A stretch of 63,639 bases of DNA, filler included, from a bacterium (GTDB lineage Bacteria > JBBIVP01), in the NCBI GenBank assembly GCA_037439705.1. It is 4 parts of 4 records of this genome, joined end to end, with 100 filler letters (N's around TTAATTAATTAA, not from the genome) between each part and the next. Parts side by side here need not be neighbours in the genome. Positions count along the whole stretch, not along the records: positions 1 to 16,565 come from JBBIVP010000024.1; 3 more parts are not named here. One strand, written 5' to 3'. The notes under the pieces are model-generated. The model was not told where the DNA came from, did not search any database, and saw only the letters and a list, made by a program, of their open reading frames with translations. Position 1 is the first letter of the stretch. Each line of letters starts with the position of its first letter. A program made the position numbers and the translations under genes. Shown here in pieces: positions 1-63,639 of the stretch.

Positions 1-125
1 AATCTTCTTCACCTGTCAAGTTTTTTTGTAGAAGCACATAGACATTGTTACCAGGGGAAGGGTTAAAATTGGATGAAAGGTTTTATTTTTGTGTAGAGTG
101 CCTTGAAAAAAATTACCTAAAATTA

Positions 126-1082
126 TCAATAAAGATGGCAGGATACCCTTCTTCCGTTCACCTCTTTTAAAGGGGGATAGGAATTTCTACACCTTTCCAT
201 CCTTGAAGGACATCTTGGATGAAAATAACATCCAGATGGTGGAGAAACTGGATTTGGAACATCCCCCTCCAGAATTATCCTCTTTCTTTTCGTCTCGGGC
301 TCTATAGTTGGAACCGCAGATATAAGCGCTTTTGTGTAGGGATGATATGGGTTTTCAAGAACATCCTCTGCTTTTCCAAACTCAAAAACCCTTCCAAGAT
401 ACATCACAAGGACGAAATTTGAAAGCACCCTTATAAGATTAAGGTCATGGGAAATGAAAAGATAGGTAAGCCCAAGTTTTTCTCTCAATTCTATAAAGAG
501 TTTCAGTATCTGTGCTTGAACGGAAAGGTCAAGAGAAGAGGTGGGTTCATCAGCCACAATGAATTCTGGTTCAAGAGCGAGCGCCCTTGCTATACATATC
601 CTCTGCCTCTGCCCACCCGAAAATTCATGAGGGTACCTTTTTACAGAGTCAGCGGATAACCCAACCATTTCAAGAAGTTCTAAAACTCTTTTTTCTCTTT
701 CAAAAGATGCCCCGATTTTGTGTATGATTAATCCCTCTTCAATTATATCTCCAGCCCTCATTCTTGGATTTAATGAAGAAAAGGGGTCCTGAAAAATTAT
801 CTGCATTTTTTTTCTGAATTTTCTCAAATCAGAAGCATTGAGAGATGTAATATCTATACCATCAAAAAATACCCTTCCATCAGTTGGTTCAATAAGTCTT
901 AAAATTGCTTTTCCAAGTGTTGATTTTCCACAACCACTTTCTCCCACCACTCCAAGGACCTCCCCTTTCTTTATAGTGAAAGAAATCCCATCAACTGCTC
1001 TAACCCAATTTTTGACTCTTTTTAAAATACCACCATAAACCGGATAATACTTTTTAAGGGATTCAACCCTTATCTCATTCAT
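126..1082 (-). CDS. oppF: Oligopeptide/dipeptide ABC transporter ATP-binding subunit (OppF/AppF family)
   Basis: Walker A GESGCGKS, Q-loop IFQDP, signature FSGGQRQR, Walker B IVADEP, C-terminal Cys motif (PSGCYFHPRCP...C...VSCH). Confidence 0.93.
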   Translation of the reverse strand: MNEIRVESLKKYYPVYGGILKRVKNWVRAVDGISFTIKKGEVLGVVGESGCGKSTLGKAILRLIEPTDGRVFFDGIDITSLNASDLRKFRKKMQIIFQDPFSSLNPRMRAGDIIEEGLIIHKIGASFEREKRVLELLEMVGLSADSVKRYPHEFSGGQRQRICIARALALEPEFIVADEPTSSLDLSVQAQILKLFIELREKLGLTYLFISHDLNLIRVLSNFVLVMYLGRVFEFGKAEDVLENPYHPYTKALISAVPTIEPETKRKRIILEGDVPNPVSPPSGCYFHPRCPSRMERCRNSYPPLKEVNGRRVSCHLY

Positions 1083-2024
1083 AAAGGTAGCACCTCACCT
1101 CTCTTGAATCCACTTTGAAAATTGGAGGAGGAACTGTGCATTTATTCATCCTATCGGGACATCTGTCAAAAAAGGGGCATGTTGTTATAATGGAAGTCGC
1201 GTCTGGAAGATTTCCCGGTATACTTTCAATCTTTCCCTTTTTTGGAATGGCTTTTATAAGTGCACGGGTGTACGGATGAAGGGGAGATGTAATAATTTCT
1301 GATGTTTTTCCACTTTCCACAGTAAAACCAGCATACATAACATAGATTTTTTCTGTAAGTTCATTAAGAAGACCAAAATTGTGAGAAATAACCATCATTG
1401 AGAGTTTCCATTCTTCACTCAATAGAAGCAAAAGCTCCATGATTTGAGCCTGAATTGTAACATCAAGTGAAGTAGTTGGTTCATCAGCTATTAAAAGGGA
1501 ATTGCTATTGCTACCACTACCCTCTGCTTCATTCCACCGCTCAGTTCGTATGGATATGCCTTCATAATTCTTGAAGGGTCCGGGATACCGACTTTTTTAA
1601 GAAGTTCAATGGCAAATTCTTCGGATTCGGTTTTTGATTTTTTCAAATGAAGTCTTATTGTCTCTATCATCTGCGTGCCTATTGTGAATACAGGATTCAA
1701 AGCCTGTCCAGGCTCCTGAAATACCATTGAAATCTCTTTACCCCTTATTTTTCTTGCCTCACTTTCTTTTAAAGATAAAAGAGCAATATCTCTGAAACGA
1801 ATTGAACCCAAAAAATTCGCTGGCGGAGGAGGAATTAACCTCATAATAGAAAGGGCTGTTACTGTCTTCCCGCACCCTGTCTCACCCGCAACTCCTACCC
1901 TTTCCATTTCAGAAATTTTAATACTTGCATCCCTAACAGCATAGATTTTCCCATAATTGGACTTAATGGTGACAGATAAATTTTCTACAGATAAAAGGCT
2001 ACTTGAGAAATTCCTTGAGTTCAT
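1075..2024 (-). pseudogene. oppD: Oligopeptide ABC transporter ATP-binding subunit OppD/AppD, frameshifted near 1495-1500
   Basis: ORF 1491-2024 has GETGCGKT and LSGGMKQRVVVAIAI, then stops. Another frame resumes LLIADEPTTSLDVTIQAQIMELL and runs into ORF 1075-1440 (HPYT, CPFFDRC). Real lesion or assembly error. Confidence 0.8.
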
Positions 2025-2634
2025 CTTCGGATATGATTTTCTTTTTCACAAGTAAGTTAAAAATGGCATTCACTATTTTTTCAATAGGATATTTCTTTAA
2101 AATGTCATCCTCCTGTTCTGTAAATTTTTCTGTAAGAACCCTGTCCCTTTCAGTAAATACAACCTGGGTTTTGAAATCCTGAAATGCTTCTGAATCCCCT
2201 TCATAGTAATACTTTATTGCCCTTGCAATGGCTGATTCTGTTGAAATAACCGGGCGAACAGAAAGTCTTGATATGAACTCTACCTGTGAAATTGCTTCTA
2301 CATCGGTAGGGTCAGCCATTGCTAAATAAAGAAATTTTTTTCCTCCTTCTTCCTTTATTCCCAAAGGAATAACCGCTAATTTTTTTACCACATCATAAGG
2401 CAGGATTTTTAAAACTCCCGGGGATATTTTGAACTTCTTAAGGTCCACCGCGGGAAGTTTCAGTTGATTTGAAAGTGCTTTGAGAAGCTGTTCCTCGGTT
2501 ATGAAACCAAGTTCAATGAGGTTTTTACCAAGTTTTCCACCCCATTTTTGCTGATATGCAAGGGCTGACCTCAGTTGAAGTTCATCAACAGCCCCCGTTT
2601 TTAATAATATCTCCCCAAGTTTTACTCTCTGCAT
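1999..2634 (-). CDS. Stand-alone MshEN / GspE N-terminal domain protein (putative c-di-GMP receptor)
   Basis: Tandem MshEN motifs KLGEILLKTGAVDELQLRSALAYQ and KLGKNLIELGFITEEQLLKALSNQ, then the T2SSE_N motif LYLAMADP; no ATPase domain. Confidence 0.85.
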   Translation of the reverse strand: MQRVKLGEILLKTGAVDELQLRSALAYQQKWGGKLGKNLIELGFITEEQLLKALSNQLKLPAVDLKKFKISPGVLKILPYDVVKKLAVIPLGIKEEGGKKFLYLAMADPTDVEAISQVEFISRLSVRPVISTESAIARAIKYYYEGDSEAFQDFKTQVVFTERDRVLTEKFTEQEDDILKKYPIEKIVNAIFNLLVKKKIISEDELKEFLK

Positions 2635-2672
2635 AAAATAAATTTTATCATTTTTTATTTTTTATTCAATTT

Positions 2673-4691
2673 TTATGTTTTTGCTCCACTCTTCTCCAAT
2701 AACCCCTTTATTCTCTCCATAAAATCCTCTTTTTCGTATGGAATGAATTTAAGGGATTTGAGGTATTCAACAAAACCCTCAACATCAAGGGTGTTCCATA
2801 TTGCCTCAATCTGAAGGTCATCAGGAAGATAATAAAAAAAATTACCTGCTCCAAGAGCGTCCTGAAGGGTGGAGATATTTCCCCTTATCACCTCCCTCAA
2901 AGCATCCTCTGAAGGTGTAGTTATTATTTCAGGATGCGGGGATAAAGTAATCTTACCATCAATACATCTCGTTTTTATTCCCTTCTCCAGTTCAATACTT
3001 TCTGATAAAAAGCTTCCATATACGGGACCGAAAAGGTGAAATACAATTGCTTCGCGATTTTCTATTGTAAATGGAATTGAATTCATATCTATTTCAGAAA
3101 AAATTTTTTTTCTCAAAACCCCTGATAGTTCATAACTGTAGTTTCCAAATCCAACGCCTTCAAAGAGCTGAACCGTCTCACTTTCCTCACCGCTCCTTAC
3201 ATAGGCTATCCTGTTTTTTTTATCCAGTTCAACGAGATTCCAGGTTTTTCCACCAAGGGAAAAAGATGATGGAACATAAAAAACGCTTCCTATCCTCCTT
3301 CCAGTTTCTGCCTCCACTATTTCATATTCCTTTGAAGAAAGGTCCTTTATGGTGCTGTGTATCTTTCCATATCTTATGAGATTTTCAAGTTTTTCAGAAG
3401 GAAAAAGAATTCCCATCCTCAATTCCTTCAAATAGTTTTTCATTATTGCATGGTCAATAAATCTGCCCACATCCTCCGAAGAATATATCCCTTCAAATAT
3501 CCTGTAAAGGGATTTTCTTGTGGTTCCAATTCTTCTCTTTTGATACAGGTAGGAAAAAACCTGCTGGGGAATGGTGGCAATAGCCTCTCTGTACTTTTTT
3601 TCATAAAACTCTCCTCTCTCTGCACATTCAAAGAAGACCTCAAAAAGAAGCTTTTCCCATTCATTTGTATAAATCCCTATCGCTGTGAGAATATCGTTTC
3701 TCCTCCTGTTTCCCCTTCCTATCCTTTGAAGGAGAGAACTTATTGAGGGAGGAGGTCTGTAAAGAATTATGCAATCAATATCTCCTATATCAATTCCGAG
3801 CTCAAGGGTGGTTGTTGCACATATAATTCCTGCCTTTCCACTTAACATGAAGGATTCTGCTTCCTCACGAATGCTCTTTGAAAGGCTTCCGTGATGAGCC
3901 ACCACATTGTTTGTAAAGGGCGGAATGCTAAATTTTGCTGAAAAGGATTCTGCAAGACTTCTTGAATTAAAAAAGGCAATACATTTCTTGAACTGATTCT
4001 CAGCAAGAAATTTAACAAGAATTGAAGGGGTCTCCGGAGAATCTATAAAAAAGAACCTTTGTATTTCCCTTTTTTTCCTCACAATCACCGTTTCATATTC
4101 TTCCATATATCTTTCTCCGAGTTCCGGACTGTCAACAGTTGCCGAAAGCGCAAACTTCAAAATTCTCCTTCCTTTTAAGAGGAGGTTCAACCTCTTCAAA
4201 AGCACACGAACCATATCTCCTCTTTCACTTCCGTCAATGAGATGAATTTCATCAATTACAACCGCCTTTATCCCTTCAAGTAATTTTGGCGTCCTGGAAA
4301 TTAATGAATCCAGTGATTCGGGAGTTGTTATTAACAAAAAGGGCTTTAATTTTTCTCTGATTTCCTTTCTCTCTCCGGTTCTCCTGCCGAGCGGAAGGTT
4401 CATCATTACTAAAGGGTCAATGAGTCGTCTTGCCACATCATTAACGAGTGCCCTTGTAGGTGAGATGTATAAAACCAGTATTGAATCCCTGTATTCATCA
4501 CAAAATAGTTCTGAGAGGGGTGCAATAACAGATTCTGTTTTCCCAGTGGCTGCTGGAGATATTATGAGAAGGTTTTTTCTTTCAAGAACAAGAGGAATTG
4601 TTTTTTCCTGAACTTCTGTCAGTCTTCCAAACCTACTAAAAAAAGGATGCCATGCCCTCTTTAACCTCTTCTTTATTTCCTCTGTTTCCAT
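2673..4691 (-). CDS. Lhr-like (BrxHI-like) SF2 DEAD/DEAH-box helicase
   Basis: Q motif LTEVQ, SPAATGKTE, YISPTRAL, TTPESL, DEIH, SAT, HHGSLS, ATTTLELGIDIG, QRIGRGNRR; 672 aa, Lhr core only. Confidence 0.9.
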   Translation of the reverse strand: METEEIKKRLKRAWHPFFSRFGRLTEVQEKTIPLVLERKNLLIISPAATGKTESVIAPLSELFCDEYRDSILVLYISPTRALVNDVARRLIDPLVMMNLPLGRRTGERKEIREKLKPFLLITTPESLDSLISRTPKLLEGIKAVVIDEIHLIDGSERGDMVRVLLKRLNLLLKGRRILKFALSATVDSPELGERYMEEYETVIVRKKREIQRFFFIDSPETPSILVKFLAENQFKKCIAFFNSRSLAESFSAKFSIPPFTNNVVAHHGSLSKSIREEAESFMLSGKAGIICATTTLELGIDIGDIDCIILYRPPPSISSLLQRIGRGNRRRNDILTAIGIYTNEWEKLLFEVFFECAERGEFYEKKYREAIATIPQQVFSYLYQKRRIGTTRKSLYRIFEGIYSSEDVGRFIDHAIMKNYLKELRMGILFPSEKLENLIRYGKIHSTIKDLSSKEYEIVEAETGRRIGSVFYVPSSFSLGGKTWNLVELDKKNRIAYVRSGEESETVQLFEGVGFGNYSYELSGVLRKKIFSEIDMNSIPFTIENREAIVFHLFGPVYGSFLSESIELEKGIKTRCIDGKITLSPHPEIITTPSEDALREVIRGNISTLQDALGAGNFFYYLPDDLQIEAIWNTLDVEGFVEYLKSLKFIPYEKEDFMERIKGLLEKSGAKT

Positions 4692-5977
4692 CTTTTTTCA
4701 TCAAGAAAATCTACACAGTATTTTATGTAGTTTCTTATACCATTCCCCCTGTGCAGAAGTATTTCTCTAATGAGTTTTTGCNNNNNNNNNNTATATTCGT
4801 TTAATTTATGTATATCTGAAACAACATCTATTTTGAAATCAGGATACGCTGAGGAATATATGCTGAGAAGCGTTTGAACGAGCTTTGTTATGTCTGTTGT
4901 TGAAAATGGAGAAAGAGAAATGAAAGTATCCACAATATCTTTAAGTCTTCTGTACGGATTCCATTCGTAAAGAGGGGTTGTTGTAATAAGGACGAGAATT
5001 GATGGATTCCCATAAATGTAAGGAACTGGTCTTATCTTTGTGTGAAGCTCATCATCCCTTATCTGTATCAATTCCTTTTTCTTCTGAGCAGTGTAGATTA
5101 ATCCTTCAAAGAATTTCCATCCCCTCTCAAGATATATCCTCTGCTCAATCCTTGAGATTGTCTCAGCCTCATCAAGAAGTATAAGAAGCCCCTTCTTTCC
5201 TATACCCCTTAAGACACAACTTATTCCGCAGAGAAGATTACAGTAAAAATCAACAGCAGTGGAAACATCATAAAGTGCTGGAATATCCTGTCCACCTTTT
5301 ATCCTGTGAACGGAAGAAGGATGAAGTGCATATTCCTTTGTTGACTCACCTTCCGCCCATTGCCAGAGAACATCCTTCTCTTTTTCCGGAGTTTTCTTGA
5401 GTTTTCTTAAAAAAGGTCCAAAAAATACATGGTCGTTGAGAATTTTTTTCTCAATAGCAGAAAACATCAAATCCCTAAACCCCTTTTCAATACCGTCCTC
5501 TAAATAAACGAGACTGTTAATCAGTTCTCTATAAACCCTTTTTGGACGATGTGGCGGGACTTCCTCGGGGTCAAGTGAACAGGTCGCTACCCCTATTTCC
5601 ATATCAATTGCAAGCCTTTTTATGTATTCAAGAATGTGTGTTTTGCCAGCCCCGTATTCTCCCTCTATAAGGATCGCCCCGCCCTCTCCCCTTTCAAGAA
5701 GAAAAAGTTTCTCTTTTATCTCGTTTATTACTCCATCCCTGCAAAATGTAAATTTTTTTACATCTACTGAAGGAACAATTCCCAATCTGAATGCTTCTAC
5801 CATCCTTCTCGCATGAAAAGAGTCCACTTTCTCTATGGAAGGGGTGGTTATTATTCTTATCCTGCTCGCCGATACCCAGATAGATAATCCGTCTTTGAAA
5901 CGAACCTTTACCTGAATTCCTCCCCATCTTTCATCCTCTATAACCCCCTCACCGAATACAGGATGGAGAACGAGCAT
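4673..5977 (-). CDS. BrxD/DUF2791-like P-loop ATPase with N-terminal Tudor-like motif (contains 10-N gap)
   Basis: EAFRLGIVP motif typical of DUF2791, Walker A GEYGAGKT, Walker B ILLDEAE; N-terminus VLHPVFGEGVI. Confidence 0.78.
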   Translation of the reverse strand: MLVLHPVFGEGVIEDERWGGIQVKVRFKDGLSIWVSASRIRIITTPSIEKVDSFHARRMVEAFRLGIVPSVDVKKFTFCRDGVINEIKEKLFLLERGEGGAILIEGEYGAGKTHILEYIKRLAIDMEIGVATCSLDPEEVPPHRPKRVYRELINSLVYLEDGIEKGFRDLMFSAIEKKILNDHVFFGPFLRKLKKTPEKEKDVLWQWAEGESTKEYALHPSSVHRIKGGQDIPALYDVSTAVDFYCNLLCGISCVLRGIGKKGLLILLDEAETISRIEQRIYLERGWKFFEGLIYTAQKKKELIQIRDDELHTKIRPVPYIYGNPSILVLITTTPLYEWNPYRRLKDIVDTFISLSPFSTTDITKLVQTLLSIYSSAYPDFKIDVVSDIHKLNEYXXXXQKLIREILLHRGNGIRNYIKYCVDFLDEKRWKQRK

Positions 5978-5978
5978 C

Positions 5979-7251
5979 TCAATACTCCTCCTCTTCCGAA
6001 GATTCCTCTGTCTTTTCAGCGAGCAATTTCATAGCATCTATTACTGCTTCCTTCGCCTCTTTCTTTGTAATTGGAACCTCCAGATTTTTCCTCATCCTTT
6101 GAAAGACTTCTATAGCAGATATAACGAAAATTCTTCTATAACTAACATCAAATTGAAATTCAAGTGCACTCTCTGTAAGATAACTTGTTACTTCCTTCAG
6201 CCTGTTTCTGTCAAATTTGAAATCGTATGCAATCTCAAATATCTCAGCTAGTTTGTCTCCGAGGGATTTAAGAAAATCTTCTGGCGGAATCCCGATATTC
6301 TCAAGGTTTATCTTCACACCAAGCGGATTACTTGCTGTAAAGGAACTCTTCAACCTCTGTTTNNNNNNNNNNNNNNNNNNNNNNNNNNNNNNNNNGGAGA
6401 AGATTTTCATCTGGAATCGCATAAAAAATCATCGTGCCTGGAAGTCTCGCATTTCCACATTCATCCACTAATTGCCTGAGATTATCAAGGGCTTTCCTTT
6501 TATCCCTTGCGCTGTATATGCTCAATCCCCTCTCAGCCTCATCAAAAAGAAGAATTATACCCGAAAATCCCATCTGGACTATTGACTGTATGAGTGACCT
6601 CATCATTCTGAAGGCTGTTGTCTTTTCAATCCTCTCAGAAATACAGAATTTTCCTCGCCATTCAACCGGTATATCTTCCCCCTTCAGCCATTGAATTGCC
6701 ATCTGAAAACCTTCCTCATCGTTTTGAACAAGGGAATTAAGAGCTGACCTCAATGCATTCCCAAAACTTGAACTCTCACAACCTCTTATTGAGTTTATAA
6801 CCTCCCTCGCCACATCAGGATTTTCGTTTGACTTTTCCAGAATTTTCTTTATCCACTTTCTCAAAAATGGTTCTATTCCCCTTTCCCAGGGACTCATCAT
6901 TTCTGCGGAACTCATTGGATAGGAAATTCCTGTCACCACTGCCCTGTAAACAAGTTCAAGCTTATCAAAAGGGCATTCTGCTGGATTGAGACTTACATAA
7001 GATACAACATAGTTTTCCTTCCACCCCATGTCCCTGATGGAATATAAAAAATGGGTCTTACCTCCTCCATAGCTTCCTGTGACAATTTTGAAAGAAGAAA
7101 GACCCATTTTGAGGATTCCTTTTAAATACTCATCATCAATTGCTGAAAGAATTGGCTCAAGTCCTATGCTGAAATATTCCAATCCAAACTCAGGTGGTGT
7201 TCCCGAACTTCCAAGTTTATGAATAATTGCCTTTGCAAGAAGTTTATCCAT
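5979..7251 (-). CDS. Second BrxD/DUF2791-like P-loop ATPase (split into two ORFs by N gap 6363-6395)
   Basis: GTPPEFG, Walker A GSYGGGKTHFL, PFDKLELVY, Walker B LLFDEAE, LDNLRQLVD. The frame after the gap continues as ORF 5979-6422 (KQRL...NPLGVKINLE). Confidence 0.8.
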
Positions 7252-8044
7252 TTATTCCCTCAATAAAAATGTAGGAATAATATGTCCCGTTACCCTCTTC
7301 ATCATCAGGAATCCAAATAGCAGTGCTCTTATCAGTGGTCGCATCAAAGGTAGCGACGCTCAATTTTATCTGAGAAACCCCTTCTTTTTTCAGCCTGTAA
7401 ATGTCATAACTGAAAAGATACCTGGGATACTCCATAAAGTTCTTCCTTGTTGGATTATCTCTAAATGCCTTCGGCTGTTGAAGAATGGTCATCTCCCGTA
7501 AAATCTCGGTAAGTAAAACCTTCTCCTTTACTTCATGAAGAACTCTTTTGTAAGCAGTAAGTAGGTCTTGCAGGAATTTTTTTGTGTCAAATTTTCTTTT
7601 CTTAAGGAGGTCATTCACTTTCTTTATAGCAGAATAAACGCTTTCAGGAGAAAGGGGAAGGTTTGAAACTATGAGTTCGGCTTCGTTTCCCCAATAAAGG
7701 TTCACTGAACCAGTTTCAAAAGAGATTTTTATTGTGTAAAAGCCAGCTCGAAGAACCGGATATTGCCCTTTTAAAACGAGGTTTTCACTCTGAAGAAGTT
7801 TTGAAAGTTCATTGCCAAAATTTGCTCTCCACACCATTTCCTCTGAAGATATTTTTTCCTCCTCATTTTTAAGCCAGTCTTCAAGTCCCTTTACCTTAGT
7901 TCCCTTTTCAAGAATTGATTTTATGTCCCTTAAAATTTTTTTTCTCTGAAAGGGTGAAGCAGTCTTTGAATAGAGCATAAGATTTTTTTTAATTATGTAT
8001 AAATTATCAATCTGCGCTTTTATGTCTTTCAATATCTCTTCCAT
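7244..8044 (-). CDS. Hypothetical protein, first gene of the ATPase/helicase operon
   Basis: Open frame overlapping the next gene by 8 bp. ATG at 8044 preferred over 8152 because a TTGAAA-17-TATCAT promoter ends 7 nt upstream and 8101-8152 overlaps an IS relic. Confidence 0.75.
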   Translation of the reverse strand: MEEILKDIKAQIDNLYIIKKNLMLYSKTASPFQRKKILRDIKSILEKGTKVKGLEDWLKNEEEKISSEEMVWRANFGNELSKLLQSENLVLKGQYPVLRAGFYTIKISFETGSVNLYWGNEAELIVSNLPLSPESVYSAIKKVNDLLKKRKFDTKKFLQDLLTAYKRVLHEVKEKVLLTEILREMTILQQPKAFRDNPTRKNFMEYPRYLFSYDIYRLKKEGVSQIKLSVATFDATTDKSTAIWIPDDEEGNGTYYSYIFIEGING

Positions 8045-8051
8045 CCTTTCA

Positions 8052-8080
8052 ATGATAAATCCTTCAAGTCCTTTTTTCAA
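8052..8080 (-). promoter_or_regulatory. Putative sigma70 promoter of the ATPase/helicase operon
   Basis: Minus strand TTGAAA (8080-8075), 17 nt spacer, TATCAT (8057-8052), 7 nt before ATG 8044. Confidence 0.55.
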
Positions 8081-8100
8081 CTTTTGAATTTCAGAAAATT

Positions 8101-8276
8101 TTACAGGAGGAACCAATACGAAGTTTATTGATAAAGAACCACTATTTAACAAAAAACTTACAAAGTATTTGCTCTTCTACAACACAGAAAGATTTCACAA
8201 ATCCCTTGGTCTAAAAAACCCCTTAAATTTTCTCATTCAAACTCATAAAATGTCGCCTAAGTATATAACTTATACA
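8101..8276 (+). mobile_element. Degenerate 3' fragment of an IS481-like (integrase core) transposase with its right end
   Basis: Translation LQEE.../FNKKLTKYLLFYNTERFHKSLGLKNPLNFL...MSPKYITYT matches the YN-x-x-R-P-H-x-S-L-x-x-x-x-P end of rve-type transposases. ACA at 8274-8276 fits the TGT...ACA termini of IS481. Confidence 0.65.
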
Positions 8277-8281
8277 ATTTC

Positions 8282-8310
8282 TTGCAATTATTTAAAAAAT
8301 GAAGTAAAAT
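8282..8310 (+). promoter_or_regulatory. Putative sigma70 promoter of the TPR-aroQ-acc operon
   Basis: TTGCAA (8282-8287), 17 nt, TAAAAT (8305-8310); ATG at 8320. Confidence 0.55.
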
Positions 8311-8319
8311 AAATAAGTT

Positions 8320-9525
8320 ATGGGAATAGATGAAAAAACTCTCTTAAGGGAGATTGAGGTACACAAAAAAGCGCTTAAAAAGGACCCCGCCTCAAAGGAA
8401 TTTTTACCACTTGCAGAAGCGTTGAGAAAGTTGAAAAGATATGATGAGGCAATTGATGTCTGCAAAAAGGGTCTTGAAAAAAATCCGAAATATATAACAG
8501 GCTATATAGCCCTTATAAAAATCTACCTTGATGCAGGAAAAATTGAAAACGCTCTTGAAGAGGCTGAAAAGTCTTTAAAACTTGCTCCAGATAATACCAC
8601 TCTGTTGAGGTTGAAGGGAGAAACAGAAATAAAACTTGGAAGGAAGGAATTAGCCCTTAAAACCCTTGAAAGATGCTATGAATTATCGCCCGATGAACCA
8701 GGTCTTGAAACCCTGATAAAAAACTTGAAAGAAGAGATTTACAAATCTGAAACGAAAACCGAAGAAGTTAAAGAAGAAACTCTTAAAACAGAGGAGGAGA
8801 AAATAGAAGAACCACCCAAATCAGTTGAAATGGAAGAATTTGAAGAAAAAATTAGAGAAACCGAAGAGGTAGTAGAAAAAGAGTATGAAGAGAGGGAGGA
8901 AATAAAAGAAAAACTCGAGGAAATGCCTCCAGAAATTGAAGGGGAAGAGGTTATTTCTGAAGAACCCAAATCAGTTGAAGCAGAAGAATTTGAAGAAAAA
9001 ATAAGAAAAACCGAAGAAGTAATAGAAACAGAAGAAGTTGGGCTGACAGAAGGAATACATGAAGAACCAGAAACACTTCCTGAAACTGAACAGAAAGAAT
9101 TAGAATCCGAAGAGGTCATTGAAATAGAAGAAACAGGAATTGAACTGACTGAAGAAACACATGAAGAAACAAAACCTTTAGAAAAAGAAGTACAACATGT
9201 AGAAATAAAGTCTCCAGAAATTCGTTCCACTCGTCCCATTCAGGAACCTCCCATAGTCATAAAAGAAATTAAAAAAAGATTTGACATCCAGGAGGCTATT
9301 GGTTTCGCTCTTGCTATGGAAAAAGAAGGAAATCTGAAATATGCCATCCAGCTCTGGATGGATGTTTTGAAGCACGAACCCTCAAATATAGAAGCAAAAA
9401 GAAAAATTGCCGAATTGAGAAGGAAAATCTGGAAGGAAAAAGAAGAGGAGAAAAAGAAGGAAATTCCCATGGATAACTTGAGATTGCTTGCAAAATGGAT
9501 AAAAAAGATAAAAGAAGGAGGCTGA
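8320..9525 (+). CDS. Tetratricopeptide repeat protein with acidic repetitive linker
   Basis: N-terminal TPR helices (FLPLAEALRK...GLEKNPKY), Glu-rich central region, C-terminal TPR. Confidence 0.85.
   Translation: MGIDEKTLLREIEVHKKALKKDPASKEFLPLAEALRKLKRYDEAIDVCKKGLEKNPKYITGYIALIKIYLDAGKIENALEEAEKSLKLAPDNTTLLRLKGETEIKLGRKELALKTLERCYELSPDEPGLETLIKNLKEEIYKSETKTEEVKEETLKTEEEKIEEPPKSVEMEEFEEKIRETEEVVEKEYEEREEIKEKLEEMPPEIEGEEVISEEPKSVEAEEFEEKIRKTEEVIETEEVGLTEGIHEEPETLPETEQKELESEEVIEIEETGIELTEETHEETKPLEKEVQHVEIKSPEIRSTRPIQEPPIVIKEIKKRFDIQEAIGFALAMEKEGNLKYAIQLWMDVLKHEPSNIEAKRKIAELRRKIWKEKEEEKKKEIPMDNLRLLAKWIKKIKEGG
8815..9168 (+). repeat. Intragenic imperfect duplications in the TPR protein linker
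   Basis: CCCAAATCAGTTGAA...GAAGAATTTGAAGAAAAAAT at 8815 and 8965 (PKSVE-x-EEFEEKIR-x-TEEV twice); second pair LTE-x-x-HEE near 9022-9066 and 9124-9168. Confidence 0.8.
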
Positions 9526-9526
9526 T

Positions 9527-9880
9527 GTGTTTAAAGAGATTCTTGAAGAGATAGTAAAGAGATGCGAAGGAATAAAAGGGATTACTCTTATGGGAATTGA
9601 TGGAATAGGAATTGAAAATGTAGTAGGGGACGAGTCTGTAGATATAGAAAAGATGGGAATTGAAATGAGCGGATTCATAAGAAAGGTAACAGAATTTTCA
9701 TCTTACATAAACTCTGGAGACATAAATGAATTCCACCTTTTCTTCTCAGGCTACACAATCCTTATAAAAATGATAGGAACAGGATATTTCCTGATGGCAG
9801 TTCTTTCCCCGGAAGGGAACTTTGGAAAAGCTAGGTACTACCTCAAAAGAGGAGCGGAACTCGTAGAAAAGGAATTATGA
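9527..9880 (+). CDS. Roadblock/LC7 (MglB-like) domain protein
   Basis: LMGIDGIGIE and LSPEGNFGKARYYL motifs; conserved position upstream of aroQ in deltaproteobacteria. Confidence 0.85.
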   Translation: MFKEILEEIVKRCEGIKGITLMGIDGIGIENVVGDESVDIEKMGIEMSGFIRKVTEFSSYINSGDINEFHLFFSGYTILIKMIGTGYFLMAVLSPEGNFGKARYYLKRGAELVEKEL

Positions 9881-10302
9881 AAAAAATACTCGTCATAAAC
9901 GGTCCAAATCTTAACATGCTCGGTAAAAGGGAAAAGGAGCATTATGGAAACTTCACACTGAAAGACCTTGAAGAAAATGTAAAAAAGTATGCAGAGGAAA
10001 GAAAAGTAAAGGTGGACTTTTTCCAGAGCAATTCGGAAGGTGAAATAGTATCAAAAATTCAATCCGTCCTTGGTAAATACGATGGAATAATCATAAATCC
10101 AGGCGCTTACACTCATACAAGCATTGCCATCAGAGATGCACTTTTAGCAACAGGAATTCCATTCATTGAAGTTCACATTTCAAACATATTTGCCAGGGAA
10201 GAGTTCAGAAGGAGGTCCTATCTGTCAGATATTGCAAAAGGAGTGATTTCAGGTCTCGGCATGAAAGGGTATATCCTTGCCCTCCAGGCATTCCTTGACT
10301 GA
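9877..10302 (+). CDS. aroQ: Type II 3-dehydroquinate dehydratase
   Basis: INGPNLNMLGKRE, QSNSEG, INPGAYTHTS, EVHISN. Confidence 0.97.
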   Translation: MKKILVINGPNLNMLGKREKEHYGNFTLKDLEENVKKYAEERKVKVDFFQSNSEGEIVSKIQSVLGKYDGIIINPGAYTHTSIAIRDALLATGIPFIEVHISNIFAREEFRRRSYLSDIAKGVISGLGMKGYILALQAFLD

Positions 10303-10310
10303 AAATTGAG

Positions 10311-11393
10311 ATGAAAAATAAATCCCGGAAAGAAAAACGCAAAGAAGCTCTTGCTGAATTATTAAATGACGATTCATGTCTCTTCATAAAAAATCCGGCA
10401 AACATCCGATATCTCACGGGTTTCACAGGAACGAACGGGTTAATTTATATGGAGAAGGATACTGCCTTATTAATCTCGGACCCGAGATACGGAGAAAGAT
10501 GTTATAAGGAAGTAAAAAATTTTGAAGTATTAATCACTGCAAACCCGTTTCATGAGATTCTGAATAGATGTGCTTCAAAAAAAACAATTTTTGTTGAGTA
10601 TCCCGATTTATCAATCTCAGAGTTAACCAGGATAAAGGAACTTTCAAAAGATATTGAAGTGAAGGATGTCTCCCATATCATTATGAAATTTCGGGCACAG
10701 AAAGATGAGGAGGAAATAAAATGGATAAAGGAATCATCAAAAATAAACAAAAGGGCTTTTGAGAAATTTCTTGATTTTATAATAAAAAATATCGGGAAAA
10801 TTACTGAAATGGATGCTGCTGTGGAGCTTGAATACATTATGAGAAAAGAAGGCTCCGAAAGACCCTATTTTCCCGTAATAGTGGCATCAGGAGAAAGAGC
10901 ATCAGTTCCGCACGCAAAGCCATCAGACAATAAAATAAATTACGGAAATGGAATCCTTATAGATTTTGGAAGTGTAAAAGAAGGATATTCAACGGATGAA
11001 ACTGTATCCATTTTTGCAGGAAAAGTTGATGAAGAATATAGAAGGGTCTGGGAAATTCTGAGGGATGCTAAAAAGATAGCTATTGAATCCATAAAAATTG
11101 GTGAGAACATGGCATCGCCTGAAAAAAGGGCAAGGGAATTTTTATCAAAATTTGGTCTGGAGAAATTCTTCGTTCACTCCATAGGACACGGAATAGGACT
11201 TGAAGTTCACGAATATCCGAAACTTTCAAACTCATCTAATGAGATATTTGAAGAGGGTATGATTTTCACCATTGAGCCAGGGATATATATAAATGGAAAA
11301 TTTGGAATAAGACTTGAAGATGTGGTTTACCTCTCTTCCCACGGAATTGAGGTATTAACAGAAATAAAAAAGGAGGAAATTCTCTGTGTCTGA
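10311..11393 (+). CDS. Xaa-Pro aminopeptidase/dipeptidase (M24B)
   Basis: Creatinase-N [40 protein letters not shown]. Confidence 0.93.
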
Positions 11394-11796
11394 AAAAATA
11401 AAACTTCTTGAGGAATTAATAAAAATGGCTGAAAGGTTTGACCTCCTTGAACTTGAATTTCAAGAAGGAGACACAAGGTTAAGAATAAAAAGGAGAACGA
11501 TAAGGGAAAGGGAAGAAAAAAAGAAAAAGGAGCTTCCGGCTGGAACCCGTGCAATAGTTTCTCCTTTTGTTGGAACATTTTACAGAGCTCCATCTCCGGG
11601 TGCCCCTCCTTTTGTAAATGTGGGGGACAGGATACAAAAAGGACAGGTTTTATGCATAATTGAATCAATGAAAATTATGAACGAAGTTGAATCGGATGTA
11701 GATGGTAAAATTCTTTCAATTCTTGTTGAAGATGGAGAAACGGTGGAGTACGGTCAGGAACTTTTTATCATTCAATTAGAAATAGAGAATGTTTGA
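11386..11796 (+). CDS. accB: Acetyl-CoA carboxylase biotin carboxyl carrier protein
   Basis: [13 protein letters not shown] and biotinylation motif ESMKIMNE. Confidence 0.96.
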
Positions 11797-13126
11797 AAAG
11801 GTTCTGGTAGCGAACAGAGGAGAAATAGCATTAAGAATAATAAGAACCCTGAAGGAAATGGGTATAAAATCAGTGGCGGTTTATTCAACTGCAGACAGAT
11901 ATTCACCTCATGTATTGATGGCTGATGAAAAGGTCTGTATAGGTCCACCGCCTCCAGCAAAGAGCTACATGAACATCCCATCCATTATAAGTGCTGCGGA
12001 AATAACCGAGGCAGATGCGATTCATCCCGGTTATGGATTTCTTTCTGAAAATCCTGACTTCGCAAGGATTGTGGAGGAATGCGGAATAAAATTTATAGGT
12101 GCTACACCTGAAACAATGAGAATTGCTGGAGATAAAATCGCATCAAAAATTATGGCAAAAAGTCTGGGTATCCCTGTTCCTCCCGGAAGCGAGGAGGTTC
12201 AGGATATGAAGGAACTGAAAAGAGCTGTTGAAGTTTTAGGACTTCCTGTCATTTTGAAGGCCTCATTAGGAGGGGGCGGAAGAGGTATGAGGAGCATCTA
12301 CATGGAAGAAGAAATGGAATCCGCATTTGAAATGGCAATGAAAGAAGCAGAAACTTCGTTTAACAGCAAGAGGATTTATGTGGAAAAATTTTTTGAAAAT
12401 GTAAAACATGCGGAAGTCCAGATAATAGGGGATGGAAATGGAAATGTGGTTCATTTTGGAACAAGGAATTGCTCAATCCAGAGGAGACATCAGAAGGTTA
12501 TTGAAGAGGCCCCCTTTCTCGGACCTCCTGAAATAGTTAAAAAAATAGAAAACGATGCGGTTAAACTAACTTCCCATCTGAAGTACAGAGGTGCCGGAAC
12601 AGTGGAGTTTCTGTTTGTCCCTCCTGACAGGTATTATTTCATTGAAATAAATGCAAGAATACAGGTTGAACATCCTGTATCAGAGGAAATAACGGGATTT
12701 GACCTTATAAAGGAACAGATACGAACTGTGGCTGATGGAAAACTTTACCTTAAACAAAAAGAGATAAAAATCTATGGTCACAGTATAGAGGTAAGAATAA
12801 ATGCTGAAGATCCGGAAACATTTCATCCGGCAACCGGCGTAATAAAGAAAATCCACCTTCCGGGAGGACCTGGCGTAAGAATTGATTCCGGGGTAATAGA
12901 AGGGAATGAAATCACCCCGAATTATGACCCTCTCCTTTTGAAACTAATTGTTTGTGGAAGGGATAGAAACGAAGCAATTTTAAGGCTCAGAAGAACTCTT
13001 TCAGAGATTGTGATTGAAGGAGTAAAGACAAATATCCCTCTTCTTAAAAGGATAATTGAGGATGGAGACTTTCTCAAAGGAAATGTTACCACAAAATTTA
13101 TGAAAAAGTATGAAAGAATTGGATAG
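11789..13126 (+). CDS. accC: Biotin carboxylase
   Basis: [44 protein letters not shown]. Confidence 0.97.
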
Positions 13127-13709
13127 AAGGATATTCGTTTTTCCTTTCTCAGTTAGAAGTGCAAAATTCAACATGGAAATGGACATAAAGTTTTTTAACG
13201 ATTTTTTCAAAGAAAGAACTGGCTTGAGAATTTATGGCTGGAGTGAAAGATGCATAACTTTTGGAAGAAATCAAAAAATCCCTCAAACCAGCCTTCCATC
13301 AGTAAAAAGACCCACAGGAGGTGGAATCGTTGTCCATTCCACTGATATATCTTTCAGTTTCTTCATAAACCCCTCCTCTCCTCTGTGGCGTCCTTCAGTT
13401 CATTCAACATACCTTGAAATATCTGAACTTATAAAAGAATCCCTGAGAAGAAAAGGATATCAAGTTGATTATCCTCGTGAAATTCACCATAATAGGGAAA
13501 GAAGGGAGATGTGTTTTGAAAGGGCTGAACCCCACGAACTCGTTCTTGATGGAAGGAAGGTAATGGGATGTGCACTTCTCAAAAATGGAAAGAGATACCT
13601 TGCCCAGGGAACAATTTTTCTTTCTGTATCAGGGGAAAAACTTGAAAAGGTTTTAACCAATGTATTGAAGGAAAAGGGATTTGAGATACATATTTTAACA
13701 GAAACATGA
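13110..13709 (+). CDS. Lipoate-protein ligase/octanoyltransferase family protein (LplA/LipM-like)
   Basis: LRIYGW, RPTGGGIVVH and GRKVMG motifs. Confidence 0.8.
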   Translation: MKELDRRIFVFPFSVRSAKFNMEMDIKFFNDFFKERTGLRIYGWSERCITFGRNQKIPQTSLPSVKRPTGGGIVVHSTDISFSFFINPSSPLWRPSVHSTYLEISELIKESLRRKGYQVDYPREIHHNRERREMCFERAEPHELVLDGRKVMGCALLKNGKRYLAQGTIFLSVSGEKLEKVLTNVLKEKGFEIHILTET

Positions 13710-14650
13710 AAACAAGAATAACTGAACTTTTCGGAATAAAGTATCCAATAATCCAGGGAGCAATGGCATGGGTCTCATTCCCTCCACTGGTGGCTGCTGT
13801 GTCAGAAGCGGGTGGCCTCGGGATTCTCGGCGGAACCATCTTTGACCCTCCAACAATGAAGGAAAACATTCGGAAGGTGAAAGAGCTCACAAACAAGCCA
13901 TTCGGCGTAAACATACTTGCAAAATCTCCCATAGTTGACGACCTTCTTGATGTAATTATTGAAGAAGAAGTGGAAGTTGTAACCTACGGACTCGGAAATC
14001 CAAAGCACATAATAGAAAGGTTAAAACCCACAGGAATAAAATCAATGCCTGTTGTTCCAACAGTAAAAGCCGCAGTTAGAGCAGAAGAGGATGGAGCAGA
14101 TGCAGTTGTAGTTTCTGGAATGGAAGGTGGCGGACATGTCGGAAGCCTCACCACTTTCATCCTCATTCCACAGGTGAGAGACAGGGTAAAAATTCCTGTA
14201 GTTGCTGCAGGAGGAATAGGTGATGGAAGGGGGCTTGCTGCTGCTCTGATCCTTGGAGCCGACGGAGTTCAGGTAGGAACAAGATTTATATGCACAAAGG
14301 AATGCCCTGCTCATGAAAATGCAAAAAGAGCAATTATTTCTGCCAGTGCAGAAGATACATTGGTAACCGGAAATATTACAGGACTCCCTGTAAGGGCATT
14401 GAGAAACAGAATGACAGAAACATTTGCAAAAATGGAAGAAATGAAAAGACCTGCGTGGGAGATGGCTCTTTTTGGTTCAGGAAAGATGTATAAGGCATTT
14501 GTGGAAGGAGATGTAGAAGATGGCTCTGTTATGGCTGGGCAAATATGCGGAATGATAAACGACATTCCATCGGTAAAGGAACTAATTGAAAGAATGGTAA
14601 AAGAATCTGAAGAAGCTCTTGAAGGTATAAAGGGTATATTTGCAAAGTAA
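13706..14650 (+). CDS. fabK: FabK-type enoyl-ACP reductase / nitronate monooxygenase family flavoprotein
   Basis: YPIIQGAMAW, SEAGGLG, PFGVN, EGGGH, AAGGIGDGRG, GTRF, MAGQ; located in the acc operon. Confidence 0.85.
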   Translation: MKTRITELFGIKYPIIQGAMAWVSFPPLVAAVSEAGGLGILGGTIFDPPTMKENIRKVKELTNKPFGVNILAKSPIVDDLLDVIIEEEVEVVTYGLGNPKHIIERLKPTGIKSMPVVPTVKAAVRAEEDGADAVVVSGMEGGGHVGSLTTFILIPQVRDRVKIPVVAAGGIGDGRGLAAALILGADGVQVGTRFICTKECPAHENAKRAIISASAEDTLVTGNITGLPVRALRNRMTETFAKMEEMKRPAWEMALFGSGKMYKAFVEGDVEDGSVMAGQICGMINDIPSVKELIERMVKESEEALEGIKGIFAK

Positions 14651-14668
14651 ATATTTTTGAAGTAAAAT
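14640..14668 (+). promoter_or_regulatory. Putative sigma70 promoter, leaderless
   Basis: TTGCAA (14640-14645), 17 nt, TAAAAT (14663-14668), 7 nt before ATG 14676. Confidence 0.55.
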
Positions 14669-14675
14669 TTTAAAA

Positions 14676-16565
14676 ATGACTAAAAAAATTCTGATTGTGG
14701 ATGGAGAGAAAGATTTCGTTCGCTCCTTAGAGGAGGTTCTTTCAAATTTTGAGGTTGAACTGAGGGTTATGGGTGGGGTGGAATCTTTCAATCTCATTTA
14801 TGGGAAGGAAAAATTTGACCTTTACATAATTTCTGTTGAACTGCCGGATGGAAACGGTTTTTCACTCTGCAAGAAAATTAAAGAAAATCCGGTCATGAAA
14901 AACCCTGTGATCATTCTCGCTACTCCAAAAAATGCTGAAAGTGTGAGAAAGCATCAGACAATCGCAGGAGCAAAAGCAGATGCCTACTTCATCAAACCCA
15001 TAAATCCAAAAGAGTTTATAGGATATATGGAAGAAATAATGAGAAGCCCCCTTAAAAAGAAAAAAATGGAACCCGTTTTGGAAGAGGTTCCTTTGAGGAT
15101 TCAGGAAAAAAAACCGGTTGAGGAAGTTCGCACTCCATCAGTGAAAGAAGAAATTCTTCTTGAAAAAGAACTTCTTGAAAGGGAAGTAAAGGCTTTGAGG
15201 GAAAACATTGAGGTTTTAAAAAACCGTACCTCATCCCTCATCAGGGAAAGGGATGAATTAAAAGAGAAGGTTGAGATTGCAATAAAGGAAAGAGACAGGT
15301 TAAGAGAAAGGGTTGAATCTCAGGAAAGGGAAAATATGAAATTTAAAAGTATGCTTTCAGAATATGAAAAAAACATAAATTTTTATAAAGAAAAGGTTGT
15401 CTCTATTGAAATAAAACTCAGGGAATATGAGGAAACAAATTCTTTATATCAAAAAAAATTAAAAGAGATAGAAGAAGAGGTTTCATATTATAAAAGAAGA
15501 AATGAAGAGATAGAAAAAAGGGCAAGAGAATTGGAAGGTGAACTAACTTTTTACAAAAAGAAGGTTGAGGCATCAGAGTTAAGGCTGAAGGATATGGAAA
15601 AAGAAATTGCAAGTTTGAAAGAAATGATTGAAGAAAAGGAAAAAGAAAGGAGAATTGCGCTGGAACAGATGGAAAAGATGAAAAGCATGGCGTCCGAATT
15701 GAAAGGAGAAATTTCTAAAAAGGAACTGGAAATTGAAAACCTTCGGAAAAGTTTTTCAGACATTAATGAAGGAGTCAGAATAAGAGACAAAAAAATATCA
15801 GAACTTGAAGCTGAATTATCAAGGCTGAAAGACGAAAAAAATAAGGTTGAAAAAATCCTTGGGGATTTAAGAAAGAAAAACGAGGAATATGAAGCAAAAA
15901 TAATTGAGTTCCAGAGAGAAATGGAAAAGAGAAAAGTTGTTCATGATGAAGAAATTAAACCTGTGGAAGGGATTGAGGGACCATTGAAAATAGAAGAAAG
16001 AAAAATAGAGGAAGAAAAAATTGAAGAGGAAATTGAAATTCCTGTTGCCGAAGTAAGTGAGGATGAGGACATTACAAGGGTTATAGATGACTTCTTTACA
16101 GAGACAGAATTATCGCCTTTAAAATCTTTTGAAAATTCCCTTGATTTTATGATTGAGTCCGCCAGAGAGGAACTTTCTTCCTTAACAACATCACAGGAAA
16201 AAATCGTTCAGAAGATTGTAAAACTTGTGGATATATATAATTTTCTATTCAGATACATTTTTGACAAAATCCGTATGGATGCTCAGAATGCGGACCCGCA
16301 GAAGATATTTAACGATTATTTCACAGACCTTTCTGAAGAAGCGATTGCTGTTTTTGGAAATGTGAGGTTTAATGAGAAAGGTGAACTTGATTCTTTTGAA
16401 TTGGGAAGAAATGTTATTAAATTTGTAAAGGATATGAGCATACCAAAATCAGAAATGGATTCTACCGCAGTTTCCATTGTAAGCAATGCTATGAACGGAC
16501 TCATAGATTTTATGAAATTTATCTCTGGTGAGCATTTACCAGATGCAGAGATTGAAGATATAAAA
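14676..16565 (+). CDS. Atypical receiver-domain + long coiled-coil protein (FrzS/AglZ-like architecture), 3' truncated by contig end
   Basis: REC fold (ILIVDGE, FDLYIISVELPDGNG, YFIKP) with Ser at the phospho-Asp site, a long heptad-rich coiled coil, then a helical C-terminal domain. Confidence 0.8.
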
Positions 16566-16665
16566 NNNNNNNNNNNNNNNNNNNNNNNNNNNNNNNNNNN
16601 NNNNNNNNNTTAATTAATTAANNNNNNNNNNNNNNNNNNNNNNNNNNNNNNNNNNNNNNNNNNNN
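16566..16665. other. Artificial contig linker (N-TTAATTAATTAA-N)
   Basis: All-frame stop linker at 16610-16621 flanked by N runs. Confidence 0.97.
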
Positions 16666-16666
16666 C

Positions 16667-17302
16667 GACCCGATAAATTATGCGGTTCATTATAACAATT
16701 ACTCCGAAGGAATTTGGTCAAATTACCCGCTCGAAGGACTCGGTCCAAGGAATGTTCTCATTCAGATTTCCATAGGGGATAAAACCGTTCCAACTGCCAC
16801 GGGCATTTCCCTTGGAAGGGCTGCAGGATTTATAAGCCTTGAAAGAAACAAAAAGGCTGTCGAGGAGGGAATACTTCTCGGACTATTCCCGCCCTTTAAA
16901 AACTTTGACATAATTTATCCTCCTGAAGACCCAATTCCTAACTCCGGTTTGAGGCTTCACCTTTCAGGAAAATTTTCAGGAAGGCATGAATATCTTGCAG
17001 TTCCAATTTATGAAGAAGATACAGGAGTGGATGGAATCCTTTCAGTTCATGAAAAGGGATATGAGCCTGTGAAAAATCCTGACCCCAATGGAGATGACTA
17101 CTGTCCGGAAAAAGGAAAATATGGGACAGAAGGGGATGGTATTCTTCAGGAAGAAGAGGATAAGAACAATAACGGAACACTTGAAATAAACTGGCAAAAG
17201 GCGGGGCAGATGCAGGCAATTCTTTTCTTTTTGGAAGGAAAGATATATACTGGAATAACTCCTGAAGAGGTAAGAAAGTTAAAGGAGAATCCATGTCAGT
17301 GA
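16667..17302 (+). CDS. 3' part of a protein, probably an alpha/beta-hydrolase-fold exported protein (5' truncated)
   Basis: Frame open from the contig edge: DPINYAVHY...RNVLIQISIGDKTVPTATGISLGRAAG, continuing into ORF 16949-17302 (GRHEYL). The GD-x-x-VP and distal His pattern resemble hydrolase C-termini. Confidence 0.6.
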   Translation, partial: DPINYAVHYNNYSEGIWSNYPLEGLGPRNVLIQISIGDKTVPTATGISLGRAAGFISLERNKKAVEEGILLGLFPPFKNFDIIYPPEDPIPNSGLRLHLSGKFSGRHEYLAVPIYEEDTGVDGILSVHEKGYEPVKNPDPNGDDYCPEKGKYGTEGDGILQEEEDKNNNGTLEINWQKAGQMQAILFFLEGKIYTGITPEEVRKLKENPCQ

Positions 17303-17823
17303 TGAATTTTATTTTCATACTTTTTTTACTTACCCCCTTAGAAACCATTAAAGAGAAAAATTCTTTTCTTGAAGAGGCTGCAAAGAACAACTCAAACGAG
17401 ATGGCTGAAAAGATAATTGAAGAGATGATTGATTTTGATGAGATGGCAAAAAATGTTCTCGGAAAGAATTCAAGTAAATTTACATCCCTTCAGCGCGGAA
17501 GGTTTTTCAAATTATTTAAAGAACTCTTAAAGAGGTCTTCAATAAAAAAGATATCCTCCTATCATGCAGACAGGATTGATTTTTTGAGGGAAGAGGAGAA
17601 AAACGGAAAGGCATTTGTTTACACTGCTGTATACAAAGGGAAAGAAAAGATGGATGTTGTCTATGTGATGAAAAAGAAAGAAGAGGAATGGAAGGTAGTT
17701 GACATAATTATAGATCAGACATCAATTACAAAAAATTTCAACTCCCAGTATACGAATATAATAAACAAAGAAGGTGTTGAGGCACTGCTCAAAAGAATGG
17801 AAAAAAAACTTAAAGAGGAATGA
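17293..17823 (+). CDS. mlaC: MlaC/Ttg2D family phospholipid-binding periplasmic protein
   Basis: Signal peptide, IDFDEMAKNVLG, WKVVDIII..SI..NF.SQY..II...G...LL. Confidence 0.85.
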   Translation: MSVMNFIFILFLLTPLETIKEKNSFLEEAAKNNSNEMAEKIIEEMIDFDEMAKNVLGKNSSKFTSLQRGRFFKLFKELLKRSSIKKISSYHADRIDFLREEEKNGKAFVYTAVYKGKEKMDVVYVMKKKEEEWKVVDIIIDQTSITKNFNSQYTNIINKEGVEALLKRMEKKLKEE

Positions 17824-18983
17824 TGGCTCCGGACTTCCTGCTCATGGATGAACTTTACAGTGAAGAAGAAAAGCTTGCAAGGGAGGAGACAAGAAAATTC
17901 GTGGAAAGAAGGTTTAAACCCTTAATCAGAGAGTGTTTCCGGGAGGGAAGGTTTCCGATGGAGATTGTGGAAGAACTTGGAAGCCTCGGAGTATTTGGTT
18001 CATACATAAAGGGATACGGATGTGCAGGAACAAATTTTACAACATACGGACTGATGATGGAAGAACTTGAAAGGGGAGATTCCGGCTTGAGGAGTTTTGC
18101 CTCTGTTCAGGGTTCTTTGACCATGGGAGCAATTTATTATTTTGGCTCGGAAGAACAGAAGAAATACTGGCTTTCCCTTCTTGCATCTGGCAAGAAAATC
18201 GGAGCCTTTGCCCTTACAGAACCCGATTTTGGTTCAAACCCTGCGGGAATGAAGACAAGGGCAATAAAGGATGGAAAAACTTATTTAATAAATGGCTCAA
18301 AGATGTGGATCACAAACGGACACATTGCAGATGTGGTGGTAGTTTGGGCAAAAACGGGAGATTCCCCGCAAAGCATAAGGGGATTTCTTGTAGAAAAGGG
18401 AACAAAGGGATTTGAGGGAAAAGAAATAAAAGATAAGATATCCTTCAGGGCTTCCATAACATCAGAGTTATTTTTTGATGAATGCAGAATCCCTGAAGAG
18501 AACTTACTTCCAAAAACAGAGGGATTGAAATCAGCACTCACCTGTCTGAACAATGCAAGGTTCAGCATAGCATATGGAGTAATAGGAGCAATGAGGGATT
18601 GCTATGAGGAAGCGTTAAAATATTCCCTTGAAAGGAGACAATTTGAGTGCCCTATAGCAGGGCATCAACTGGTTCAGGAAAAACTTGTCTTTATGCTTAC
18701 GGAGATGACAAAGGCAAAACTTTTAGCATACAGGGTTGGAAGGCTGATGGACGAAGGGAAGGCAAAACACTATCACATTTCAATGGCGAAAATGAACAAT
18801 GTGAAGTCAGCCCTTGATGTAGCAAGAACTGCAAGGGACATTCTCGGAGCAGCCGGCATAACCCTTGACCATTCAGTTGTGAGACATCTCGTCAATCTTG
18901 AAACTGTTTTCACATACGAGGGAACCCACAACATTCACACCCTTGTCCTCGGCCGAGAAATTACAGGACTTTCAGCATTTTGA
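17820..18983 (+). CDS. gcdH: Glutaryl-CoA dehydrogenase-like acyl-CoA dehydrogenase
   Basis: ELERGDSGLRSFASVQGSL, FALTEPDFGSNP, GSKMWITNG, NLETVFTYEGTHNIH. Confidence 0.88.
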   Translation: MMAPDFLLMDELYSEEEKLAREETRKFVERRFKPLIRECFREGRFPMEIVEELGSLGVFGSYIKGYGCAGTNFTTYGLMMEELERGDSGLRSFASVQGSLTMGAIYYFGSEEQKKYWLSLLASGKKIGAFALTEPDFGSNPAGMKTRAIKDGKTYLINGSKMWITNGHIADVVVVWAKTGDSPQSIRGFLVEKGTKGFEGKEIKDKISFRASITSELFFDECRIPEENLLPKTEGLKSALTCLNNARFSIAYGVIGAMRDCYEEALKYSLERRQFECPIAGHQLVQEKLVFMLTEMTKAKLLAYRVGRLMDEGKAKHYHISMAKMNNVKSALDVARTARDILGAAGITLDHSVVRHLVNLETVFTYEGTHNIHTLVLGREITGLSAF

Positions 18984-19068
18984 AAAAAATTTAGTGTACA
19001 CATTATTGTAAGAGGCTATGGTCATAATTTAAATTTTTGCCATTGAATTTTTAATTACATTCTGATAG

Positions 19069-19647
19069 AGGAATTTTTCGCTTTTCAGCCTCCCGTATTC
19101 ATCTATATCAAAAAAGAGAACGCTTTTCTGTTACGGGACTATCAATGAGGTTGCAGGGCTGGACAGGTCAACACTTATAAACTACATAGAATTTCTCAAA
19201 GCAAGTTATCTGGTGGTGGAAATACTGAAATTCGCAAAAATTAAGGAACAGATGAAGGCAAAGAAGAAGTACCTCTTTTTTGACCAGGGAATAAGGAATG
19301 CGCTTCTTAAGGATTACTCACTCAGGGAAGAGAATGTGGGATTTGTAGTTGAAAATGTGATAGGTATAGCACCCTATCAGGTTGCAAAGAGGGGAGGAGG
19401 AAATCTTTTTTATTACAAAACAAACAGCGAGGTGGATTTTCTTCTTAAGGGAAAAGAAATCATTCCGTTTGAAATAAAATATAGGGCTCAGATAACAAAG
19501 AAAGAAACAGGGCATCTTTCAGACCTTTTGGGTAAAATGGGATTGACTAAAGGGATTGTTATAACAAAGGACATTTTAAAGAATGAAAGGATTAATGGTT
19601 CAGAAATTTTCTTTATTTCTGCCTGGGCATTCTTGCTTACGGTTTGA
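19069..19647 (+). pseudogene. C-terminal remnant of an AAA_14/DUF4143 (COG1373) ATPase
   Basis: Frame reads GLDRSTLINYIEFLKASYL...KKYLFFDQG...VENV...YYKT..EVDFL...PFEIK. The N-terminal ATPase is absent and in-frame stops lie just upstream. Confidence 0.75.
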
Positions 19648-19711
19648 TTTTGTAGGAACACAGATGCTATTCACACCCAATCTGTCCCCCCATTTTTTAG
19701 TGGCTCTGCTT

Positions 19712-20377
19712 TCAAATCTCCCTTGTAATAGGTGTCGTTTTACAAAAAACGCATATTGACCTTAAATCGCATTTATTGCAGAGGGGATTTCGTGCTTTGC
19801 ATATCTCTCTTCCAAATTCAATCATCTGAAGATGAACCTGAAGTTCGTCCTTTTTAAAAATTGAGCCAAGTATCTCATGAGCCTTCTCCCTTGTTGCCCT
19901 TTCTGGAATAAGTCCGAGCCTCTTTGAAATTCTGTATATGTGGGTATCAACTGGAAATGCAGATTTTCCACATCCAAAAGCCCATACCACATTTACTGTT
20001 TTTAATCCTATTCCTTTTATGGAAAGGAAAAATTTTTCAAACTCTTCCTTATCCATCCCGCACACGCACTCATCAATTTCAAAACTTCTCCATCTTTCAT
20101 AAATTTTTTTTAGTAGCCTTTTGATAGTTTTTGATTTTTGTTTTGACAACCCTGCGGGTTTTATTGCAGAAGATATTTTTGACAATGGTGTTGAAAGAAC
20201 ATCTTTCCACCTTTTGAACCTTTCTTTCAAATTTTTGTATGCCATGTCCCGGTTTCTGTCGTTTGTGTTCTGTGAAAGAATGGTTTTTACAAAAATATCA
20301 ACAACCTTCTGTCTTTCTGGAATTCTTACCGGGAAATTTTTGTTAAGAAATTTTTTTAGAATTTCTTCCCTTTTCAA
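19712..20377 (-). CDS. nth: Endonuclease III family (HhH-GPD, 4Fe-4S) DNA glycosylase
   Basis: ILSQNTND, HhH KGIGLKT, FPVDTHIYR, C-x6-C-x2-C-x5-C. Confidence 0.9.
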   Translation of the reverse strand: MKREEILKKFLNKNFPVRIPERQKVVDIFVKTILSQNTNDRNRDMAYKNLKERFKRWKDVLSTPLSKISSAIKPAGLSKQKSKTIKRLLKKIYERWRSFEIDECVCGMDKEEFEKFFLSIKGIGLKTVNVVWAFGCGKSAFPVDTHIYRISKRLGLIPERATREKAHEILGSIFKKDELQVHLQMIEFGREICKARNPLCNKCDLRSICVFCKTTPITREI

Positions 20378-21273
20378 TCAACGAGATAATCTCTCGGGTT
20401 TACTGGGGCCCCATTTATAATTATTTCGTAATGGAGGTGGGGTCCGGTAGTTATTCCGGTATCTCCAACAGTCCCTATCGCTTCCCATCTTTTTATCCTA
20501 TCTCCAGCATTTACATATATTTCAGACAGATGGGCATATCTTGTAACTATCCCGTATCCATGGTCAATGAGTACCGTTTTTCCGTATGTCCCTTCCCATC
20601 CCGCAAATGTAATAATTCCATCAGCAGGTGCTATTACAGGAGTGCCAGTTCTTGTAGCAATATCTATTCCCTGATGAAACCTGTGTGTCTCAAGAGTGGG
20701 TGTCCATCTGAATCCAAATTCTGAGGTTACCCATCCTCTGACCGGCCAGAGTATAGGGAGACTTCTCATATAATTGCTTTTCTCTTCAAGGATAGGAAGA
20801 ATTTGTTCATAATCTTTTTTTGTATTTATCAGTTCATTTTTTAACATTGATAGTTCCCTTTCAAGTTTTGAAGCGAGGAGAACTTTTTCTTCTGCTGACT
20901 CTGTCTCTTCCCCTGTTCCTCCTGTTCCCAATAAGGCTGTATTATTCCCTCCTTCAATATCTGCGATTATTCTTAATTTTTTCTCTAAGAGTTTGAGTTC
21001 CGAGATATACATATAAATCTCATCAATCTGTGCCAGTGAATTTTTGATTACATTTTGATACCGGAATTTTTCGCTTTTCAATGTTCCGTACCCCTTTATT
21101 TTTGGTAAACCCCATATAAAAATTATTATACAGGACAAAAATAATACTCCTCCTGAAATAAATGTCCATTTCAAAAATTTTGCCATTTTTTCAGAAATTC
21201 TAATTTTTTTAATTTTTCCTCCCCCTTCACTGAAAAACCAGATAGCATAGTATTTTTCTTTATTTTTCTTCAC
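20374..21273 (-). CDS. M23 family metallopeptidase with N-terminal TM and coiled coil
   Basis: WPVRG, HQGID, YAHLS, TGPHLHYE. Confidence 0.93.
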   Translation of the reverse strand: MKKNKEKYYAIWFFSEGGGKIKKIRISEKMAKFLKWTFISGGVLFLSCIIIFIWGLPKIKGYGTLKSEKFRYQNVIKNSLAQIDEIYMYISELKLLEKKLRIIADIEGGNNTALLGTGGTGEETESAEEKVLLASKLERELSMLKNELINTKKDYEQILPILEEKSNYMRSLPILWPVRGWVTSEFGFRWTPTLETHRFHQGIDIATRTGTPVIAPADGIITFAGWEGTYGKTVLIDHGYGIVTRYAHLSEIYVNAGDRIKRWEAIGTVGDTGITTGPHLHYEIIINGAPVNPRDYLVD

Positions 21274-21299
21274 CTCATTAAAAAATTTAGCATAATTTT

Positions 21300-22682
21300 T
21301 TAATTTCTGTCAAGTATTTTTCCCCTTTTTTCAAGCCCTCCATTTCTGGTTTCCTCAGCTATAACTTTTCTTAAAGATATGAGCCCTATGAGGTTCGGGA
21401 AAGCCATAAATCCGTTCATAATGTCTGCCAGTATCCATATTGTTTCAAGCCTTGATATGGAGCCGAAAAACGCCATTATTGTCCACAAAATTCTGTATGG
21501 CTTTCTCGCTTTTTCTCCGAGCAGGTATTCAATGCTTTTCTCTCCGTAATAGCACCAACCGAGAATAGTGGAAAATGCGAAGAGGATGAGGCTTATAGAG
21601 ACTATTTTGTTTCCGAAGCTTTTGAAAATCGTCTCCATGCCTTCAATTGTGAGATTTACTCCGGTCTGGTCCGAACACCAAGCACCTGTGGAAATGATGA
21701 CAAGTCCTGTTATACTGCAAACAACAATTGTGTCTATAAAGGTTTGTGTCATTGAAACAATTGCCTGCCTGAACGGATTTTTGGTGATTGCTGCTGCAGC
21801 GGCTATTGGGGAGCTTCCAAGCCCAGATTCGTTGGAAAAAAGCCCTCTTGCCACGCCATATCTTATTGTTGTCATAATTCCCGCTCCAACGAAACCACCG
21901 CACGCACCAGCTGGAGTGAATGCGTTTTTCAGGATGAGGAAAAAGGCTTGCTGGAGATTTTTCACATTTGAAAAAATTACTGTTAAACCAGCAAGAACAT
22001 AAACAATTATCATAAACGGAGCAAGGAATGAAGCAGTTTTTGCAATGCTTTTTATTCCGCCTATTATTACGAGACCTGTAAGGAATGCCAGAATAGTTCC
22101 TGTGATTTTTGTATCCAGTTTCCATGTTGAATTTATCGCTTCCGCAATGGAATTTGCCTGAACCATGTTTCCTATTCCAAATGCTGCTACGGATGCAAAA
22201 AGGGCAAATAGAACACCAAGAAGTTTTATTTTTGTCCCTTCCGGAATATAATACATCGGTCCACCACACATCTCACCATATTTGTTTGTGGTTCTATATT
22301 TTACAGCGAGAAGGGCTTCAGCATATTTTGTAACCATACCCACAAGCCCTGTCATCCATATCCAGAACATAGCCCCGGGTCCACCGATGCTTATTGCAGT
22401 TGCCACTCCCACTATATTTCCTGTTCCCACAGTGGCAGAAAGGGCAGTCATCAGAGCCTGAAAGTGGGATATGTCACCTTCTGCCTTCTCTTTCTCCTTT
22501 CTTTCAATCAACGCCAGTTTTAATGAGGGGATGAGAATTCTGAACTGAAGAAATCTGAGTTTTATTGTGAGATAAAGCCCTGTTCCAAGAAGAAGCAAAA
22601 TAAGTGGAATTCCCCATACAATTTTGTCTATTAATTCAAGGTAGTTCACCTGTCTTTCGCCACTGTGAAATTTATATCTCAT
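21300..22682 (-). CDS. Sodium:alanine/glycine symporter (AGCS family)
   Basis: TVGTGNIVGVA, GGPGAMFWIW, GGPMYY, RGLFSNESGLGS, FIDTIVVC. Confidence 0.95.
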   Translation of the reverse strand: MRYKFHSGERQVNYLELIDKIVWGIPLILLLLGTGLYLTIKLRFLQFRILIPSLKLALIERKEKEKAEGDISHFQALMTALSATVGTGNIVGVATAISIGGPGAMFWIWMTGLVGMVTKYAEALLAVKYRTTNKYGEMCGGPMYYIPEGTKIKLLGVLFALFASVAAFGIGNMVQANSIAEAINSTWKLDTKITGTILAFLTGLVIIGGIKSIAKTASFLAPFMIIVYVLAGLTVIFSNVKNLQQAFFLILKNAFTPAGACGGFVGAGIMTTIRYGVARGLFSNESGLGSSPIAAAAAITKNPFRQAIVSMTQTFIDTIVVCSITGLVIISTGAWCSDQTGVNLTIEGMETIFKSFGNKIVSISLILFAFSTILGWCYYGEKSIEYLLGEKARKPYRILWTIMAFFGSISRLETIWILADIMNGFMAFPNLIGLISLRKVIAEETRNGGLEKRGKILDRN

Positions 22683-22836
22683 AAGTTCTTATATTTTCAA
22701 GCATTTTTGATTAAGTCACCTAAAAGAGCCTTCTGAAAAAGTGAGGCTAATTTTGTTTTTTAGCAATACATGAAAAAATTAAAAATTTCTTTACATTTCC
22801 TTAAAAAGGCTTATTCTTTGAACAGGAGAATTAAAG

Positions 22837-23898
22837 ATGTGGTGGTGTGTCATGAAGGCAAAAAGTGTTAGTTGGTGGACGGTGGTAATTTTCGCGGTAG
22901 GTCTTATAAGTCTTTCTTTTTCTGTTTATGGAGAAGGGAAATTTTCAGGCTACATGTTTGGAGATTTCTACTACAATCTCACCAACAACAACCCCGAGCT
23001 GGAAGGTGAAAATGGATTTTGGTTCAGGAGAATTTATTTCACCTACGATTATAAAATATCAGATAGCTGGACTACTCGTCTAAGATTGGAAATGAACAGC
23101 CCCGGAGATTTCAAATCATCCGATTTCTTAAAACCATACATAAAAGATGCATATCTGGCATACAAAATAGGAAACCATACTATAACCAATACAATAATCC
23201 TCGGAATTTCTCCTACTCCTACATGGGAATATTATATTGTAGACTTCTGGGGGTACAGAGCAGTTGAGAAAACCCCCCTTGATCTTTACAAAATGGGTGA
23301 GAGCAGAGACTTTGGAATTGCTTTTAAGGGTTCTATTGGAAAAGATGGGTTTTTTGGATACCATGTTATGGCTGGTAACGGAGAGGGGATAAAATCTGAA
23401 TTCAACAAGGAAAAAAAATATATGGGGGCGTTTCTGTTCATCCTACAGCTAAACTTTTCGTTGGAACTGTATGCTGATTACGGTTTGAAAGCAAACAAAT
23501 ATAATACTTATTTCGCCTATTACACTTATCAGGCATTTCTTGGATGGAAGCACAAAAAAGGTCGACTCGGAGTTCAATATTCCCACCGATTTGAAGAGCA
23601 GGAAGTTGAAAAAGGAAATTTTAAATTTGATGTTTATTCAATTTTTGGAATCATCAATGTCTCGGAAAAACTATCCCTCCTCGCAAGATATGACAGAATG
23701 AATGACCCGCTGCCATGGGGTTCAACAGTAAGTTATGTCCCCTTCAACGAAACCTCACCCTTCAATCTTATCCTCTTCGGCGTTGATTTTCATCCTCTAA
23801 ATAATGTAAGTGTCATCCCGAACCTCATGTATGTGGTCTACGACGATGTGGATGAAAAGGATACTCAGTTAAAGCTCACATTTTTTTATTCATTCTAA
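22837..23898 (+). CDS. Outer-membrane beta-barrel, porin-like protein
   Basis: Signal peptide, FRRIY and IKDAYL motifs as in phosphate-selective-porin-like proteins, amphipathic strands, terminal Phe (FFYSF). Confidence 0.75.
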   Translation: MWWCVMKAKSVSWWTVVIFAVGLISLSFSVYGEGKFSGYMFGDFYYNLTNNNPELEGENGFWFRRIYFTYDYKISDSWTTRLRLEMNSPGDFKSSDFLKPYIKDAYLAYKIGNHTITNTIILGISPTPTWEYYIVDFWGYRAVEKTPLDLYKMGESRDFGIAFKGSIGKDGFFGYHVMAGNGEGIKSEFNKEKKYMGAFLFILQLNFSLELYADYGLKANKYNTYFAYYTYQAFLGWKHKKGRLGVQYSHRFEEQEVEKGNFKFDVYSIFGIINVSEKLSLLARYDRMNDPLPWGSTVSYVPFNETSPFNLILFGVDFHPLNNVSVIPNLMYVVYDDVDEKDTQLKLTFFYSF

Positions 23899-24167
23899 AG
23901 GAGAAAAAATGCTAAGAAAAGGGGGCGCATTAGATGGAGTTTTTGACTTTTTTGAAAAACCTCTTTTTTCCCCAAATACTCATAAAATCAGGTCTTTTCT
24001 TTCTCCGTTTTCTGAAATATAAATTTTTTGGTGGTGCCAAACGAGATTTAACTCTTTGTAATCAAACGGAACATTCAAANNNNNNNNNNNNNNNNNNNNN
24101 NNNNNNNNNNNNNNNNNNNNNNNNNNNNNNNNNNNNNNCTTAAACGCTCAAAATTTGCCTGATACTC

Positions 24168-25133
24168 TTAAAAATCTACAAGTCTTATCTCTTCGCCTGC
24201 TCCAATTTCCCTTGCCATTTCGTAGATGAAGCTTGCTACCGCTATGTCCTGAATTGCAAGACCTGTTGAGTCAAAAAGGGTTATTTCGTCCATACTTCTT
24301 CTTCCGAGTTTTTTGCCCCTTACTATTTCTCCAAGGGTACCATATATGTTCTTTTCCGAAATAATTCCTTTCTTTATGGGAATGTTGATTTCGCCTGAAT
24401 GAATTGCCTGTTCCATATTGTCAACCACAATTCTTGCATTTTTTAATATAATGGGGTCAATCTCCTGTTTCCCCGGTGCATCCGCACCAATTGCATTTAT
24501 GTGAACCCCGTTTTTTATATGCCTCATCATGAGCACAGGAGAGATGGAAGGTGTGGTAGTTGAAATGATGTCGCATTCTTTCATTATTGAAGGGTCATCT
24601 GCTATGAAAACCTCAATCTCCTTTTTCTGAGAACTTATTTTTTCCTTCAATGCGTTAGCCTTTTCTTTATTGATGTCGTATAGAATCACCCTTTCTATAT
24701 TTCTTACAAGGTTTATTGCAAGAAATTGCGTCCATGCCTGCCTTCCACATCCTATGAGTCCAAGAACCCTTGAATCGGAACGGGAGAGGAGGTCTGTTGC
24801 AATACCCGCTCCGGCTCCTGTTCTGAAATCTGTAATCGCTGTTGCATCCATTATTGCGAGCGGAAACCCTGTTCTTGCATCGTTCAGGATGAAGACAGCC
24901 ATTACAGTGGGAAGGTTTCTATTTTCAGGATGAACATTTACCCATTTTATTCCAGCAAATCTTCCATAAGCTACAGGCATTGCACGAAAATCTCCATTTT
25001 TCAATAACAAATACTTTTTTGGAGGCATATTAACTCTGGGTTCGTTCAAAAAAGCCTCCTTCACACACCTTAAAACACCCTCCATTTTCAAAAGTCTCTT
25101 TATTCTTTTTCCAGGAAGAAGGAGGGTTCTCAT
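24168..25133 (-). CDS. Ornithine cyclodeaminase/mu-crystallin family protein, likely archaeal-type alanine dehydrogenase
   Basis: PPK, DFRAMP, IKWVNVHP, TDFRTGA, GCGRQA, INAIGAD, FDSTGLAIQD. Confidence 0.88.
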   Translation of the reverse strand: MRTLLLPGKRIKRLLKMEGVLRCVKEAFLNEPRVNMPPKKYLLLKNGDFRAMPVAYGRFAGIKWVNVHPENRNLPTVMAVFILNDARTGFPLAIMDATAITDFRTGAGAGIATDLLSRSDSRVLGLIGCGRQAWTQFLAINLVRNIERVILYDINKEKANALKEKISSQKKEIEVFIADDPSIMKECDIISTTTPSISPVLMMRHIKNGVHINAIGADAPGKQEIDPIILKNARIVVDNMEQAIHSGEINIPIKKGIISEKNIYGTLGEIVRGKKLGRRSMDEITLFDSTGLAIQDIAVASFIYEMAREIGAGEEIRLVDF

Positions 25134-25696
25134 CAGCCCTTTACCCTTTCAACATACTCACTCGATGGAACCCTTACTCTTACAAGGTCCCCATTTTTTA
25201 TAAATGGTGGAACCATGGTTTCAATATCATTTTCAAGAACCGCTGTTTTCCAGACATTGTCCGTCTCACCCTTTACGGGTGCTGCAGTTGAGATGACCTT
25301 GAGAATAACAGTATCTGGAAACTGGATAGTGATAGGGTTTCCGTCTATAAATAGAAGTGGTATCTTCATATTTGGAGTTAGAAATTTTTGCCCTTCTCCA
25401 ACTGAGGAAGAGGGAATTTCGTACTGTTCGTATGTATTCACATCCATAAAATAGAAGGTGTCGCCATCGTTGTAAAGGTATTCTGTATCCCTTCTTTCAA
25501 GGTAAATGTCCTCCACATCCTCATCCGGTTTGAATCTTTTCTCAACTACATTTCCCTTGAGGAGGTTCTGGCACTTCACAAAAACTGCTCCTGCCATTTG
25601 CCCAACTGTTGAATGCCTCGTTACATTTACAACCCTTAAGTAATTTTCACCCTCCTTAAAGACATCCCCTATTTTCAGGTCTGATGCCTTTTTCAT
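25133..25696 (-). CDS. efp: Elongation factor P family protein with non-canonical tip loop
   Basis: 187 aa; ASDLKIG, YLYNDG, FMD..TYEQ, KGET, VPPFI..G..VRV, YVER. PGKG replaced by TVGQMAG. Confidence 0.9.
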   Translation of the reverse strand: MKKASDLKIGDVFKEGENYLRVVNVTRHSTVGQMAGAVFVKCQNLLKGNVVEKRFKPDEDVEDIYLERRDTEYLYNDGDTFYFMDVNTYEQYEIPSSSVGEGQKFLTPNMKIPLLFIDGNPITIQFPDTVILKVISTAAPVKGETDNVWKTAVLENDIETMVPPFIKNGDLVRVRVPSSEYVERVKG

Positions 25697-25791
25697 ATTT
25701 TTTATTATAAAAATTTTTTTTCTTTTTTCAAGGCTTGATTTTGAAGAATTTCAGATTTATAATTTTAATAATGAAATCAAAGGAGGGAAAG

Positions 25792-27594
25792 ATGAAGAAG
25801 TTATTTTTATTAAGTTCTACCCTTTTTCTTTTTCTGTCCTGCCCTACAAGTCCTGTTGAGCAGAAGATAAAGGAAAAGATGGATAGCGCTGAGATTTATC
25901 TTAAGGAAGGAAAATATGATGATGCGAAAACAACTTACGAAGAAGTTTTAAGACTTAACGCTTCATATACTCCTGCAAAATTCGGCGTTATAATCTCTGA
26001 CATATTTGATGCCATAGTTGAAATTCAGGAAAACATTCAAATCCTTCTTCCTATTCTTCAAATGATTCAACAAGCTCAACAGCCACAGGCACTCACGGGT
26101 ATCAATTATATAATAAGGAACTTCCTTGAGTCAATTTTGATTGAGAGGATGAGGAATCACCTCCTCTGTGATGAGCTGGGAGATAACTATCGTATATGTT
26201 TTGATGAGATAGAGAAGGACACTACCTTTGTGTTCAAAGCTGAGTCCTTGCCTCTTGTAGTTGACATAGGTTTTGGTCCAATTCTTTCCCTTGATTTTGG
26301 TGGCGTTTACAACCTTGGAGAGGCATACTTCCTTGAATTCATCTTTTCAGCTGTTGTTGGGGTTGCAGAGATACTCTACACAATTGATTTCAACATAGAT
26401 GTTTTCGCGACATTCAGTTTTATATTCAATTCCGGAATAATGGATATGCTTAATACAAATCCCCTTCCAGCAGTTTTAAAGATACTCGGAACTACCCTCA
26501 ATGCCAATCCCAACCTTCTTGGTTTTAACGGAAATACTGGAGACCTCTTGAGCTCGCAGACACATCTTAAGAACGCCTTTCAGAGCCTTCTTGAATCAAT
26601 AAACGATGTGAAGAGCAGACCATTTGAAACGGATACCATCTTCAGCATCGGCAAAGACCCGAACACAATCCTTTTCAGGTTTTATAACAGATTGAGAAAG
26701 GATGTGAAATCCGCTTGCACTGAAGAGGAAAAGGCAGAGAAAAATATATGTGTGAAAATGAAGGTTTCAGAGAATATAGAAATTGCAGTTAAGAATGTTT
26801 TAAAATCCCTTGAGATGTCTGACTCCTTTATAAGCTGGGCTAATGATATTGCTCCTTTGATTGCCATAGTTTTTCAGGTACTCATTGATTCTGCCATTGT
26901 TTTAGACCTTATTGATTTTATAACAGCCCTCCTTCAACCAGACCCTGAAACTCAGGAATTGATTGATACAATCAAATCATTTATTTCACCAGGAACAGTC
27001 AGCGCAGACCTCATTTACGGAGTTCTGACAAGCATCCTTGGAGATGTCATTCAGATTTCTCCAGCCAAGCTTTATGAGGAGGCCAAGAACAACAATTTTT
27101 CGTTGAGAAGAATTCTTCCTTTATGGACAGCATATCACGATTATACTCAGGAATATCCAAAAACGGTGGAGGAGGCTGATACACTATGGCTTGAATGGGA
27201 GTGCGGAACATCCACCGTTCCACCCTATGATTACAACAAACCAGCAACAAATGTTCTTGACCCGAATTTGCTCTTCCTTATTTGCTCAACCGATGCAGTT
27301 GACACTCCTCATTTTTTTGATACAACTGTAAAGGTTCCAAAAGAAGTTACTGTAAAAAGCCTGCTACAGGATGGGATTCCAAGTTCCATCCCATATTTCT
27401 ACCTCATTGACCCTACATTTGCAGGTGCTGTGAAGATAAACTTCTATCCCCTTACAGAGCCACTTCCTCAATGCGGTTATACCGATGCAAAAACATGGCA
27501 TATTCCCCACGACAACTGTGAGGTAAATGGGCTCATCCATAAAATACTTGCTCCGATAATAGACGTTATAAAAGGAGGAGGTCTTCCATTCTGA
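25792..27594 (+). CDS. Large hypothetical lipoprotein with N-terminal TPR
   Basis: SD AGGAGG before ATG 25792, lipobox FLFLSC, TPR-like AEIYLKEGKYDDAKTTYEEVLRL. Confidence 0.75.
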   Translation: MKKLFLLSSTLFLFLSCPTSPVEQKIKEKMDSAEIYLKEGKYDDAKTTYEEVLRLNASYTPAKFGVIISDIFDAIVEIQENIQILLPILQMIQQAQQPQALTGINYIIRNFLESILIERMRNHLLCDELGDNYRICFDEIEKDTTFVFKAESLPLVVDIGFGPILSLDFGGVYNLGEAYFLEFIFSAVVGVAEILYTIDFNIDVFATFSFIFNSGIMDMLNTNPLPAVLKILGTTLNANPNLLGFNGNTGDLLSSQTHLKNAFQSLLESINDVKSRPFETDTIFSIGKDPNTILFRFYNRLRKDVKSACTEEEKAEKNICVKMKVSENIEIAVKNVLKSLEMSDSFISWANDIAPLIAIVFQVLIDSAIVLDLIDFITALLQPDPETQELIDTIKSFISPGTVSADLIYGVLTSILGDVIQISPAKLYEEAKNNNFSLRRILPLWTAYHDYTQEYPKTVEEADTLWLEWECGTSTVPPYDYNKPATNVLDPNLLFLICSTDAVDTPHFFDTTVKVPKEVTVKSLLQDGIPSSIPYFYLIDPTFAGAVKINFYPLTEPLPQCGYTDAKTWHIPHDNCEVNGLIHKILAPIIDVIKGGGLPF

Positions 27595-27620
27595 GATTAA
27601 GGACGCTCATTTCTTCGTTT

Positions 27621-28001
27621 ATGTGCGGAATTGTTATCACTATAATAAATACAGGTTTTGAGTACCTTGGTGCTAAATGGGATATCTATTATGTTCACGG
27701 GAAAACCCTTATTATAAATACCCCTCTTTTCTTTTTTATTCTGTGGATATTCCTTACCTTTTTCTACCTTCTTGGATATGAACTGCTGGCAGAAAGAAAA
27801 TCTGAGAAATTCGTCTACATTCTCGGAGGCATAATTCTTGGATGGTTATTTGACTGGAATATGTGGAGGATAGGTGTTCTTTCACTTGGTAAAAATGGTA
27901 ATCCCTTAATTATTGCTTTTGTCTGGATAATTGCTGTCCCTCTTGCAGTTTTTATTTATTACCTTTTCAAAAATTTTTTGGGGAAGTTTATTCTTGATTG
28001 A
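27621..28001 (+). CDS. Hypothetical integral membrane protein
   Basis: About four hydrophobic segments with a FEYLG...W.Y pattern; follows the lipoprotein gene. Confidence 0.6.
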   Translation: MCGIVITIINTGFEYLGAKWDIYYVHGKTLIINTPLFFFILWIFLTFFYLLGYELLAERKSEKFVYILGGIILGWLFDWNMWRIGVLSLGKNGNPLIIAFVWIIAVPLAVFIYYLFKNFLGKFILD

Positions 28002-28658
28002 GTAAAGGGCAATTCCAACTGCTACACTCAGATTGAGGGAAACTTTTGTTTCTATTCTCAATGTGAACTCGCTGAGATGAAGAATTGATTTTTTAATTCC
28101 TTTTCCTTCTGAACCCGCGATAAGAAGTATCTTATCCTGAGGTTGAAATTCTTCAAGTATTTTTTCCCCATTCTCGTCAAGGGCTAAAATTTGATAACCT
28201 CTTTCCTTCATCTTTTTAATAAATGAAGCGGGTTTCTTTGTAATTGCAATTTTCATCCATTCTGCGATTCCTGCAGAGGTTTTTAAAACCACGGGTGTGA
28301 CCTTCGTTGAACCTTTCTGTGGAATGAAAATTCCTTCTATGCCGAAAGCCCATGCACATCTTATAACAGCGCCAAAATTTCTCGGGTCTTCAATTCCGTC
28401 AAGAAATAGAAGAAACCTTCCATCAATTTCTTTTTCGGATGCGTATGGATAGGGCTCAGTTTTAGCGACTATCCCCTGGTGAACCGCTCCCCTTGCATAT
28501 CTTTCTACATCCCCTCTTTTTAATGGAATTCCTTTTTCAGAACAGATACTTTTTATTTCTTCAGGAATTTCTTCCCTTGAATAGATTATCTCTTCCACCT
28601 TTCTTCTTCCTGCTCTTAAAAGTTCAATAACAGGGTTTAAGCCGTAAACTATTTGCAA
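27906..28658 (-). CDS. rlmB: 23S rRNA 2'-O-methyltransferase (TrmH/SpoU family)
   Basis: YGLNPV, HQGIVA, LDGIEDPRNFGA, GSEGKG, SLNLSVA. Confidence 0.9.
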   Translation of the reverse strand: MQIVYGLNPVIELLRAGRRKVEEIIYSREEIPEEIKSICSEKGIPLKRGDVERYARGAVHQGIVAKTEPYPYASEKEIDGRFLLFLDGIEDPRNFGAVIRCAWAFGIEGIFIPQKGSTKVTPVVLKTSAGIAEWMKIAITKKPASFIKKMKERGYQILALDENGEKILEEFQPQDKILLIAGSEGKGIKKSILHLSEFTLRIETKVSLNLSVAVGIALYSIKNKLPQKIFEKVINKNCKRDSNYPDKSNN

Positions 28659-29344
28659 GACTCTATTCTTTTAAGAATTTCAAGGAATGCCCGAGCAGGC
28701 TGAAGGGATTTTATTACGGGTCTTCCAACCACTATGTAATCCGCTCCGCTTTTTATTGCCTCTTCAGGAGTTCCTGTTCTTCTCTGGTCATCTACTTCTG
28801 ATGTAATTCTTATTCCTGGAGTGATACATATTTTATCCGGAGCAAGATTTTTAATTTTGCTTATTTCCATTGGCGAACAAACAAATCCATCCACTCCTCC
28901 CTCAATTCCAATTTTGACAATGGTTTCAAATAGAGATTCCATGGATGAAATTCCAAAAGACAAAATGGTTTCGTTATTCCACGATGTGAGAACGGTAACG
29001 CCTATCATAAGAGGAGGGGTTTCAAAGAAAGAGAGTTCATTTCTTACAGTTTTTATCATTTCCCTTCCACCCAGACAGTGAATGGTAAACATCTTTATTC
29101 CCATCCTTGCAAGCCCCTTTGCTGTGAGAGCAACCGTATTAGGAATGTCCATATGTTTCAGGTCAAGAAATACCTCAAGCCCTTTTTCTCTTGCCATATC
29201 AATAGTTCTGAAACCAACTCCGAATAATGCTACGGGTCCGATTTTTACAATTTTTGCATAAGGTGAAATTTCGTCCAGAACCCTTTTAAAATCTTCCTCC
29301 CTTTCAAGGTCAAGGGCTACTATTATCCTTTCTTCAGGTTTCAT
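28649..29344 (-). CDS. pyrF: Orotidine-5'-phosphate decarboxylase
   Basis: IVALD, FLDLKHMDIPNT, VTVLTS, TPGIR, DDQ, VVGRP. Confidence 0.97.
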   Translation of the reverse strand: MKPEERIIVALDLEREEDFKRVLDEISPYAKIVKIGPVALFGVGFRTIDMAREKGLEVFLDLKHMDIPNTVALTAKGLARMGIKMFTIHCLGGREMIKTVRNELSFFETPPLMIGVTVLTSWNNETILSFGISSMESLFETIVKIGIEGGVDGFVCSPMEISKIKNLAPDKICITPGIRITSEVDDQRRTGTPEEAIKSGADYIVVGRPVIKSLQPARAFLEILKRIESCK

Positions 29345-30627
29345 CCCTTTCTTACTTCTTCTACAAGCTTCACAACCTCTTTGTAGGAACTTTCATCAAG
29401 AAGATTTCTTCCGAGAAACTGGAGGAAGTTAAGGAGTTCGTTCATTGCCTCAATGACGAACTGGTCTCCAAGGATGTTCAACAATCCTCCCACCTTTGTT
29501 ATCTCATCCGATTCTTCAAGCAGGAGATTCCTTACATTTTCAGCGAGTTTTGTAGCCGAAACACACCCTTCATCGTCTATTTCTACATCCTGAAATATCC
29601 CTTTCATTCTTTGTGAGAGGCTCTTTTTGAAATCATCAAGATGCTTCTTTAAATCAAACCCATCAATTTTTTGCTTAAAAATCGAGACCACATTTCTGAA
29701 ACATCTGTTGTATTTTTCAATTTTTTCCTCCCACTTCAGAACCTCTTCGCTCTTTGTTTGAACTGGTTCGCCGAGAACATTTATAACTCCCAATTTAAGG
29801 AGTTGAAATAAAATCTTGTATGTTCCGAATTCTCCAAGTTTCGTTTTTCTTATTATTTCAGAGATTGATGTTTTTCCGTCTATGGTTTCCAGAACCTTCT
29901 TCACCGTTTCAGATACCTTTATGGGCGGTGGATTTGGAGAAAGTTCAAGGATTACATCGTGACTCTTTATTTTTTCTTTTATCAGAACCCATTCATCCAT
30001 CCTCCTGAAGCCTTCCATAAGAAGGTTCTGGGTGCTGAGGGATATCTGTGATAGTTCAGGGTCAACTTTTATACCGTCCATAAAAAATGATATCCCGATT
30101 TTTAAACTGAAAAGGTTATAGATGATTTCCTCCATCTGATACCTCAAACCCATCCAAAGTTCTTTTGTTGTAAGAAACCCTTTTTTAAGGAGAATTGAGC
30201 CGAACTTTCCTTCTCCCTTTTTCATTTCCTCTTCCGCAGTTTTCAGTTGTTCTTCGTTTATGTAGCCAAGTTTGAATAAAATCTGTCCTATTTTAAAAGC
30301 CTTATCCTCTGAGTAGGCATATACCACATCTCCGTTTGAGAAATATACGCTTGTGGAAAGAAACGATTCAGGAATTACCACCAGCACTCCTGTTTTTTGT
30401 GTCATATTGAGAAAGGAAAAGAGGTCTGCTATGCTGATGACCGATAAATCAACAATTATAGCAGGTATAGTTTCATCTGGATTTTTCTGGAGTATTGAGA
30501 ATTTGTATCCGGCTGGAATTATGGCAATCATTTCGTTCTCGGTTATTCCCATTTGTTTTACAATTGTTCTTGGAAGCCTTATGTTGTATCCCTCACCGAC
30601 CTTTACCTGAATCTTCGTTTTCATCAA
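29341..30627 (-). CDS. DUF4388 (PatA-N-like) domain protein with AbrB-like N-terminus and MshEN-like repeats
   Basis: IADLFSFL...KTGVL...VYF.NG.VVYA.S, KIGQILFKLG, KFGSILLKKG, LLMEGFRRMDE. Confidence 0.82.
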   Translation of the reverse strand: MMKTKIQVKVGEGYNIRLPRTIVKQMGITENEMIAIIPAGYKFSILQKNPDETIPAIIVDLSVISIADLFSFLNMTQKTGVLVVIPESFLSTSVYFSNGDVVYAYSEDKAFKIGQILFKLGYINEEQLKTAEEEMKKGEGKFGSILLKKGFLTTKELWMGLRYQMEEIIYNLFSLKIGISFFMDGIKVDPELSQISLSTQNLLMEGFRRMDEWVLIKEKIKSHDVILELSPNPPPIKVSETVKKVLETIDGKTSISEIIRKTKLGEFGTYKILFQLLKLGVINVLGEPVQTKSEEVLKWEEKIEKYNRCFRNVVSIFKQKIDGFDLKKHLDDFKKSLSQRMKGIFQDVEIDDEGCVSATKLAENVRNLLLEESDEITKVGGLLNILGDQFVIEAMNELLNFLQFLGRNLLDESSYKEVVKLVEEVRKG

Positions 30628-31748
30628 ATTATTCCTGTTTCTGAAAGAACTTTCTGAAGCTCTGAATTTTCCTCCTCTGACAGATAGAGTTTAAGTTCAA
30701 AGAGTTCAAACCTTATTAGTTCCTTTAATGCTGAAATGAGAATTGTTTCTTTGTCCGAATTTTTGCTATTTCTGAAATTTTCAAAGACCCTGTTTACATC
30801 AATGCTTCCATCCTCTCTTAATGAAATTCCTTCAAAGAGTTCCCTCATCTCTTCAGGCATATCTTCAAAAAAATTGTTAAAAAATGACAGGTAATCAAAA
30901 TCCCCGGCTTTTGATTTTATTATTGAATAGATGTCAGAGATTATTGAATTAAAGTCTTCAAGAAAATCCCTGATTTTTGTAGAAGGAACAGGTTTTGTTT
31001 CTTTAACCTCTATCAGGTTTTTTTCTTTCAATTCATGAATAACCTTGAGAAGCTTGTATTCTGAGAGTCCGGTGTTCCTCATCAAATCCTCTATCCTTAC
31101 TCCCTCTCCGATTTCTCTAAAAATCATTTTCTCTGTATGTTCTTCCGGTTCTTCTGCTTCCTCCTTTATTACGACAAACCATTTGGGAGGGAACATCTTT
31201 CTGTATGTTCCGAGTTCATCGGACATCCTTATTCCTTCCATTATCAACATCTGGGTGCTCATATTGAACCTGACAACATTTTCGTGGTCAAAGGCTCCCT
31301 CAAGAAAATAGAAGTGCCCTTTTGAAAGAGGAAAGAGATTAAAAATTATTTCCTGAACCTGAGCCCTCACTCCGTAAAATAACTCCTTCGGACTGATCCA
31401 GCCTTTCTCCACGAGCACCTTTCCGAGTTTTTTTCCTTCCTTCATTTCCCTGCTTGCTTCTTCCAGTTGAGCCATGGTAATTTTTCCCCTTCTTACAAGG
31501 GATTCACCAAGTCTGTCCTCCTTTAGATTTGAAGATGCAAACACTATCTCACCATCCTTCAGGTAGATTTTTTTCTCCACATCTTCATATCGGACAACCA
31601 GAACCCCTGTTTTTTTCTGCATGTTTAGGAGGTTGAGGATGTCAGGGATTGAGAATTTTTCTACCATTCCCATAATTGCGAAGGTACTTTCAATTGAAGG
31701 TTCTACCTCCACCCTCAGTTCTTCTGATTCAACGATTTTCTTTGCCAT
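30624..31748 (-). CDS. DUF4388 domain protein with MshEN-like repeats
   Basis: SIPDILNLL...KTGVL...IYLKDGEIVFASS, RLGESLVRRG, KLGKVLVEKG, LIMEGIRMSDE. Confidence 0.85.
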   Translation of the reverse strand: MAKKIVESEELRVEVEPSIESTFAIMGMVEKFSIPDILNLLNMQKKTGVLVVRYEDVEKKIYLKDGEIVFASSNLKEDRLGESLVRRGKITMAQLEEASREMKEGKKLGKVLVEKGWISPKELFYGVRAQVQEIIFNLFPLSKGHFYFLEGAFDHENVVRFNMSTQMLIMEGIRMSDELGTYRKMFPPKWFVVIKEEAEEPEEHTEKMIFREIGEGVRIEDLMRNTGLSEYKLLKVIHELKEKNLIEVKETKPVPSTKIRDFLEDFNSIISDIYSIIKSKAGDFDYLSFFNNFFEDMPEEMRELFEGISLREDGSIDVNRVFENFRNSKNSDKETILISALKELIRFELFELKLYLSEEENSELQKVLSETGII

Positions 31749-31755
31749 TTTTAAA

Positions 31756-31784
31756 ATTATATTAAATTAAGGGTTAGACTTCAA
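31756..31784 (-). promoter_or_regulatory. Putative sigma70 promoter, leaderless
   Basis: Minus strand TTGAAG (31784-31779), 17 nt, TATAAT (31761-31756), 7 nt before ATG 31748. Confidence 0.6.
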
Positions 31785-31859
31785 GAAGACGGCGTTCCTC
31801 AAAAATACTTGAACGAAAGTTTAAAAAAATATAACCTTTAAAAAATTAAGGAGGAAGAG

Positions 31860-32367
31860 ATGGCAGGCGGATATATGGGTAAAATTTTATGGGTTGACAT
31901 GACAAAGGGAGAATTCAAGGAAGAAAAACTCGGAGAAGAGATATATAAGGATTTTCTCGGCGGATACGGACTCGGAGTAAAAATTCTCTTTGACAGAATG
32001 AAGCCCGGAATAGACCCTCTTGGACCAGATAACATTCTTGGAATGCTTCCCGGATTCCTAACAGCAACAGGAGCGGTTTTTGTGGGAAGGTACATGGTTG
32101 TTGGAAAATCTCCTCTGACAGGTGGATGGGGCGATGCCAACTCAGGTGGATATTTCTCCCCTGAGATAAAGAAATGCGGATATGACGGGATATTTTTCAC
32201 CGGAAAATCGCCAAAACCAGTTTATCTCTTGATAAGAGAGGGGAAGATAGAAATGAGGGATGCGTCTCATCTCTGGGGTAAGGACACAATTGAAACAGAG
32301 ATGGCAATAAAAAAAGAACTCAATGATGATAAGGTTCAGGTAGCCTGTATAGGCCCAGCAGGTGAAA
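31860..32367 (+). CDS. aor: Aldehyde:ferredoxin oxidoreductase (W/Mo-pterin AOR family), N-terminal part, truncated by contig end
   Basis: GYMGKILWVD, FLGGYGLG, DPLGPDN, KSPLTG, ANSGG, GYDGI, CIGPAGE. Confidence 0.9.
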
Positions 32368-32467
32368 NNNNNNNNNNNNNNNNNNNNNNNNNNNNNNNNN
32401 NNNNNNNNNNNTTAATTAATTAANNNNNNNNNNNNNNNNNNNNNNNNNNNNNNNNNNNNNNNNNNNN
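32368..32467. other. Artificial contig linker
   Basis: TTAATTAATTAA at 32412-32423 between N runs. Confidence 0.97.
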
Positions 32468-33517
32468 TCTTACATCCTCATACCCATATTTTTTCGCTAT
32501 CAAATTGTATGTTCCGACGGGAATGTTTTGAATAAGGTAGTCCCCATCTGAATTGGTTAATCCTGTATAACTCGTCCCCTCAAAAATCAAAAGAATACCC
32601 GAATGCTCCGATGAACCCTCAAGATAAGCAACACCTGAAATAGAACCACGAGAAACCAACAAAAGAACATCCCCAACAGGTGTGGTCTGATTCTTTCCAA
32701 CAACCACATCCGTCACCACTTCCTTGTTAAACCTGTCCTTCGTAAATGTGATGTTATACCTCCCTACCGGTATAAGAGATATAATGTAATGCCCTGTCGA
32801 ATCCGTAATACCAGTTTTTCCACTTCCCTCTACACTGACAAGAATACCGCTGTGATCTGTTTCTCCCTCAAGAAATGCATACCCCTCAACCTCCCCTCGC
32901 TGAAGAAAAAGATTCACCGGAGAACCATTTCCAACATCAATTATAGAATTTGCAGAAACCTTTACACCTGTAATCTCTCTTTCCTCATAACCGCTTCTTG
33001 AAATGAGGATATCATAGGTGCCTGTAGAAACCCCTGAGATGATAAAATTGCCATCCCTGTTGGAAAATCCGGCATACAAAGTGTCTTTTATACTTATAAG
33101 TGCTCCTGAATGGTCATCTGATTCCTCAAGCAGTATCTGTCCTGCGAGACTCCCCCTGAGCCTACTGAGAAAAATCTCGCCGACATCAAGTTCTTCACCT
33201 ATTCCAACCTCAACCTCCATCGGTTCCAAATATTCCCAGTTTTCCTTACTCACAGCAATTGTGTACTTTCCCTGTGGAACATCTGTAATAGTCCAGTTTC
33301 CCTCCTTATCTGTTATAGATGTCAAGGATGTCCCTTTAAGGCTGACAATAACACCCGCATAGTCCTTTGACTCCTCAAGAATAATTTTTCCCGAAATTTT
33401 ACCCTTTTCCTGAAGGGATAACGGAGACTCGGGGTCGTATGGATTTGTGTGCTCAAGTTTTCCACACGAAAGGAAAAATAACAACCATGAAAGAGGCAGA
33501 AAAATTTTCCTTAACAT
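32468..33517 (-). CDS. Lipoprotein with tandem carboxypeptidase-regulatory-like (Cna-B/transthyretin-like) repeats, 3' truncated
   Basis: Lipobox FFLSC, NPYDP, and four ~82-86 aa repeats (G.I.G...LE...DHSG..........T...G.Y.I..VP.G.Y). Confidence 0.85.
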
Positions 33518-33520
33518 TTT

Positions 33521-34633
33521 TCACCTCCCTAATTTCAATACTAATTTATTAGGCATAAGAGATGTAACATTAAATTTCTTTCCCTTGAATTGAACCGCAG
33601 TTAAAAGCTCAGCAAGCCTATCTGATTTTCCAATAAACCTAACATCAAATATCACAGATGGAGATTCATAATTCCTCTGAACAACTTCCTTCACTCCCTC
33701 AAGACCTCCTATAAGAGTTCTTAGTTCCTTGAGTTCTTGAAAATTCACCCCTGAAATTAGAACCTCTATATTCCTTCCGTTTAATACAAACTCATTCCAC
33801 TTCTTCAACATCTTTGAAAAAATATCGTGTCCAGCCTTTGAAGAGGCATTTTTTATTGCCTTCATCACGCTTCCATCAGCACTTCCATCCACACCATTCT
33901 CCTCAACTGTTGAAAATGCATATATCTCCCCTGTTTCTCCATTCATAACCCTTATTGAAGCATATCCCTTGCTTGAATAGAGAACCCCCTTCACGGACTC
34001 AGGAGAACCCGCTTTTACAGTCCCTGTTATGATTACCTCTGCACCTGAAATTGCACCTATCTTTTTTGCAGATTGAATATCTCCCTCTGCTGCGAGCCTT
34101 ATTGAATCCGAACCAATTTTTGCCTTTACGCTCTCCGCATCAAGAAGTGATAATTCCTTATCCATCAGGTATTCACTTAGAGTATTCTCTGCAATTTTTG
34201 ATTGACTTGAACCCCCACCCTCCATCTCTGCAATCATTACAATCACCCTCGGTTTATCCATCTTTTTGTATATGAATGTGGCATCATCACGGACATCTTT
34301 TGCACTAACAACCGCTGAAATTTTGACATAGTAATCTTCTCCTTTCTTCCCTTCTTCAAGAACTTTATACTCATGGATGTAACCCCTTGCCCTTGATATG
34401 ATTTCATCCTTGACAAGTTCAAAATCCTCAACTACAGTCTCGCTTATAATCTCTGAACCAACCTGCTCAACCGCATTTCTCATAGCCTGTATCAAAGCTG
34501 ACTCCTTGGCAGATTTTACATCTCCCTTCACTACCTTTGCGAAACCTTCTCCTGTCACTGTTTTCGCCTCTTCAGCGTTCACCACGAAAACAATTAATAA
34601 AATTGTCCCTATAATTGTGGCGATTCTCTTCAT
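33521..34633 (-). CDS. Exported protein with FlgT N-terminal-like domain and CsgG/TolB_N-like middle domain
   Basis: Signal peptide; V.GEG.A......AKESAL..A.RNAVEQVG..I.SET.V.DF...D.I.....G.I..Y.VL.E pattern; KPRVIVMI; GAEVIITG. Confidence 0.7.
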   Translation of the reverse strand: MKRIATIIGTILLIVFVVNAEEAKTVTGEGFAKVVKGDVKSAKESALIQAMRNAVEQVGSEIISETVVEDFELVKDEIISRARGYIHEYKVLEEGKKGEDYYVKISAVVSAKDVRDDATFIYKKMDKPRVIVMIAEMEGGGSSQSKIAENTLSEYLMDKELSLLDAESVKAKIGSDSIRLAAEGDIQSAKKIGAISGAEVIITGTVKAGSPESVKGVLYSSKGYASIRVMNGETGEIYAFSTVEENGVDGSADGSVMKAIKNASSKAGHDIFSKMLKKWNEFVLNGRNIEVLISGVNFQELKELRTLIGGLEGVKEVVQRNYESPSVIFDVRFIGKSDRLAELLTAVQFKGKKFNVTSLMPNKLVLKLGR

Positions 34634-36507
34634 TTCTGCACCTCCTTATTTTTTATTGTATAAACCTTAACTATCTCTTCTTTACCTTTTACCTTTGTCT
34701 CTCCAAGCGGTACAAGTTCAAAATAATCCTTTACCTTTTCTGCTGTCTTGTGTGAAATGACGATGGGCACTTTGAATTCCTTCGTCAGTCCCTCAACCCT
34801 TGAAGCGAGATTGACCCCATCCCCTATTACCGTATAATCCATCTTGCTCTCTGAGCCCATATTTCCAATAACAACCACATCTGTATTTATACCTATGCCA
34901 ATTCTTATAGTTGGCCATCCTTTATTTGAATTTTCCTTGTTAAACCCTTCAAGCCTTTTTACCATTTCCAGAGCGCACCTGCATGCTTTAATTGCGTGTT
35001 CCTTGTCCTCCACTGGTGCTCCAAAAAACACCATTATGGCATCTCCAATAAACTTATCTATTACCCCGTTATTTGAAAATATAACATCTGTCATAGCAGT
35101 GAAGTAGGCATTTAACATCTCTACAAGGGCATCAGGAGGCATCTTTTCTGAAATAGGAGTAAAATCCCTTATGTCTGAGAAAAGAATTGTCAGTTCTTTT
35201 TTTATACCACCCGGGCGGATGAGTTCTGGATTCTTCAAAATCTCATTCACTATTTGAGCAGACATATATCTCCCGAATGTTTCCCTTATTACCTTCTTTT
35301 CCCTTCTTTCAAGATATCTGTGATATCCAAGACCTGTGATAAATAGTGTAAAAAACATCCCGATAGAAGGAAATTGAGTCACATAAATAGAATGGGTTTT
35401 CAAAAGGAAATAATCAAAAGATAAAATCCCTCCTATTAAAATCAAAAAAATTATGAGTCTCAACAAAGCAGGTATATTGAAAAGGACAAAAATCGTTCCT
35501 CCTATGACCCCGCATATCACTATGAATAGAACCTCTTTTGAAATGGAGGGTATCTTTATGGAATTTCCCCGAAGGAGGTTAGCAACTGCATGGGCATGTA
35601 TTTCTATTCCGGGCATCGCTCCTTCAACCATAACATACACTTCTTTTTTTCTGCCCCCTTTAAACCATTCTGAAAATGGAACCGGATAATAGTCATGAAA
35701 AAGGTATGATGTATTACCGAGCATAACTATTTTGCCCTCAACATCTTCCTTTTTAAAGTTTCCAGAATAAACATCATGAAAGGAAATATATTTAATGCTT
35801 CCCTTTCCACCATAATAATTTATCAACATGCTTCCTTCCGTAACATTTGCCTTTATGTCTCCCCACTGAAGGAGTGAATCTTTTGAAAGGTCCATAGGAG
35901 GGATATCTTCTTTTTTATCACCGAAGAGAAAGGCTCCCGCCACAAGAAGTGAAAAGGCGGGAATATATTCTAAATTTCCTACTTCATCAAGAATTCCATA
36001 TACCATCTGAAGTCTTCTAACCCTTCCATCCGAATCAGAAGAATTTATGTTTACAATACCCATTCCCGAAGAGGCGTTGAAGAAGATATCAAGTGGTTTG
36101 TTCAAACCCATTGATGAAAAATACCCTGCGAGAATTACATTTCCTGCATATTCAATTGACTCTTTAAGAACCCTATCGTCCTCCTCTCCATAGATGGATG
36201 GAGATGAAAAAATTATATCTACTCCTACAACCTTTGCTCCCGCATCTGCGAGTTTCCTTATCACATCAGCATAAATTCTCCTCTCCCAGTGAGATATGTT
36301 TTTACCGATAAAATTCTTTGATTCATCGTTTATATCAACAATCACAATGGGCAGGTCTAAATTCTTTTTTCCCCTCACCTTCATAGTCATATCAAATAAC
36401 AGATCTTCAATGCTTCTGTGAAATGAAAAAATATAAAAGACAAGCCAGAAAATTAAATTGCCAACTATGATAGGAGATGAGTAAATTAGGCGCTGGTTCT
36501 TCCTCAT
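34630..36507 (-). CDS. CHASE2-domain class III adenylate/guanylate cyclase
   Basis: IVIVDIND, GVDIIF, DSDGRVRR, PGIEIHA (CHASE2), three TM helices, then LFSDIRDFT, DKFIGDA, GIGIN, DYTVIGDGVNLASRVE, VKGK. Lys and Asp specificity residues suggest ATP. Confidence 0.93.
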   Translation of the reverse strand: MRKNQRLIYSSPIIVGNLIFWLVFYIFSFHRSIEDLLFDMTMKVRGKKNLDLPIVIVDINDESKNFIGKNISHWERRIYADVIRKLADAGAKVVGVDIIFSSPSIYGEEDDRVLKESIEYAGNVILAGYFSSMGLNKPLDIFFNASSGMGIVNINSSDSDGRVRRLQMVYGILDEVGNLEYIPAFSLLVAGAFLFGDKKEDIPPMDLSKDSLLQWGDIKANVTEGSMLINYYGGKGSIKYISFHDVYSGNFKKEDVEGKIVMLGNTSYLFHDYYPVPFSEWFKGGRKKEVYVMVEGAMPGIEIHAHAVANLLRGNSIKIPSISKEVLFIVICGVIGGTIFVLFNIPALLRLIIFLILIGGILSFDYFLLKTHSIYVTQFPSIGMFFTLFITGLGYHRYLERREKKVIRETFGRYMSAQIVNEILKNPELIRPGGIKKELTILFSDIRDFTPISEKMPPDALVEMLNAYFTAMTDVIFSNNGVIDKFIGDAIMVFFGAPVEDKEHAIKACRCALEMVKRLEGFNKENSNKGWPTIRIGIGINTDVVVIGNMGSESKMDYTVIGDGVNLASRVEGLTKEFKVPIVISHKTAEKVKDYFELVPLGETKVKGKEEIVKVYTIKNKEVQK

Positions 36508-37943
36508 CCTTCAGTTCCTCCCACCTGACCACCTTTTATTATCACAAACCTTCCTGCTCTTACTGCTCCTCCGCCATCTTTTTTTATCTTCTCAGCATCC
36601 CTTTCGCTTATCACTATACATCCCCCTCTATTTCCGCTCACACCTATTGCCTTAAGGTCTATTCTCTTTTTACCCGATACATCCTTTTCACTATTAAGGT
36701 ATTTACCCGCACCATTGCTTTTCAAAAACTCCTGTGAAACAAATTCGGCAGAATAGATTTTCTCCCCCTTATCGGTTTTTATCTGAGGAAAAAGTGCAGG
36801 TTTAATTCCTTTAATCTCGCTTGCGTCCACCACAATAAGGACATCATCTCCCTTTTCAGCCCACCTCGGAGGAGAATAATTTATTTTTTGAGCAAAAGCA
36901 GATGTTATTCCTCCTACTCCGCTAAAAGGAACCCTTATCCTCACATAATAATAATCGCCATCCACCCCTTCCTTCACTATCTCTGCGTCCTTGATAACTC
37001 CCTTTATAACATAAACCATATCCGGATTTTCTTTAACCACATCTTCCACTGTTCTTTCTCCGTCAAAATTAAGTTTTGAAAGGATTTTGAGCAGATTACC
37101 TTCAGCAGATACAAAACCTGCTCTCCTGAGCAATTCTTCAGATTTTCCGTTCCGTTTAACCCTGCCCTCTGCCTCAATGTATCCCTCTCCCCAGTTAACC
37201 AATCCCTCTTTAAACCTTTCCTCAAAGCCTCCTCCAGAAATTTTTCTCCTGAACCCGTACTTTTCAATAACCTCCTTAGGGACAGAAACCACCGCAGAAA
37301 TTTTTACATATCCCTCATCACCATTTACTCCCTTTTCAAGAACTCTGTAGGAGAGAAACGCCCTGCTTTCTGCAATGACCCTTTCAAAATCCTCCTTTGT
37401 ATGAATGGTAACTGCCATTCCGTAAGCCTTTTCCACAGCATCCCTTTTCGCCCTCAGAAGAAGAACCCTCTCAACCTCCTTCTCACTTCCCTTTTTGAAT
37501 TTACCCTTTGCCTCTCCAATTACCTCCACATCTAAAAAGGCTTTCTCAGAAGGCTTTTTCTCCTCCACAACAATTTCCCTCATAACCCCTTCAACACCGG
37601 ACTTTAGACCTTCGGTTTCAACCCCTGTCTCCGACTTTAAAACCTCTCCCTTCAAAAGGTCAACTATTCTATAAGAGATTTTTCCCTCTATATCCTTACA
37701 TACAATAATAAAATCTTGAGGAAGCCACTTCTCAAACTTTCCCTGTTTAACCAGTTTAATTTTGCTCTCCTCAAGCATAGAAGCAATGTCTTCATAAGAT
37801 ACAACTTCTACACCGGAAATATCTTTCAAAGAATCTTTCGCTTTCTCACATTTATCACCCTCACCAATAAAGAGAAAACTGGTTGAAAATCCTGAAAGAG
37901 GAAAAATTAGTCCAAAAACTGTTAATAAAACTACTTTCTTCAT
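36504..37943 (-). CDS. Exported protein with FlgT-N/LPP20-like domains
   Basis: Signal peptide; AKRDAVEKAYG; VNWGEGYIEAEG...RRAG...A..NL...L...V.GVIK.AEIV; LIVVDA...KPALFPQI. Confidence 0.6.
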   Translation of the reverse strand: MKKVVLLTVFGLIFPLSGFSTSFLFIGEGDKCEKAKDSLKDISGVEVVSYEDIASMLEESKIKLVKQGKFEKWLPQDFIIVCKDIEGKISYRIVDLLKGEVLKSETGVETEGLKSGVEGVMREIVVEEKKPSEKAFLDVEVIGEAKGKFKKGSEKEVERVLLLRAKRDAVEKAYGMAVTIHTKEDFERVIAESRAFLSYRVLEKGVNGDEGYVKISAVVSVPKEVIEKYGFRRKISGGGFEERFKEGLVNWGEGYIEAEGRVKRNGKSEELLRRAGFVSAEGNLLKILSKLNFDGERTVEDVVKENPDMVYVIKGVIKDAEIVKEGVDGDYYYVRIRVPFSGVGGITSAFAQKINYSPPRWAEKGDDVLIVVDASEIKGIKPALFPQIKTDKGEKIYSAEFVSQEFLKSNGAGKYLNSEKDVSGKKRIDLKAIGVSGNRGGCIVISERDAEKIKKDGGGAVRAGRFVIIKGGQVGGTEG

Positions 37944-38912
37944 TTAAAACCTCCATTCAAGAGAGAGTGAAGACGAACCTTCTGGCCCAATTGTGGCTCC
38001 AAGCCTCACCCCCTCTTTTTTAGTTTTCAATTTTAGCCTTTTCTCACTTTTTCCACTGACTACCGCATCAATAACATTTAAAGCCCATACCCCTATTGCA
38101 GAATAGATAAATGCATTTGTCATAACCCTGTACCTTTCAGCTTTATCGTAATACCTCTGTGCCTCTTCAGTACTCGTTGCATTTTTGTATTTGTCATATC
38201 TATCTTCTTTCAGAAAATAGCTCCATACCGCTCCGCCAACAGCAACCGCTTCCAGTCCTATTATTATGTATGCCTTCCACGCCTGTCTGTTGTAAAACTG
38301 ACCCCATCCGGGTGCAACAAGGGAACGATAAAGTGAATCAACCCTTGTTCTCTTTACAATCATCTCTTCGCTCAATGCCACCATCCCGATCCTCTTAATT
38401 TTTGTTTTAAGGGCGAGAAGAACCTTACCCGATGAAACCTCTATGAGCCTTGAAACAACCACAAACTCGTCCGCTATCTCGTTCACACTTCCTGTAACTA
38501 TTGCCTGAGCCTCAAGAAGATTACCAACCGCCTTTGCGTTCTCTCCCTCTGTGATTCCAAGGAGGCTCAATTTCATTTCTTCAAGGACAGCGTCAATTTT
38601 TTCCCTCTCAACAAGTTTTATATTTGGAAAATTAGATTTTAACCTCTCTCCTAAAAGTTCCGTAACTATCTCTCCAACCTTCATATCCATTGCATCTCTT
38701 CCAAGATTGGCGAATTTTACAACCGCAATTCTCTCAAGCCCCTGAATTTTCTGAACCTCAGCTCCTAATTTTTGAGAAAGGTTTTCCATTACAGATTCTA
38801 TCTCCTTCTTGCCATCACTTACAGGTTCATCAGCAAAAGCAGATAGAAAACCGAAAAGGAAAACTGCGCCCATCAAAAAATCCCATATCTTATTTTTGCT
38901 ACCTACTTTCAT
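37944..38912 (-). CDS. FlgO/CsgG-like (TolB_N fold) outer-membrane-associated protein with C-terminal DUF5683-like domain
   Basis: SD AAGGAG before ATG 38912; RIAVVKF, LVERE.ID.VL.E, A.AIVTGSV, SRLIEVSSG; SLVAPGWGQFYN; terminal WRF. Confidence 0.72.
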   Translation of the reverse strand: MKVGSKNKIWDFLMGAVFLFGFLSAFADEPVSDGKKEIESVMENLSQKLGAEVQKIQGLERIAVVKFANLGRDAMDMKVGEIVTELLGERLKSNFPNIKLVEREKIDAVLEEMKLSLLGITEGENAKAVGNLLEAQAIVTGSVNEIADEFVVVSRLIEVSSGKVLLALKTKIKRIGMVALSEEMIVKRTRVDSLYRSLVAPGWGQFYNRQAWKAYIIIGLEAVAVGGAVWSYFLKEDRYDKYKNATSTEEAQRYYDKAERYRVMTNAFIYSAIGVWALNVIDAVVSGKSEKRLKLKTKKEGVRLGATIGPEGSSSLSLEWRF

Positions 38913-39147
38913 CTCAGTCTCCTTTTTTGAATTTTTTAGCAAATTTTATGCCTGAAAATGCAATTAAAAATCATAGATGCACTGTCAAAAACATAAATTA
39001 AATGACCAAAAATTGACATTGGGTTTGGTCCTTTTGAATTCATAAAATAATTTTACCAGCAACAAAATCAATTTTCAACAAAAATTTTAATATACTATCG
39101 CCAGTTTCTGTCGCTCCATTACAAACAGTGATTACAGATTTTTCAAA

Positions 39148-39184
39148 TTTTGCATTTTTCGTTTTGCATTTTTCACTTTGCATT
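39148..39184 (-). repeat. Short tandem heptamer repeat
   Basis: Minus strand AATGCAA AGTGAAA AATGCAA AACGAAA AATGCAA (14-bp period) across the activase stop codon. Confidence 0.65.
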
Positions 39185-39970
39185 AAGTATATCATCCCCT
39201 CCTTCCATTGCTATTAATGCTGCTCCGAGAGCGCCAGTAATCTGCGGGTCTTCAGGAACATTAATTTCAAATCCAAAAACCCTCTTTATTGCTGATATGA
39301 CACCCTGATTTTTTGCTACACCACCTGTAATCGTTACTTCCCTTTTCAAACCAACTCTGGTTGCAAGTGGAAGAATCCTCAAAACTATTGCCTCAAAAAG
39401 CCCGCTTATAATTTTCTCCCTGCTCACTCCCTGATGAATAAGGGATATGACCTCAGATTCAGCAAAAACAGTGCATGTGGTTGTTATTTTTACGGATTCC
39501 TTTGAACTTGAGCCAATTTTTCCCATTTCATCAAGGTCTATCTCAAGAACCCTTGCCATGTTTTCAAGGAATCTGCCTGTTCCTGCTGCACATTTATCGT
39601 TCATAGCAAAATCAACAATCCTTCCGTTATCATCAAGACCTATAGCCTTACTATCCTGACCTCCTATATCTATAATGGTTCTCGTCGCCGGGAAAAGATA
39701 AAATGCACCCCTTGCATGGCATGTAATTTCCGTAACATTTTTTCTTGCAAATTTCACCCTGAACCTGCCATAGCCTGTGGAAATGATTTCTGCAACATCA
39801 TCAAGCCCTGCTCCCGCTTTTTCAAGCACAATTTTGAGAATTTTTTCACCTATCGTCTCCACATCATATCCAGTAGGAATAACCGCTTTGGAGACTATAT
39901 TTTTCCCGGAGTCAAGAAGCACAGCCTTCGCTGTAGATGAACCTATATCTATCCCGCAATAGAGTTTCAT
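39173..39970 (-). CDS. 2-hydroxyacyl-CoA dehydratase activase (HgdC/BadF ASKHA ATPase, 4Fe-4S)
   Basis: GIDIGSST, STGYGR, TEITCHARGA, DIGGQDSK, MNDKCAAGTGRFLE, CTVFAESE, GGVA.N, GALGAA; ATGA overlap with the upstream gene. Confidence 0.93.
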   Translation of the reverse strand: MKLYCGIDIGSSTAKAVLLDSGKNIVSKAVIPTGYDVETIGEKILKIVLEKAGAGLDDVAEIISTGYGRFRVKFARKNVTEITCHARGAFYLFPATRTIIDIGGQDSKAIGLDDNGRIVDFAMNDKCAAGTGRFLENMARVLEIDLDEMGKIGSSSKESVKITTTCTVFAESEVISLIHQGVSREKIISGLFEAIVLRILPLATRVGLKREVTITGGVAKNQGVISAIKRVFGFEINVPEDPQITGALGAALIAMEGGDDILNAK

Positions 39971-40341
39971 ATTTTGCTGAAAACAAATTTTGTAAGAAAA
40001 ACCGGAATGCACATAACAGAAAGTACTGTCCTCACAATTCTCATACCACTGCTTTCCTTCTTTTTTAACTTTCCTATGATATTTTTCCTTTCTACAGGAG
40101 GGTCAATGAAGGGACTTCTGTCTCCTTTTGTTATAAAAAAATTCTCAAAAACAAAGATTACTCTGTGAAGGAGAAATTCATTTCTCCTTTTGAAAAGAAG
40201 AATATCTCCAATCCTTATTTTTTCTGCCCTCTCAATCTCCACCCTTTCTCCGCTTTTTATAAATGGACTCATGCTATCACCTTTAACCACAAAACTTATC
40301 CTTTTTCCATCCTCAATGGATTTCTTCAAAATTCTCTTCAT
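39967..40341 (-). CDS. S24/S26 family signal-peptidase-like protein (Ser/His)
   Basis: KGDSMSPFI, GDILLF, LLHRV, ITKGD, IIGK. Confidence 0.85.
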   Translation of the reverse strand: MKRILKKSIEDGKRISFVVKGDSMSPFIKSGERVEIERAEKIRIGDILLFKRRNEFLLHRVIFVFENFFITKGDRSPFIDPPVERKNIIGKLKKKESSGMRIVRTVLSVMCIPVFLTKFVFSKI

Positions 40342-40637
40342 ATCTTTTCAATAACCCCTTTTTCTGTAAGTTCTTTTATTATCTCTTTCACCCCTTTTCT
40401 TATCTCCTTTATATCTCCTGAATAAATTTTAGACATTTCCCTCATAATTTCCTTCTCGCTCAATCCCATTTCTATAAACCTTAAAACATCAGCACCTGTT
40501 TCATTGAGGACAAGAATTTTTGCCCTTTTTGTCTGAACCACAACTCCTCTGCCGCGGAGCTTTCTGAAGACAATATCTTTTTTAAATTTCAATTTCTTGC
40601 CTGATAAGCCCGAAAATTTTCTCTTCCGCTTTTCCAT
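40338..40637 (-). CDS. PqqD family RiPP recognition element
   Basis: LNETGADVLRFI...EI...MSKIY....I..GV.EII.EL.EKGVIE winged-helix pattern; true start may be downstream. Confidence 0.85.
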   Translation of the reverse strand: MEKRKRKFSGLSGKKLKFKKDIVFRKLRGRGVVVQTKRAKILVLNETGADVLRFIEMGLSEKEIMREMSKIYSGDIKEIRKGVKEIIKELTEKGVIEKI

Positions 40638-41343
40638 TCAGGGAAAAATTTAACCTATAAACAGAAATGCAGTCAAGGATTTTTTCAAGAACCTTTATGC
40701 CCGTTTTTAATGTGAAAGGAGAAAAATGAAGAAAAGGAAGGCAGGAAAGCATTTCTGTAAGAGCATCTTCCTTCTTAATTTTTTTGAGCTCATCTCTTCG
40801 TGATTTATTGAGGATAAAGATAAAACGGACGGGTACAGCGGGATAAAATATGTTTTTACTAAGAACGGGCAATGGAAAGATAAAAAGTTTTTCCTTTGAA
40901 AAAAACAGGAGGTTCAAATCGTCATTTAACGGCTGAAAACTTTTAAGGAGTTTTAAAATCGTTGTCTTCCCGGCACCGGATTTTCCGATGAAACACACCC
41001 CATTTCCTTCAAAGTAGGCTGAAGATGAATGAACGAGTATTCCTCCATTTCCTGGAGCCTCCTGAGCAAGAACAAATCTCATCGTATTTTCAATTGCCAC
41101 ATCAGGAGGAGCTTTATCTATAAAAAATAAGGTGTATCTCTTCCCATCCTCTTTTTGAAGGAGCCAGTCTTCTCCCATTAAAACAGGCTTTTTGTTCCTG
41201 ATTTCAATCCTGAAAACCTCTTTCATAATTTCCCTTTTTATATTTTTCCTCAAAACCCTTACCTGAGGAAAATTTCCCTTTACAAAATTCTTTCTGAATT
41301 CAAACCTTATTCCACCGAGATTTAAACTTTTTAAAAACTGCAT
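40582..41343 (-). CDS. HPr kinase-related P-loop kinase
   Basis: SD AAGGAGG before ATG 41343; ILVHSS, FIGKSGAGKTT, LNDD. Confidence 0.8.
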   Translation of the reverse strand: MQFLKSLNLGGIRFEFRKNFVKGNFPQVRVLRKNIKREIMKEVFRIEIRNKKPVLMGEDWLLQKEDGKRYTLFFIDKAPPDVAIENTMRFVLAQEAPGNGGILVHSSSAYFEGNGVCFIGKSGAGKTTILKLLKSFQPLNDDLNLLFFSKEKLFIFPLPVLSKNIFYPAVPVRFIFILNKSRRDELKKIKKEDALTEMLSCLPFLHFSPFTLKTGIKVLEKILDCISVYRLNFSLNGKAEEKIFGLIRQEIEI

Positions 41344-42343
41344 CCGTCCTCCTTCTAAGATAATAGAAAGTGAACATTGCTTTATCAAAAAATCCAGGAA
41401 TTGAAGCAAGAACAGTTCCCGCTCTCACAAAAAATGGCAGTTTCTCAAACCTCAAATAGGTGATTTTTTCGGTGGATATAAGGAAATTCATAAGTGATTT
41501 TGAAAAGAAATCAGGTCTTACTGCTTCCAGTTCTGATTCATCAACGGGTATGAAACCGTTTTTCATCAAAAACTTTAAAACATAATATCCCCCGTAATGG
41601 TTGTTTTTTCTTTTCATCTCTTCAAGAACCTGCTTAAGATTGTGGTTATACTTTTTGTAATGAAGAGCCATATCAAGGATATTTATTCCTTTCATTTTAT
41701 AAAAATGGGCTGCTGAATGAAGGATAAGATAAATAAACTCTCTAAAAGGCTCCATCTTTTTTAATTCAATTCCGTCCATGTTAAAAGGTTTTGAAGAATT
41801 CCACAGGTCTTCAAAATCCATTCTGAATCGGTATTCTGAAAAAAGTGCCCTGTGGAGGTCAATCTGAATGTAATCCATTTTTTGGTGCACTAAAATTTCC
41901 TCTTTGAATGCAGGAGTAAAAACAAATCCATCCTTTCCACTGTACGGCACAAATCCGATTTTGAGAATGCACTCCCTTAAAGAATTGTAATCGTCTCTGT
42001 GCACGAGAATGTCTATGTCCTCACAGAATCTGGTAAGTGGGGGATAGAGTTCATCTGCAATGGATGGTCCCTTTAAAATAAGAAATCTCAATTTTTTCTT
42101 TTTCACTTTAAGTGCAACCTCCTTTAGAATTTTTCTCTGAATTGTATCCCTTGCTATCAAAAAAGAAAGCCTTTTTTCCAGTTTATTTCTCAGGTCTTCA
42201 TCTATTTTATTTTTCATAAAGTAATAAAAAATTCCCTCTAATGAATGAAAAAGGAGAGAGTCAAAAATAGCTGGTGAAGGTTCAAGTTCAAAACTGCTTT
42301 CATCAATAAGGGACTTGAGAAATTCTTTCAAAAAATCATCCAC
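41300..42343 (-). CDS. Nucleotidyltransferase family protein (NTP_transf_5-like)
   Basis: LILKG, LYP, R..EDIDILV, IDLH, YLILH. Confidence 0.85.
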   Translation of the reverse strand: MDDFLKEFLKSLIDESSFELEPSPAIFDSLLFHSLEGIFYYFMKNKIDEDLRNKLEKRLSFLIARDTIQRKILKEVALKVKKKKLRFLILKGPSIADELYPPLTRFCEDIDILVHRDDYNSLRECILKIGFVPYSGKDGFVFTPAFKEEILVHQKMDYIQIDLHRALFSEYRFRMDFEDLWNSSKPFNMDGIELKKMEPFREFIYLILHSAAHFYKMKGINILDMALHYKKYNHNLKQVLEEMKRKNNHYGGYYVLKFLMKNGFIPVDESELEAVRPDFFSKSLMNFLISTEKITYLRFEKLPFFVRAGTVLASIPGFFDKAMFTFYYLRRRTDAVFKKFKSRWNKV

Positions 42344-42717
42344 TATTTCTTATTTTCAAATAGTGAATATATAAAAAAGTACAACTTCTCGCTCAAATCC
42401 TCAAATTCTATCCCCATGCCCTCCTCCTTCCCAGAAAGTGAAGCCTTTTGTTCGGGAAAATAGTAAACAACCTTTGCTTTTACCCTTTCTCCCTCAAATT
42501 TGTCCCCTTTAAAAACAATTTCCAGCTTTTCTCCTTCCTCCACCATAATCCCCTTCACGCTCAGGTATGCACCATATAAACTTATCTCCATTATTTTACC
42601 GGAAAATATACTATCCCTGTATATAACATCCACAGGAATCTCAACCTTTTTCCTCGGGCTTCTCCTCCTGCCATGGATTTTCAACTTTCTATCTTCAAAT
42701 CCCCTTACTATCTTCAA
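42343..42717 (-). CDS. PilZ domain protein
   Basis: RxxxR (RRSPR), EISLYGAY, AKVV, GMGIEF. Confidence 0.85.
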   Translation of the reverse strand: MKIVRGFEDRKLKIHGRRRSPRKKVEIPVDVIYRDSIFSGKIMEISLYGAYLSVKGIMVEEGEKLEIVFKGDKFEGERVKAKVVYYFPEQKASLSGKEEGMGIEFEDLSEKLYFFIYSLFENKK

Positions 42718-42732
42718 AACCTCGCTTTTGAG

Positions 42733-43008
42733 CTACTCGCTCATATTTTCAATGTGAACAGCGAAGCCCACCTTCTCCTTTGTCTTTTTTGAAGTATCCT
42801 CGTCCACAACCCTGACAACCCTTCCATATAGTTCTATTGGTTGTTTTATGTCTTCAACAAAAAGTCTTACCTTTATGTTCTGATTAAGAGCTGGAAGAAC
42901 TGGCGAAATAACATAAAGCCCTCCCTTAAGGAGTTCCTTTTCCACTATCTTTGAGAAAGCCTTTTTTGACTGAAATTTCAGATTGTATGTGAGAATCCCT
43001 TTTTTCAT
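42733..43008 (-). CDS. Degenerate PilZ-like protein (lacks RxxxR)
   Basis: KGGLYV, IELYGRVVRV, GFAVHI. Confidence 0.7.
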   Translation of the reverse strand: MKKGILTYNLKFQSKKAFSKIVEKELLKGGLYVISPVLPALNQNIKVRLFVEDIKQPIELYGRVVRVVDEDTSKKTKEKVGFAVHIENMSE

Positions 43009-43740
43009 CTATTCTCCCATGTAAAGCCTGTAAGCCAGAAAAGGAGGTAAGCCATTTTTCAAAATCCTGTCTGCCGCTTCTTGAACATTATACCTCACCC
43101 TTTTTGCTTTGTAAAGTTTTTTATCTGTATCAAGTACAGCAAAAAATGCCCTCGGGTCTCCGTCTCTCGGCTGTCCAACACTGCCAACATTTATCACAAA
43201 ATCTCCACCCTCAAGTTCTATTTCATCTTCAACAAATGGAAAAAGATTGTCCGAAGAATCAATGAAGAATGAAAGGGTAATGTGTGAGTGTCCGACAAAT
43301 ATACCCCTGAACCTTCCCTTTGACCACTGGAATATCTCCATTGCGGTCTCACCTGTAAAAACATAAATAAAATCCAGAGGGCTCACAGGCGAACCATGTG
43401 AAAATAGAAAATCGGGGATTTCGCTGGTTTCAACAAAGGTTTCCAGAAAATTCAGGTTCTCCTTTTTTATGTTTTCTTTTGTCCATAAAATTGCTTCTCT
43501 TGCATCGGGGTTGAACCATTCTATATCGACCTTTCCAATCACCGCATAATCGTGATTTCCAATTATGCAAACATCTGCTATCTCCTTTATTATTTCACAG
43601 CATTCATTGGGATTTGCTCCATATCCAACTACATCTCCCAAAAAGAATATTTTATCAGGACTTTCTTTCTTCAGTTCGGGAAGAATTGCCTCAAGAGCCT
43701 GAAGGTTTCCGTGAACATCAGAAATTATTCCTATTTTCAT
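43009..43740 (-). CDS. Calcineurin-like metallophosphoesterase
   Basis: SDVHGN, GDVVGYG, GNHD, HGSP, GHSH, NVGSVGQPRDG. Confidence 0.93.
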   Translation of the reverse strand: MKIGIISDVHGNLQALEAILPELKKESPDKIFFLGDVVGYGANPNECCEIIKEIADVCIIGNHDYAVIGKVDIEWFNPDAREAILWTKENIKKENLNFLETFVETSEIPDFLFSHGSPVSPLDFIYVFTGETAMEIFQWSKGRFRGIFVGHSHITLSFFIDSSDNLFPFVEDEIELEGGDFVINVGSVGQPRDGDPRAFFAVLDTDKKLYKAKRVRYNVQEAADRILKNGLPPFLAYRLYMGE

Positions 43741-44537
43741 CTTTTAATTCCAAATTTTTCAAAAGCTTCAAGAAGGAAAACCGGATCTGCCCTTGCCCCT
43801 CCAATCCTTACTCCCCAGTGAAGGTGTGGACCTGTTGCCCTCCCTGTTTTTCCAACACTCCCTATAATTTTTCCATTTTCCACCATCTCACCCTCTTTAA
43901 CAAACATGCCTTTCAGATGAAAATACATTGTGTATATGCCCTGACCGTGGTCAATGATCAGAGAATTTCCTCCAAAAAATGTTTCACCAGCAAAAACCAC
44001 AATCCCCCTTCCCGATGCCATAACAGGGGTTCCCTCCTCTGCATAAATGTCTATGCCTGTATGGGGCGACCTCTCTTCATCGTTTATGAACCTTCTCTCA
44101 CCAAAGTTGTATTTAATTGTTCCTGTGACAGGGATTAAAAATGAACCGTCAAAATAACTTGTTGGAGTTACAGTATTCCATATCCTGTCAAATTTTTCCT
44201 TTTCCGCATTTACCCTTTCAAGGTCTTGCGGGCTCAAATCTACAAGCTCTTTTGGAAAATAGTATTTTTTAACCGGAAATTCTTTCTTACAAATTTTAAG
44301 AATAATCTCTTTTTTAGTATCTGGAAGATGGAGCTTCGTCTCCTTCTCAAATAAATCGCTTGCAACCAGAAATAATTTAAAACCCTTCTCTACCATTATT
44401 GGACCAATTGAAACATCCCTCACAACAATTTTTTCATCCTGTGTCTTCACAAAAAATACCTCTCCAGGGTCATAGCATTTCTTTTGAGGAAGAATCTCCA
44501 GTTGGAATAAAACGAAGACAAGAAAAAAATTAACCAT
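43737..44537 (-). CDS. M23 family metallopeptidase
   Basis: PHTGID, IDHGQG, YFHL, TGPHLHWG. Confidence 0.92.
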   Translation of the reverse strand: MVNFFLVFVLFQLEILPQKKCYDPGEVFFVKTQDEKIVVRDVSIGPIMVEKGFKLFLVASDLFEKETKLHLPDTKKEIILKICKKEFPVKKYYFPKELVDLSPQDLERVNAEKEKFDRIWNTVTPTSYFDGSFLIPVTGTIKYNFGERRFINDEERSPHTGIDIYAEEGTPVMASGRGIVVFAGETFFGGNSLIIDHGQGIYTMYFHLKGMFVKEGEMVENGKIIGSVGKTGRATGPHLHWGVRIGGARADPVFLLEAFEKFGIKR

Positions 44538-45111
44538 TTAACTGAGATATACTTTTTAAAAGGTAATTCTCATTCAGAATCGGTCCCATGAATCTGAACC
44601 TGACCATGAAATTTTTATCAATAAGAAAAGATGTGGGAAGGGAATAGACGCCATATCTACTCGCAATGCTTCCATCCTGGTCAATCACTACTCTGAACCA
44701 CAGATTTTCTTTTTCTATAAATTCTTTAAGTTCTTCAATTGAATTCATCCCGTCCACATTTATTGCTATAATGGAGAAATCGGGTGGAAATCTCTTTTCC
44801 ATATCCTTTAAAATCCCTATTTCTGCTATACAGGATGGACAGTCAAGAGAAAAAAATAAAAGAAGAACAATTTCCTCATTCTTTCTGAACTCAAAAAAAG
44901 AACCATTTAGAGAAAACGCCGAAAATTCGTATGCTTCATGATTGAGGAGGTCTACCTTTGGACCCACTCCCAATAATCTCATCCCGAATGGTGTTCCAAA
45001 AAGGAAAAATAGAAATAAGAAAAAAGACAATACAAGAAAGGTCTTACGGAGTTCTTTACTTTTTAATAACTTCTTCAATGCTTTTCCTGAAAAAAGGAGA
45101 TGTCCATCCAA
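44530..45111 (-). CDS. TlpA/ResA-like thioredoxin-fold disulfide reductase
   Basis: TM anchor, CPSC, YGVYSLPTSFLID; start probably downstream of 45111. Confidence 0.88.
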   Translation of the reverse strand: MDGHLLFSGKALKKLLKSKELRKTFLVLSFFLFLFFLFGTPFGMRLLGVGPKVDLLNHEAYEFSAFSLNGSFFEFRKNEEIVLLLFFSLDCPSCIAEIGILKDMEKRFPPDFSIIAINVDGMNSIEELKEFIEKENLWFRVVIDQDGSIASRYGVYSLPTSFLIDKNFMVRFRFMGPILNENYLLKSISQLNG

Positions 45112-45571
45112 CAGGTCCTATCACTCTTGGAAACGCAAGCCTCCCATCACGACCTCCTACGAGTGTCTCGGGCACACCTGTTATTCTGTATGCCTTTCCA
45201 ACTTTATTATCAGGGTCAAGCAAAACAGGAAACCCCCAGTTATATCTTTTGGCAAATTCTGCTATTTTATCCTTATTTCCTGGTTCAATGTTTATGGCAT
45301 ATATGAGAACCCCTCTCTCTTTGAAATCATTATAAAAGGCGCTCATCTCTTCAGCCTCTTCCACACATACATCACAGAATGTTGCCCAGAAATGGATAAT
45401 AACAATGTTTTTGTTGTCCGGAAAGGAAAAGCTTTTTCCATTTAGGGAAGAAAGAGTAAACGAAGGAAGTACCTCTCCCACTTTAAAATCACCTTTTTTG
45501 CCGAGAACCATAAAGAAAACTAAAAGAACAAATAACACACCTATTATTAATGCCTTCGTTTTTGTCGTCAT
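45056..45571 (-). CDS. TlpA/ResA-like thioredoxin-fold disulfide reductase
   Basis: TM anchor, FWATFCDVC, YRITGVPET; TTGATA-17-TAATAT promoter 6 nt upstream. Confidence 0.9.
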   Translation of the reverse strand: MTTKTKALIIGVLFVLLVFFMVLGKKGDFKVGEVLPSFTLSSLNGKSFSFPDNKNIVIIHFWATFCDVCVEEAEEMSAFYNDFKERGVLIYAINIEPGNKDKIAEFAKRYNWGFPVLLDPDNKVGKAYRITGVPETLVGGRDGRLAFPRVIGPVGWTSPFFRKSIEEVIKK

Positions 45572-45833
45572 GGGTATATATTAAAAAACTTTTTAAAATA
45601 TATCAATAACACCTCTTCCCTTTTATATTTTTGTAATTACGCACAGAAGTTCTGACCCGAAAATGTGTTTTAAAAATTTATGAAAACGCAGGACAGGTTG
45701 AAAAATATGGAATTTTGAATAAACTTCAACATGATGACCAATAATGGTAAAAAACACACTAAATTACTCCAAAATAAAAAGTGCGGAATGTTCAACTCAA
45801 AATATATAAAAAACTGGAAAAAGGGGTTGGATA

Positions 45834-46321
45834 ATGAGAAAAGATAAAATAAATGAATCTAAACATTGTTGCTGTGTTCCCGTGTCCGGAAAGAGGTCCA
45901 TCTGTAAAGAATGCGGAAACCCGGGAAAACCTGTCAAAGAGATAACGCTAAAAATATTGTGAAAGAGACAAAACTTAAAGGTATGAATAGTTTGGATGGT
46001 TTTTATTTCTGTGAAACTCCTACCTGTAAAGTTGTTTACTTCAATAATGACCAAAATATCTATTGGTACAAGGAAGATGTAAAGCTTAGGGTTGGCATAA
46101 AAGAAACAGAAGAACCCATCCCTGTATGCTATTGTTTTGGATGGACCCAGGAAATGATTTTTAACGAGATTAAGCAAAAAGGACATAGCACTGCTATTCA
46201 GGAAATTTCTGCCAGAGTAAAGGCAAAAGAATGTGCCTGTGAAATAAAAAATCCTTCTGGAAGATGCTGCCTTGAGCAGGTCCGTAAGGTGGTTGAGAGA
46301 GGTATGGAACTTTATGGATGA
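45834..46321 (+). pseudogene. CopZ-like zinc/2Fe-2S binding protein (AF0346/Csac_0668-like), 1-nt frameshift in an A run
   Basis: ATG 45834 after a purine-rich SD-like tract gives HCCC...CKECGNPGKPVKEITLK and stops at 45960-45962. One extra A in the run at 45950-45954 joins it to NIVKE...FYFCETPTCKVVYF...VCYCF...CEIKNPSGRCC. Confidence 0.8.
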
Positions 46322-47703
46322 ATGGTGAGGTGAAATTATCCCTGGAAGGTAAAAATAAAATAGAAATTCCGGAATGTTTAGAAGAAATCCTCGTTATTTT
46401 TATCAGTACTCTTAAATGGAGTGCCTTAGCACTCATTATCGGGATAGCAGTTGGGTTATCAACAACCATATTTTTGAAAATACTAAATTGGACCGCATTT
46501 TTCGTCCATAAATATCCTCATTATTATCTTTTCCTGCCCATTGCACTCTTTTTGAGTGCTTTGTGTATTCAATATTTAGCGCCTGATGCGGAAGGTCACG
46601 GAACGGAGAAGGTTATTGAAGCAATTCATAAATATTCAGGTAAGATAAAAGCAGGAGTTATACCTGTGAAACTTGTTGCCTCAGTAATAACTATAGCCCT
46701 TGGGGGTTCAGCGGGGAAGGAGGGACCCTGTGCTCAAATAGGTGGCGGTATTTCATCTGTTTTTTCTGATATGTTCAGGTTTGATGATATTGACAGAAAA
46801 AAGCTGGTAATATGCGGTATAAGCGCTGGTTTTTCGGCTGTATTTGGCACAACGATAGCAGGGGCTATTTTTGGTGTTGAAGTTCTTTATATCGGAAATA
46901 TATTATATGATGTTCTTTTACCCTCTTTTATCTCAGGAATTGTGAGCTATCATATCTCTTCTTCTCTCGGAATTACATATTTTTATCATACCTTAAAATT
47001 TGTTCCTGTTTTTAGTGAATCTCTATTAATAGAAGTGATTATGGGAGGAATTTTCTACGGCCTTGTTTCGTTGGCTCTGATTGAAACGATGAGATTTTTA
47101 CATAATCAATCATCTAAGATAAATTTATGGAAGCCATTGAAGGGTTTAATTGGCGGTGTGCTTCTTGTTATTTTAACCTTTATCTTTTCCACAAAATTTC
47201 TCGGGCTCGGTCTGGAAACAATCCAGTCAAGTATGGAAGGAGCAAAAGTTAGCTGGTATGCCTTTATTCTAAAAATTATTTTCACTGCTATTACCTTAAA
47301 CTTCGGTGGCAGTGGAGGAGTAATAACTCCTATATTTTTCATTGTAGCAACTTCCGGGTCAGCATTTGCAAATTTATTAAAACTGGACTCAGGAACATTT
47401 TCTGCAATTGGTCTGGTAAGTGTTTTAGCAGGTTCAACAAATACCCCTATTGCTGCAAGCATAATGGCAATAGAGCTTTTTGGAACAGGTATCGCTCCCT
47501 ATGCTGCTTTATCCTGTATTATCAGTTTTCTTATAACAGGGCATAAAAGTATCTATCCTTCTCAAATACTTGGAATGAGAAAATCTCCCTCTATACAGGT
47601 AGAGGTAGGAAAAGAAGTAGGAGAAGTAAAACCAGAAGTTCGGTTAAGGGCAAAAGGTTTCACAGCTGCAATTTTAAAAATTGGAAGAAAAATTAAAAAA
47701 TGA
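46318..47703 (+). CDS. CLC (EriC) family chloride channel/antiporter, no CBS domains
   Basis: AEGHGTE, GGSAGKEGP, CGISAGFSAVFGT, GGVITPIF, NTPIA, SIY. Confidence 0.92.
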   Translation: MNGEVKLSLEGKNKIEIPECLEEILVIFISTLKWSALALIIGIAVGLSTTIFLKILNWTAFFVHKYPHYYLFLPIALFLSALCIQYLAPDAEGHGTEKVIEAIHKYSGKIKAGVIPVKLVASVITIALGGSAGKEGPCAQIGGGISSVFSDMFRFDDIDRKKLVICGISAGFSAVFGTTIAGAIFGVEVLYIGNILYDVLLPSFISGIVSYHISSSLGITYFYHTLKFVPVFSESLLIEVIMGGIFYGLVSLALIETMRFLHNQSSKINLWKPLKGLIGGVLLVILTFIFSTKFLGLGLETIQSSMEGAKVSWYAFILKIIFTAITLNFGGSGGVITPIFFIVATSGSAFANLLKLDSGTFSAIGLVSVLAGSTNTPIAASIMAIELFGTGIAPYAALSCIISFLITGHKSIYPSQILGMRKSPSIQVEVGKEVGEVKPEVRLRAKGFTAAILKIGRKIKK

Positions 47704-47704
47704 C

Positions 47705-47778
47705 CTCCCCTTCTGGGGTCAGAATGCTATATATTAATTCATGGTTATTGTTATAGAAAAAACTCCCCTTCTGGGGTC
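47705..47778 (+). repeat. Two exact 16-bp direct repeats, each a mini-hairpin
   Basis: CTCCCCTTCTGGGGTC at 47705-47720 and 47763-47778, separated by a 42-bp AT-rich spacer. Confidence 0.85.
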
Positions 47779-47841
47779 TTCACTTTTTTGTCTACAGTAT
47801 TCATTTGACAAAAATTTCTTAATGTGTTTAAACAATTAAAA

Positions 47842-48010
47842 ATGAATATAATTTTAGCATTTGTAGCAGGAATTACTTCGTTTTTTTCGCCCTGCATTTT
47901 ACCGGTCCTTCCCGGCTATATGGCATATTTAGCAGGCACCTCAGCTGGTGCTACCAAAAAACATCTTTCAATTTTTCTTCACTCCCTCTTCTTTGTTCTG
48001 GGTTTCTCGG
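47842..48010 (+). CDS. ccdA: Cytochrome c biogenesis/thiol-disulfide transporter CcdA, truncated by contig end
   Basis: AFVAGITSFFSPCILPVLPGY...FVLGFS. Confidence 0.88.
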
Positions 48011-48110
48011 NNNNNNNNNNNNNNNNNNNNNNNNNNNNNNNNNNNNNNNNNNNNTTAATTAATTAANNNNNNNNNNNNNNNNNNNNNNNNNNNNNNNNNN
48101 NNNNNNNNNN
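48011..48110. other. Artificial contig linker
   Basis: TTAATTAATTAA at 48055-48066 between N runs. Confidence 0.97.
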
Positions 48111-48943
48111 ATTACCCTTGTGGTTTCTCTTGTTGGAGCAAATCCGAGTGAAGGATGGGTAGAGGTAAAGAGCATAACTGCAGGAACATCAAGAGCATCA
48201 GCCATGTGGAGGAGCCCTGTATCTCCTCCAAGAACTCCTTTTGAAACCTTAAAAATTTCCTTTAATTCAGAAAGACGAAAACTGCCGGCAACATTGTAAC
48301 ATCCCTTTCCTGCCATATTCTTTAACTCTTCTCCCCTCTTCCATTCGAAGGAAGAGCCAACTATGAAAAACGGAAAATTTTTTGATAGTTCCTTTGCCAC
48401 TTCAGCGTATCTTTCCATCTTCCATTCTTTGCTTCTTCTGCTTGCAAACGGCGCTATTATGAAGGGAGAAAGCGGGAATCCCCTCTTTTTCAGAATCTCT
48501 TCTCCATTGCCAATAGTTTCAAGGCGCGGTTTATAATCTGTTTTTTGGACGATGTCCTTCACCGTTTCATTGAACCTCAAATATAGAGGCGGAATATAAA
48601 TTCCTGTTTTTGAACGGACAAGTTTTCTTCTTTCCATTCTCATTCCATTGTAAATATGCCATGTGCCACCGGTTATTTTCCTCACGATGAAAGACCTTAA
48701 ACTTCTGTGTATATCTATTTTCAAATCCATTTCTTTTAAAAATTTTGCTATTTTCACCAGACCGTTTTCAGGAAAAAGTATTAATTTTGAAACCCTTTCA
48801 TCCTTTTCATAAATTCCCTTATAATCCCATTTTGTTATGAAAAATACCTCAGCGTCGGGTATCTCTTTTTTTATGGTTTCAACGAGAGAAGAAGCAATAA
48901 TTACATCACCCAGGGAACTGAGCCTTACTATCCCTGCTTTCAA
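48111..48943 (-). CDS. Glycosyltransferase family 9 (LPS heptosyltransferase-like), 3' truncated
   Basis: RLSSLGDV, APFAS..SKEW, GDTGLLHMADAL. Confidence 0.9.
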
Positions 48944-48944
48944 T

Positions 48945-50984
48945 TTATCTTTCTAAATAATCCCTCACAATCTTCAAAAATCCCGCCTTGTCAAAATTCC
49001 TTTTTGAGATATAAACATCCGATCCTGCTTCCTTTGCTCTCCTCATCTCCCTTTCATCTGTGATTGAGGATACAATCACAACGGGTTTTTTTGAGGTAAC
49101 TGGATTGTTTTTTATTATTTTTGTAAGTTCTATTCCGTCAAGGACTGGCATCTGAATGTCAACGACAAACAGATCATAAACTTTTGAATTCAACATCTTC
49201 AATGCTTCGCCTCCGTGCATTGCTGTATCCACCTCAAATCCTGCAAGTTCAAGGATGTTTTTCTCTATCATAAGCGTAGTTATTGAGTCTTCAACAAGAA
49301 GTATTTTTTTCTTTTTTTCCTTTATTTCCTCTACAATTCTTGGCGATACCCTTTCAAAGAACATCTCTGCCAGGTCGTTTACATTTAGAACAATTATTGG
49401 AAGTCCCTCCTCTGAAATGGTAATTCCGGCGATAAGTTTCATTCCTTCAAGTAGAGCGGAAGGAGATTTTATTATGTGCTCTTCATCCGATGTAAAATCG
49501 GATACTTTTATTCCGAAAATTTTCTCCCCGCTTTTTAAAATTATCACATAGATGAAATCCTTACCATCAGAGAGGGAGAAATCTTCAAAGCCGAGAAGGA
49601 ATGAAAGCGGTTTAACGGGTACGGGTTTCTTTTCAAACTCTATGTAGGCATCGGAATCCCTGAAAATGACCTCTTCCCTCTTTACGCGGAGTATTTTTAT
49701 AACATCGTTAACAGGAATTATGACTTCTTCAATATCCTTTACCTTTATTCCCTTTATGGTAAATGAAGTTCTCGGAAATATTAGGCTTATTTTTGTTCCT
49801 TTATTTTTATGGGTTTCAACCCTTACCTCTCCCCTCATTTCTGTAATTATAGCCTTTACCACATCCATTCCCACCCCTCTTCCTGAAACCTCAGTTATTT
49901 CTTCCTTTGTTGATATTCCATGTTCAAACATAAGTGCGATTTTTTCGTTTTCCGGCAACTTATCTGCTTTCGTTCTGTTTATCAATCCAGTTTCAATTGC
50001 TCTTTCAACAAGTTTATCAAGGTTTATTCCAGCGCCATCATCCTTTACGGAGATTTTTATCATCTCCCCCTCTAAATCTACTGAAACCTCAACGAGCCCC
50101 TCTTCCGGCTTGTTCAGGGCTCTCCTTACCTCGGGGGTTTCTATTCCATGGTCAACAGCATTTCTTATTATGTGAATGAGCGCTGGTTTTATTTTCTCAA
50201 GGTCTACTTTATCAAGTTCATTTTCTCCACCCTTTATTGAAAATTTTATCTTCTTTTTGTTTTCTTCTGCGGTATCCCTTGCAATTCTTCTCAGTTCATC
50301 AGCAACCTCTGAAAAGGGGACAAATCTCATGAAAAGAGAGGTCTGATGTATGTTTTCAACAAGTGCTGATAATTCTTCGTAAGTATTTTTGAAATCTTCG
50401 GTAAGTTCATAGAAGACAGATGAAATTCTTTCTGTAAGTGGTTTTATCTTTTCTTCCGGAACAAGCCCTCTCAGATACTCCGCTATCTCCTCCTTTAATT
50501 CCCGTTTTACCGATTCATAGCTCTCTATCTTTCCCTTCAATTTTATCTTTTGGATGAAAAGTTCGCTTGCGTGATCAATAATTGATTCTACTTTTTCCTT
50601 AGGTATCCTTAAAACCTCAATGGTTTTTTTTGGTTCTTCTTTTGGTTTTTCCTCTACCCTTACCTCTTCTTTCTTTTCCTCTCCTTTTAAAAGGTTTTTT
50701 ATTTCATCAATTCCCCTGAGGATCCTGTTTATTGTTTCGGAAGTCACGGATTTACCGGAATCAATCTCTTTAAAAATGTCTTCAATGCGGTGAGCTATTT
50801 TGCCAATTTCTTCAAGCCCTAAAAGTCGGGCAGAACCTTTTATTGTATGGGCTGCTCTCATTCCTTCTTTTATAAGTTCAGGCAATGCACCCTTTGATTC
50901 AATATCAAGGACAATTTTTTCAAGAGCGGAAAGGTGAGAACTTGCCTCATCTTTAAATATATCAAGGTACTTCTCCTCTACCAT
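48945..50984 (-). CDS. cheA: Hybrid CheA (Hpt-HATPase-CheW-REC)
   Basis: AHTIKG, HIIRNAVDHGIE, DDGAG, SGRGVGMDVV, C-terminal REC (LLVEDS, VVDIQMP). Confidence 0.95.
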   Translation of the reverse strand: MVEEKYLDIFKDEASSHLSALEKIVLDIESKGALPELIKEGMRAAHTIKGSARLLGLEEIGKIAHRIEDIFKEIDSGKSVTSETINRILRGIDEIKNLLKGEEKKEEVRVEEKPKEEPKKTIEVLRIPKEKVESIIDHASELFIQKIKLKGKIESYESVKRELKEEIAEYLRGLVPEEKIKPLTERISSVFYELTEDFKNTYEELSALVENIHQTSLFMRFVPFSEVADELRRIARDTAEENKKKIKFSIKGGENELDKVDLEKIKPALIHIIRNAVDHGIETPEVRRALNKPEEGLVEVSVDLEGEMIKISVKDDGAGINLDKLVERAIETGLINRTKADKLPENEKIALMFEHGISTKEEITEVSGRGVGMDVVKAIITEMRGEVRVETHKNKGTKISLIFPRTSFTIKGIKVKDIEEVIIPVNDVIKILRVKREEVIFRDSDAYIEFEKKPVPVKPLSFLLGFEDFSLSDGKDFIYVIILKSGEKIFGIKVSDFTSDEEHIIKSPSALLEGMKLIAGITISEEGLPIIVLNVNDLAEMFFERVSPRIVEEIKEKKKKILLVEDSITTLMIEKNILELAGFEVDTAMHGGEALKMLNSKVYDLFVVDIQMPVLDGIELTKIIKNNPVTSKKPVVIVSSITDEREMRRAKEAGSDVYISKRNFDKAGFLKIVRDYLER

Positions 50985-51475
50985 CTTTTTATCCTCTTCC
51001 TTATTTCTTCAAATATAGAGGAGGGGTTCAGGATGGGGATGAGAACCTCTTTTTCTTTTATGAACCCGCTCAAAAAGGCACTTTCCCCGGAACTTTCTTC
51101 TTGAGGAAATAGTTCATCTTCATTTTCAATTCTTCTGAAAACCGGATACTCGTTTATGAATATTCCTGCACTGTAATATCCATCGGAAATCAGAAACGTC
51201 AAAATCCTTTTCATTTCAGGTTTTTCAGTTTTAATGAATTCTGATATTTCCAGAATTGGAATTATTTTCCCGAGGTGCGAGATTATCCCTTTTATGAAGG
51301 TAGGAGAAAGCGGGAGTGTTTTAATTGGAGGAGGTGGAATTACTCCCCTCGCATACTCAAACGGAACAGCGAAAAATGAATTCTTTCTTTTAGCTATGAT
51401 AAGAAATTTCTCATCTTCTTCCAGTGCTTTAAATAGTTTGCTTCTTATTTCGCTTCTTATGTCCATTTTATACAA
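50978..51475 (-). CDS. cheW: CheW adaptor
   Basis: FAVP, LPLSPTFIKGII..GKIIPIL, IPILNP; lies in the che cluster. Confidence 0.85.
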   Translation of the reverse strand: MYKMDIRSEIRSKLFKALEEDEKFLIIAKRKNSFFAVPFEYARGVIPPPPIKTLPLSPTFIKGIISHLGKIIPILEISEFIKTEKPEMKRILTFLISDGYYSAGIFINEYPVFRRIENEDELFPQEESSGESAFLSGFIKEKEVLIPILNPSSIFEEIRKRIKRW

Positions 51476-52763
51476 GAATTTCTTTTAGGTCGTTTATATA
51501 CCTTTTTAAAGCAGTCAGTCCACCAGCGGGGAGAAATGTTTTGGAGGCGAGCTCATCCGAGAGAAATTTTTCAGCCATTTCAAGTTCAAAACTTGCCTTT
51601 TCAGGTTCTTTAAGGTGAAGGTGAACGAGGGCTTTTGCGACCCTTATCTGTGGAAGAGTTTCTCCTTTTTCTACAGCTTTTGTCAGAAATTCTAAAGCCT
51701 TATCAAACCTTTTTGTGCTCATTGATATAATCCCTTTTAGATAATAAACCTCTGGAAGCGGGTCTGATGAAATTGGTTCAATATAAGATAGTGCATTTTC
51801 AATCATTCCCTTTTCAAGTGAGATAAAAGCAAGCCCTGCTCTTGCCACGGGATGCCCAGAACCTGCCAGGATTTCCTTAAAAATCCTTTCTGCCTTTTCA
51901 ATCTCTCCATTGTTAAAATATATGAAACCCTCTTTAATTTTTTCCGAAATGGGAGGTTCTTTTTTTACCTCTATGATTTCTTCTATCTTTCTTTCTTTTT
52001 CTTTAGGCTTTTTTGGTTTTCTGTAGATAAACAAAGAATTGTCAATCGCTTGTATTTCAAGTTTCATATCGGGCATTATGTCTGTGTGACCGAAGAGTAT
52101 TATTCCCCCTTCTTTCAGCATTGAAAGTGCATTTTCCACTACCTTCTCAATTTTATCCTTTGCCATGTATATAAGCACATTTCTGAAGAATATAACATGA
52201 AAGTAATCAAGGAATTTATCGGAAGGCTCCATTATGTTAACCCTGTAAATTCCGTCTTTTTCCTCCTGAATGAAGATTTTTAAATTGTCCTTTATACCCT
52301 CCCTGAAAGAGGATTTTAAAAAAACTCCTTCCTTTGCCCTTTCTATTAGTTCCCTGTTTAAATCCAATCCTATTACTCTTACCCTCCACCATTCAGGAAC
52401 AGCGCTTTCAATGGTTATTGCTATTGAATATACTTCCTCACCCCTGCCACAGCCTATGCTTGCTATGTTTATATCCTTATAGTTTTTTAATAAATCCGGA
52501 AGGATTTTTTTTCTCAAAAATTCAAACTGTCTCGTGTACCTGAAAAAATATCCTTCAGGAACTGTGAAGTGGGAAATAATTCTTTGAAACCTGTCAGAAT
52601 CCCATGGGAGTTTATCAATGGAGTGAAGAATACCTTCTTCTTTGAGGTCTTCCACCTCTTTTAAAAAACTCTTTGTTATTCCCTTCCTTCTCCAGTCTAT
52701 GCCGGTTTTTTCCTTCAGAACCGACAAAACCCATTCCACATGTATAGGAATCTCTCCGTTCAC
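51468..52763 (-). CDS. cheR: CheR methyltransferase fused to TPRs (WspC/FrzF-like)
   Basis: EGYFFR, SIGCGRGEEVYS, GLDLN, IFFRNVLIY, C-terminal TPRs. Confidence 0.9.
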   Translation of the reverse strand: MNGEIPIHVEWVLSVLKEKTGIDWRRKGITKSFLKEVEDLKEEGILHSIDKLPWDSDRFQRIISHFTVPEGYFFRYTRQFEFLRKKILPDLLKNYKDINIASIGCGRGEEVYSIAITIESAVPEWWRVRVIGLDLNRELIERAKEGVFLKSSFREGIKDNLKIFIQEEKDGIYRVNIMEPSDKFLDYFHVIFFRNVLIYMAKDKIEKVVENALSMLKEGGIILFGHTDIMPDMKLEIQAIDNSLFIYRKPKKPKEKERKIEEIIEVKKEPPISEKIKEGFIYFNNGEIEKAERIFKEILAGSGHPVARAGLAFISLEKGMIENALSYIEPISSDPLPEVYYLKGIISMSTKRFDKALEFLTKAVEKGETLPQIRVAKALVHLHLKEPEKASFELEMAEKFLSDELASKTFLPAGGLTALKRYINDLKEILV

Positions 52764-52773
52764 AATTTTTATA

Positions 52774-54150
52774 TTAAATCATACTTTTTAAAATCTCAAG
52801 GAGTGGTTCAAGTCCTTCTGATATAGTGCTCGCTTTTGCTGCATTCTCTGCAATGTGATGTGCTACCTCACTTACATCTTCAAGAGCCTTTGCCATCTGA
52901 GAGGTTGATGAAACCTGCTGATCCGTTGACTTTTTTATATCCTGTGCTATTTTGAGGGTTGATTCTGCTGATTTTTTAAGTTCATCAAATATGTATTTTA
53001 ATGTTGCAATTGATTTTGTAAGTTCATCAAAGGCTCTTATTCCTTCATCGGTTGCCATCACGGTCTTTGTTATTGACGAGTTTATCTCGGAAACTATCTT
53101 CTTTATTTCCTCGGTAGCATTTCTCGTCCTTCCCGATAATGCCCTTATCTCATTGGCAACAACACCAAATCTTCTCCCGCTTTCACCTGCACCGATTGCT
53201 TCAATTGTTGCATTTACTGAAAGAAGGTTTGTTTGCTCGGATATATCTTCAATCAATTCTGTTATATTTCCAATTCTTTTTGAAAGTTCGTTCAATTCCA
53301 TTATCCTTGAAGAAAGGTTTGTTATCCTCTCTTTTGTAAGAGAAATTCCATTTATAATTTTTGAAACTTCCTCTTCGCTCTGTTCTGTCAGGAGGACTCC
53401 GCTTTTTGAGGCACCCTCAACCTGATGGCTCATTTCAGCAATCTGATGGGCGCTGTTTGCCAGTTCTTCAGAAGCTGCTGAAAGTTCTGTTACAGAGGCT
53501 GCCTGTTCAGCAGTTCCAGTTTTTACTTCTATGTATATATTTTTTGTCTCCTTTATGGAATCTCCAAGAAGAAACACTTTTTCTCTCAAGGGTTTAACTA
53601 TTTCAAAGTGATTGAAAAGAGCACCTGCAAGAAGAATGAGAGCAGTTAATGAAAAATAAATTATTACTGCTAAAAGGACCCCTTCTTTTAAAACCTTTTT
53701 CATTTTCTCTGTTGAAACTGCAAGAAACACATAAATGGTTTTATCGCCCTCCACAATTTTTTTTCCATAAATCATTTCTCCCTTCATTTTTTTTCTCAAT
53801 TCTCCATTCATCAATTCTATCTGTGGAAATTCATACTCTCCTGCCTTTAACTCCATATTTCCTCTTATGAGGATTCCCTTTAATTCATCACTTAAAAACC
53901 CTTTTAAAATTTTTTCTTTTAAGGTTTCGTCAATCCCTTCTTCAAAAAGAACCGCCTTTACCCTTTCAATTGTTGAAACTGCGTGATTTTCCATACTGGA
54001 AACTTGATTATTTCTTATAGTTAATAAAAACCCCAGTGATAGAAAAAAAGCCATTCCACCGCTTGTAAGAAGCATCTGGATTATGAGCTTAGTTGGAAGA
54101 CTCATGTTTTCTTTTACCCATTTAAAATATTTTTTTATTAACGAGGTCAT
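52774..54150 (-). CDS. Methyl-accepting chemotaxis protein
   Basis: Two TM segments, signalling tip ISEQTNLLSVNATIEA..AGE.GRRFGVVA.EIR.L; ATG 54150 follows a purine-rich SD. Confidence 0.93.
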   Translation of the reverse strand: MTSLIKKYFKWVKENMSLPTKLIIQMLLTSGGMAFFLSLGFLLTIRNNQVSSMENHAVSTIERVKAVLFEEGIDETLKEKILKGFLSDELKGILIRGNMELKAGEYEFPQIELMNGELRKKMKGEMIYGKKIVEGDKTIYVFLAVSTEKMKKVLKEGVLLAVIIYFSLTALILLAGALFNHFEIVKPLREKVFLLGDSIKETKNIYIEVKTGTAEQAASVTELSAASEELANSAHQIAEMSHQVEGASKSGVLLTEQSEEEVSKIINGISLTKERITNLSSRIMELNELSKRIGNITELIEDISEQTNLLSVNATIEAIGAGESGRRFGVVANEIRALSGRTRNATEEIKKIVSEINSSITKTVMATDEGIRAFDELTKSIATLKYIFDELKKSAESTLKIAQDIKKSTDQQVSSTSQMAKALEDVSEVAHHIAENAAKASTISEGLEPLLEILKSMI

Positions 54151-54210
54151 TTTTCCCTTTCCCTCATTTTTAACATTTAAAAATGATAAAGTCAATACAT
54201 TATCGAGCAT

Positions 54211-54240
54211 TTGCAAGATTTTGGACAGAAATGTTAAAAT
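54211..54240 (+). promoter_or_regulatory. Putative extended -10 sigma70 promoter of proB, leaderless
   Basis: TTGCAA (54211-54216) and TGnTAAAAT (54232-54240), 6 nt before ATG 54247. Confidence 0.55.
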
Positions 54241-54246
54241 AGAAAA

Positions 54247-55362
54247 ATGGACATTAAAAATTTTAAAAGAATTGTTATAAAAATCGGAAGCTCTGTTCTC
54301 AAAAAAGATTCAGGGATAAATCCTGAGACAATAAGAAGAATCGCAAAAGAAGTGGCTGAACTTGTAAAAGATGGAAAAGAAGTTATCATTGTCTCATCGG
54401 GTGCAATCCTTTTTGGAAGATATGTCCTTGGCCTAAAGAAGGAAACCATTCCATTAAAGGAAAAACAGGCACTCGCTGCAATAGGGCAGGTCTTCCTTAT
54501 GAACGAATACAGGAATGCCTTCAGAAGATATGGACTCAAAGTGGCCCAGATTCTTCTCACGCATGCGGATTTTGATGACCTTGAGAGGTGGAAGAAAAGC
54601 AGAGATACAATAGAATGCCTTTTGTCAAAGAAGGTTATTCCAGTTATCAATGAAAACGATACAGTTGCTACCGAAGAAATAAAAATAGGAGACAACGATC
54701 ATTTATCCGCGATGGTGGCAATCAGAACAGCTGCTGATTTTTTGCTCATCCTTACTGATACTCCTTATGTCTTCAGAATTGAAAAAATGGATGGGAAGAA
54801 GAAAAAAATTCCGGTGAGAGAAGTAAAGGATGAAAGGGAGATTGAAGACCTGATGAGGTCAGCAAAAGGGGCTTCCTCAAAAGAAACTGTTGGAGGTATG
54901 ACAACAAAACTCAGAGCAGCAAAAATGGGAATGAAAGCTGGGTTATATGTTGCAATTGTAAACGGAAAGGAGAAGGGTAGCATCTCTTCGATAAAAACGG
55001 GAAGGGTTGAAGGGACGATTTTTTATCCATCCGGTCAGGTCTCTTCTGTGAAGAAATTTCTTTTATCCGTAAAGAATGAAAAGGGAGAAATAGTTATAGA
55101 TGATGGAGCAATGAAAGCTATTCTCAAAGAGAAAAGGAGCCTTCTTCCGGTCGGGATAATTGATGTGAGAGGAAAATTTCCAGAAAAGAGCGTGGTTAGA
55201 ATTCTTTCAAAAGATGGAAAAGTAATTGGAAAGGGAAGGGTTAACATGAATTCCGAACTAATAAAAATGATAAGGGGAAAGAAGACATGGGAAATAAAAA
55301 ACCTTCTTGGAAATTTTCCGGACGAGGTGATTCACAGTGATTATATGGTTTTCTTTGAATAG
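54247..55362 (+). CDS. proB: Glutamate 5-kinase
   Basis: VIKIGSS, VSSGA, AAIGQ, INENDTV, GDNDHLS, GGM.TK, PUA domain (SLLPVGI). Confidence 0.96.
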   Translation: MDIKNFKRIVIKIGSSVLKKDSGINPETIRRIAKEVAELVKDGKEVIIVSSGAILFGRYVLGLKKETIPLKEKQALAAIGQVFLMNEYRNAFRRYGLKVAQILLTHADFDDLERWKKSRDTIECLLSKKVIPVINENDTVATEEIKIGDNDHLSAMVAIRTAADFLLILTDTPYVFRIEKMDGKKKKIPVREVKDEREIEDLMRSAKGASSKETVGGMTTKLRAAKMGMKAGLYVAIVNGKEKGSISSIKTGRVEGTIFYPSGQVSSVKKFLLSVKNEKGEIVIDDGAMKAILKEKRSLLPVGIIDVRGKFPEKSVVRILSKDGKVIGKGRVNMNSELIKMIRGKKTWEIKNLLGNFPDEVIHSDYMVFFE

Positions 55363-55426
55363 GTTTTATGTATTGGAAAAGGGAGCAGTCTACTTTTTGG
55401 TTGCTTAATTTCTAATCCCGCAATTC

Positions 55427-57061
55427 CTAATTCCTTTTCTTCATATAAATTCCTCCGCCATAATTTGAGCGGTCGGAGAGGTCAAGGGGGTCAAATGCTG
55501 ATTTTACCTTTTCCTGCCATATATGAAAATTTCCATATCTCTTTCCTATCTCAATTATCCTTTCCCCAGTGTCCATATTTGAATCTCCAACGCACAGGCC
55601 TATATCGTTGGGTTCAAATCCAAGTTTTTCTTCCATAAGATTTTCTCTTTCCTCTCTCACAACTTCCCTTACCTCCTGAACGGATAAAGGATCTGCTGCA
55701 TCGTAATGAAATTCCATTTCCATATATATGTACGCGTTGTTTTCAAATGAATTGTGGTATGTTGAATCTTCACCATCTGCAAGAATTTTTCCCCTTTCAA
55801 TGAACTTTTTCTTCAATTTTTCCTGAGGAATCCCCATGTGCTTTATCACTGCATCCGCGGTTCCCATGTATCCTGCACTTATCACAAATCCTCCCGCATG
55901 ATGAATGAAATGGGTATCATTTCCAATAAGACCAACAAGCATTTCTTCCCCACCAAATTTTTGGAGTGGTCCTTCTTTGAAAACCGGGAGTATTTTTCCA
56001 TTACATTCCTCTATGATTTCATAAAGGACTTTCTTTTTGAAGTTAAACTCCCTTTCCGTGTTTGCAAATACCATTGCAACGCATGGATGTTTTATGAGTT
56101 CCTTGGCGGAAGAAATAAAACCGGATTCAAACCACTGTTCAAATATTTCCTTATTTGACAGTGCACCAGCAAAAGTAACCAGGTGCTCTATGCTTCCAGC
56201 CCTTATAAGGCAATAAGCTATTTCTTCCTCTCCTGCTCTGTAAAAGAAATTTGCCAGAGTCTCATAGGTATCAAAGGTGGGAATGGCAACCTCTATAAAT
56301 TTTGGAAGATTTTTTATTGAGTAAGCGGAGATAAGTCCTGTTGGTTCAGTTTCAAGCACGGGTGGACCTGGCCAGTTGTGAAGTTTTATTCCTACCTTTG
56401 TAAAAATTCCAAGTCCACCCTGAGCACCGCAATGTCCCCTCATTATTCCTCTTAAACTTGGACCGGGACCATCCCCTGTAAACCATTCGTTTGGTGGTCC
56501 CAGTTTGAGAATTTCGCCCGTTGGAAGCACCCATTCAACTCCAAGAACATTTCTTCCGTTGTGTCCACCGTGATTGCCAAATGTGTTCATTCCCCATCCC
56601 GATGTCAGGTTTGCAAGAACAGATGCCTGTGAGCCTGCCTGAATTGGCGTGGTAAACAGTCCCACTTTCATTGCCTCTGCCTGAAGTTGAGCCCATACCA
56701 CATAGGGTTCAACTACCGCAAACTTGTTCTTTTCGTCAAGTTCAATTATCCTGTTCATCCTTCTTAAGTCTATGACGAGAACATTTTCCTGCCCGGGAAG
56801 TGAATGGCTTCCGTAACCTGTAGAAAGCGCCTTGAACTTTATTCTGTAAGAATTACATACCTTTACTATTTTTTGAACCTCCTCTGTGCTCTTCGGAAGA
56901 ATGACTGCAAGTGGTCTGTGTTCCATAAATTTTGAAGGAGCTGAACGGGGAAGGAATTCGGTTAACCAGTTAAATGAATAGGTTTCAAGAATGACAGGGT
57001 CATCTGATATGTTTTCAGGTCCTACAATCTCCTCAAAAATTCTGTAAATCTCCCTTTCCAC
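55427..57061 (-). CDS. FAD-binding oxidoreductase (VAO/PCMH, GlcD-like)
   Basis: VILPKSTEEV, STGYG, DLRRMNRIIE, VEPYV, VEWVLPTGE, GGLGIFTK, K..FDP. Confidence 0.88.
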   Translation of the reverse strand: MEREIYRIFEEIVGPENISDDPVILETYSFNWLTEFLPRSAPSKFMEHRPLAVILPKSTEEVQKIVKVCNSYRIKFKALSTGYGSHSLPGQENVLVIDLRRMNRIIELDEKNKFAVVEPYVVWAQLQAEAMKVGLFTTPIQAGSQASVLANLTSGWGMNTFGNHGGHNGRNVLGVEWVLPTGEILKLGPPNEWFTGDGPGPSLRGIMRGHCGAQGGLGIFTKVGIKLHNWPGPPVLETEPTGLISAYSIKNLPKFIEVAIPTFDTYETLANFFYRAGEEEIAYCLIRAGSIEHLVTFAGALSNKEIFEQWFESGFISSAKELIKHPCVAMVFANTEREFNFKKKVLYEIIEECNGKILPVFKEGPLQKFGGEEMLVGLIGNDTHFIHHAGGFVISAGYMGTADAVIKHMGIPQEKLKKKFIERGKILADGEDSTYHNSFENNAYIYMEMEFHYDAADPLSVQEVREVVREERENLMEEKLGFEPNDIGLCVGDSNMDTGERIIEIGKRYGNFHIWQEKVKSAFDPLDLSDRSNYGGGIYMKKRN

Positions 57062-57071
57062 CTTTTCCTCC

Positions 57072-58346
57072 TTATTTTATTGAATCATATAAGAGTTCCA
57101 CTATGTTAATAATTTTCAAAGCTCCATTGTTTTTATTTGCGTCCATGAAGTTCTTTTCACACCACGGACAGGCTGTAATGAGGGCTGAAGCACCTGTATA
57201 TGATGCCTCCTCAAGTCTTTCTAACGCGGTTTTTTGTGCAAAATCAGGAAATGCTGACCTCGCTCCTGCCCCTGAACCGCAGCAGAAGCTGTATTCCATC
57301 CTCCTTTCCATTTCCACGAATTTTATTCCGGGGATACTTTTCAGAATCTCCCTCGGTTCTTCATATATTCCATTAAATCCATGAATCTTTGGAATATCTT
57401 TTATGGGAAGGGTGTTGAGTTCAATCCTTTCCTTTCCGTGAGAGGGGATTCTTGGCTCAGAGAGTCTTCCTAAATGACACGGGTCATTATAGGTTACAGC
57501 CATATCAATTCTTTTTCTTGGTTTTATTTTTCCATCCCTTATGAGACTCCAGAGAAATTCAACTGAATGCATCACCCTGAAGTTCATCTTCTTTTCCAGC
57601 CTCGGATATTTTGATTTGAACAATCCATAACAACCCGCACAGGATGTGAGAAGGATTTCTATTCCCATCTCGTTAAATTTTTCTATGTTTTCTTCTGCAA
57701 ATTTTTTGAAAGTCTCTTCATCTCCGATCATGTAGGCAGGACTTGAACAGCACTTTTCTTCGTTGCCAAGTATGCCAACATCAACATCGTTCTCAACGAG
57801 GATTTTCAGGGTTTTTCTTGCAATTTCCTTCAGACCGGGTTCATAAGAATAGGTGCATCCAGCAAAATAAAGGACGGAGACTCTCTCTTTCCTTGCATCC
57901 CTGACATTTATTCCCCTTGCCCATTCACCCCTTCTTCCCCTTGGCTGCATCCATACATTATCGTAGTTTTTTAAACTGTCAAGAATGGGTTTGTGCCCCG
58001 GAAGGGGTGCCTGTCCATCTTTGAAACATCTTATTCTGAACTCATGTAAAATCTCCCAGACCTCCATGTCGGTTCCTATTTTACAGGTGAGGTCACACAT
58101 TCCGCAGAGGGAGCAGTTATAAATTACCTCAAGGAGTTTTGGCGAATATCCTATTCTTCCCTCAAGAAATGAAAGGGCAAGTATCAATTTTCCACCACCT
58201 GAATAGGCATGAAAGTTTTTCTGGATTATGCTCGGGCATCCGTAGGCAAACCTCCAGCTTTTTATAAGAGAAGAAAGTGGAATGAATTTGCATACCGAAC
58301 ATCTAACACACCTCATCATATCCTTTTTGTAATCTTCAAGAGCCAT
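57072..58346 (-). CDS. Fe-S oxidoreductase with two CCG domains (GlcF/HdrD-like)
   Basis: CVRCSVC, CSLCGMCDLTC, FAGC, EKCC, SCAGC, DPCHLGR, CCGSG, ACPWC. Confidence 0.9.
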   Translation of the reverse strand: MALEDYKKDMMRCVRCSVCKFIPLSSLIKSWRFAYGCPSIIQKNFHAYSGGGKLILALSFLEGRIGYSPKLLEVIYNCSLCGMCDLTCKIGTDMEVWEILHEFRIRCFKDGQAPLPGHKPILDSLKNYDNVWMQPRGRRGEWARGINVRDARKERVSVLYFAGCTYSYEPGLKEIARKTLKILVENDVDVGILGNEEKCCSSPAYMIGDEETFKKFAEENIEKFNEMGIEILLTSCAGCYGLFKSKYPRLEKKMNFRVMHSVEFLWSLIRDGKIKPRKRIDMAVTYNDPCHLGRLSEPRIPSHGKERIELNTLPIKDIPKIHGFNGIYEEPREILKSIPGIKFVEMERRMEYSFCCGSGAGARSAFPDFAQKTALERLEEASYTGASALITACPWCEKNFMDANKNNGALKIINIVELLYDSIK

Positions 58347-58355
58347 TTCTTTCTC

Positions 58356-59777
58356 CTAAAAGCATAATTTTCCGGGATTCATTATCCCGTTCGGGTCAAA
58401 AATTCCCTTCACCTTTTTGAGACTTTCCGTGAAGATGGCATCCCTTGAATAGACAAGGTTTGACCAGTATCCGTAGGGTCTTGAAAAGAAAGCACATTTT
58501 TCAAAAAGAAACCAGCTTGCCTTTTCAAAAATTTTATCAATTTCATCTTGAGAGGAATAAAGGGTGAATTCAAGATGGCAGGATGTTCCCTGGACAAGGG
58601 GCTGGATATATATTCCCGTTTCTCCTTTATACCCCTGTTCGTTTAGAAAGGTCAGAAAATTTTTTATAAAAAATGATGCTTTATCAAGAGTGGTGATAAA
58701 AAATATGTCCTTTGAGAATCCATTTTTAAACTTCCAGTATGTTTCCTGCGGGGAGTATATTTTTTCAAAAAATACAAGTCCCTTTATATCTCCCACATTT
58801 CTTATCAATTTCACACCAAAACTCTGTGCAACATCCATAAGGTCAGAAATTTTATAATCCATTCTTTCCTTCGCGAATCTTCCAGAACTTCCAATTCCCA
58901 TACAGAGAATCCATTCAGGAAGCCTTCTTTCTTCTTTGAAGCCGTCAAAATATAAAACCTCTGCATTTGTATTGTTCAAGATGAAGAGTTCATCAACGAG
59001 GTCAAGCCTTAAAAGACGATAGACGAAGTTAATGAGGTTATCACTCAGTTGGCTGGAAATGGTAAACAAGAATTCCACCATTTCTGGAAGTAGTTCACAC
59101 TTAATTGAAGCCCATGTGACAATGCCCATTGTTCCCTGAGCACCCTGAACAATCCTGAAATAGTCAACCTGATGTGGACCGAGTGGAAACTTCTGACCAT
59201 TTCCTATTTTCCACTGTTCCTCTAATCCAAATGGTCCGCTTGCTTCACCTGTTCTGAAAAGGTCTCCTGTTGCGAAGACCACTTCCAGGCAGAGAAGCGG
59301 GTCTGACGCATCCCAATGATACCTTGGCATCATAACAGGTTCTCGTTCAAGAAAGCAGGCGAGGACAGATTTATTCTTTCGTGGAGAAATTGGCATGTTT
59401 ATACGAAGCCCTTCATTTTTGAGTGCTGGAAGGAGTTCCTGAAAATTAACCCCTGATTCAATCACGCACACCCTGTTTCTTCTGTCAATTCTCAAAATTT
59501 TTTTCATTTTTCTCAGGTCAACCATAACACCGCCAATTTCTGGTGTTGAGTCTCCCTTTATCCTTGGCGGTCCTGAACTTACAGGAATAAGGGGAATTTT
59601 TTTCTCATTTGCCCATTTCACAATTTTTATAACATCTTCGGTTGTTTCCGGAAAAACCGCGCACCGGGGAAAAATTTTTATTTTTGCAAAATCACAAATG
59701 TATTCACCCAGCCTTTCCCTCTCCTCTACCACCTCCATCCCCTCTCTTAATCCCTTCAGCTCTTCTATCACTCCCAT
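58356..59777 (-). CDS. FAD-binding oxidoreductase (VAO/PCMH, GlcD-like)
   Basis: VFPETTEDV, DLRKMKKI, ESGV, GAQGTMGIVT, K.IFDPNGIMNPGKL. Confidence 0.9.
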   Translation of the reverse strand: MGVIEELKGLREGMEVVEERERLGEYICDFAKIKIFPRCAVFPETTEDVIKIVKWANEKKIPLIPVSSGPPRIKGDSTPEIGGVMVDLRKMKKILRIDRRNRVCVIESGVNFQELLPALKNEGLRINMPISPRKNKSVLACFLEREPVMMPRYHWDASDPLLCLEVVFATGDLFRTGEASGPFGLEEQWKIGNGQKFPLGPHQVDYFRIVQGAQGTMGIVTWASIKCELLPEMVEFLFTISSQLSDNLINFVYRLLRLDLVDELFILNNTNAEVLYFDGFKEERRLPEWILCMGIGSSGRFAKERMDYKISDLMDVAQSFGVKLIRNVGDIKGLVFFEKIYSPQETYWKFKNGFSKDIFFITTLDKASFFIKNFLTFLNEQGYKGETGIYIQPLVQGTSCHLEFTLYSSQDEIDKIFEKASWFLFEKCAFFSRPYGYWSNLVYSRDAIFTESLKKVKGIFDPNGIMNPGKLCF

Positions 59778-59881
59778 ATATCCCTCTTTTAGATTCTCTC
59801 TTTTAGAGGTATCTTAATTTTTTTAAAATGTCAAGCAAAATTTTTGGTCGCTCGGGAGGGGGTTATTTGCGGATTTTTTAT

Positions 59882-60088
59882 TTAAGAACCAGCCTCTTTT
59901 TCCATTAAAAGACTTGTAAAAGAGCTCAACAGGAACTCTCTGGCATCAAGTATTTCAATTAGAACGGGCTCGTTGTTTTTTGAAAAGTGAATTATTACCG
60001 GACATTCTTCTTCAGCATGATCAATTGGTTTGTCTGAAAGTTCAATAAAAAGTGCGTCCACATCCTTACTGTATCTAATTTTTCTCAT
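59882..60088 (-). CDS. DUF2283 family protein (putative antitoxin)
   Basis: IRYSKDVDALFI...PVLIEILDA; SD AGGAGG upstream. Confidence 0.85.
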   Translation of the reverse strand: MRKIRYSKDVDALFIELSDKPIDHAEEECPVIIHFSKNNEPVLIEILDAREFLLSSFTSLLMEKEAGS

Positions 60089-60328
60089 ACCTTGACCTCC
60101 TTCCAGGATACATAGTTATCATCGTTATTTCCTTACCTTCTACTTCATAAACCAACCTCAGCATATGACTTTCAGTCAACCTTTTTTGAGCAATCCTTCT
60201 TTGTACCCTGTTTCAATTATATCAGGCTCTTTAATCAACATTTTCAACGGTTTGTTTTGAAATCTTCCAGCCGTGATTTTTAAGAATTTCCATTTTTATC
60301 AAAGCATGTCTGTAAAATGAATTTTCAT
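60075..60328 (-). pseudogene. DUF4258 family (RelE-like) putative toxin, multiply frameshifted
   Basis: Joining frames gives MKIHFT/RHALIKMEILKNHGWKISKQTVENV/IKEPDIIETGY/RRIAQKRLTESHMLRLVYEVEGKEITMITMYPGRRSRYEKN*; overlaps the DUF2283 start. Confidence 0.8.
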
Positions 60329-60490
60329 TCTTTTATTTGGTAGTGTATTGAATTGGTTTATATAAGTTAAGTTCTGAAACATTGCTTTTTGAAAAAAACG
60401 AACTCCATCAAAAATTATAAAAATAGATTCTTTGCGAGCCGGTTTACACATTAAATTGAAAAATGAAAAAATTCACCATAACATTTAAAA

Positions 60491-62146
60491 GTGGAAAAAA
60501 GGAGAATAATAAGGCTTGATGAGTCGGTAATATCAAGAATATGCGCTGGAGAGGTAATTGATAGACCATCATCAGCAATTAAGGAACTCATAGAGAATTC
60601 CATTGATGCAGGTGCAGATTTAATAGAGGTTGAAATCCTCAGTCCAGATTTTCTCTCCTTCAGGGTCAAAGACAATGGATGCGGAATGAACAGAGATGAA
60701 ATAAAACTTTCTGTTGAAAGGTGGACTACATCAAAACTTAAAAAAGAAGAGGATCTCCTTTCAATTTTCACATTTGGTTTCAGAGGAGAGGCACTTTTCA
60801 GCATAAGCAGTGTCAGCAGGCTTTTGATAAGAAGTGCAGAAAGGGACGGTGAAGGATATGAATGCTATTTTGAAGGCGGTGAATTCAGGTGGGAAAAACC
60901 AGTTAATATGAGAAGGGGCACAGGGGTTGAAGTCCACGAGCTTTTTTTCAATTCGCCCGTAAGGCGAAAGTTTTTGAAGGGAAGAAAGTCAGAGCTCTTT
61001 CACACCACAGAGCTAATTTTCAAATATGCGATGTCAGACCCTGATGTTTCATTCTTTTTAAGAGAGAACGCAAAGGAGATAGTGAGCATAGAAAAAGGTA
61101 CCACCCTTAAAGGACTCTTTGAGGACCTGTTTGGGAGTGACACAAGGGGATTTGAGATAAATTATGAAGAAGATGGTATAAAGGTAAATGGATACCTTTC
61201 CCATCCACAATCTTCGCCCGTATTGAGAAAGATATATCTCCTTGTGAACAGAAGACCAGTGGAGAGCGGGATTATAAAAGAGGCTATAAAAACAGGATTT
61301 GAGAGGTCCATTGAAAAGGGAAGAAGTCCGTCCGGAATAATAAAAATGGAGATTCCTTCAGATGAAATTGATGTAAACATACATCCTCAGAAGAAAACCA
61401 TAAAATTTAAAAATAAGGAAAGTGTGGAAAAGGTTATTGCAAAAGCCATAAAGACATCCCTTTCAAGAAACACAAAACAGGTTATTTATACGCCCTTCAT
61501 TGAACAAGAAAAAGAAACAATAATTCAGGAAGGAGTAAGGGAAAATCAGGAAGCAGTAAGAGAGGGTTCCAAGCATTTTCTTATTAAAGAGATTCCAAAG
61601 GTTATAGGGAATCTCTGGAACGAGTTTATGGTGGTTGAAAAGGAATCAGCAGTTTTGTTGATTGACATCCACGCAGCCCACGAAAAGATACTTTATGACA
61701 GATTAAGAGAAGAATATGAGACGGAGGAACCCACGATGAACCTTCTTCTTACCCCAATCGTGGTTAATGTGGGAAAAACAGCTTCTTCCTTTGAAAATTT
61801 TCAAAAGATTTTTGAGAGGATGGGTTTTCTTGTTGAAAGGTTCGGAAAGGAAGATATCTGCATAAGGGGTTATCCTTCTGTTCTTGACGAAGATGAGGTA
61901 GAAGATGCCTTTAAGGAGATTTTCAATTCCCTCCTTACCGAGTCACCTCTCCAGGCTCTTGAAAAACTCGCAAAGATAGCCTGTAAAAAAGCGATAAAAG
62001 CGGGAAAATCGTTGAACAACCTTGAACTGATAACCCTTATTGATGAATTAAAGGAAATAAAGGGTGGTGCATACTGTCCCCATGGAAGACCGATAATCTA
62101 CATAATTGAGAAGAAAGAAATTCTTAAATGGTTTATGAGAAGGTGA
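60491..62146 (+). CDS. mutL: DNA mismatch repair endonuclease MutL
   Basis: AGEVIDRP, KELIENSIDAG, DNGCGM, FGFRGEAL, DIHAAHEK, ACK, CPHGRP. Confidence 0.96.
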   Translation: MEKRRIIRLDESVISRICAGEVIDRPSSAIKELIENSIDAGADLIEVEILSPDFLSFRVKDNGCGMNRDEIKLSVERWTTSKLKKEEDLLSIFTFGFRGEALFSISSVSRLLIRSAERDGEGYECYFEGGEFRWEKPVNMRRGTGVEVHELFFNSPVRRKFLKGRKSELFHTTELIFKYAMSDPDVSFFLRENAKEIVSIEKGTTLKGLFEDLFGSDTRGFEINYEEDGIKVNGYLSHPQSSPVLRKIYLLVNRRPVESGIIKEAIKTGFERSIEKGRSPSGIIKMEIPSDEIDVNIHPQKKTIKFKNKESVEKVIAKAIKTSLSRNTKQVIYTPFIEQEKETIIQEGVRENQEAVREGSKHFLIKEIPKVIGNLWNEFMVVEKESAVLLIDIHAAHEKILYDRLREEYETEEPTMNLLLTPIVVNVGKTASSFENFQKIFERMGFLVERFGKEDICIRGYPSVLDEDEVEDAFKEIFNSLLTESPLQALEKLAKIACKKAIKAGKSLNNLELITLIDELKEIKGGAYCPHGRPIIYIIEKKEILKWFMRR

Positions 62147-63060
62147 AAATATGTGTGATTATCTGCGGACCAACTGCCTCCGGAAAAACCTTTCTCGCTA
62201 TTGAAATTTCAAAGAAAATAGGCGGTGAGATTATAAATGCTGATTCAAGGCAGATTTACAAATTCATGGATATAGGAACGGGTAAACCGACATTGGAAGA
62301 AAGGAAGGAAGTCCCGCATCATCTTATAGATGTGATAACTCCGGATGAGAGGTTTGATGCAGGAAAATTTATAGCACTTGCTGATAGTTGTTACGATGAA
62401 ATAAGAAAGAGAGGGAAATTTCCAATTCTTGTTGGAGGAACTGGATTATACATAAGGGCTTTTGAAAGAGGTCTGATTCCATCTCCTCCGATTCCACAGG
62501 AAATAAGGGAAGAAATTTTAAGAAAAAAACAGGAAAAGGGATTAAAATATCTTTACGAGGAACTAAAAAAAATAGACCCCGAAACCGCAGATAAAATTTC
62601 TCCTCAGGATTTTCCAAGGATTGAAAGGGCTCTTTCCTACTACATGGCAATGGGTCAAAGAATTTCGGAAATGAGAAAAAAACACGGATTTAAAGAAAAG
62701 AGGTATGAAACCTTCAAAATATACATTGAGCCTCCGAGAGAAAGGCTTTATAAATCAATCAGAAAAAGGATTTATGATATGCTCAAAAGAGGATGGCTTG
62801 ATGAGACGGAGAAACTTTTAAAAATGGAATATGATGAAAACTGCCCCGGTTTTACATCGGTTGGATATAGGGAAATGGCGGATGTGATAAGAGGAAAGAT
62901 AAAGGTTGAATCGGCGATTGAAATGATTTATAAAAAAACAAAGGAATATGCGAGACGGCAAATTTTCTGGTTTAAAAAAGAGCATTCGGTTAAAATTGAC
63001 AGTCCTGACCCATCAAAAGTTTTAAAAAAGGTGGAGGAATTCTATGAAATTCTTTCTTGA
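62143..63060 (+). CDS. miaA: tRNA dimethylallyltransferase
   Basis: GPTASGKT, ADSRQIY..MDIGTGKP, VGGTGLY, YARRQ..WF; GTGA overlap with the mutL stop. Confidence 0.96.
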   Translation: MKICVIICGPTASGKTFLAIEISKKIGGEIINADSRQIYKFMDIGTGKPTLEERKEVPHHLIDVITPDERFDAGKFIALADSCYDEIRKRGKFPILVGGTGLYIRAFERGLIPSPPIPQEIREEILRKKQEKGLKYLYEELKKIDPETADKISPQDFPRIERALSYYMAMGQRISEMRKKHGFKEKRYETFKIYIEPPRERLYKSIRKRIYDMLKRGWLDETEKLLKMEYDENCPGFTSVGYREMADVIRGKIKVESAIEMIYKKTKEYARRQIFWFKKEHSVKIDSPDPSKVLKKVEEFYEILS

Positions 63061-63639
63061 TTTTGAGAAACCCCTCGAAAAACTTGAAGAGAGGTTGAGG
63101 GAACTCAAACTTCTTTCAATGACAGGAGCGAATGGCAACATTCCTGCTCAGATAAAAGAAATTGAGGAAAAAATTTATAGAGTATGTGAAAGGATATATT
63201 CAAGACTGACTTCCTGGCAGATAGTTCAGATAGCAAGACATCCATCAAGACCGAGGGCTCTTGACTTCATAAACGGCATATTTGAGAACTTTGAAGAGAT
63301 TCACGGAGATAGAAGTTTCAGGGATGACCCGGCAATTGTTTGTGGACTGGGAGAGGTAAACGGAAAAAATGTTGCAATAATAGCCCAGGAAAGAGGGAGG
63401 ATAACAAGGGATAGAAGTTACAGGAATTTCGGAATGGCACATCCGGAAGGATACAGAAAGGCTATGAGAATGATGAAAATTGCAGAAAGATTCTCACTTC
63501 CTGTAATTACATTTGTTGATACACCCGGAGCCTATCCCGGAATAGGTGCAGAGGAAAGGGGGCAGGCTCCTACCATTGGAGAATCAATCATGACGATGCT
63601 CAACCTTCAAACCCCTACACTGGCAATTGTAATTGGAGA
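63044..63639 (+). CDS. accA: Acetyl-CoA carboxylase carboxyltransferase alpha subunit, runs off the window (absent from ORF track)
   Basis: Translation MKFFLDFEKP...WQIVQIARHPSRP...HGDRSFRDD...NFGMAHPEGYRKA...FVDTPGAYPG..AEERGQ. Confidence 0.96.
   Translation, partial: MKFFLDFEKPLEKLEERLRELKLLSMTGANGNIPAQIKEIEEKIYRVCERIYSRLTSWQIVQIARHPSRPRALDFINGIFENFEEIHGDRSFRDDPAIVCGLGEVNGKNVAIIAQERGRITRDRSYRNFGMAHPEGYRKAMRMMKIAERFSLPVITFVDTPGAYPGIGAEERGQAPTIGESIMTMLNLQTPTLAIVIG

Follow-up and report, generated by a model that had tools for sequence, protein, structure and literature searches.

A candidate third relative of the Shango and type 2 BREX ATPase-helicase pairs: a conserved four-gene cassette

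Sequence comparison of a four-gene locus in a bacterial draft genome identified it as a copy of an apparently widespread, ancient and unnamed cassette, a probable relative of the SngB-SngC and BrxD-BrxHI pairs. We lean, with some caution, towards reading this cassette as a Shango-like nucleic-acid surveillance and defense machine. The window (the whole stretch of DNA that was analyzed, 63,639 nucleotides) contains one contig at positions 1 to 16565; the remainder consists of other contigs joined by N linkers. The genome is a draft assembly of 239 contigs and is 88% complete.

Organization of the locus

The following features were assigned in the window.

7244..8044, minus strand: leader gene, 266 aa (ORF call, ATG at 8044)
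5979..7251, minus strand: second gene, ATPase "b", ORC/Cdc6-type AAA+, BrxD-equivalent, with a 33-N run inside
4673..5977, minus strand: third gene, ATPase "a", 434 aa, divergent BrxD-like paralogue
5843..5977, minus strand: Tudor-like (SH3-fold) domain of ATPase "a", N-terminal residues 1 to ~45, "HPVFGEG..."
2673..4691, minus strand: SF2 helicase, 672 aa, SngC/BrxHI/Lhr-like group, "long" form
8045..8319, no strand: divergent intergenic region 5' of the leader gene, ~276 bp, expected promoter place

ORF calling confirmed the arrangement described in an earlier note on this DNA, namely, four same-strand genes joined by an 8-bp overlap (7244-7251), a 1-bp gap (5978) and a 19-bp overlap (4673-4691). 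The housekeeping surroundings that it described were also seen in the flanking-gene annotation of the window's own contig. The leader ATG is preceded by GAAAGG, and an alternative TTG start at 8152 would give a protein of 302 aa. Two other claims of that note did not hold. An IS relic had been placed beside the operon, but a domain search detected no transposase domain in any of the contig ORFs scanned. A promoter of its own had also been proposed. Promoter-like sites occur in the intergenic region, at 8287-8260 and 8080-8052, but the total of 17 sigma-70-like sites is no excess over chance (14.8 +/- 3.4 in shuffles).

The second gene (1273 nt) does not form one open frame in the window sequence. 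ORF calling splits it into 6328-7251 and 5979-6422, with a change of frame across the 33-N run (6363-6395). Intact relatives have a single ORF of ~420 aa that matches both halves. The stretch at the N run comprises 34 nt in the window versus 11 residues in the relatives; therefore, either the length of the N run is not true or the gene has a real +1 frameshift. The intact Walker A and B motifs that the earlier note gave for both ATPases were confirmed, but an uninterrupted second ATPase gene is not supported by the window's record.

Conservation of the four-gene order

Whether the gene order is conserved had been named as a check on the earlier reading, and the order proved to be kept far beyond chance. 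The GTDB-genome set comprised 35 loci, of which 34 had the leader and 28 had at least 4.7 kb downstream. All four genes were present in order in 18 of these 28 loci, the leader with both ATPases in 9 and the leader alone in 1. The metagenome set (80 loci) included 29 loci with at least 4.7 kb downstream, and all 29 showed the four genes in order. Where the helicase was unlinked, all 5 genomes tested had a full-length orthologue (44 to 49% identity) at another place; for the leader-only locus, the ATPase pair was located on another contig (1/1).

The leader family and its predicted contact with the ATPase

The leader, previously listed as an unknown protein, belongs to a real family of ~270 to 290 aa that lacks annotation. 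Searches of Pfam, PADLOC and NCBIfam yielded no match (in Pfam and PADLOC, this includes TerB), and the ESM Atlas neighbors were all labeled "hypothetical protein." A profile search collected 908 clusters at E <= 1e-3 from bacteria and Asgard archaea, and some archaeal forms have an extra Rho_N/SAP domain. A tblastn search with the leader against 72,556 plasmids gave no match at E <= 1e-3. In the AF2 model (pLDDT 88.6), a helical bundle at the N terminus precedes a central beta/alpha domain, and the C-terminal part, in which the motif VATFDATT is situated, resembles a winged helix. Foldseek revealed no match to the PDB at E <= 1e-3. The best VIA comparison reached Z 8.6 (residues 68-148), and residues 148-266 gave Z 7.0/6.6 against the ORC winged-helix.

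The leader-ATPase complex was predicted with the orthologues of locus L009, using a 52-row alignment for each protein. The score was 0.45 (runs of 0.45, 0.47 and 0.42), and the best of three controls scored 0.00. At least 90% of the contacts agreed between the runs, with a partner pLDDT of at least 84. Of 157 solved complexes, 116 reached the score mark, as did 2 of 215 mismatched pairs; just 18 of the 157 solved complexes, and both of the passing mismatches, reached it at 0.60 or under. These counts hold roughly only, because our own alignments were used. The prediction weakly suggests that the leader contacts the ATPase.

The ATPase pair

Both ATPases match the Pfam family BrxC_BrxD (PF10923), at 5.9e-35 for "b" and 3.3e-24 for "a." The best PADLOC models were BrxD (109.9 bits for "b" and 74.2 bits for "a") and SngB (66.4 and 48.6 bits, respectively). 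The NCBIfam BrxD model gave 112.9 bits ("b") and 74 bits ("a") and its equivalog cutoff of 350 was not reached. Translation revealed a Walker A motif (GSYGGGKTH; GEYGAGKTH) and a Walker B motif (LLFDEAE; LLLDEAE) in each protein, as had been reported. These motifs are invariant in 52 sequences of ATPase "b" and in 22 sequences of ATPase "a." The duplication into divergent paralogues, also noted before, is ancient, and both copies have kept Walker A and B.

In two of three cassette branches, paralogue "a" carries an N-terminal UvrD-type Tudor domain. A comparison of the orthologues of the window's protein showed the domain conserved throughout, and its HMM matches 32 of 32 and 49 of 52 orthologues. 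Residues 1-40 have a pLDDT above 90 in the AF2 model. Comparison of the Tudor profile with PDB sequences placed three UvrD C-terminal domains on top (E 0.026 to 0.059). Foldseek likewise ranked Tudor domains first (7egs_B and 7egt_B, rmsd 1.9 A), and VIA gave Z 5.0 (5dma_A) and 4.9 (7egt_D), with KOW and SH3 domains scoring equally. The domain is probably Tudor-like and nearest to that of UvrD/PcrA, with the reservation that the E-values are marginal and that VIA does not tell Tudor apart from KOW or SH3.

PMC8318588 describes the UvrD/PcrA C-terminal Tudor domain as binding RNA polymerase (RNAP) and UvrB, and gives the PcrA "helicase interaction motif" as [VIL]-D-x-x-T-G-E-[VIL]-[VILT]. This motif, its looser form included, is absent from all ORFs of at least 100 aa in the window's genome and from the 1382-aa rpoB frame. 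The position differs as well: the domain is C-terminal on an SF1 helicase in UvrD/PcrA, whereas here it is N-terminal on an AAA+ ATPase.

The helicase

The SF2 motifs GKT, DEIH, SAT and QRIGRGNRR, which had been claimed as complete, are all present in the translated helicase. Pfam assigned DEAD (3.2e-27) and Helicase_C (5.9e-17), and the top PADLOC models were SngC (216.6 bits), BrxHI (206 bits) and DpdJ (96.6 bits). In the helicase tree, the window's copy falls in the long clade. It has a C-terminal extension of ~150 aa without a recognized family, and no Pfam match was found for residues 340-672 (the C-terminal ~330 residues). An orthologue of the short clade gave a weak WH_Lhr match (E 0.0038).

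The best sequence matches in the PDB were 5v9x_A and 7lhl_A (~1e-29), with the SF2 core as the shared part. The depositors name 5v9x and 7lhl only "ATP-dependent DNA helicase"; we take them to be mycobacterial Lhr, a repair-associated helicase. The window's helicase differs from Lhr in that the NCBIfam Lhr-type models scored 170 and 167 bits, against cutoffs of 849 and 850, and in that the best-scoring matched stretch covers query residues 11-197 only. According to Tuck et al. 2024 (PMC12278908), SngC, BrxHI, DruE and DpdJ belong to a helicase clade "defined by antiphage immune functions."

Comparison with BREX and Shango

The 88%-complete genome yielded neither PglZ nor TerB, nor a third PF10923 gene that could be a BrxC. 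This agrees with the earlier view of an autonomous module. As also stated before, no nuclease or other effector was recognized. The cassette was rejected as BREX on the lack of PglZ and as Shango on the lack of TerB.

Shango comprises SngA (TerB-like protein), SngB (ATPase) and SngC (DEAD/DEAH helicase), and Johnson et al. (bioRxiv 10.1101/2022.11.11.516204) show its anti-phage activity. Like the cassette, Shango starts with a small nonenzymatic gene, has a DUF2791/BrxD-like ATPase and then an Lhr-like SF2 helicase behind it, and lacks a recognizable nuclease. In contrast, Shango has TerB, which neither the leader nor the genome has, and one ATPase, while the cassette has two paralogues, one of them with the Tudor domain. 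Shango is reportedly also a subject of Millman et al. 2022.

In type 2 BREX/Pgl, the BrxD-BrxHI pair shares with the cassette the tight linkage of an ORC/Cdc6-type AAA+ ATPase to a Ski2/Lhr-like helicase. A 2026 NAR paper (PMC12839542) describes BrxD as a standalone ATPase that lacks additional domains and proposes that it loads or activates the helicase; in the cassette, a leader and the Tudor-bearing paralogue are added. The cassette HMMs scored 331 to 340 bits (helicase) and 143 to 157 bits (ATPase) on distant plasmid-borne members. The outsiders scored lower, with 224 bits for BrxHI, 119 for BrxD, and 197 and 95 for a SngC-like helicase and a SngB-like ATPase from a Klebsiella plasmid.

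Genomic context of the cassette branches

Two cassette branches are found in defense islands or on plasmids, near BREX, type I RM, Hma and AbiE. At locus L093, a type I MTase (619 bits) and an S subunit lie directly upstream, and PDC-S68 (1200 bits) lies directly downstream. Nearby genes encode HmaA (737 bits) and a PIN protein at L112, BrxA and BrxB at L110, three PDC-S01 proteins at L080, PDC-S27 at L072, SIR2_2 at L051, a phage portal at L101 and HepT at L115. A distant cassette is situated on Desulfomonile tiedjei plasmid pDESTI.01, adjoining AbiE and ParA. Another lies on a conjugative Aulosira plasmid, right after an "alkaline phosphatase domain" protein and an ATPase-helicase pair, which we read as PglZ and BrxD-BrxHI. 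The leaders of both plasmid cassettes score ~30 bits against the family HMM.

In the window's branch, the surrounding genes have housekeeping roles (tRNA synthetases, FBPase, GlmS, GyrA, glycosyltransferases). PADLOC models matched 7 of the 130 proteins that flank the cassette in 12 loci (E <= 1e-10), and all 7 matches are to generic domains (ABC ATPase, FtsX-like permease, cNMP-binding domain, OmpA, TPR, cyclase). The defense-island context proposed as a check was present in the other branches (islands, plasmids) but absent from the window's own. Between species, the ATPases are 77 to 85% identical and the neighboring tRNA synthetase 75 to 82%, and cassette divergence in this branch tracks that of the flanking genes; the branch looks chromosomal and vertically inherited. 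Of 272 genomes of the WOR-3 phylum, 126 carry the leader, always as a single copy, and within one block of 116 neighboring genomes 107 have it, which is unusual for a defense system. The cassette was found in 2 of 93 Caldisericota genomes.

Proposed function

The analysis shows which genes the cassette contains, how far they are conserved, which domains they encode and in what genomic contexts they lie; from this we infer the complex, loading step, target and phenotype of the cassette as follows. The leader, which has no enzymatic signature, would be an adaptor or sensor on nucleic acid and would bind the BrxD-like ORC/Cdc6-type ATPase "b." The latter may form a hetero-oligomer with paralogue "a," in which both subunits would hydrolyze ATP. 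In line with the earlier note and with the proposal for BrxD-BrxHI in PMC12839542, this hetero-oligomer would load or switch on the Lhr/Ski2-like helicase on target DNA or an RNA:DNA structure. The Tudor domain of ATPase "a" may act as a docking module, as UvrD/PcrA use it for RNA polymerase or UvrB, and tether the machine to a partner.

Defense is indicated by the SngC/BrxHI/DpdJ-like helicase and by the sister branches in defense islands and on plasmids. Points against it are the window's branch without defense context, the lack of a nuclease-type effector and the negative plasmid search with the leader. To the main rival we give a clearly smaller chance: the cassette of the window's branch (long helicase, WOR-3-type) would be domesticated and endogenous, serving genome maintenance rather than immunity. 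Its heteromeric loader, of the ORC/Cdc6-like kind, would dock through the UvrD-type Tudor domain to a partner such as RNA polymerase or UvrB and bring the Lhr-like helicase to R-loops, to stalled transcription complexes or to damaged DNA. Housekeeping flanks (in all 12 loci examined, as well as on the window's contig), the always single-copy leader of the WOR-3 block, the divergence parallel to the flanks and the retention of all parts in broken-up operons fit this explanation, as do the resemblance of the Tudor domain to that of UvrD/PcrA and the presumed Lhr relatives of the helicase. It is countered by the sister branches, by the closeness of the helicase to the SngC/BrxHI/DpdJ group and by the missing PcrA-type docking motif. 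Also against it, the cassette is rare in Caldisericota, and the window's genome has no same-phylum relatives among the compared genomes; this scattered occurrence suggests occasional transfer.

It is improbable that the window's cassette is decaying, with a real frameshift in the second ATPase and a module that no longer works. The frames that differ across the N run favor decay, and the neighboring oligopeptide ABC ATPase likewise appears split into two ORFs. However, none of the remaining three genes is shortened or lacks a motif, both halves of the second gene are well conserved, N runs in such a draft assembly need not keep their true length, and the 10-N run in the third gene (4782-4791) keeps the frame. 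Least credible of all is that the cassette is a remnant or accessory of type 2 BREX/Pgl with its core elsewhere, or a Shango system with TerB diverged beyond recognition. The matches of the ATPases to BrxD and of the helicase to BrxHI and SngC, and the putative type 2 BREX end adjoining the Aulosira cassette, speak for it. Yet the Aulosira plasmid has both a putative BrxD-BrxHI pair and the cassette, and the two are therefore distinct; the presence of two ATPases where Shango has one, the NCBIfam BrxD scores far under the cutoff, the leader without TerB, and an 88%-complete genome with only two PF10923 genes and no PglZ or TerB also argue against this reading.

The surveillance and defense reading remains our preferred one. 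At the level of the family, defense against phages or plasmids is the most likely role, and the cassette would stand as a third relative beside the ATPase-helicase pairs of Shango and type 2 BREX.

Gene organization of the cassette and its contig

Analysis of the open reading frames on contig C24 (window 1-16565), one contig of a 2.03-Mb, 239-contig, 88%-complete genome, confirmed the four minus-strand genes that an earlier note had described:

7244-8044, minus strand: leader, 266 aa
5979-7251, minus strand: second gene, ATPase 'b', 1273 nt
4673-5977, minus strand: third gene, ATPase 'a', 434 aa
2673-4691, minus strand: helicase, 672 aa

The junctions were also borne out (8-bp overlap, 1-bp gap and 19-bp overlap). 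Inspection of the translations verified Walker A and Walker B in both ATPases and the helicase motifs GKT, DEIH, SAT and QRIGRGNRR. The second gene departs from the note in having no single frame in the window. A run of 33 N at 6363-6395 lies between an N-terminal part (6328-7251) and a C-terminal part in another frame (5979-6422). This interruption could mean that the window's copy of the cassette is broken, which is quite unlikely. In relatives, the second gene is a single ORF of approximately 420 aa that spans both parts, and a stretch of 34 nt in the window corresponds to 11 residues in the relatives. Either the N run is of untrue length or the frameshift is real. Two further claims, an adjacent IS relic and a promoter of the operon's own, were not supported. 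A transposase domain was absent from all scanned ORFs of the contig, and promoter-like sites numbered 17, compared to 14.8 +/- 3.4 in shuffled sequence, which is chance level; the scan for promoters and terminators gave nothing beyond chance.

The rest of the contig consists of housekeeping genes, encoding oligopeptide ABC ATPases, an MshEN-domain protein, a TPR protein, dehydroquinase, an M24 peptidase, BCCP, biotin carboxylase, a lipoate ligase-like protein, an NMO-family protein and a response regulator. One oligopeptide-type ABC ATPase looks split on the minus strand (1075-1440 and 1491-2024), with the ABC_tran part in one ORF and the oligo_HPY C-terminal part in the next; a frameshift, a pseudogene or faulty assembly could account for the split. 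At 126-1082 there is an intact ABC ATPase paralogue. At 14676-16565, a long coiled-coil with weak crescentin-like matches comes after a response-regulator receiver domain and runs off the contig end. The window as a whole is made up of several contigs joined by paired 44-N linkers (16566-16665, 32368-32467 and 48011-48110), so that the cassette has physical linkage to 1-16565 alone; a further run of 59 N is present at 24080-24138.

Conservation of the four-gene cassette

The predicted conservation of the four-gene order was upheld in two sets of loci. The first comprised 35 loci from GTDB species genomes, mostly of "candidate division WOR-3" with a few of Caldisericota, Gemmatimonadota or unnamed lineages. 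The leader was present in 34 of the 35, and at least 4.7 kb of downstream sequence was available in 28. Among these 28 loci, 18 carry all four genes in order, 9 have the leader and the two ATPases with housekeeping genes next, and 1 carries the leader alone. Where the helicase is unlinked, a full-length orthologue (44-49% identity) was found elsewhere in five of five genomes, twice adjoining glmS; in the leader-only genome, the ATPase pair is located on a separate contig. The second set, obtained with an archaeal-type leader as the query, comprised 80 metagenome loci, and all 29 with enough downstream sequence have the four genes in order. Their helicases are shorter (525-550 aa). In one locus, L115, a single 667-aa ORF at 9965-11965 is hit by two models, the helicase HMM (388 bits) and that of ATPase 'a' (177 bits); gene fusion or faulty assembly could explain it.

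In a quick maximum-likelihood tree, 47 helicases fell into a long clade of 20 sequences, the window/WOR-3 branch, and a short clade of 27, the metagenome branch (SH-aLRT 99). The window helicase falls in the long clade, adjoining WOR-3 sequences on a long branch. A more distant third branch was detected in cultured bacteria, where it is plasmid-borne (Desulfomonile tiedjei pDESTI.01 and Aulosira laxa plasmid 3). The order there is a 279-aa hypothetical protein, two proteins annotated as "BREX system ATP-binding domain" or hypothetical, and a DEAD/DEAH helicase. The plasmid leaders score 26-31 bits on the family HMMs. The first plasmid ATPase scores as 'b' (143-157 bits versus 57-72 as 'a') and the second as 'a' (68-83 bits versus 32-68 as 'b'); therefore, the ATPase duplication is older than the three branches. 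The plasmid helicases reach 331-340 bits, versus 224 for a helicase read as BrxHI and 197 for an SngC-like one. By sequence comparison, the window carries an unnamed four-gene cassette, with homologues of all four proteins in order.

Relationship to BREX, Shango and Lhr

Both ATPases matched PF10923 (BrxC_BrxD) in Pfam, with 5.9e-35 and 3.3e-24, and in PADLOC both scored higher on BrxD than on SngB (SngB 66.4 and 48.6 bits). In NCBIfam they remained far under the 350-bit cut-off of the BrxD equivalog NF033438, with 112.9 bits for 'b', of which just the N-terminal 307 aa were scored, and 74.1 bits for 'a'. Full-length orthologues, scored against Pfam only, gave 154.9 and 81.5 bits on PF10923. 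Walker A and B are kept in both paralogues throughout. Matches of an ATPase 'b' profile to DNA polymerase I among PDB sequences (E of approximately 0.01) were judged spurious. BrxD and SngB are nearer to paralogue 'b'.

For the helicase, PADLOC gave SngC as the best match (216.6 bits), followed by BrxHI (206 bits) and DpdJ (96.6 bits). Its top solved sequence relatives are 5v9x and 7lhl, which we take to be mycobacterial Lhr. The helicase falls short of a full Lhr-core score, being below the Lhr-type NCBIfam cut-offs (PRK13767, 170 versus 849 bits; DEXH_lig_assoc, 167.3 versus 850 bits), and no Pfam family was assigned to its final 330 residues.

The cassette would work like Shango and the BrxD-BrxHI pair of type 2 BREX/Pgl, yet by the components that define them it belongs to neither. 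PglX, PglW and BrxC/PglY were not detected on the contig. PglZ (PF08665) gave no match on the 16.5-kb contig or in the genome, where its absence is not proven because the genome is 88% complete. The two cassette genes are the only PF10923 copies in the genome, with no BrxC-like copy seen. Shango starts with a TerB gene (sngA) and has one ATPase, whereas the cassette has two ATPases and no TerB; TerB (PF05099) was absent from the same 88%-complete genome. Like Shango, the cassette has no recognisable effector. On the Klebsiella pneumoniae plasmid locus L126, a 708-aa open frame missing from the plasmid gene table (1835-3965) lies upstream of an SngB/SngC-like pair and may be the SngA of a Shango system.

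No name for the cassette was found in the open-access literature searched; the supplements of two papers (PMC12839542 and 10.1101/2025.09.30.679545) may list it. It is absent from PADLOC-DB 2.0.0 (2023), and the NCBI annotation of the plasmid copies is limited to hypothetical or generic proteins. The locus is real, conserved and unnamed, and is kin to known ATPase-helicase systems; the cassette forms a separate family alongside Shango and the BrxD-BrxHI pair.

A putative Tudor domain in ATPase 'a'

The N-terminal 45 or so residues of ATPase 'a' (HPVFGEG...), which the earlier note did not mention, are conserved in every orthologue. A domain HMM matched 32 of 32 and 49 of 52 orthologues in the two locus sets and gave no match in the distant plasmid-borne cassettes. 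Searching PDB sequences with the domain profile placed three UvrD C-terminal domains at the top (6yi2, E 0.026; 7egs_B, E 0.031; 7egt_B, E 0.059) and a fourth at rank 5. Pfam analysis of the N-terminal 60-73 residues of six orthologues returned only CarD_TRCF_RID, in one of the six (E 0.14). In the AF2 model, residues 1-40 have a pLDDT above 90. Foldseek ranked Tudor domains first (E 0.025-0.05, prob 1.00). Two of them, 7egs_B and 7egt_B, superpose on the N-terminus at an rmsd of 1.9 A; these are UvrD C-terminal domains on the RNA polymerase lobe and on UvrB, respectively. Structure comparison with VIA gave Z values of 5-6, at which Tudor, KOW and SH3 barrels are inseparable. The models thus predict a Tudor (SH3-like barrel) fold for the N-terminus of ATPase 'a'.

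According to PMC8318588, the Tudor domain of PcrA/UvrD binds RNA polymerase and UvrB via a beta-hairpin motif. This helicase interaction motif, [VIL]-D-x-x-T-G-E-[VIL]-[VILT], had no match in genome ORFs of at least 100 aa, even in a looser form, and was missing from the 1382-aa rpoB frame; uvrB is only partly assembled in this genome. The cassette proteins contain no strict motif. Docking of the Tudor domain on a PcrA-type motif inside the cassette was rejected: a loosened form is matched only by the window helicase (VEAETGRRI) and by 2 of 64 locus helicases. Because the PcrA motif is absent from the cassette, the genome ORFs and rpoB, the claim is limited to a putative docking domain of the UvrD type.

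The leader protein

The leader had no match in Pfam, PADLOC (both at E<=0.01) or NCBIfam. A word-indexed search returned 13 proteins, including the window's own, and the closest relatives are metagenomic, with 73-77% identity. Searching 1.84 billion representatives with a leader profile revealed 908 clusters at E<=1e-3, of which 603 remained at E<=1e-10 and 282 at E<=1e-30; the protein length is 270-290 aa in almost every case. ESM Atlas neighbours were unnamed clusters only. The AF2 model is confident (pLDDT 88.6), and Foldseek against the PDB gave zero matches at E<=1e-3. VIA comparison with 48,161 chains yielded middling Z values (8.6 for residues 68-148), generic helical bundles only for residues 1-69, and a weak resemblance of residues 148-266 to ORC winged-helix domains (Z 7.0 and 6.6). 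From these models, no known fold can be claimed for the leader.

Long forms of the leader (clusters P0097, P0119, P0131 and P0152) have an extra N-terminal Rho_N/SAP-like domain in all four examined, with matches of E 1.4e-5 to 6e-4, one of which passes the Pfam cut-off. A source is named for one of the four clusters, P0097, which comprises Asgard-archaeal MAG records. The bacterial leader motif ATFDAT is ATRAYT in the long forms; thus, its Asp is not a conserved catalytic residue, and for this reason the leader is read as a putative non-enzymatic adaptor.

A complex of the leader with ATPase 'b' was predicted for the orthologues from one locus, L009, in view of the interruption of 'b' in the window. 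The prediction received weak support (score 0.45; best of three controls, 0.00). Of 157 solved complexes, 116 pass the score mark, as do 2 of 215 mismatched pairs; those that pass with a score of not more than 0.60 include only 18 of the 157 solved complexes but both of the mismatches. These benchmark counts hold only roughly because our own alignments were used. At least 90% of contacts are shared between the runs, with a partner pLDDT of at least 84.

Genomic context and inheritance

PADLOC analysis of 86 flanking proteins from 14 metagenome loci revealed that the neighbours of the cassette are often immune or mobile genes. Locus L112 carries HmaA (737 bits) and a PIN gene, and L110 carries BrxA and BrxB. 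PDC-S01 genes were found in L080 and PDC-S27 in L072; other loci have SIR2_2, a phage portal gene, HepT or a nucleotidyltransferase. In L093, a type I methyltransferase (619 bits) and a specificity subunit are positioned upstream and PDC-S68 (1200 bits) downstream, an arrangement that raises the question of whether the cassette serves a methylation-based system. In the same locus (590-12993), no restriction subunit was seen with the methyltransferase, and PDC-S68 is a 1179-aa RecD-like helicase. On pDESTI.01, AbiE and ParA are near the cassette. On the conjugative Aulosira laxa plasmid 3 (locus L128, 1-9554), the cassette lies directly downstream of a putative type 2 BREX end, where an "alkaline phosphatase domain" protein, an ATP/GTP-binding protein and a DEAD/DEAH helicase follow one another. 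We read these as PglZ-like, BrxD and BrxHI; so arranged, both ATPase-helicase modules would stand in tandem on one conjugative plasmid.

Among 130 flanking proteins from 12 GTDB loci, the set of the window's branch, PADLOC gave seven matches at E<=1e-10, all to generic domains, and those neighbours that bear a name include tRNA synthetases, FBPase, glycosyltransferases, GyrA and similar proteins. In the WOR-3 phylum, the leader was present in 126 of 272 genomes, almost always once. It was found in 107 of the 116 genomes of one adjacent run (G152-G266 and G044) and in 19 of the 156 others; similar sizes and match scores in neighbouring genomes suggest that the order of the listing follows relatedness. 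In Caldisericota, 2 of 93 genomes have the leader. The window genome is the sole member of its phylum among the GTDB species genomes compared; the leader was found in none of 40 comparison genomes, all related at the "same domain" level only. A search of sequencing runs listed no RNA data set and a single DNA run with a small share (0.06), which bears on neither expression nor habitat. In species that share flanks, ATPase identities of 77-85% go with 75-82% for the neighbouring tRNA synthetase, and 65-78% with 40-53% for the neighbouring glycosyltransferase; the leader, at 40-74% identity in the same comparison, is the fastest-evolving part of the cassette. On this evidence, the window's branch looks to have been inherited vertically over a long time under strong constraint.

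The cassette is best read as a defence or surveillance system, an interpretation that is somewhat favoured, with immune and mobile neighbours in the metagenome branch and on the plasmids. A domesticated maintenance role for the window's branch, with its housekeeping neighbours and apparent vertical descent, is less likely but a serious rival. A more specific proposal for the same branch is unlikely: it would be a former immune module turned core chromosomal machine, in which the loader docks on the transcription or excision-repair apparatus and loads an Lhr-like helicase. The loader would then be heteromeric and ORC/Cdc6-like, consisting of a BrxD-like ATPase, a Tudor-tagged paralogue and a new adaptor. 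If true, bacteria and Asgard archaea would possess a counterpart to origin-type helicase loading, used in genome maintenance.

Proposed mechanism and significance

The four proteins are co-inherited, with the domain identities and in the contexts described here. In PMC12839542, BrxD is classed among the ORC/Cdc6-type AAA+ ATPases, with a proposed role in loading or activating BrxHI. Extending this proposal, the leader would act as an adaptor, and 'b' and 'a' would form a hetero-oligomer in which each of the two subunit types hydrolyses ATP. The Tudor domain would tether the assembly to a partner, and the helicase would be the output.

To our knowledge, the working mechanism of Shango and of the BrxD-BrxHI pair of type 2 BREX is not known. 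The cassette adds a third relative that is widespread and whose parts are more informative, namely a second ATPase paralogue, a putative Tudor docking domain and an adaptor family of approximately 900 sequence clusters that is named in no database and reaches Asgard archaea. Defence candidates are many; this one stands out by its informative parts, its distribution over two domains of life and its testable copies in cultured organisms. The mobile defence-island form and the stable chromosomal form offer a natural comparison of whether such loader modules serve immunity, genome maintenance or both, and the plasmid copies in the cultured bacteria Desulfomonile tiedjei and Aulosira laxa make this question testable at the bench.
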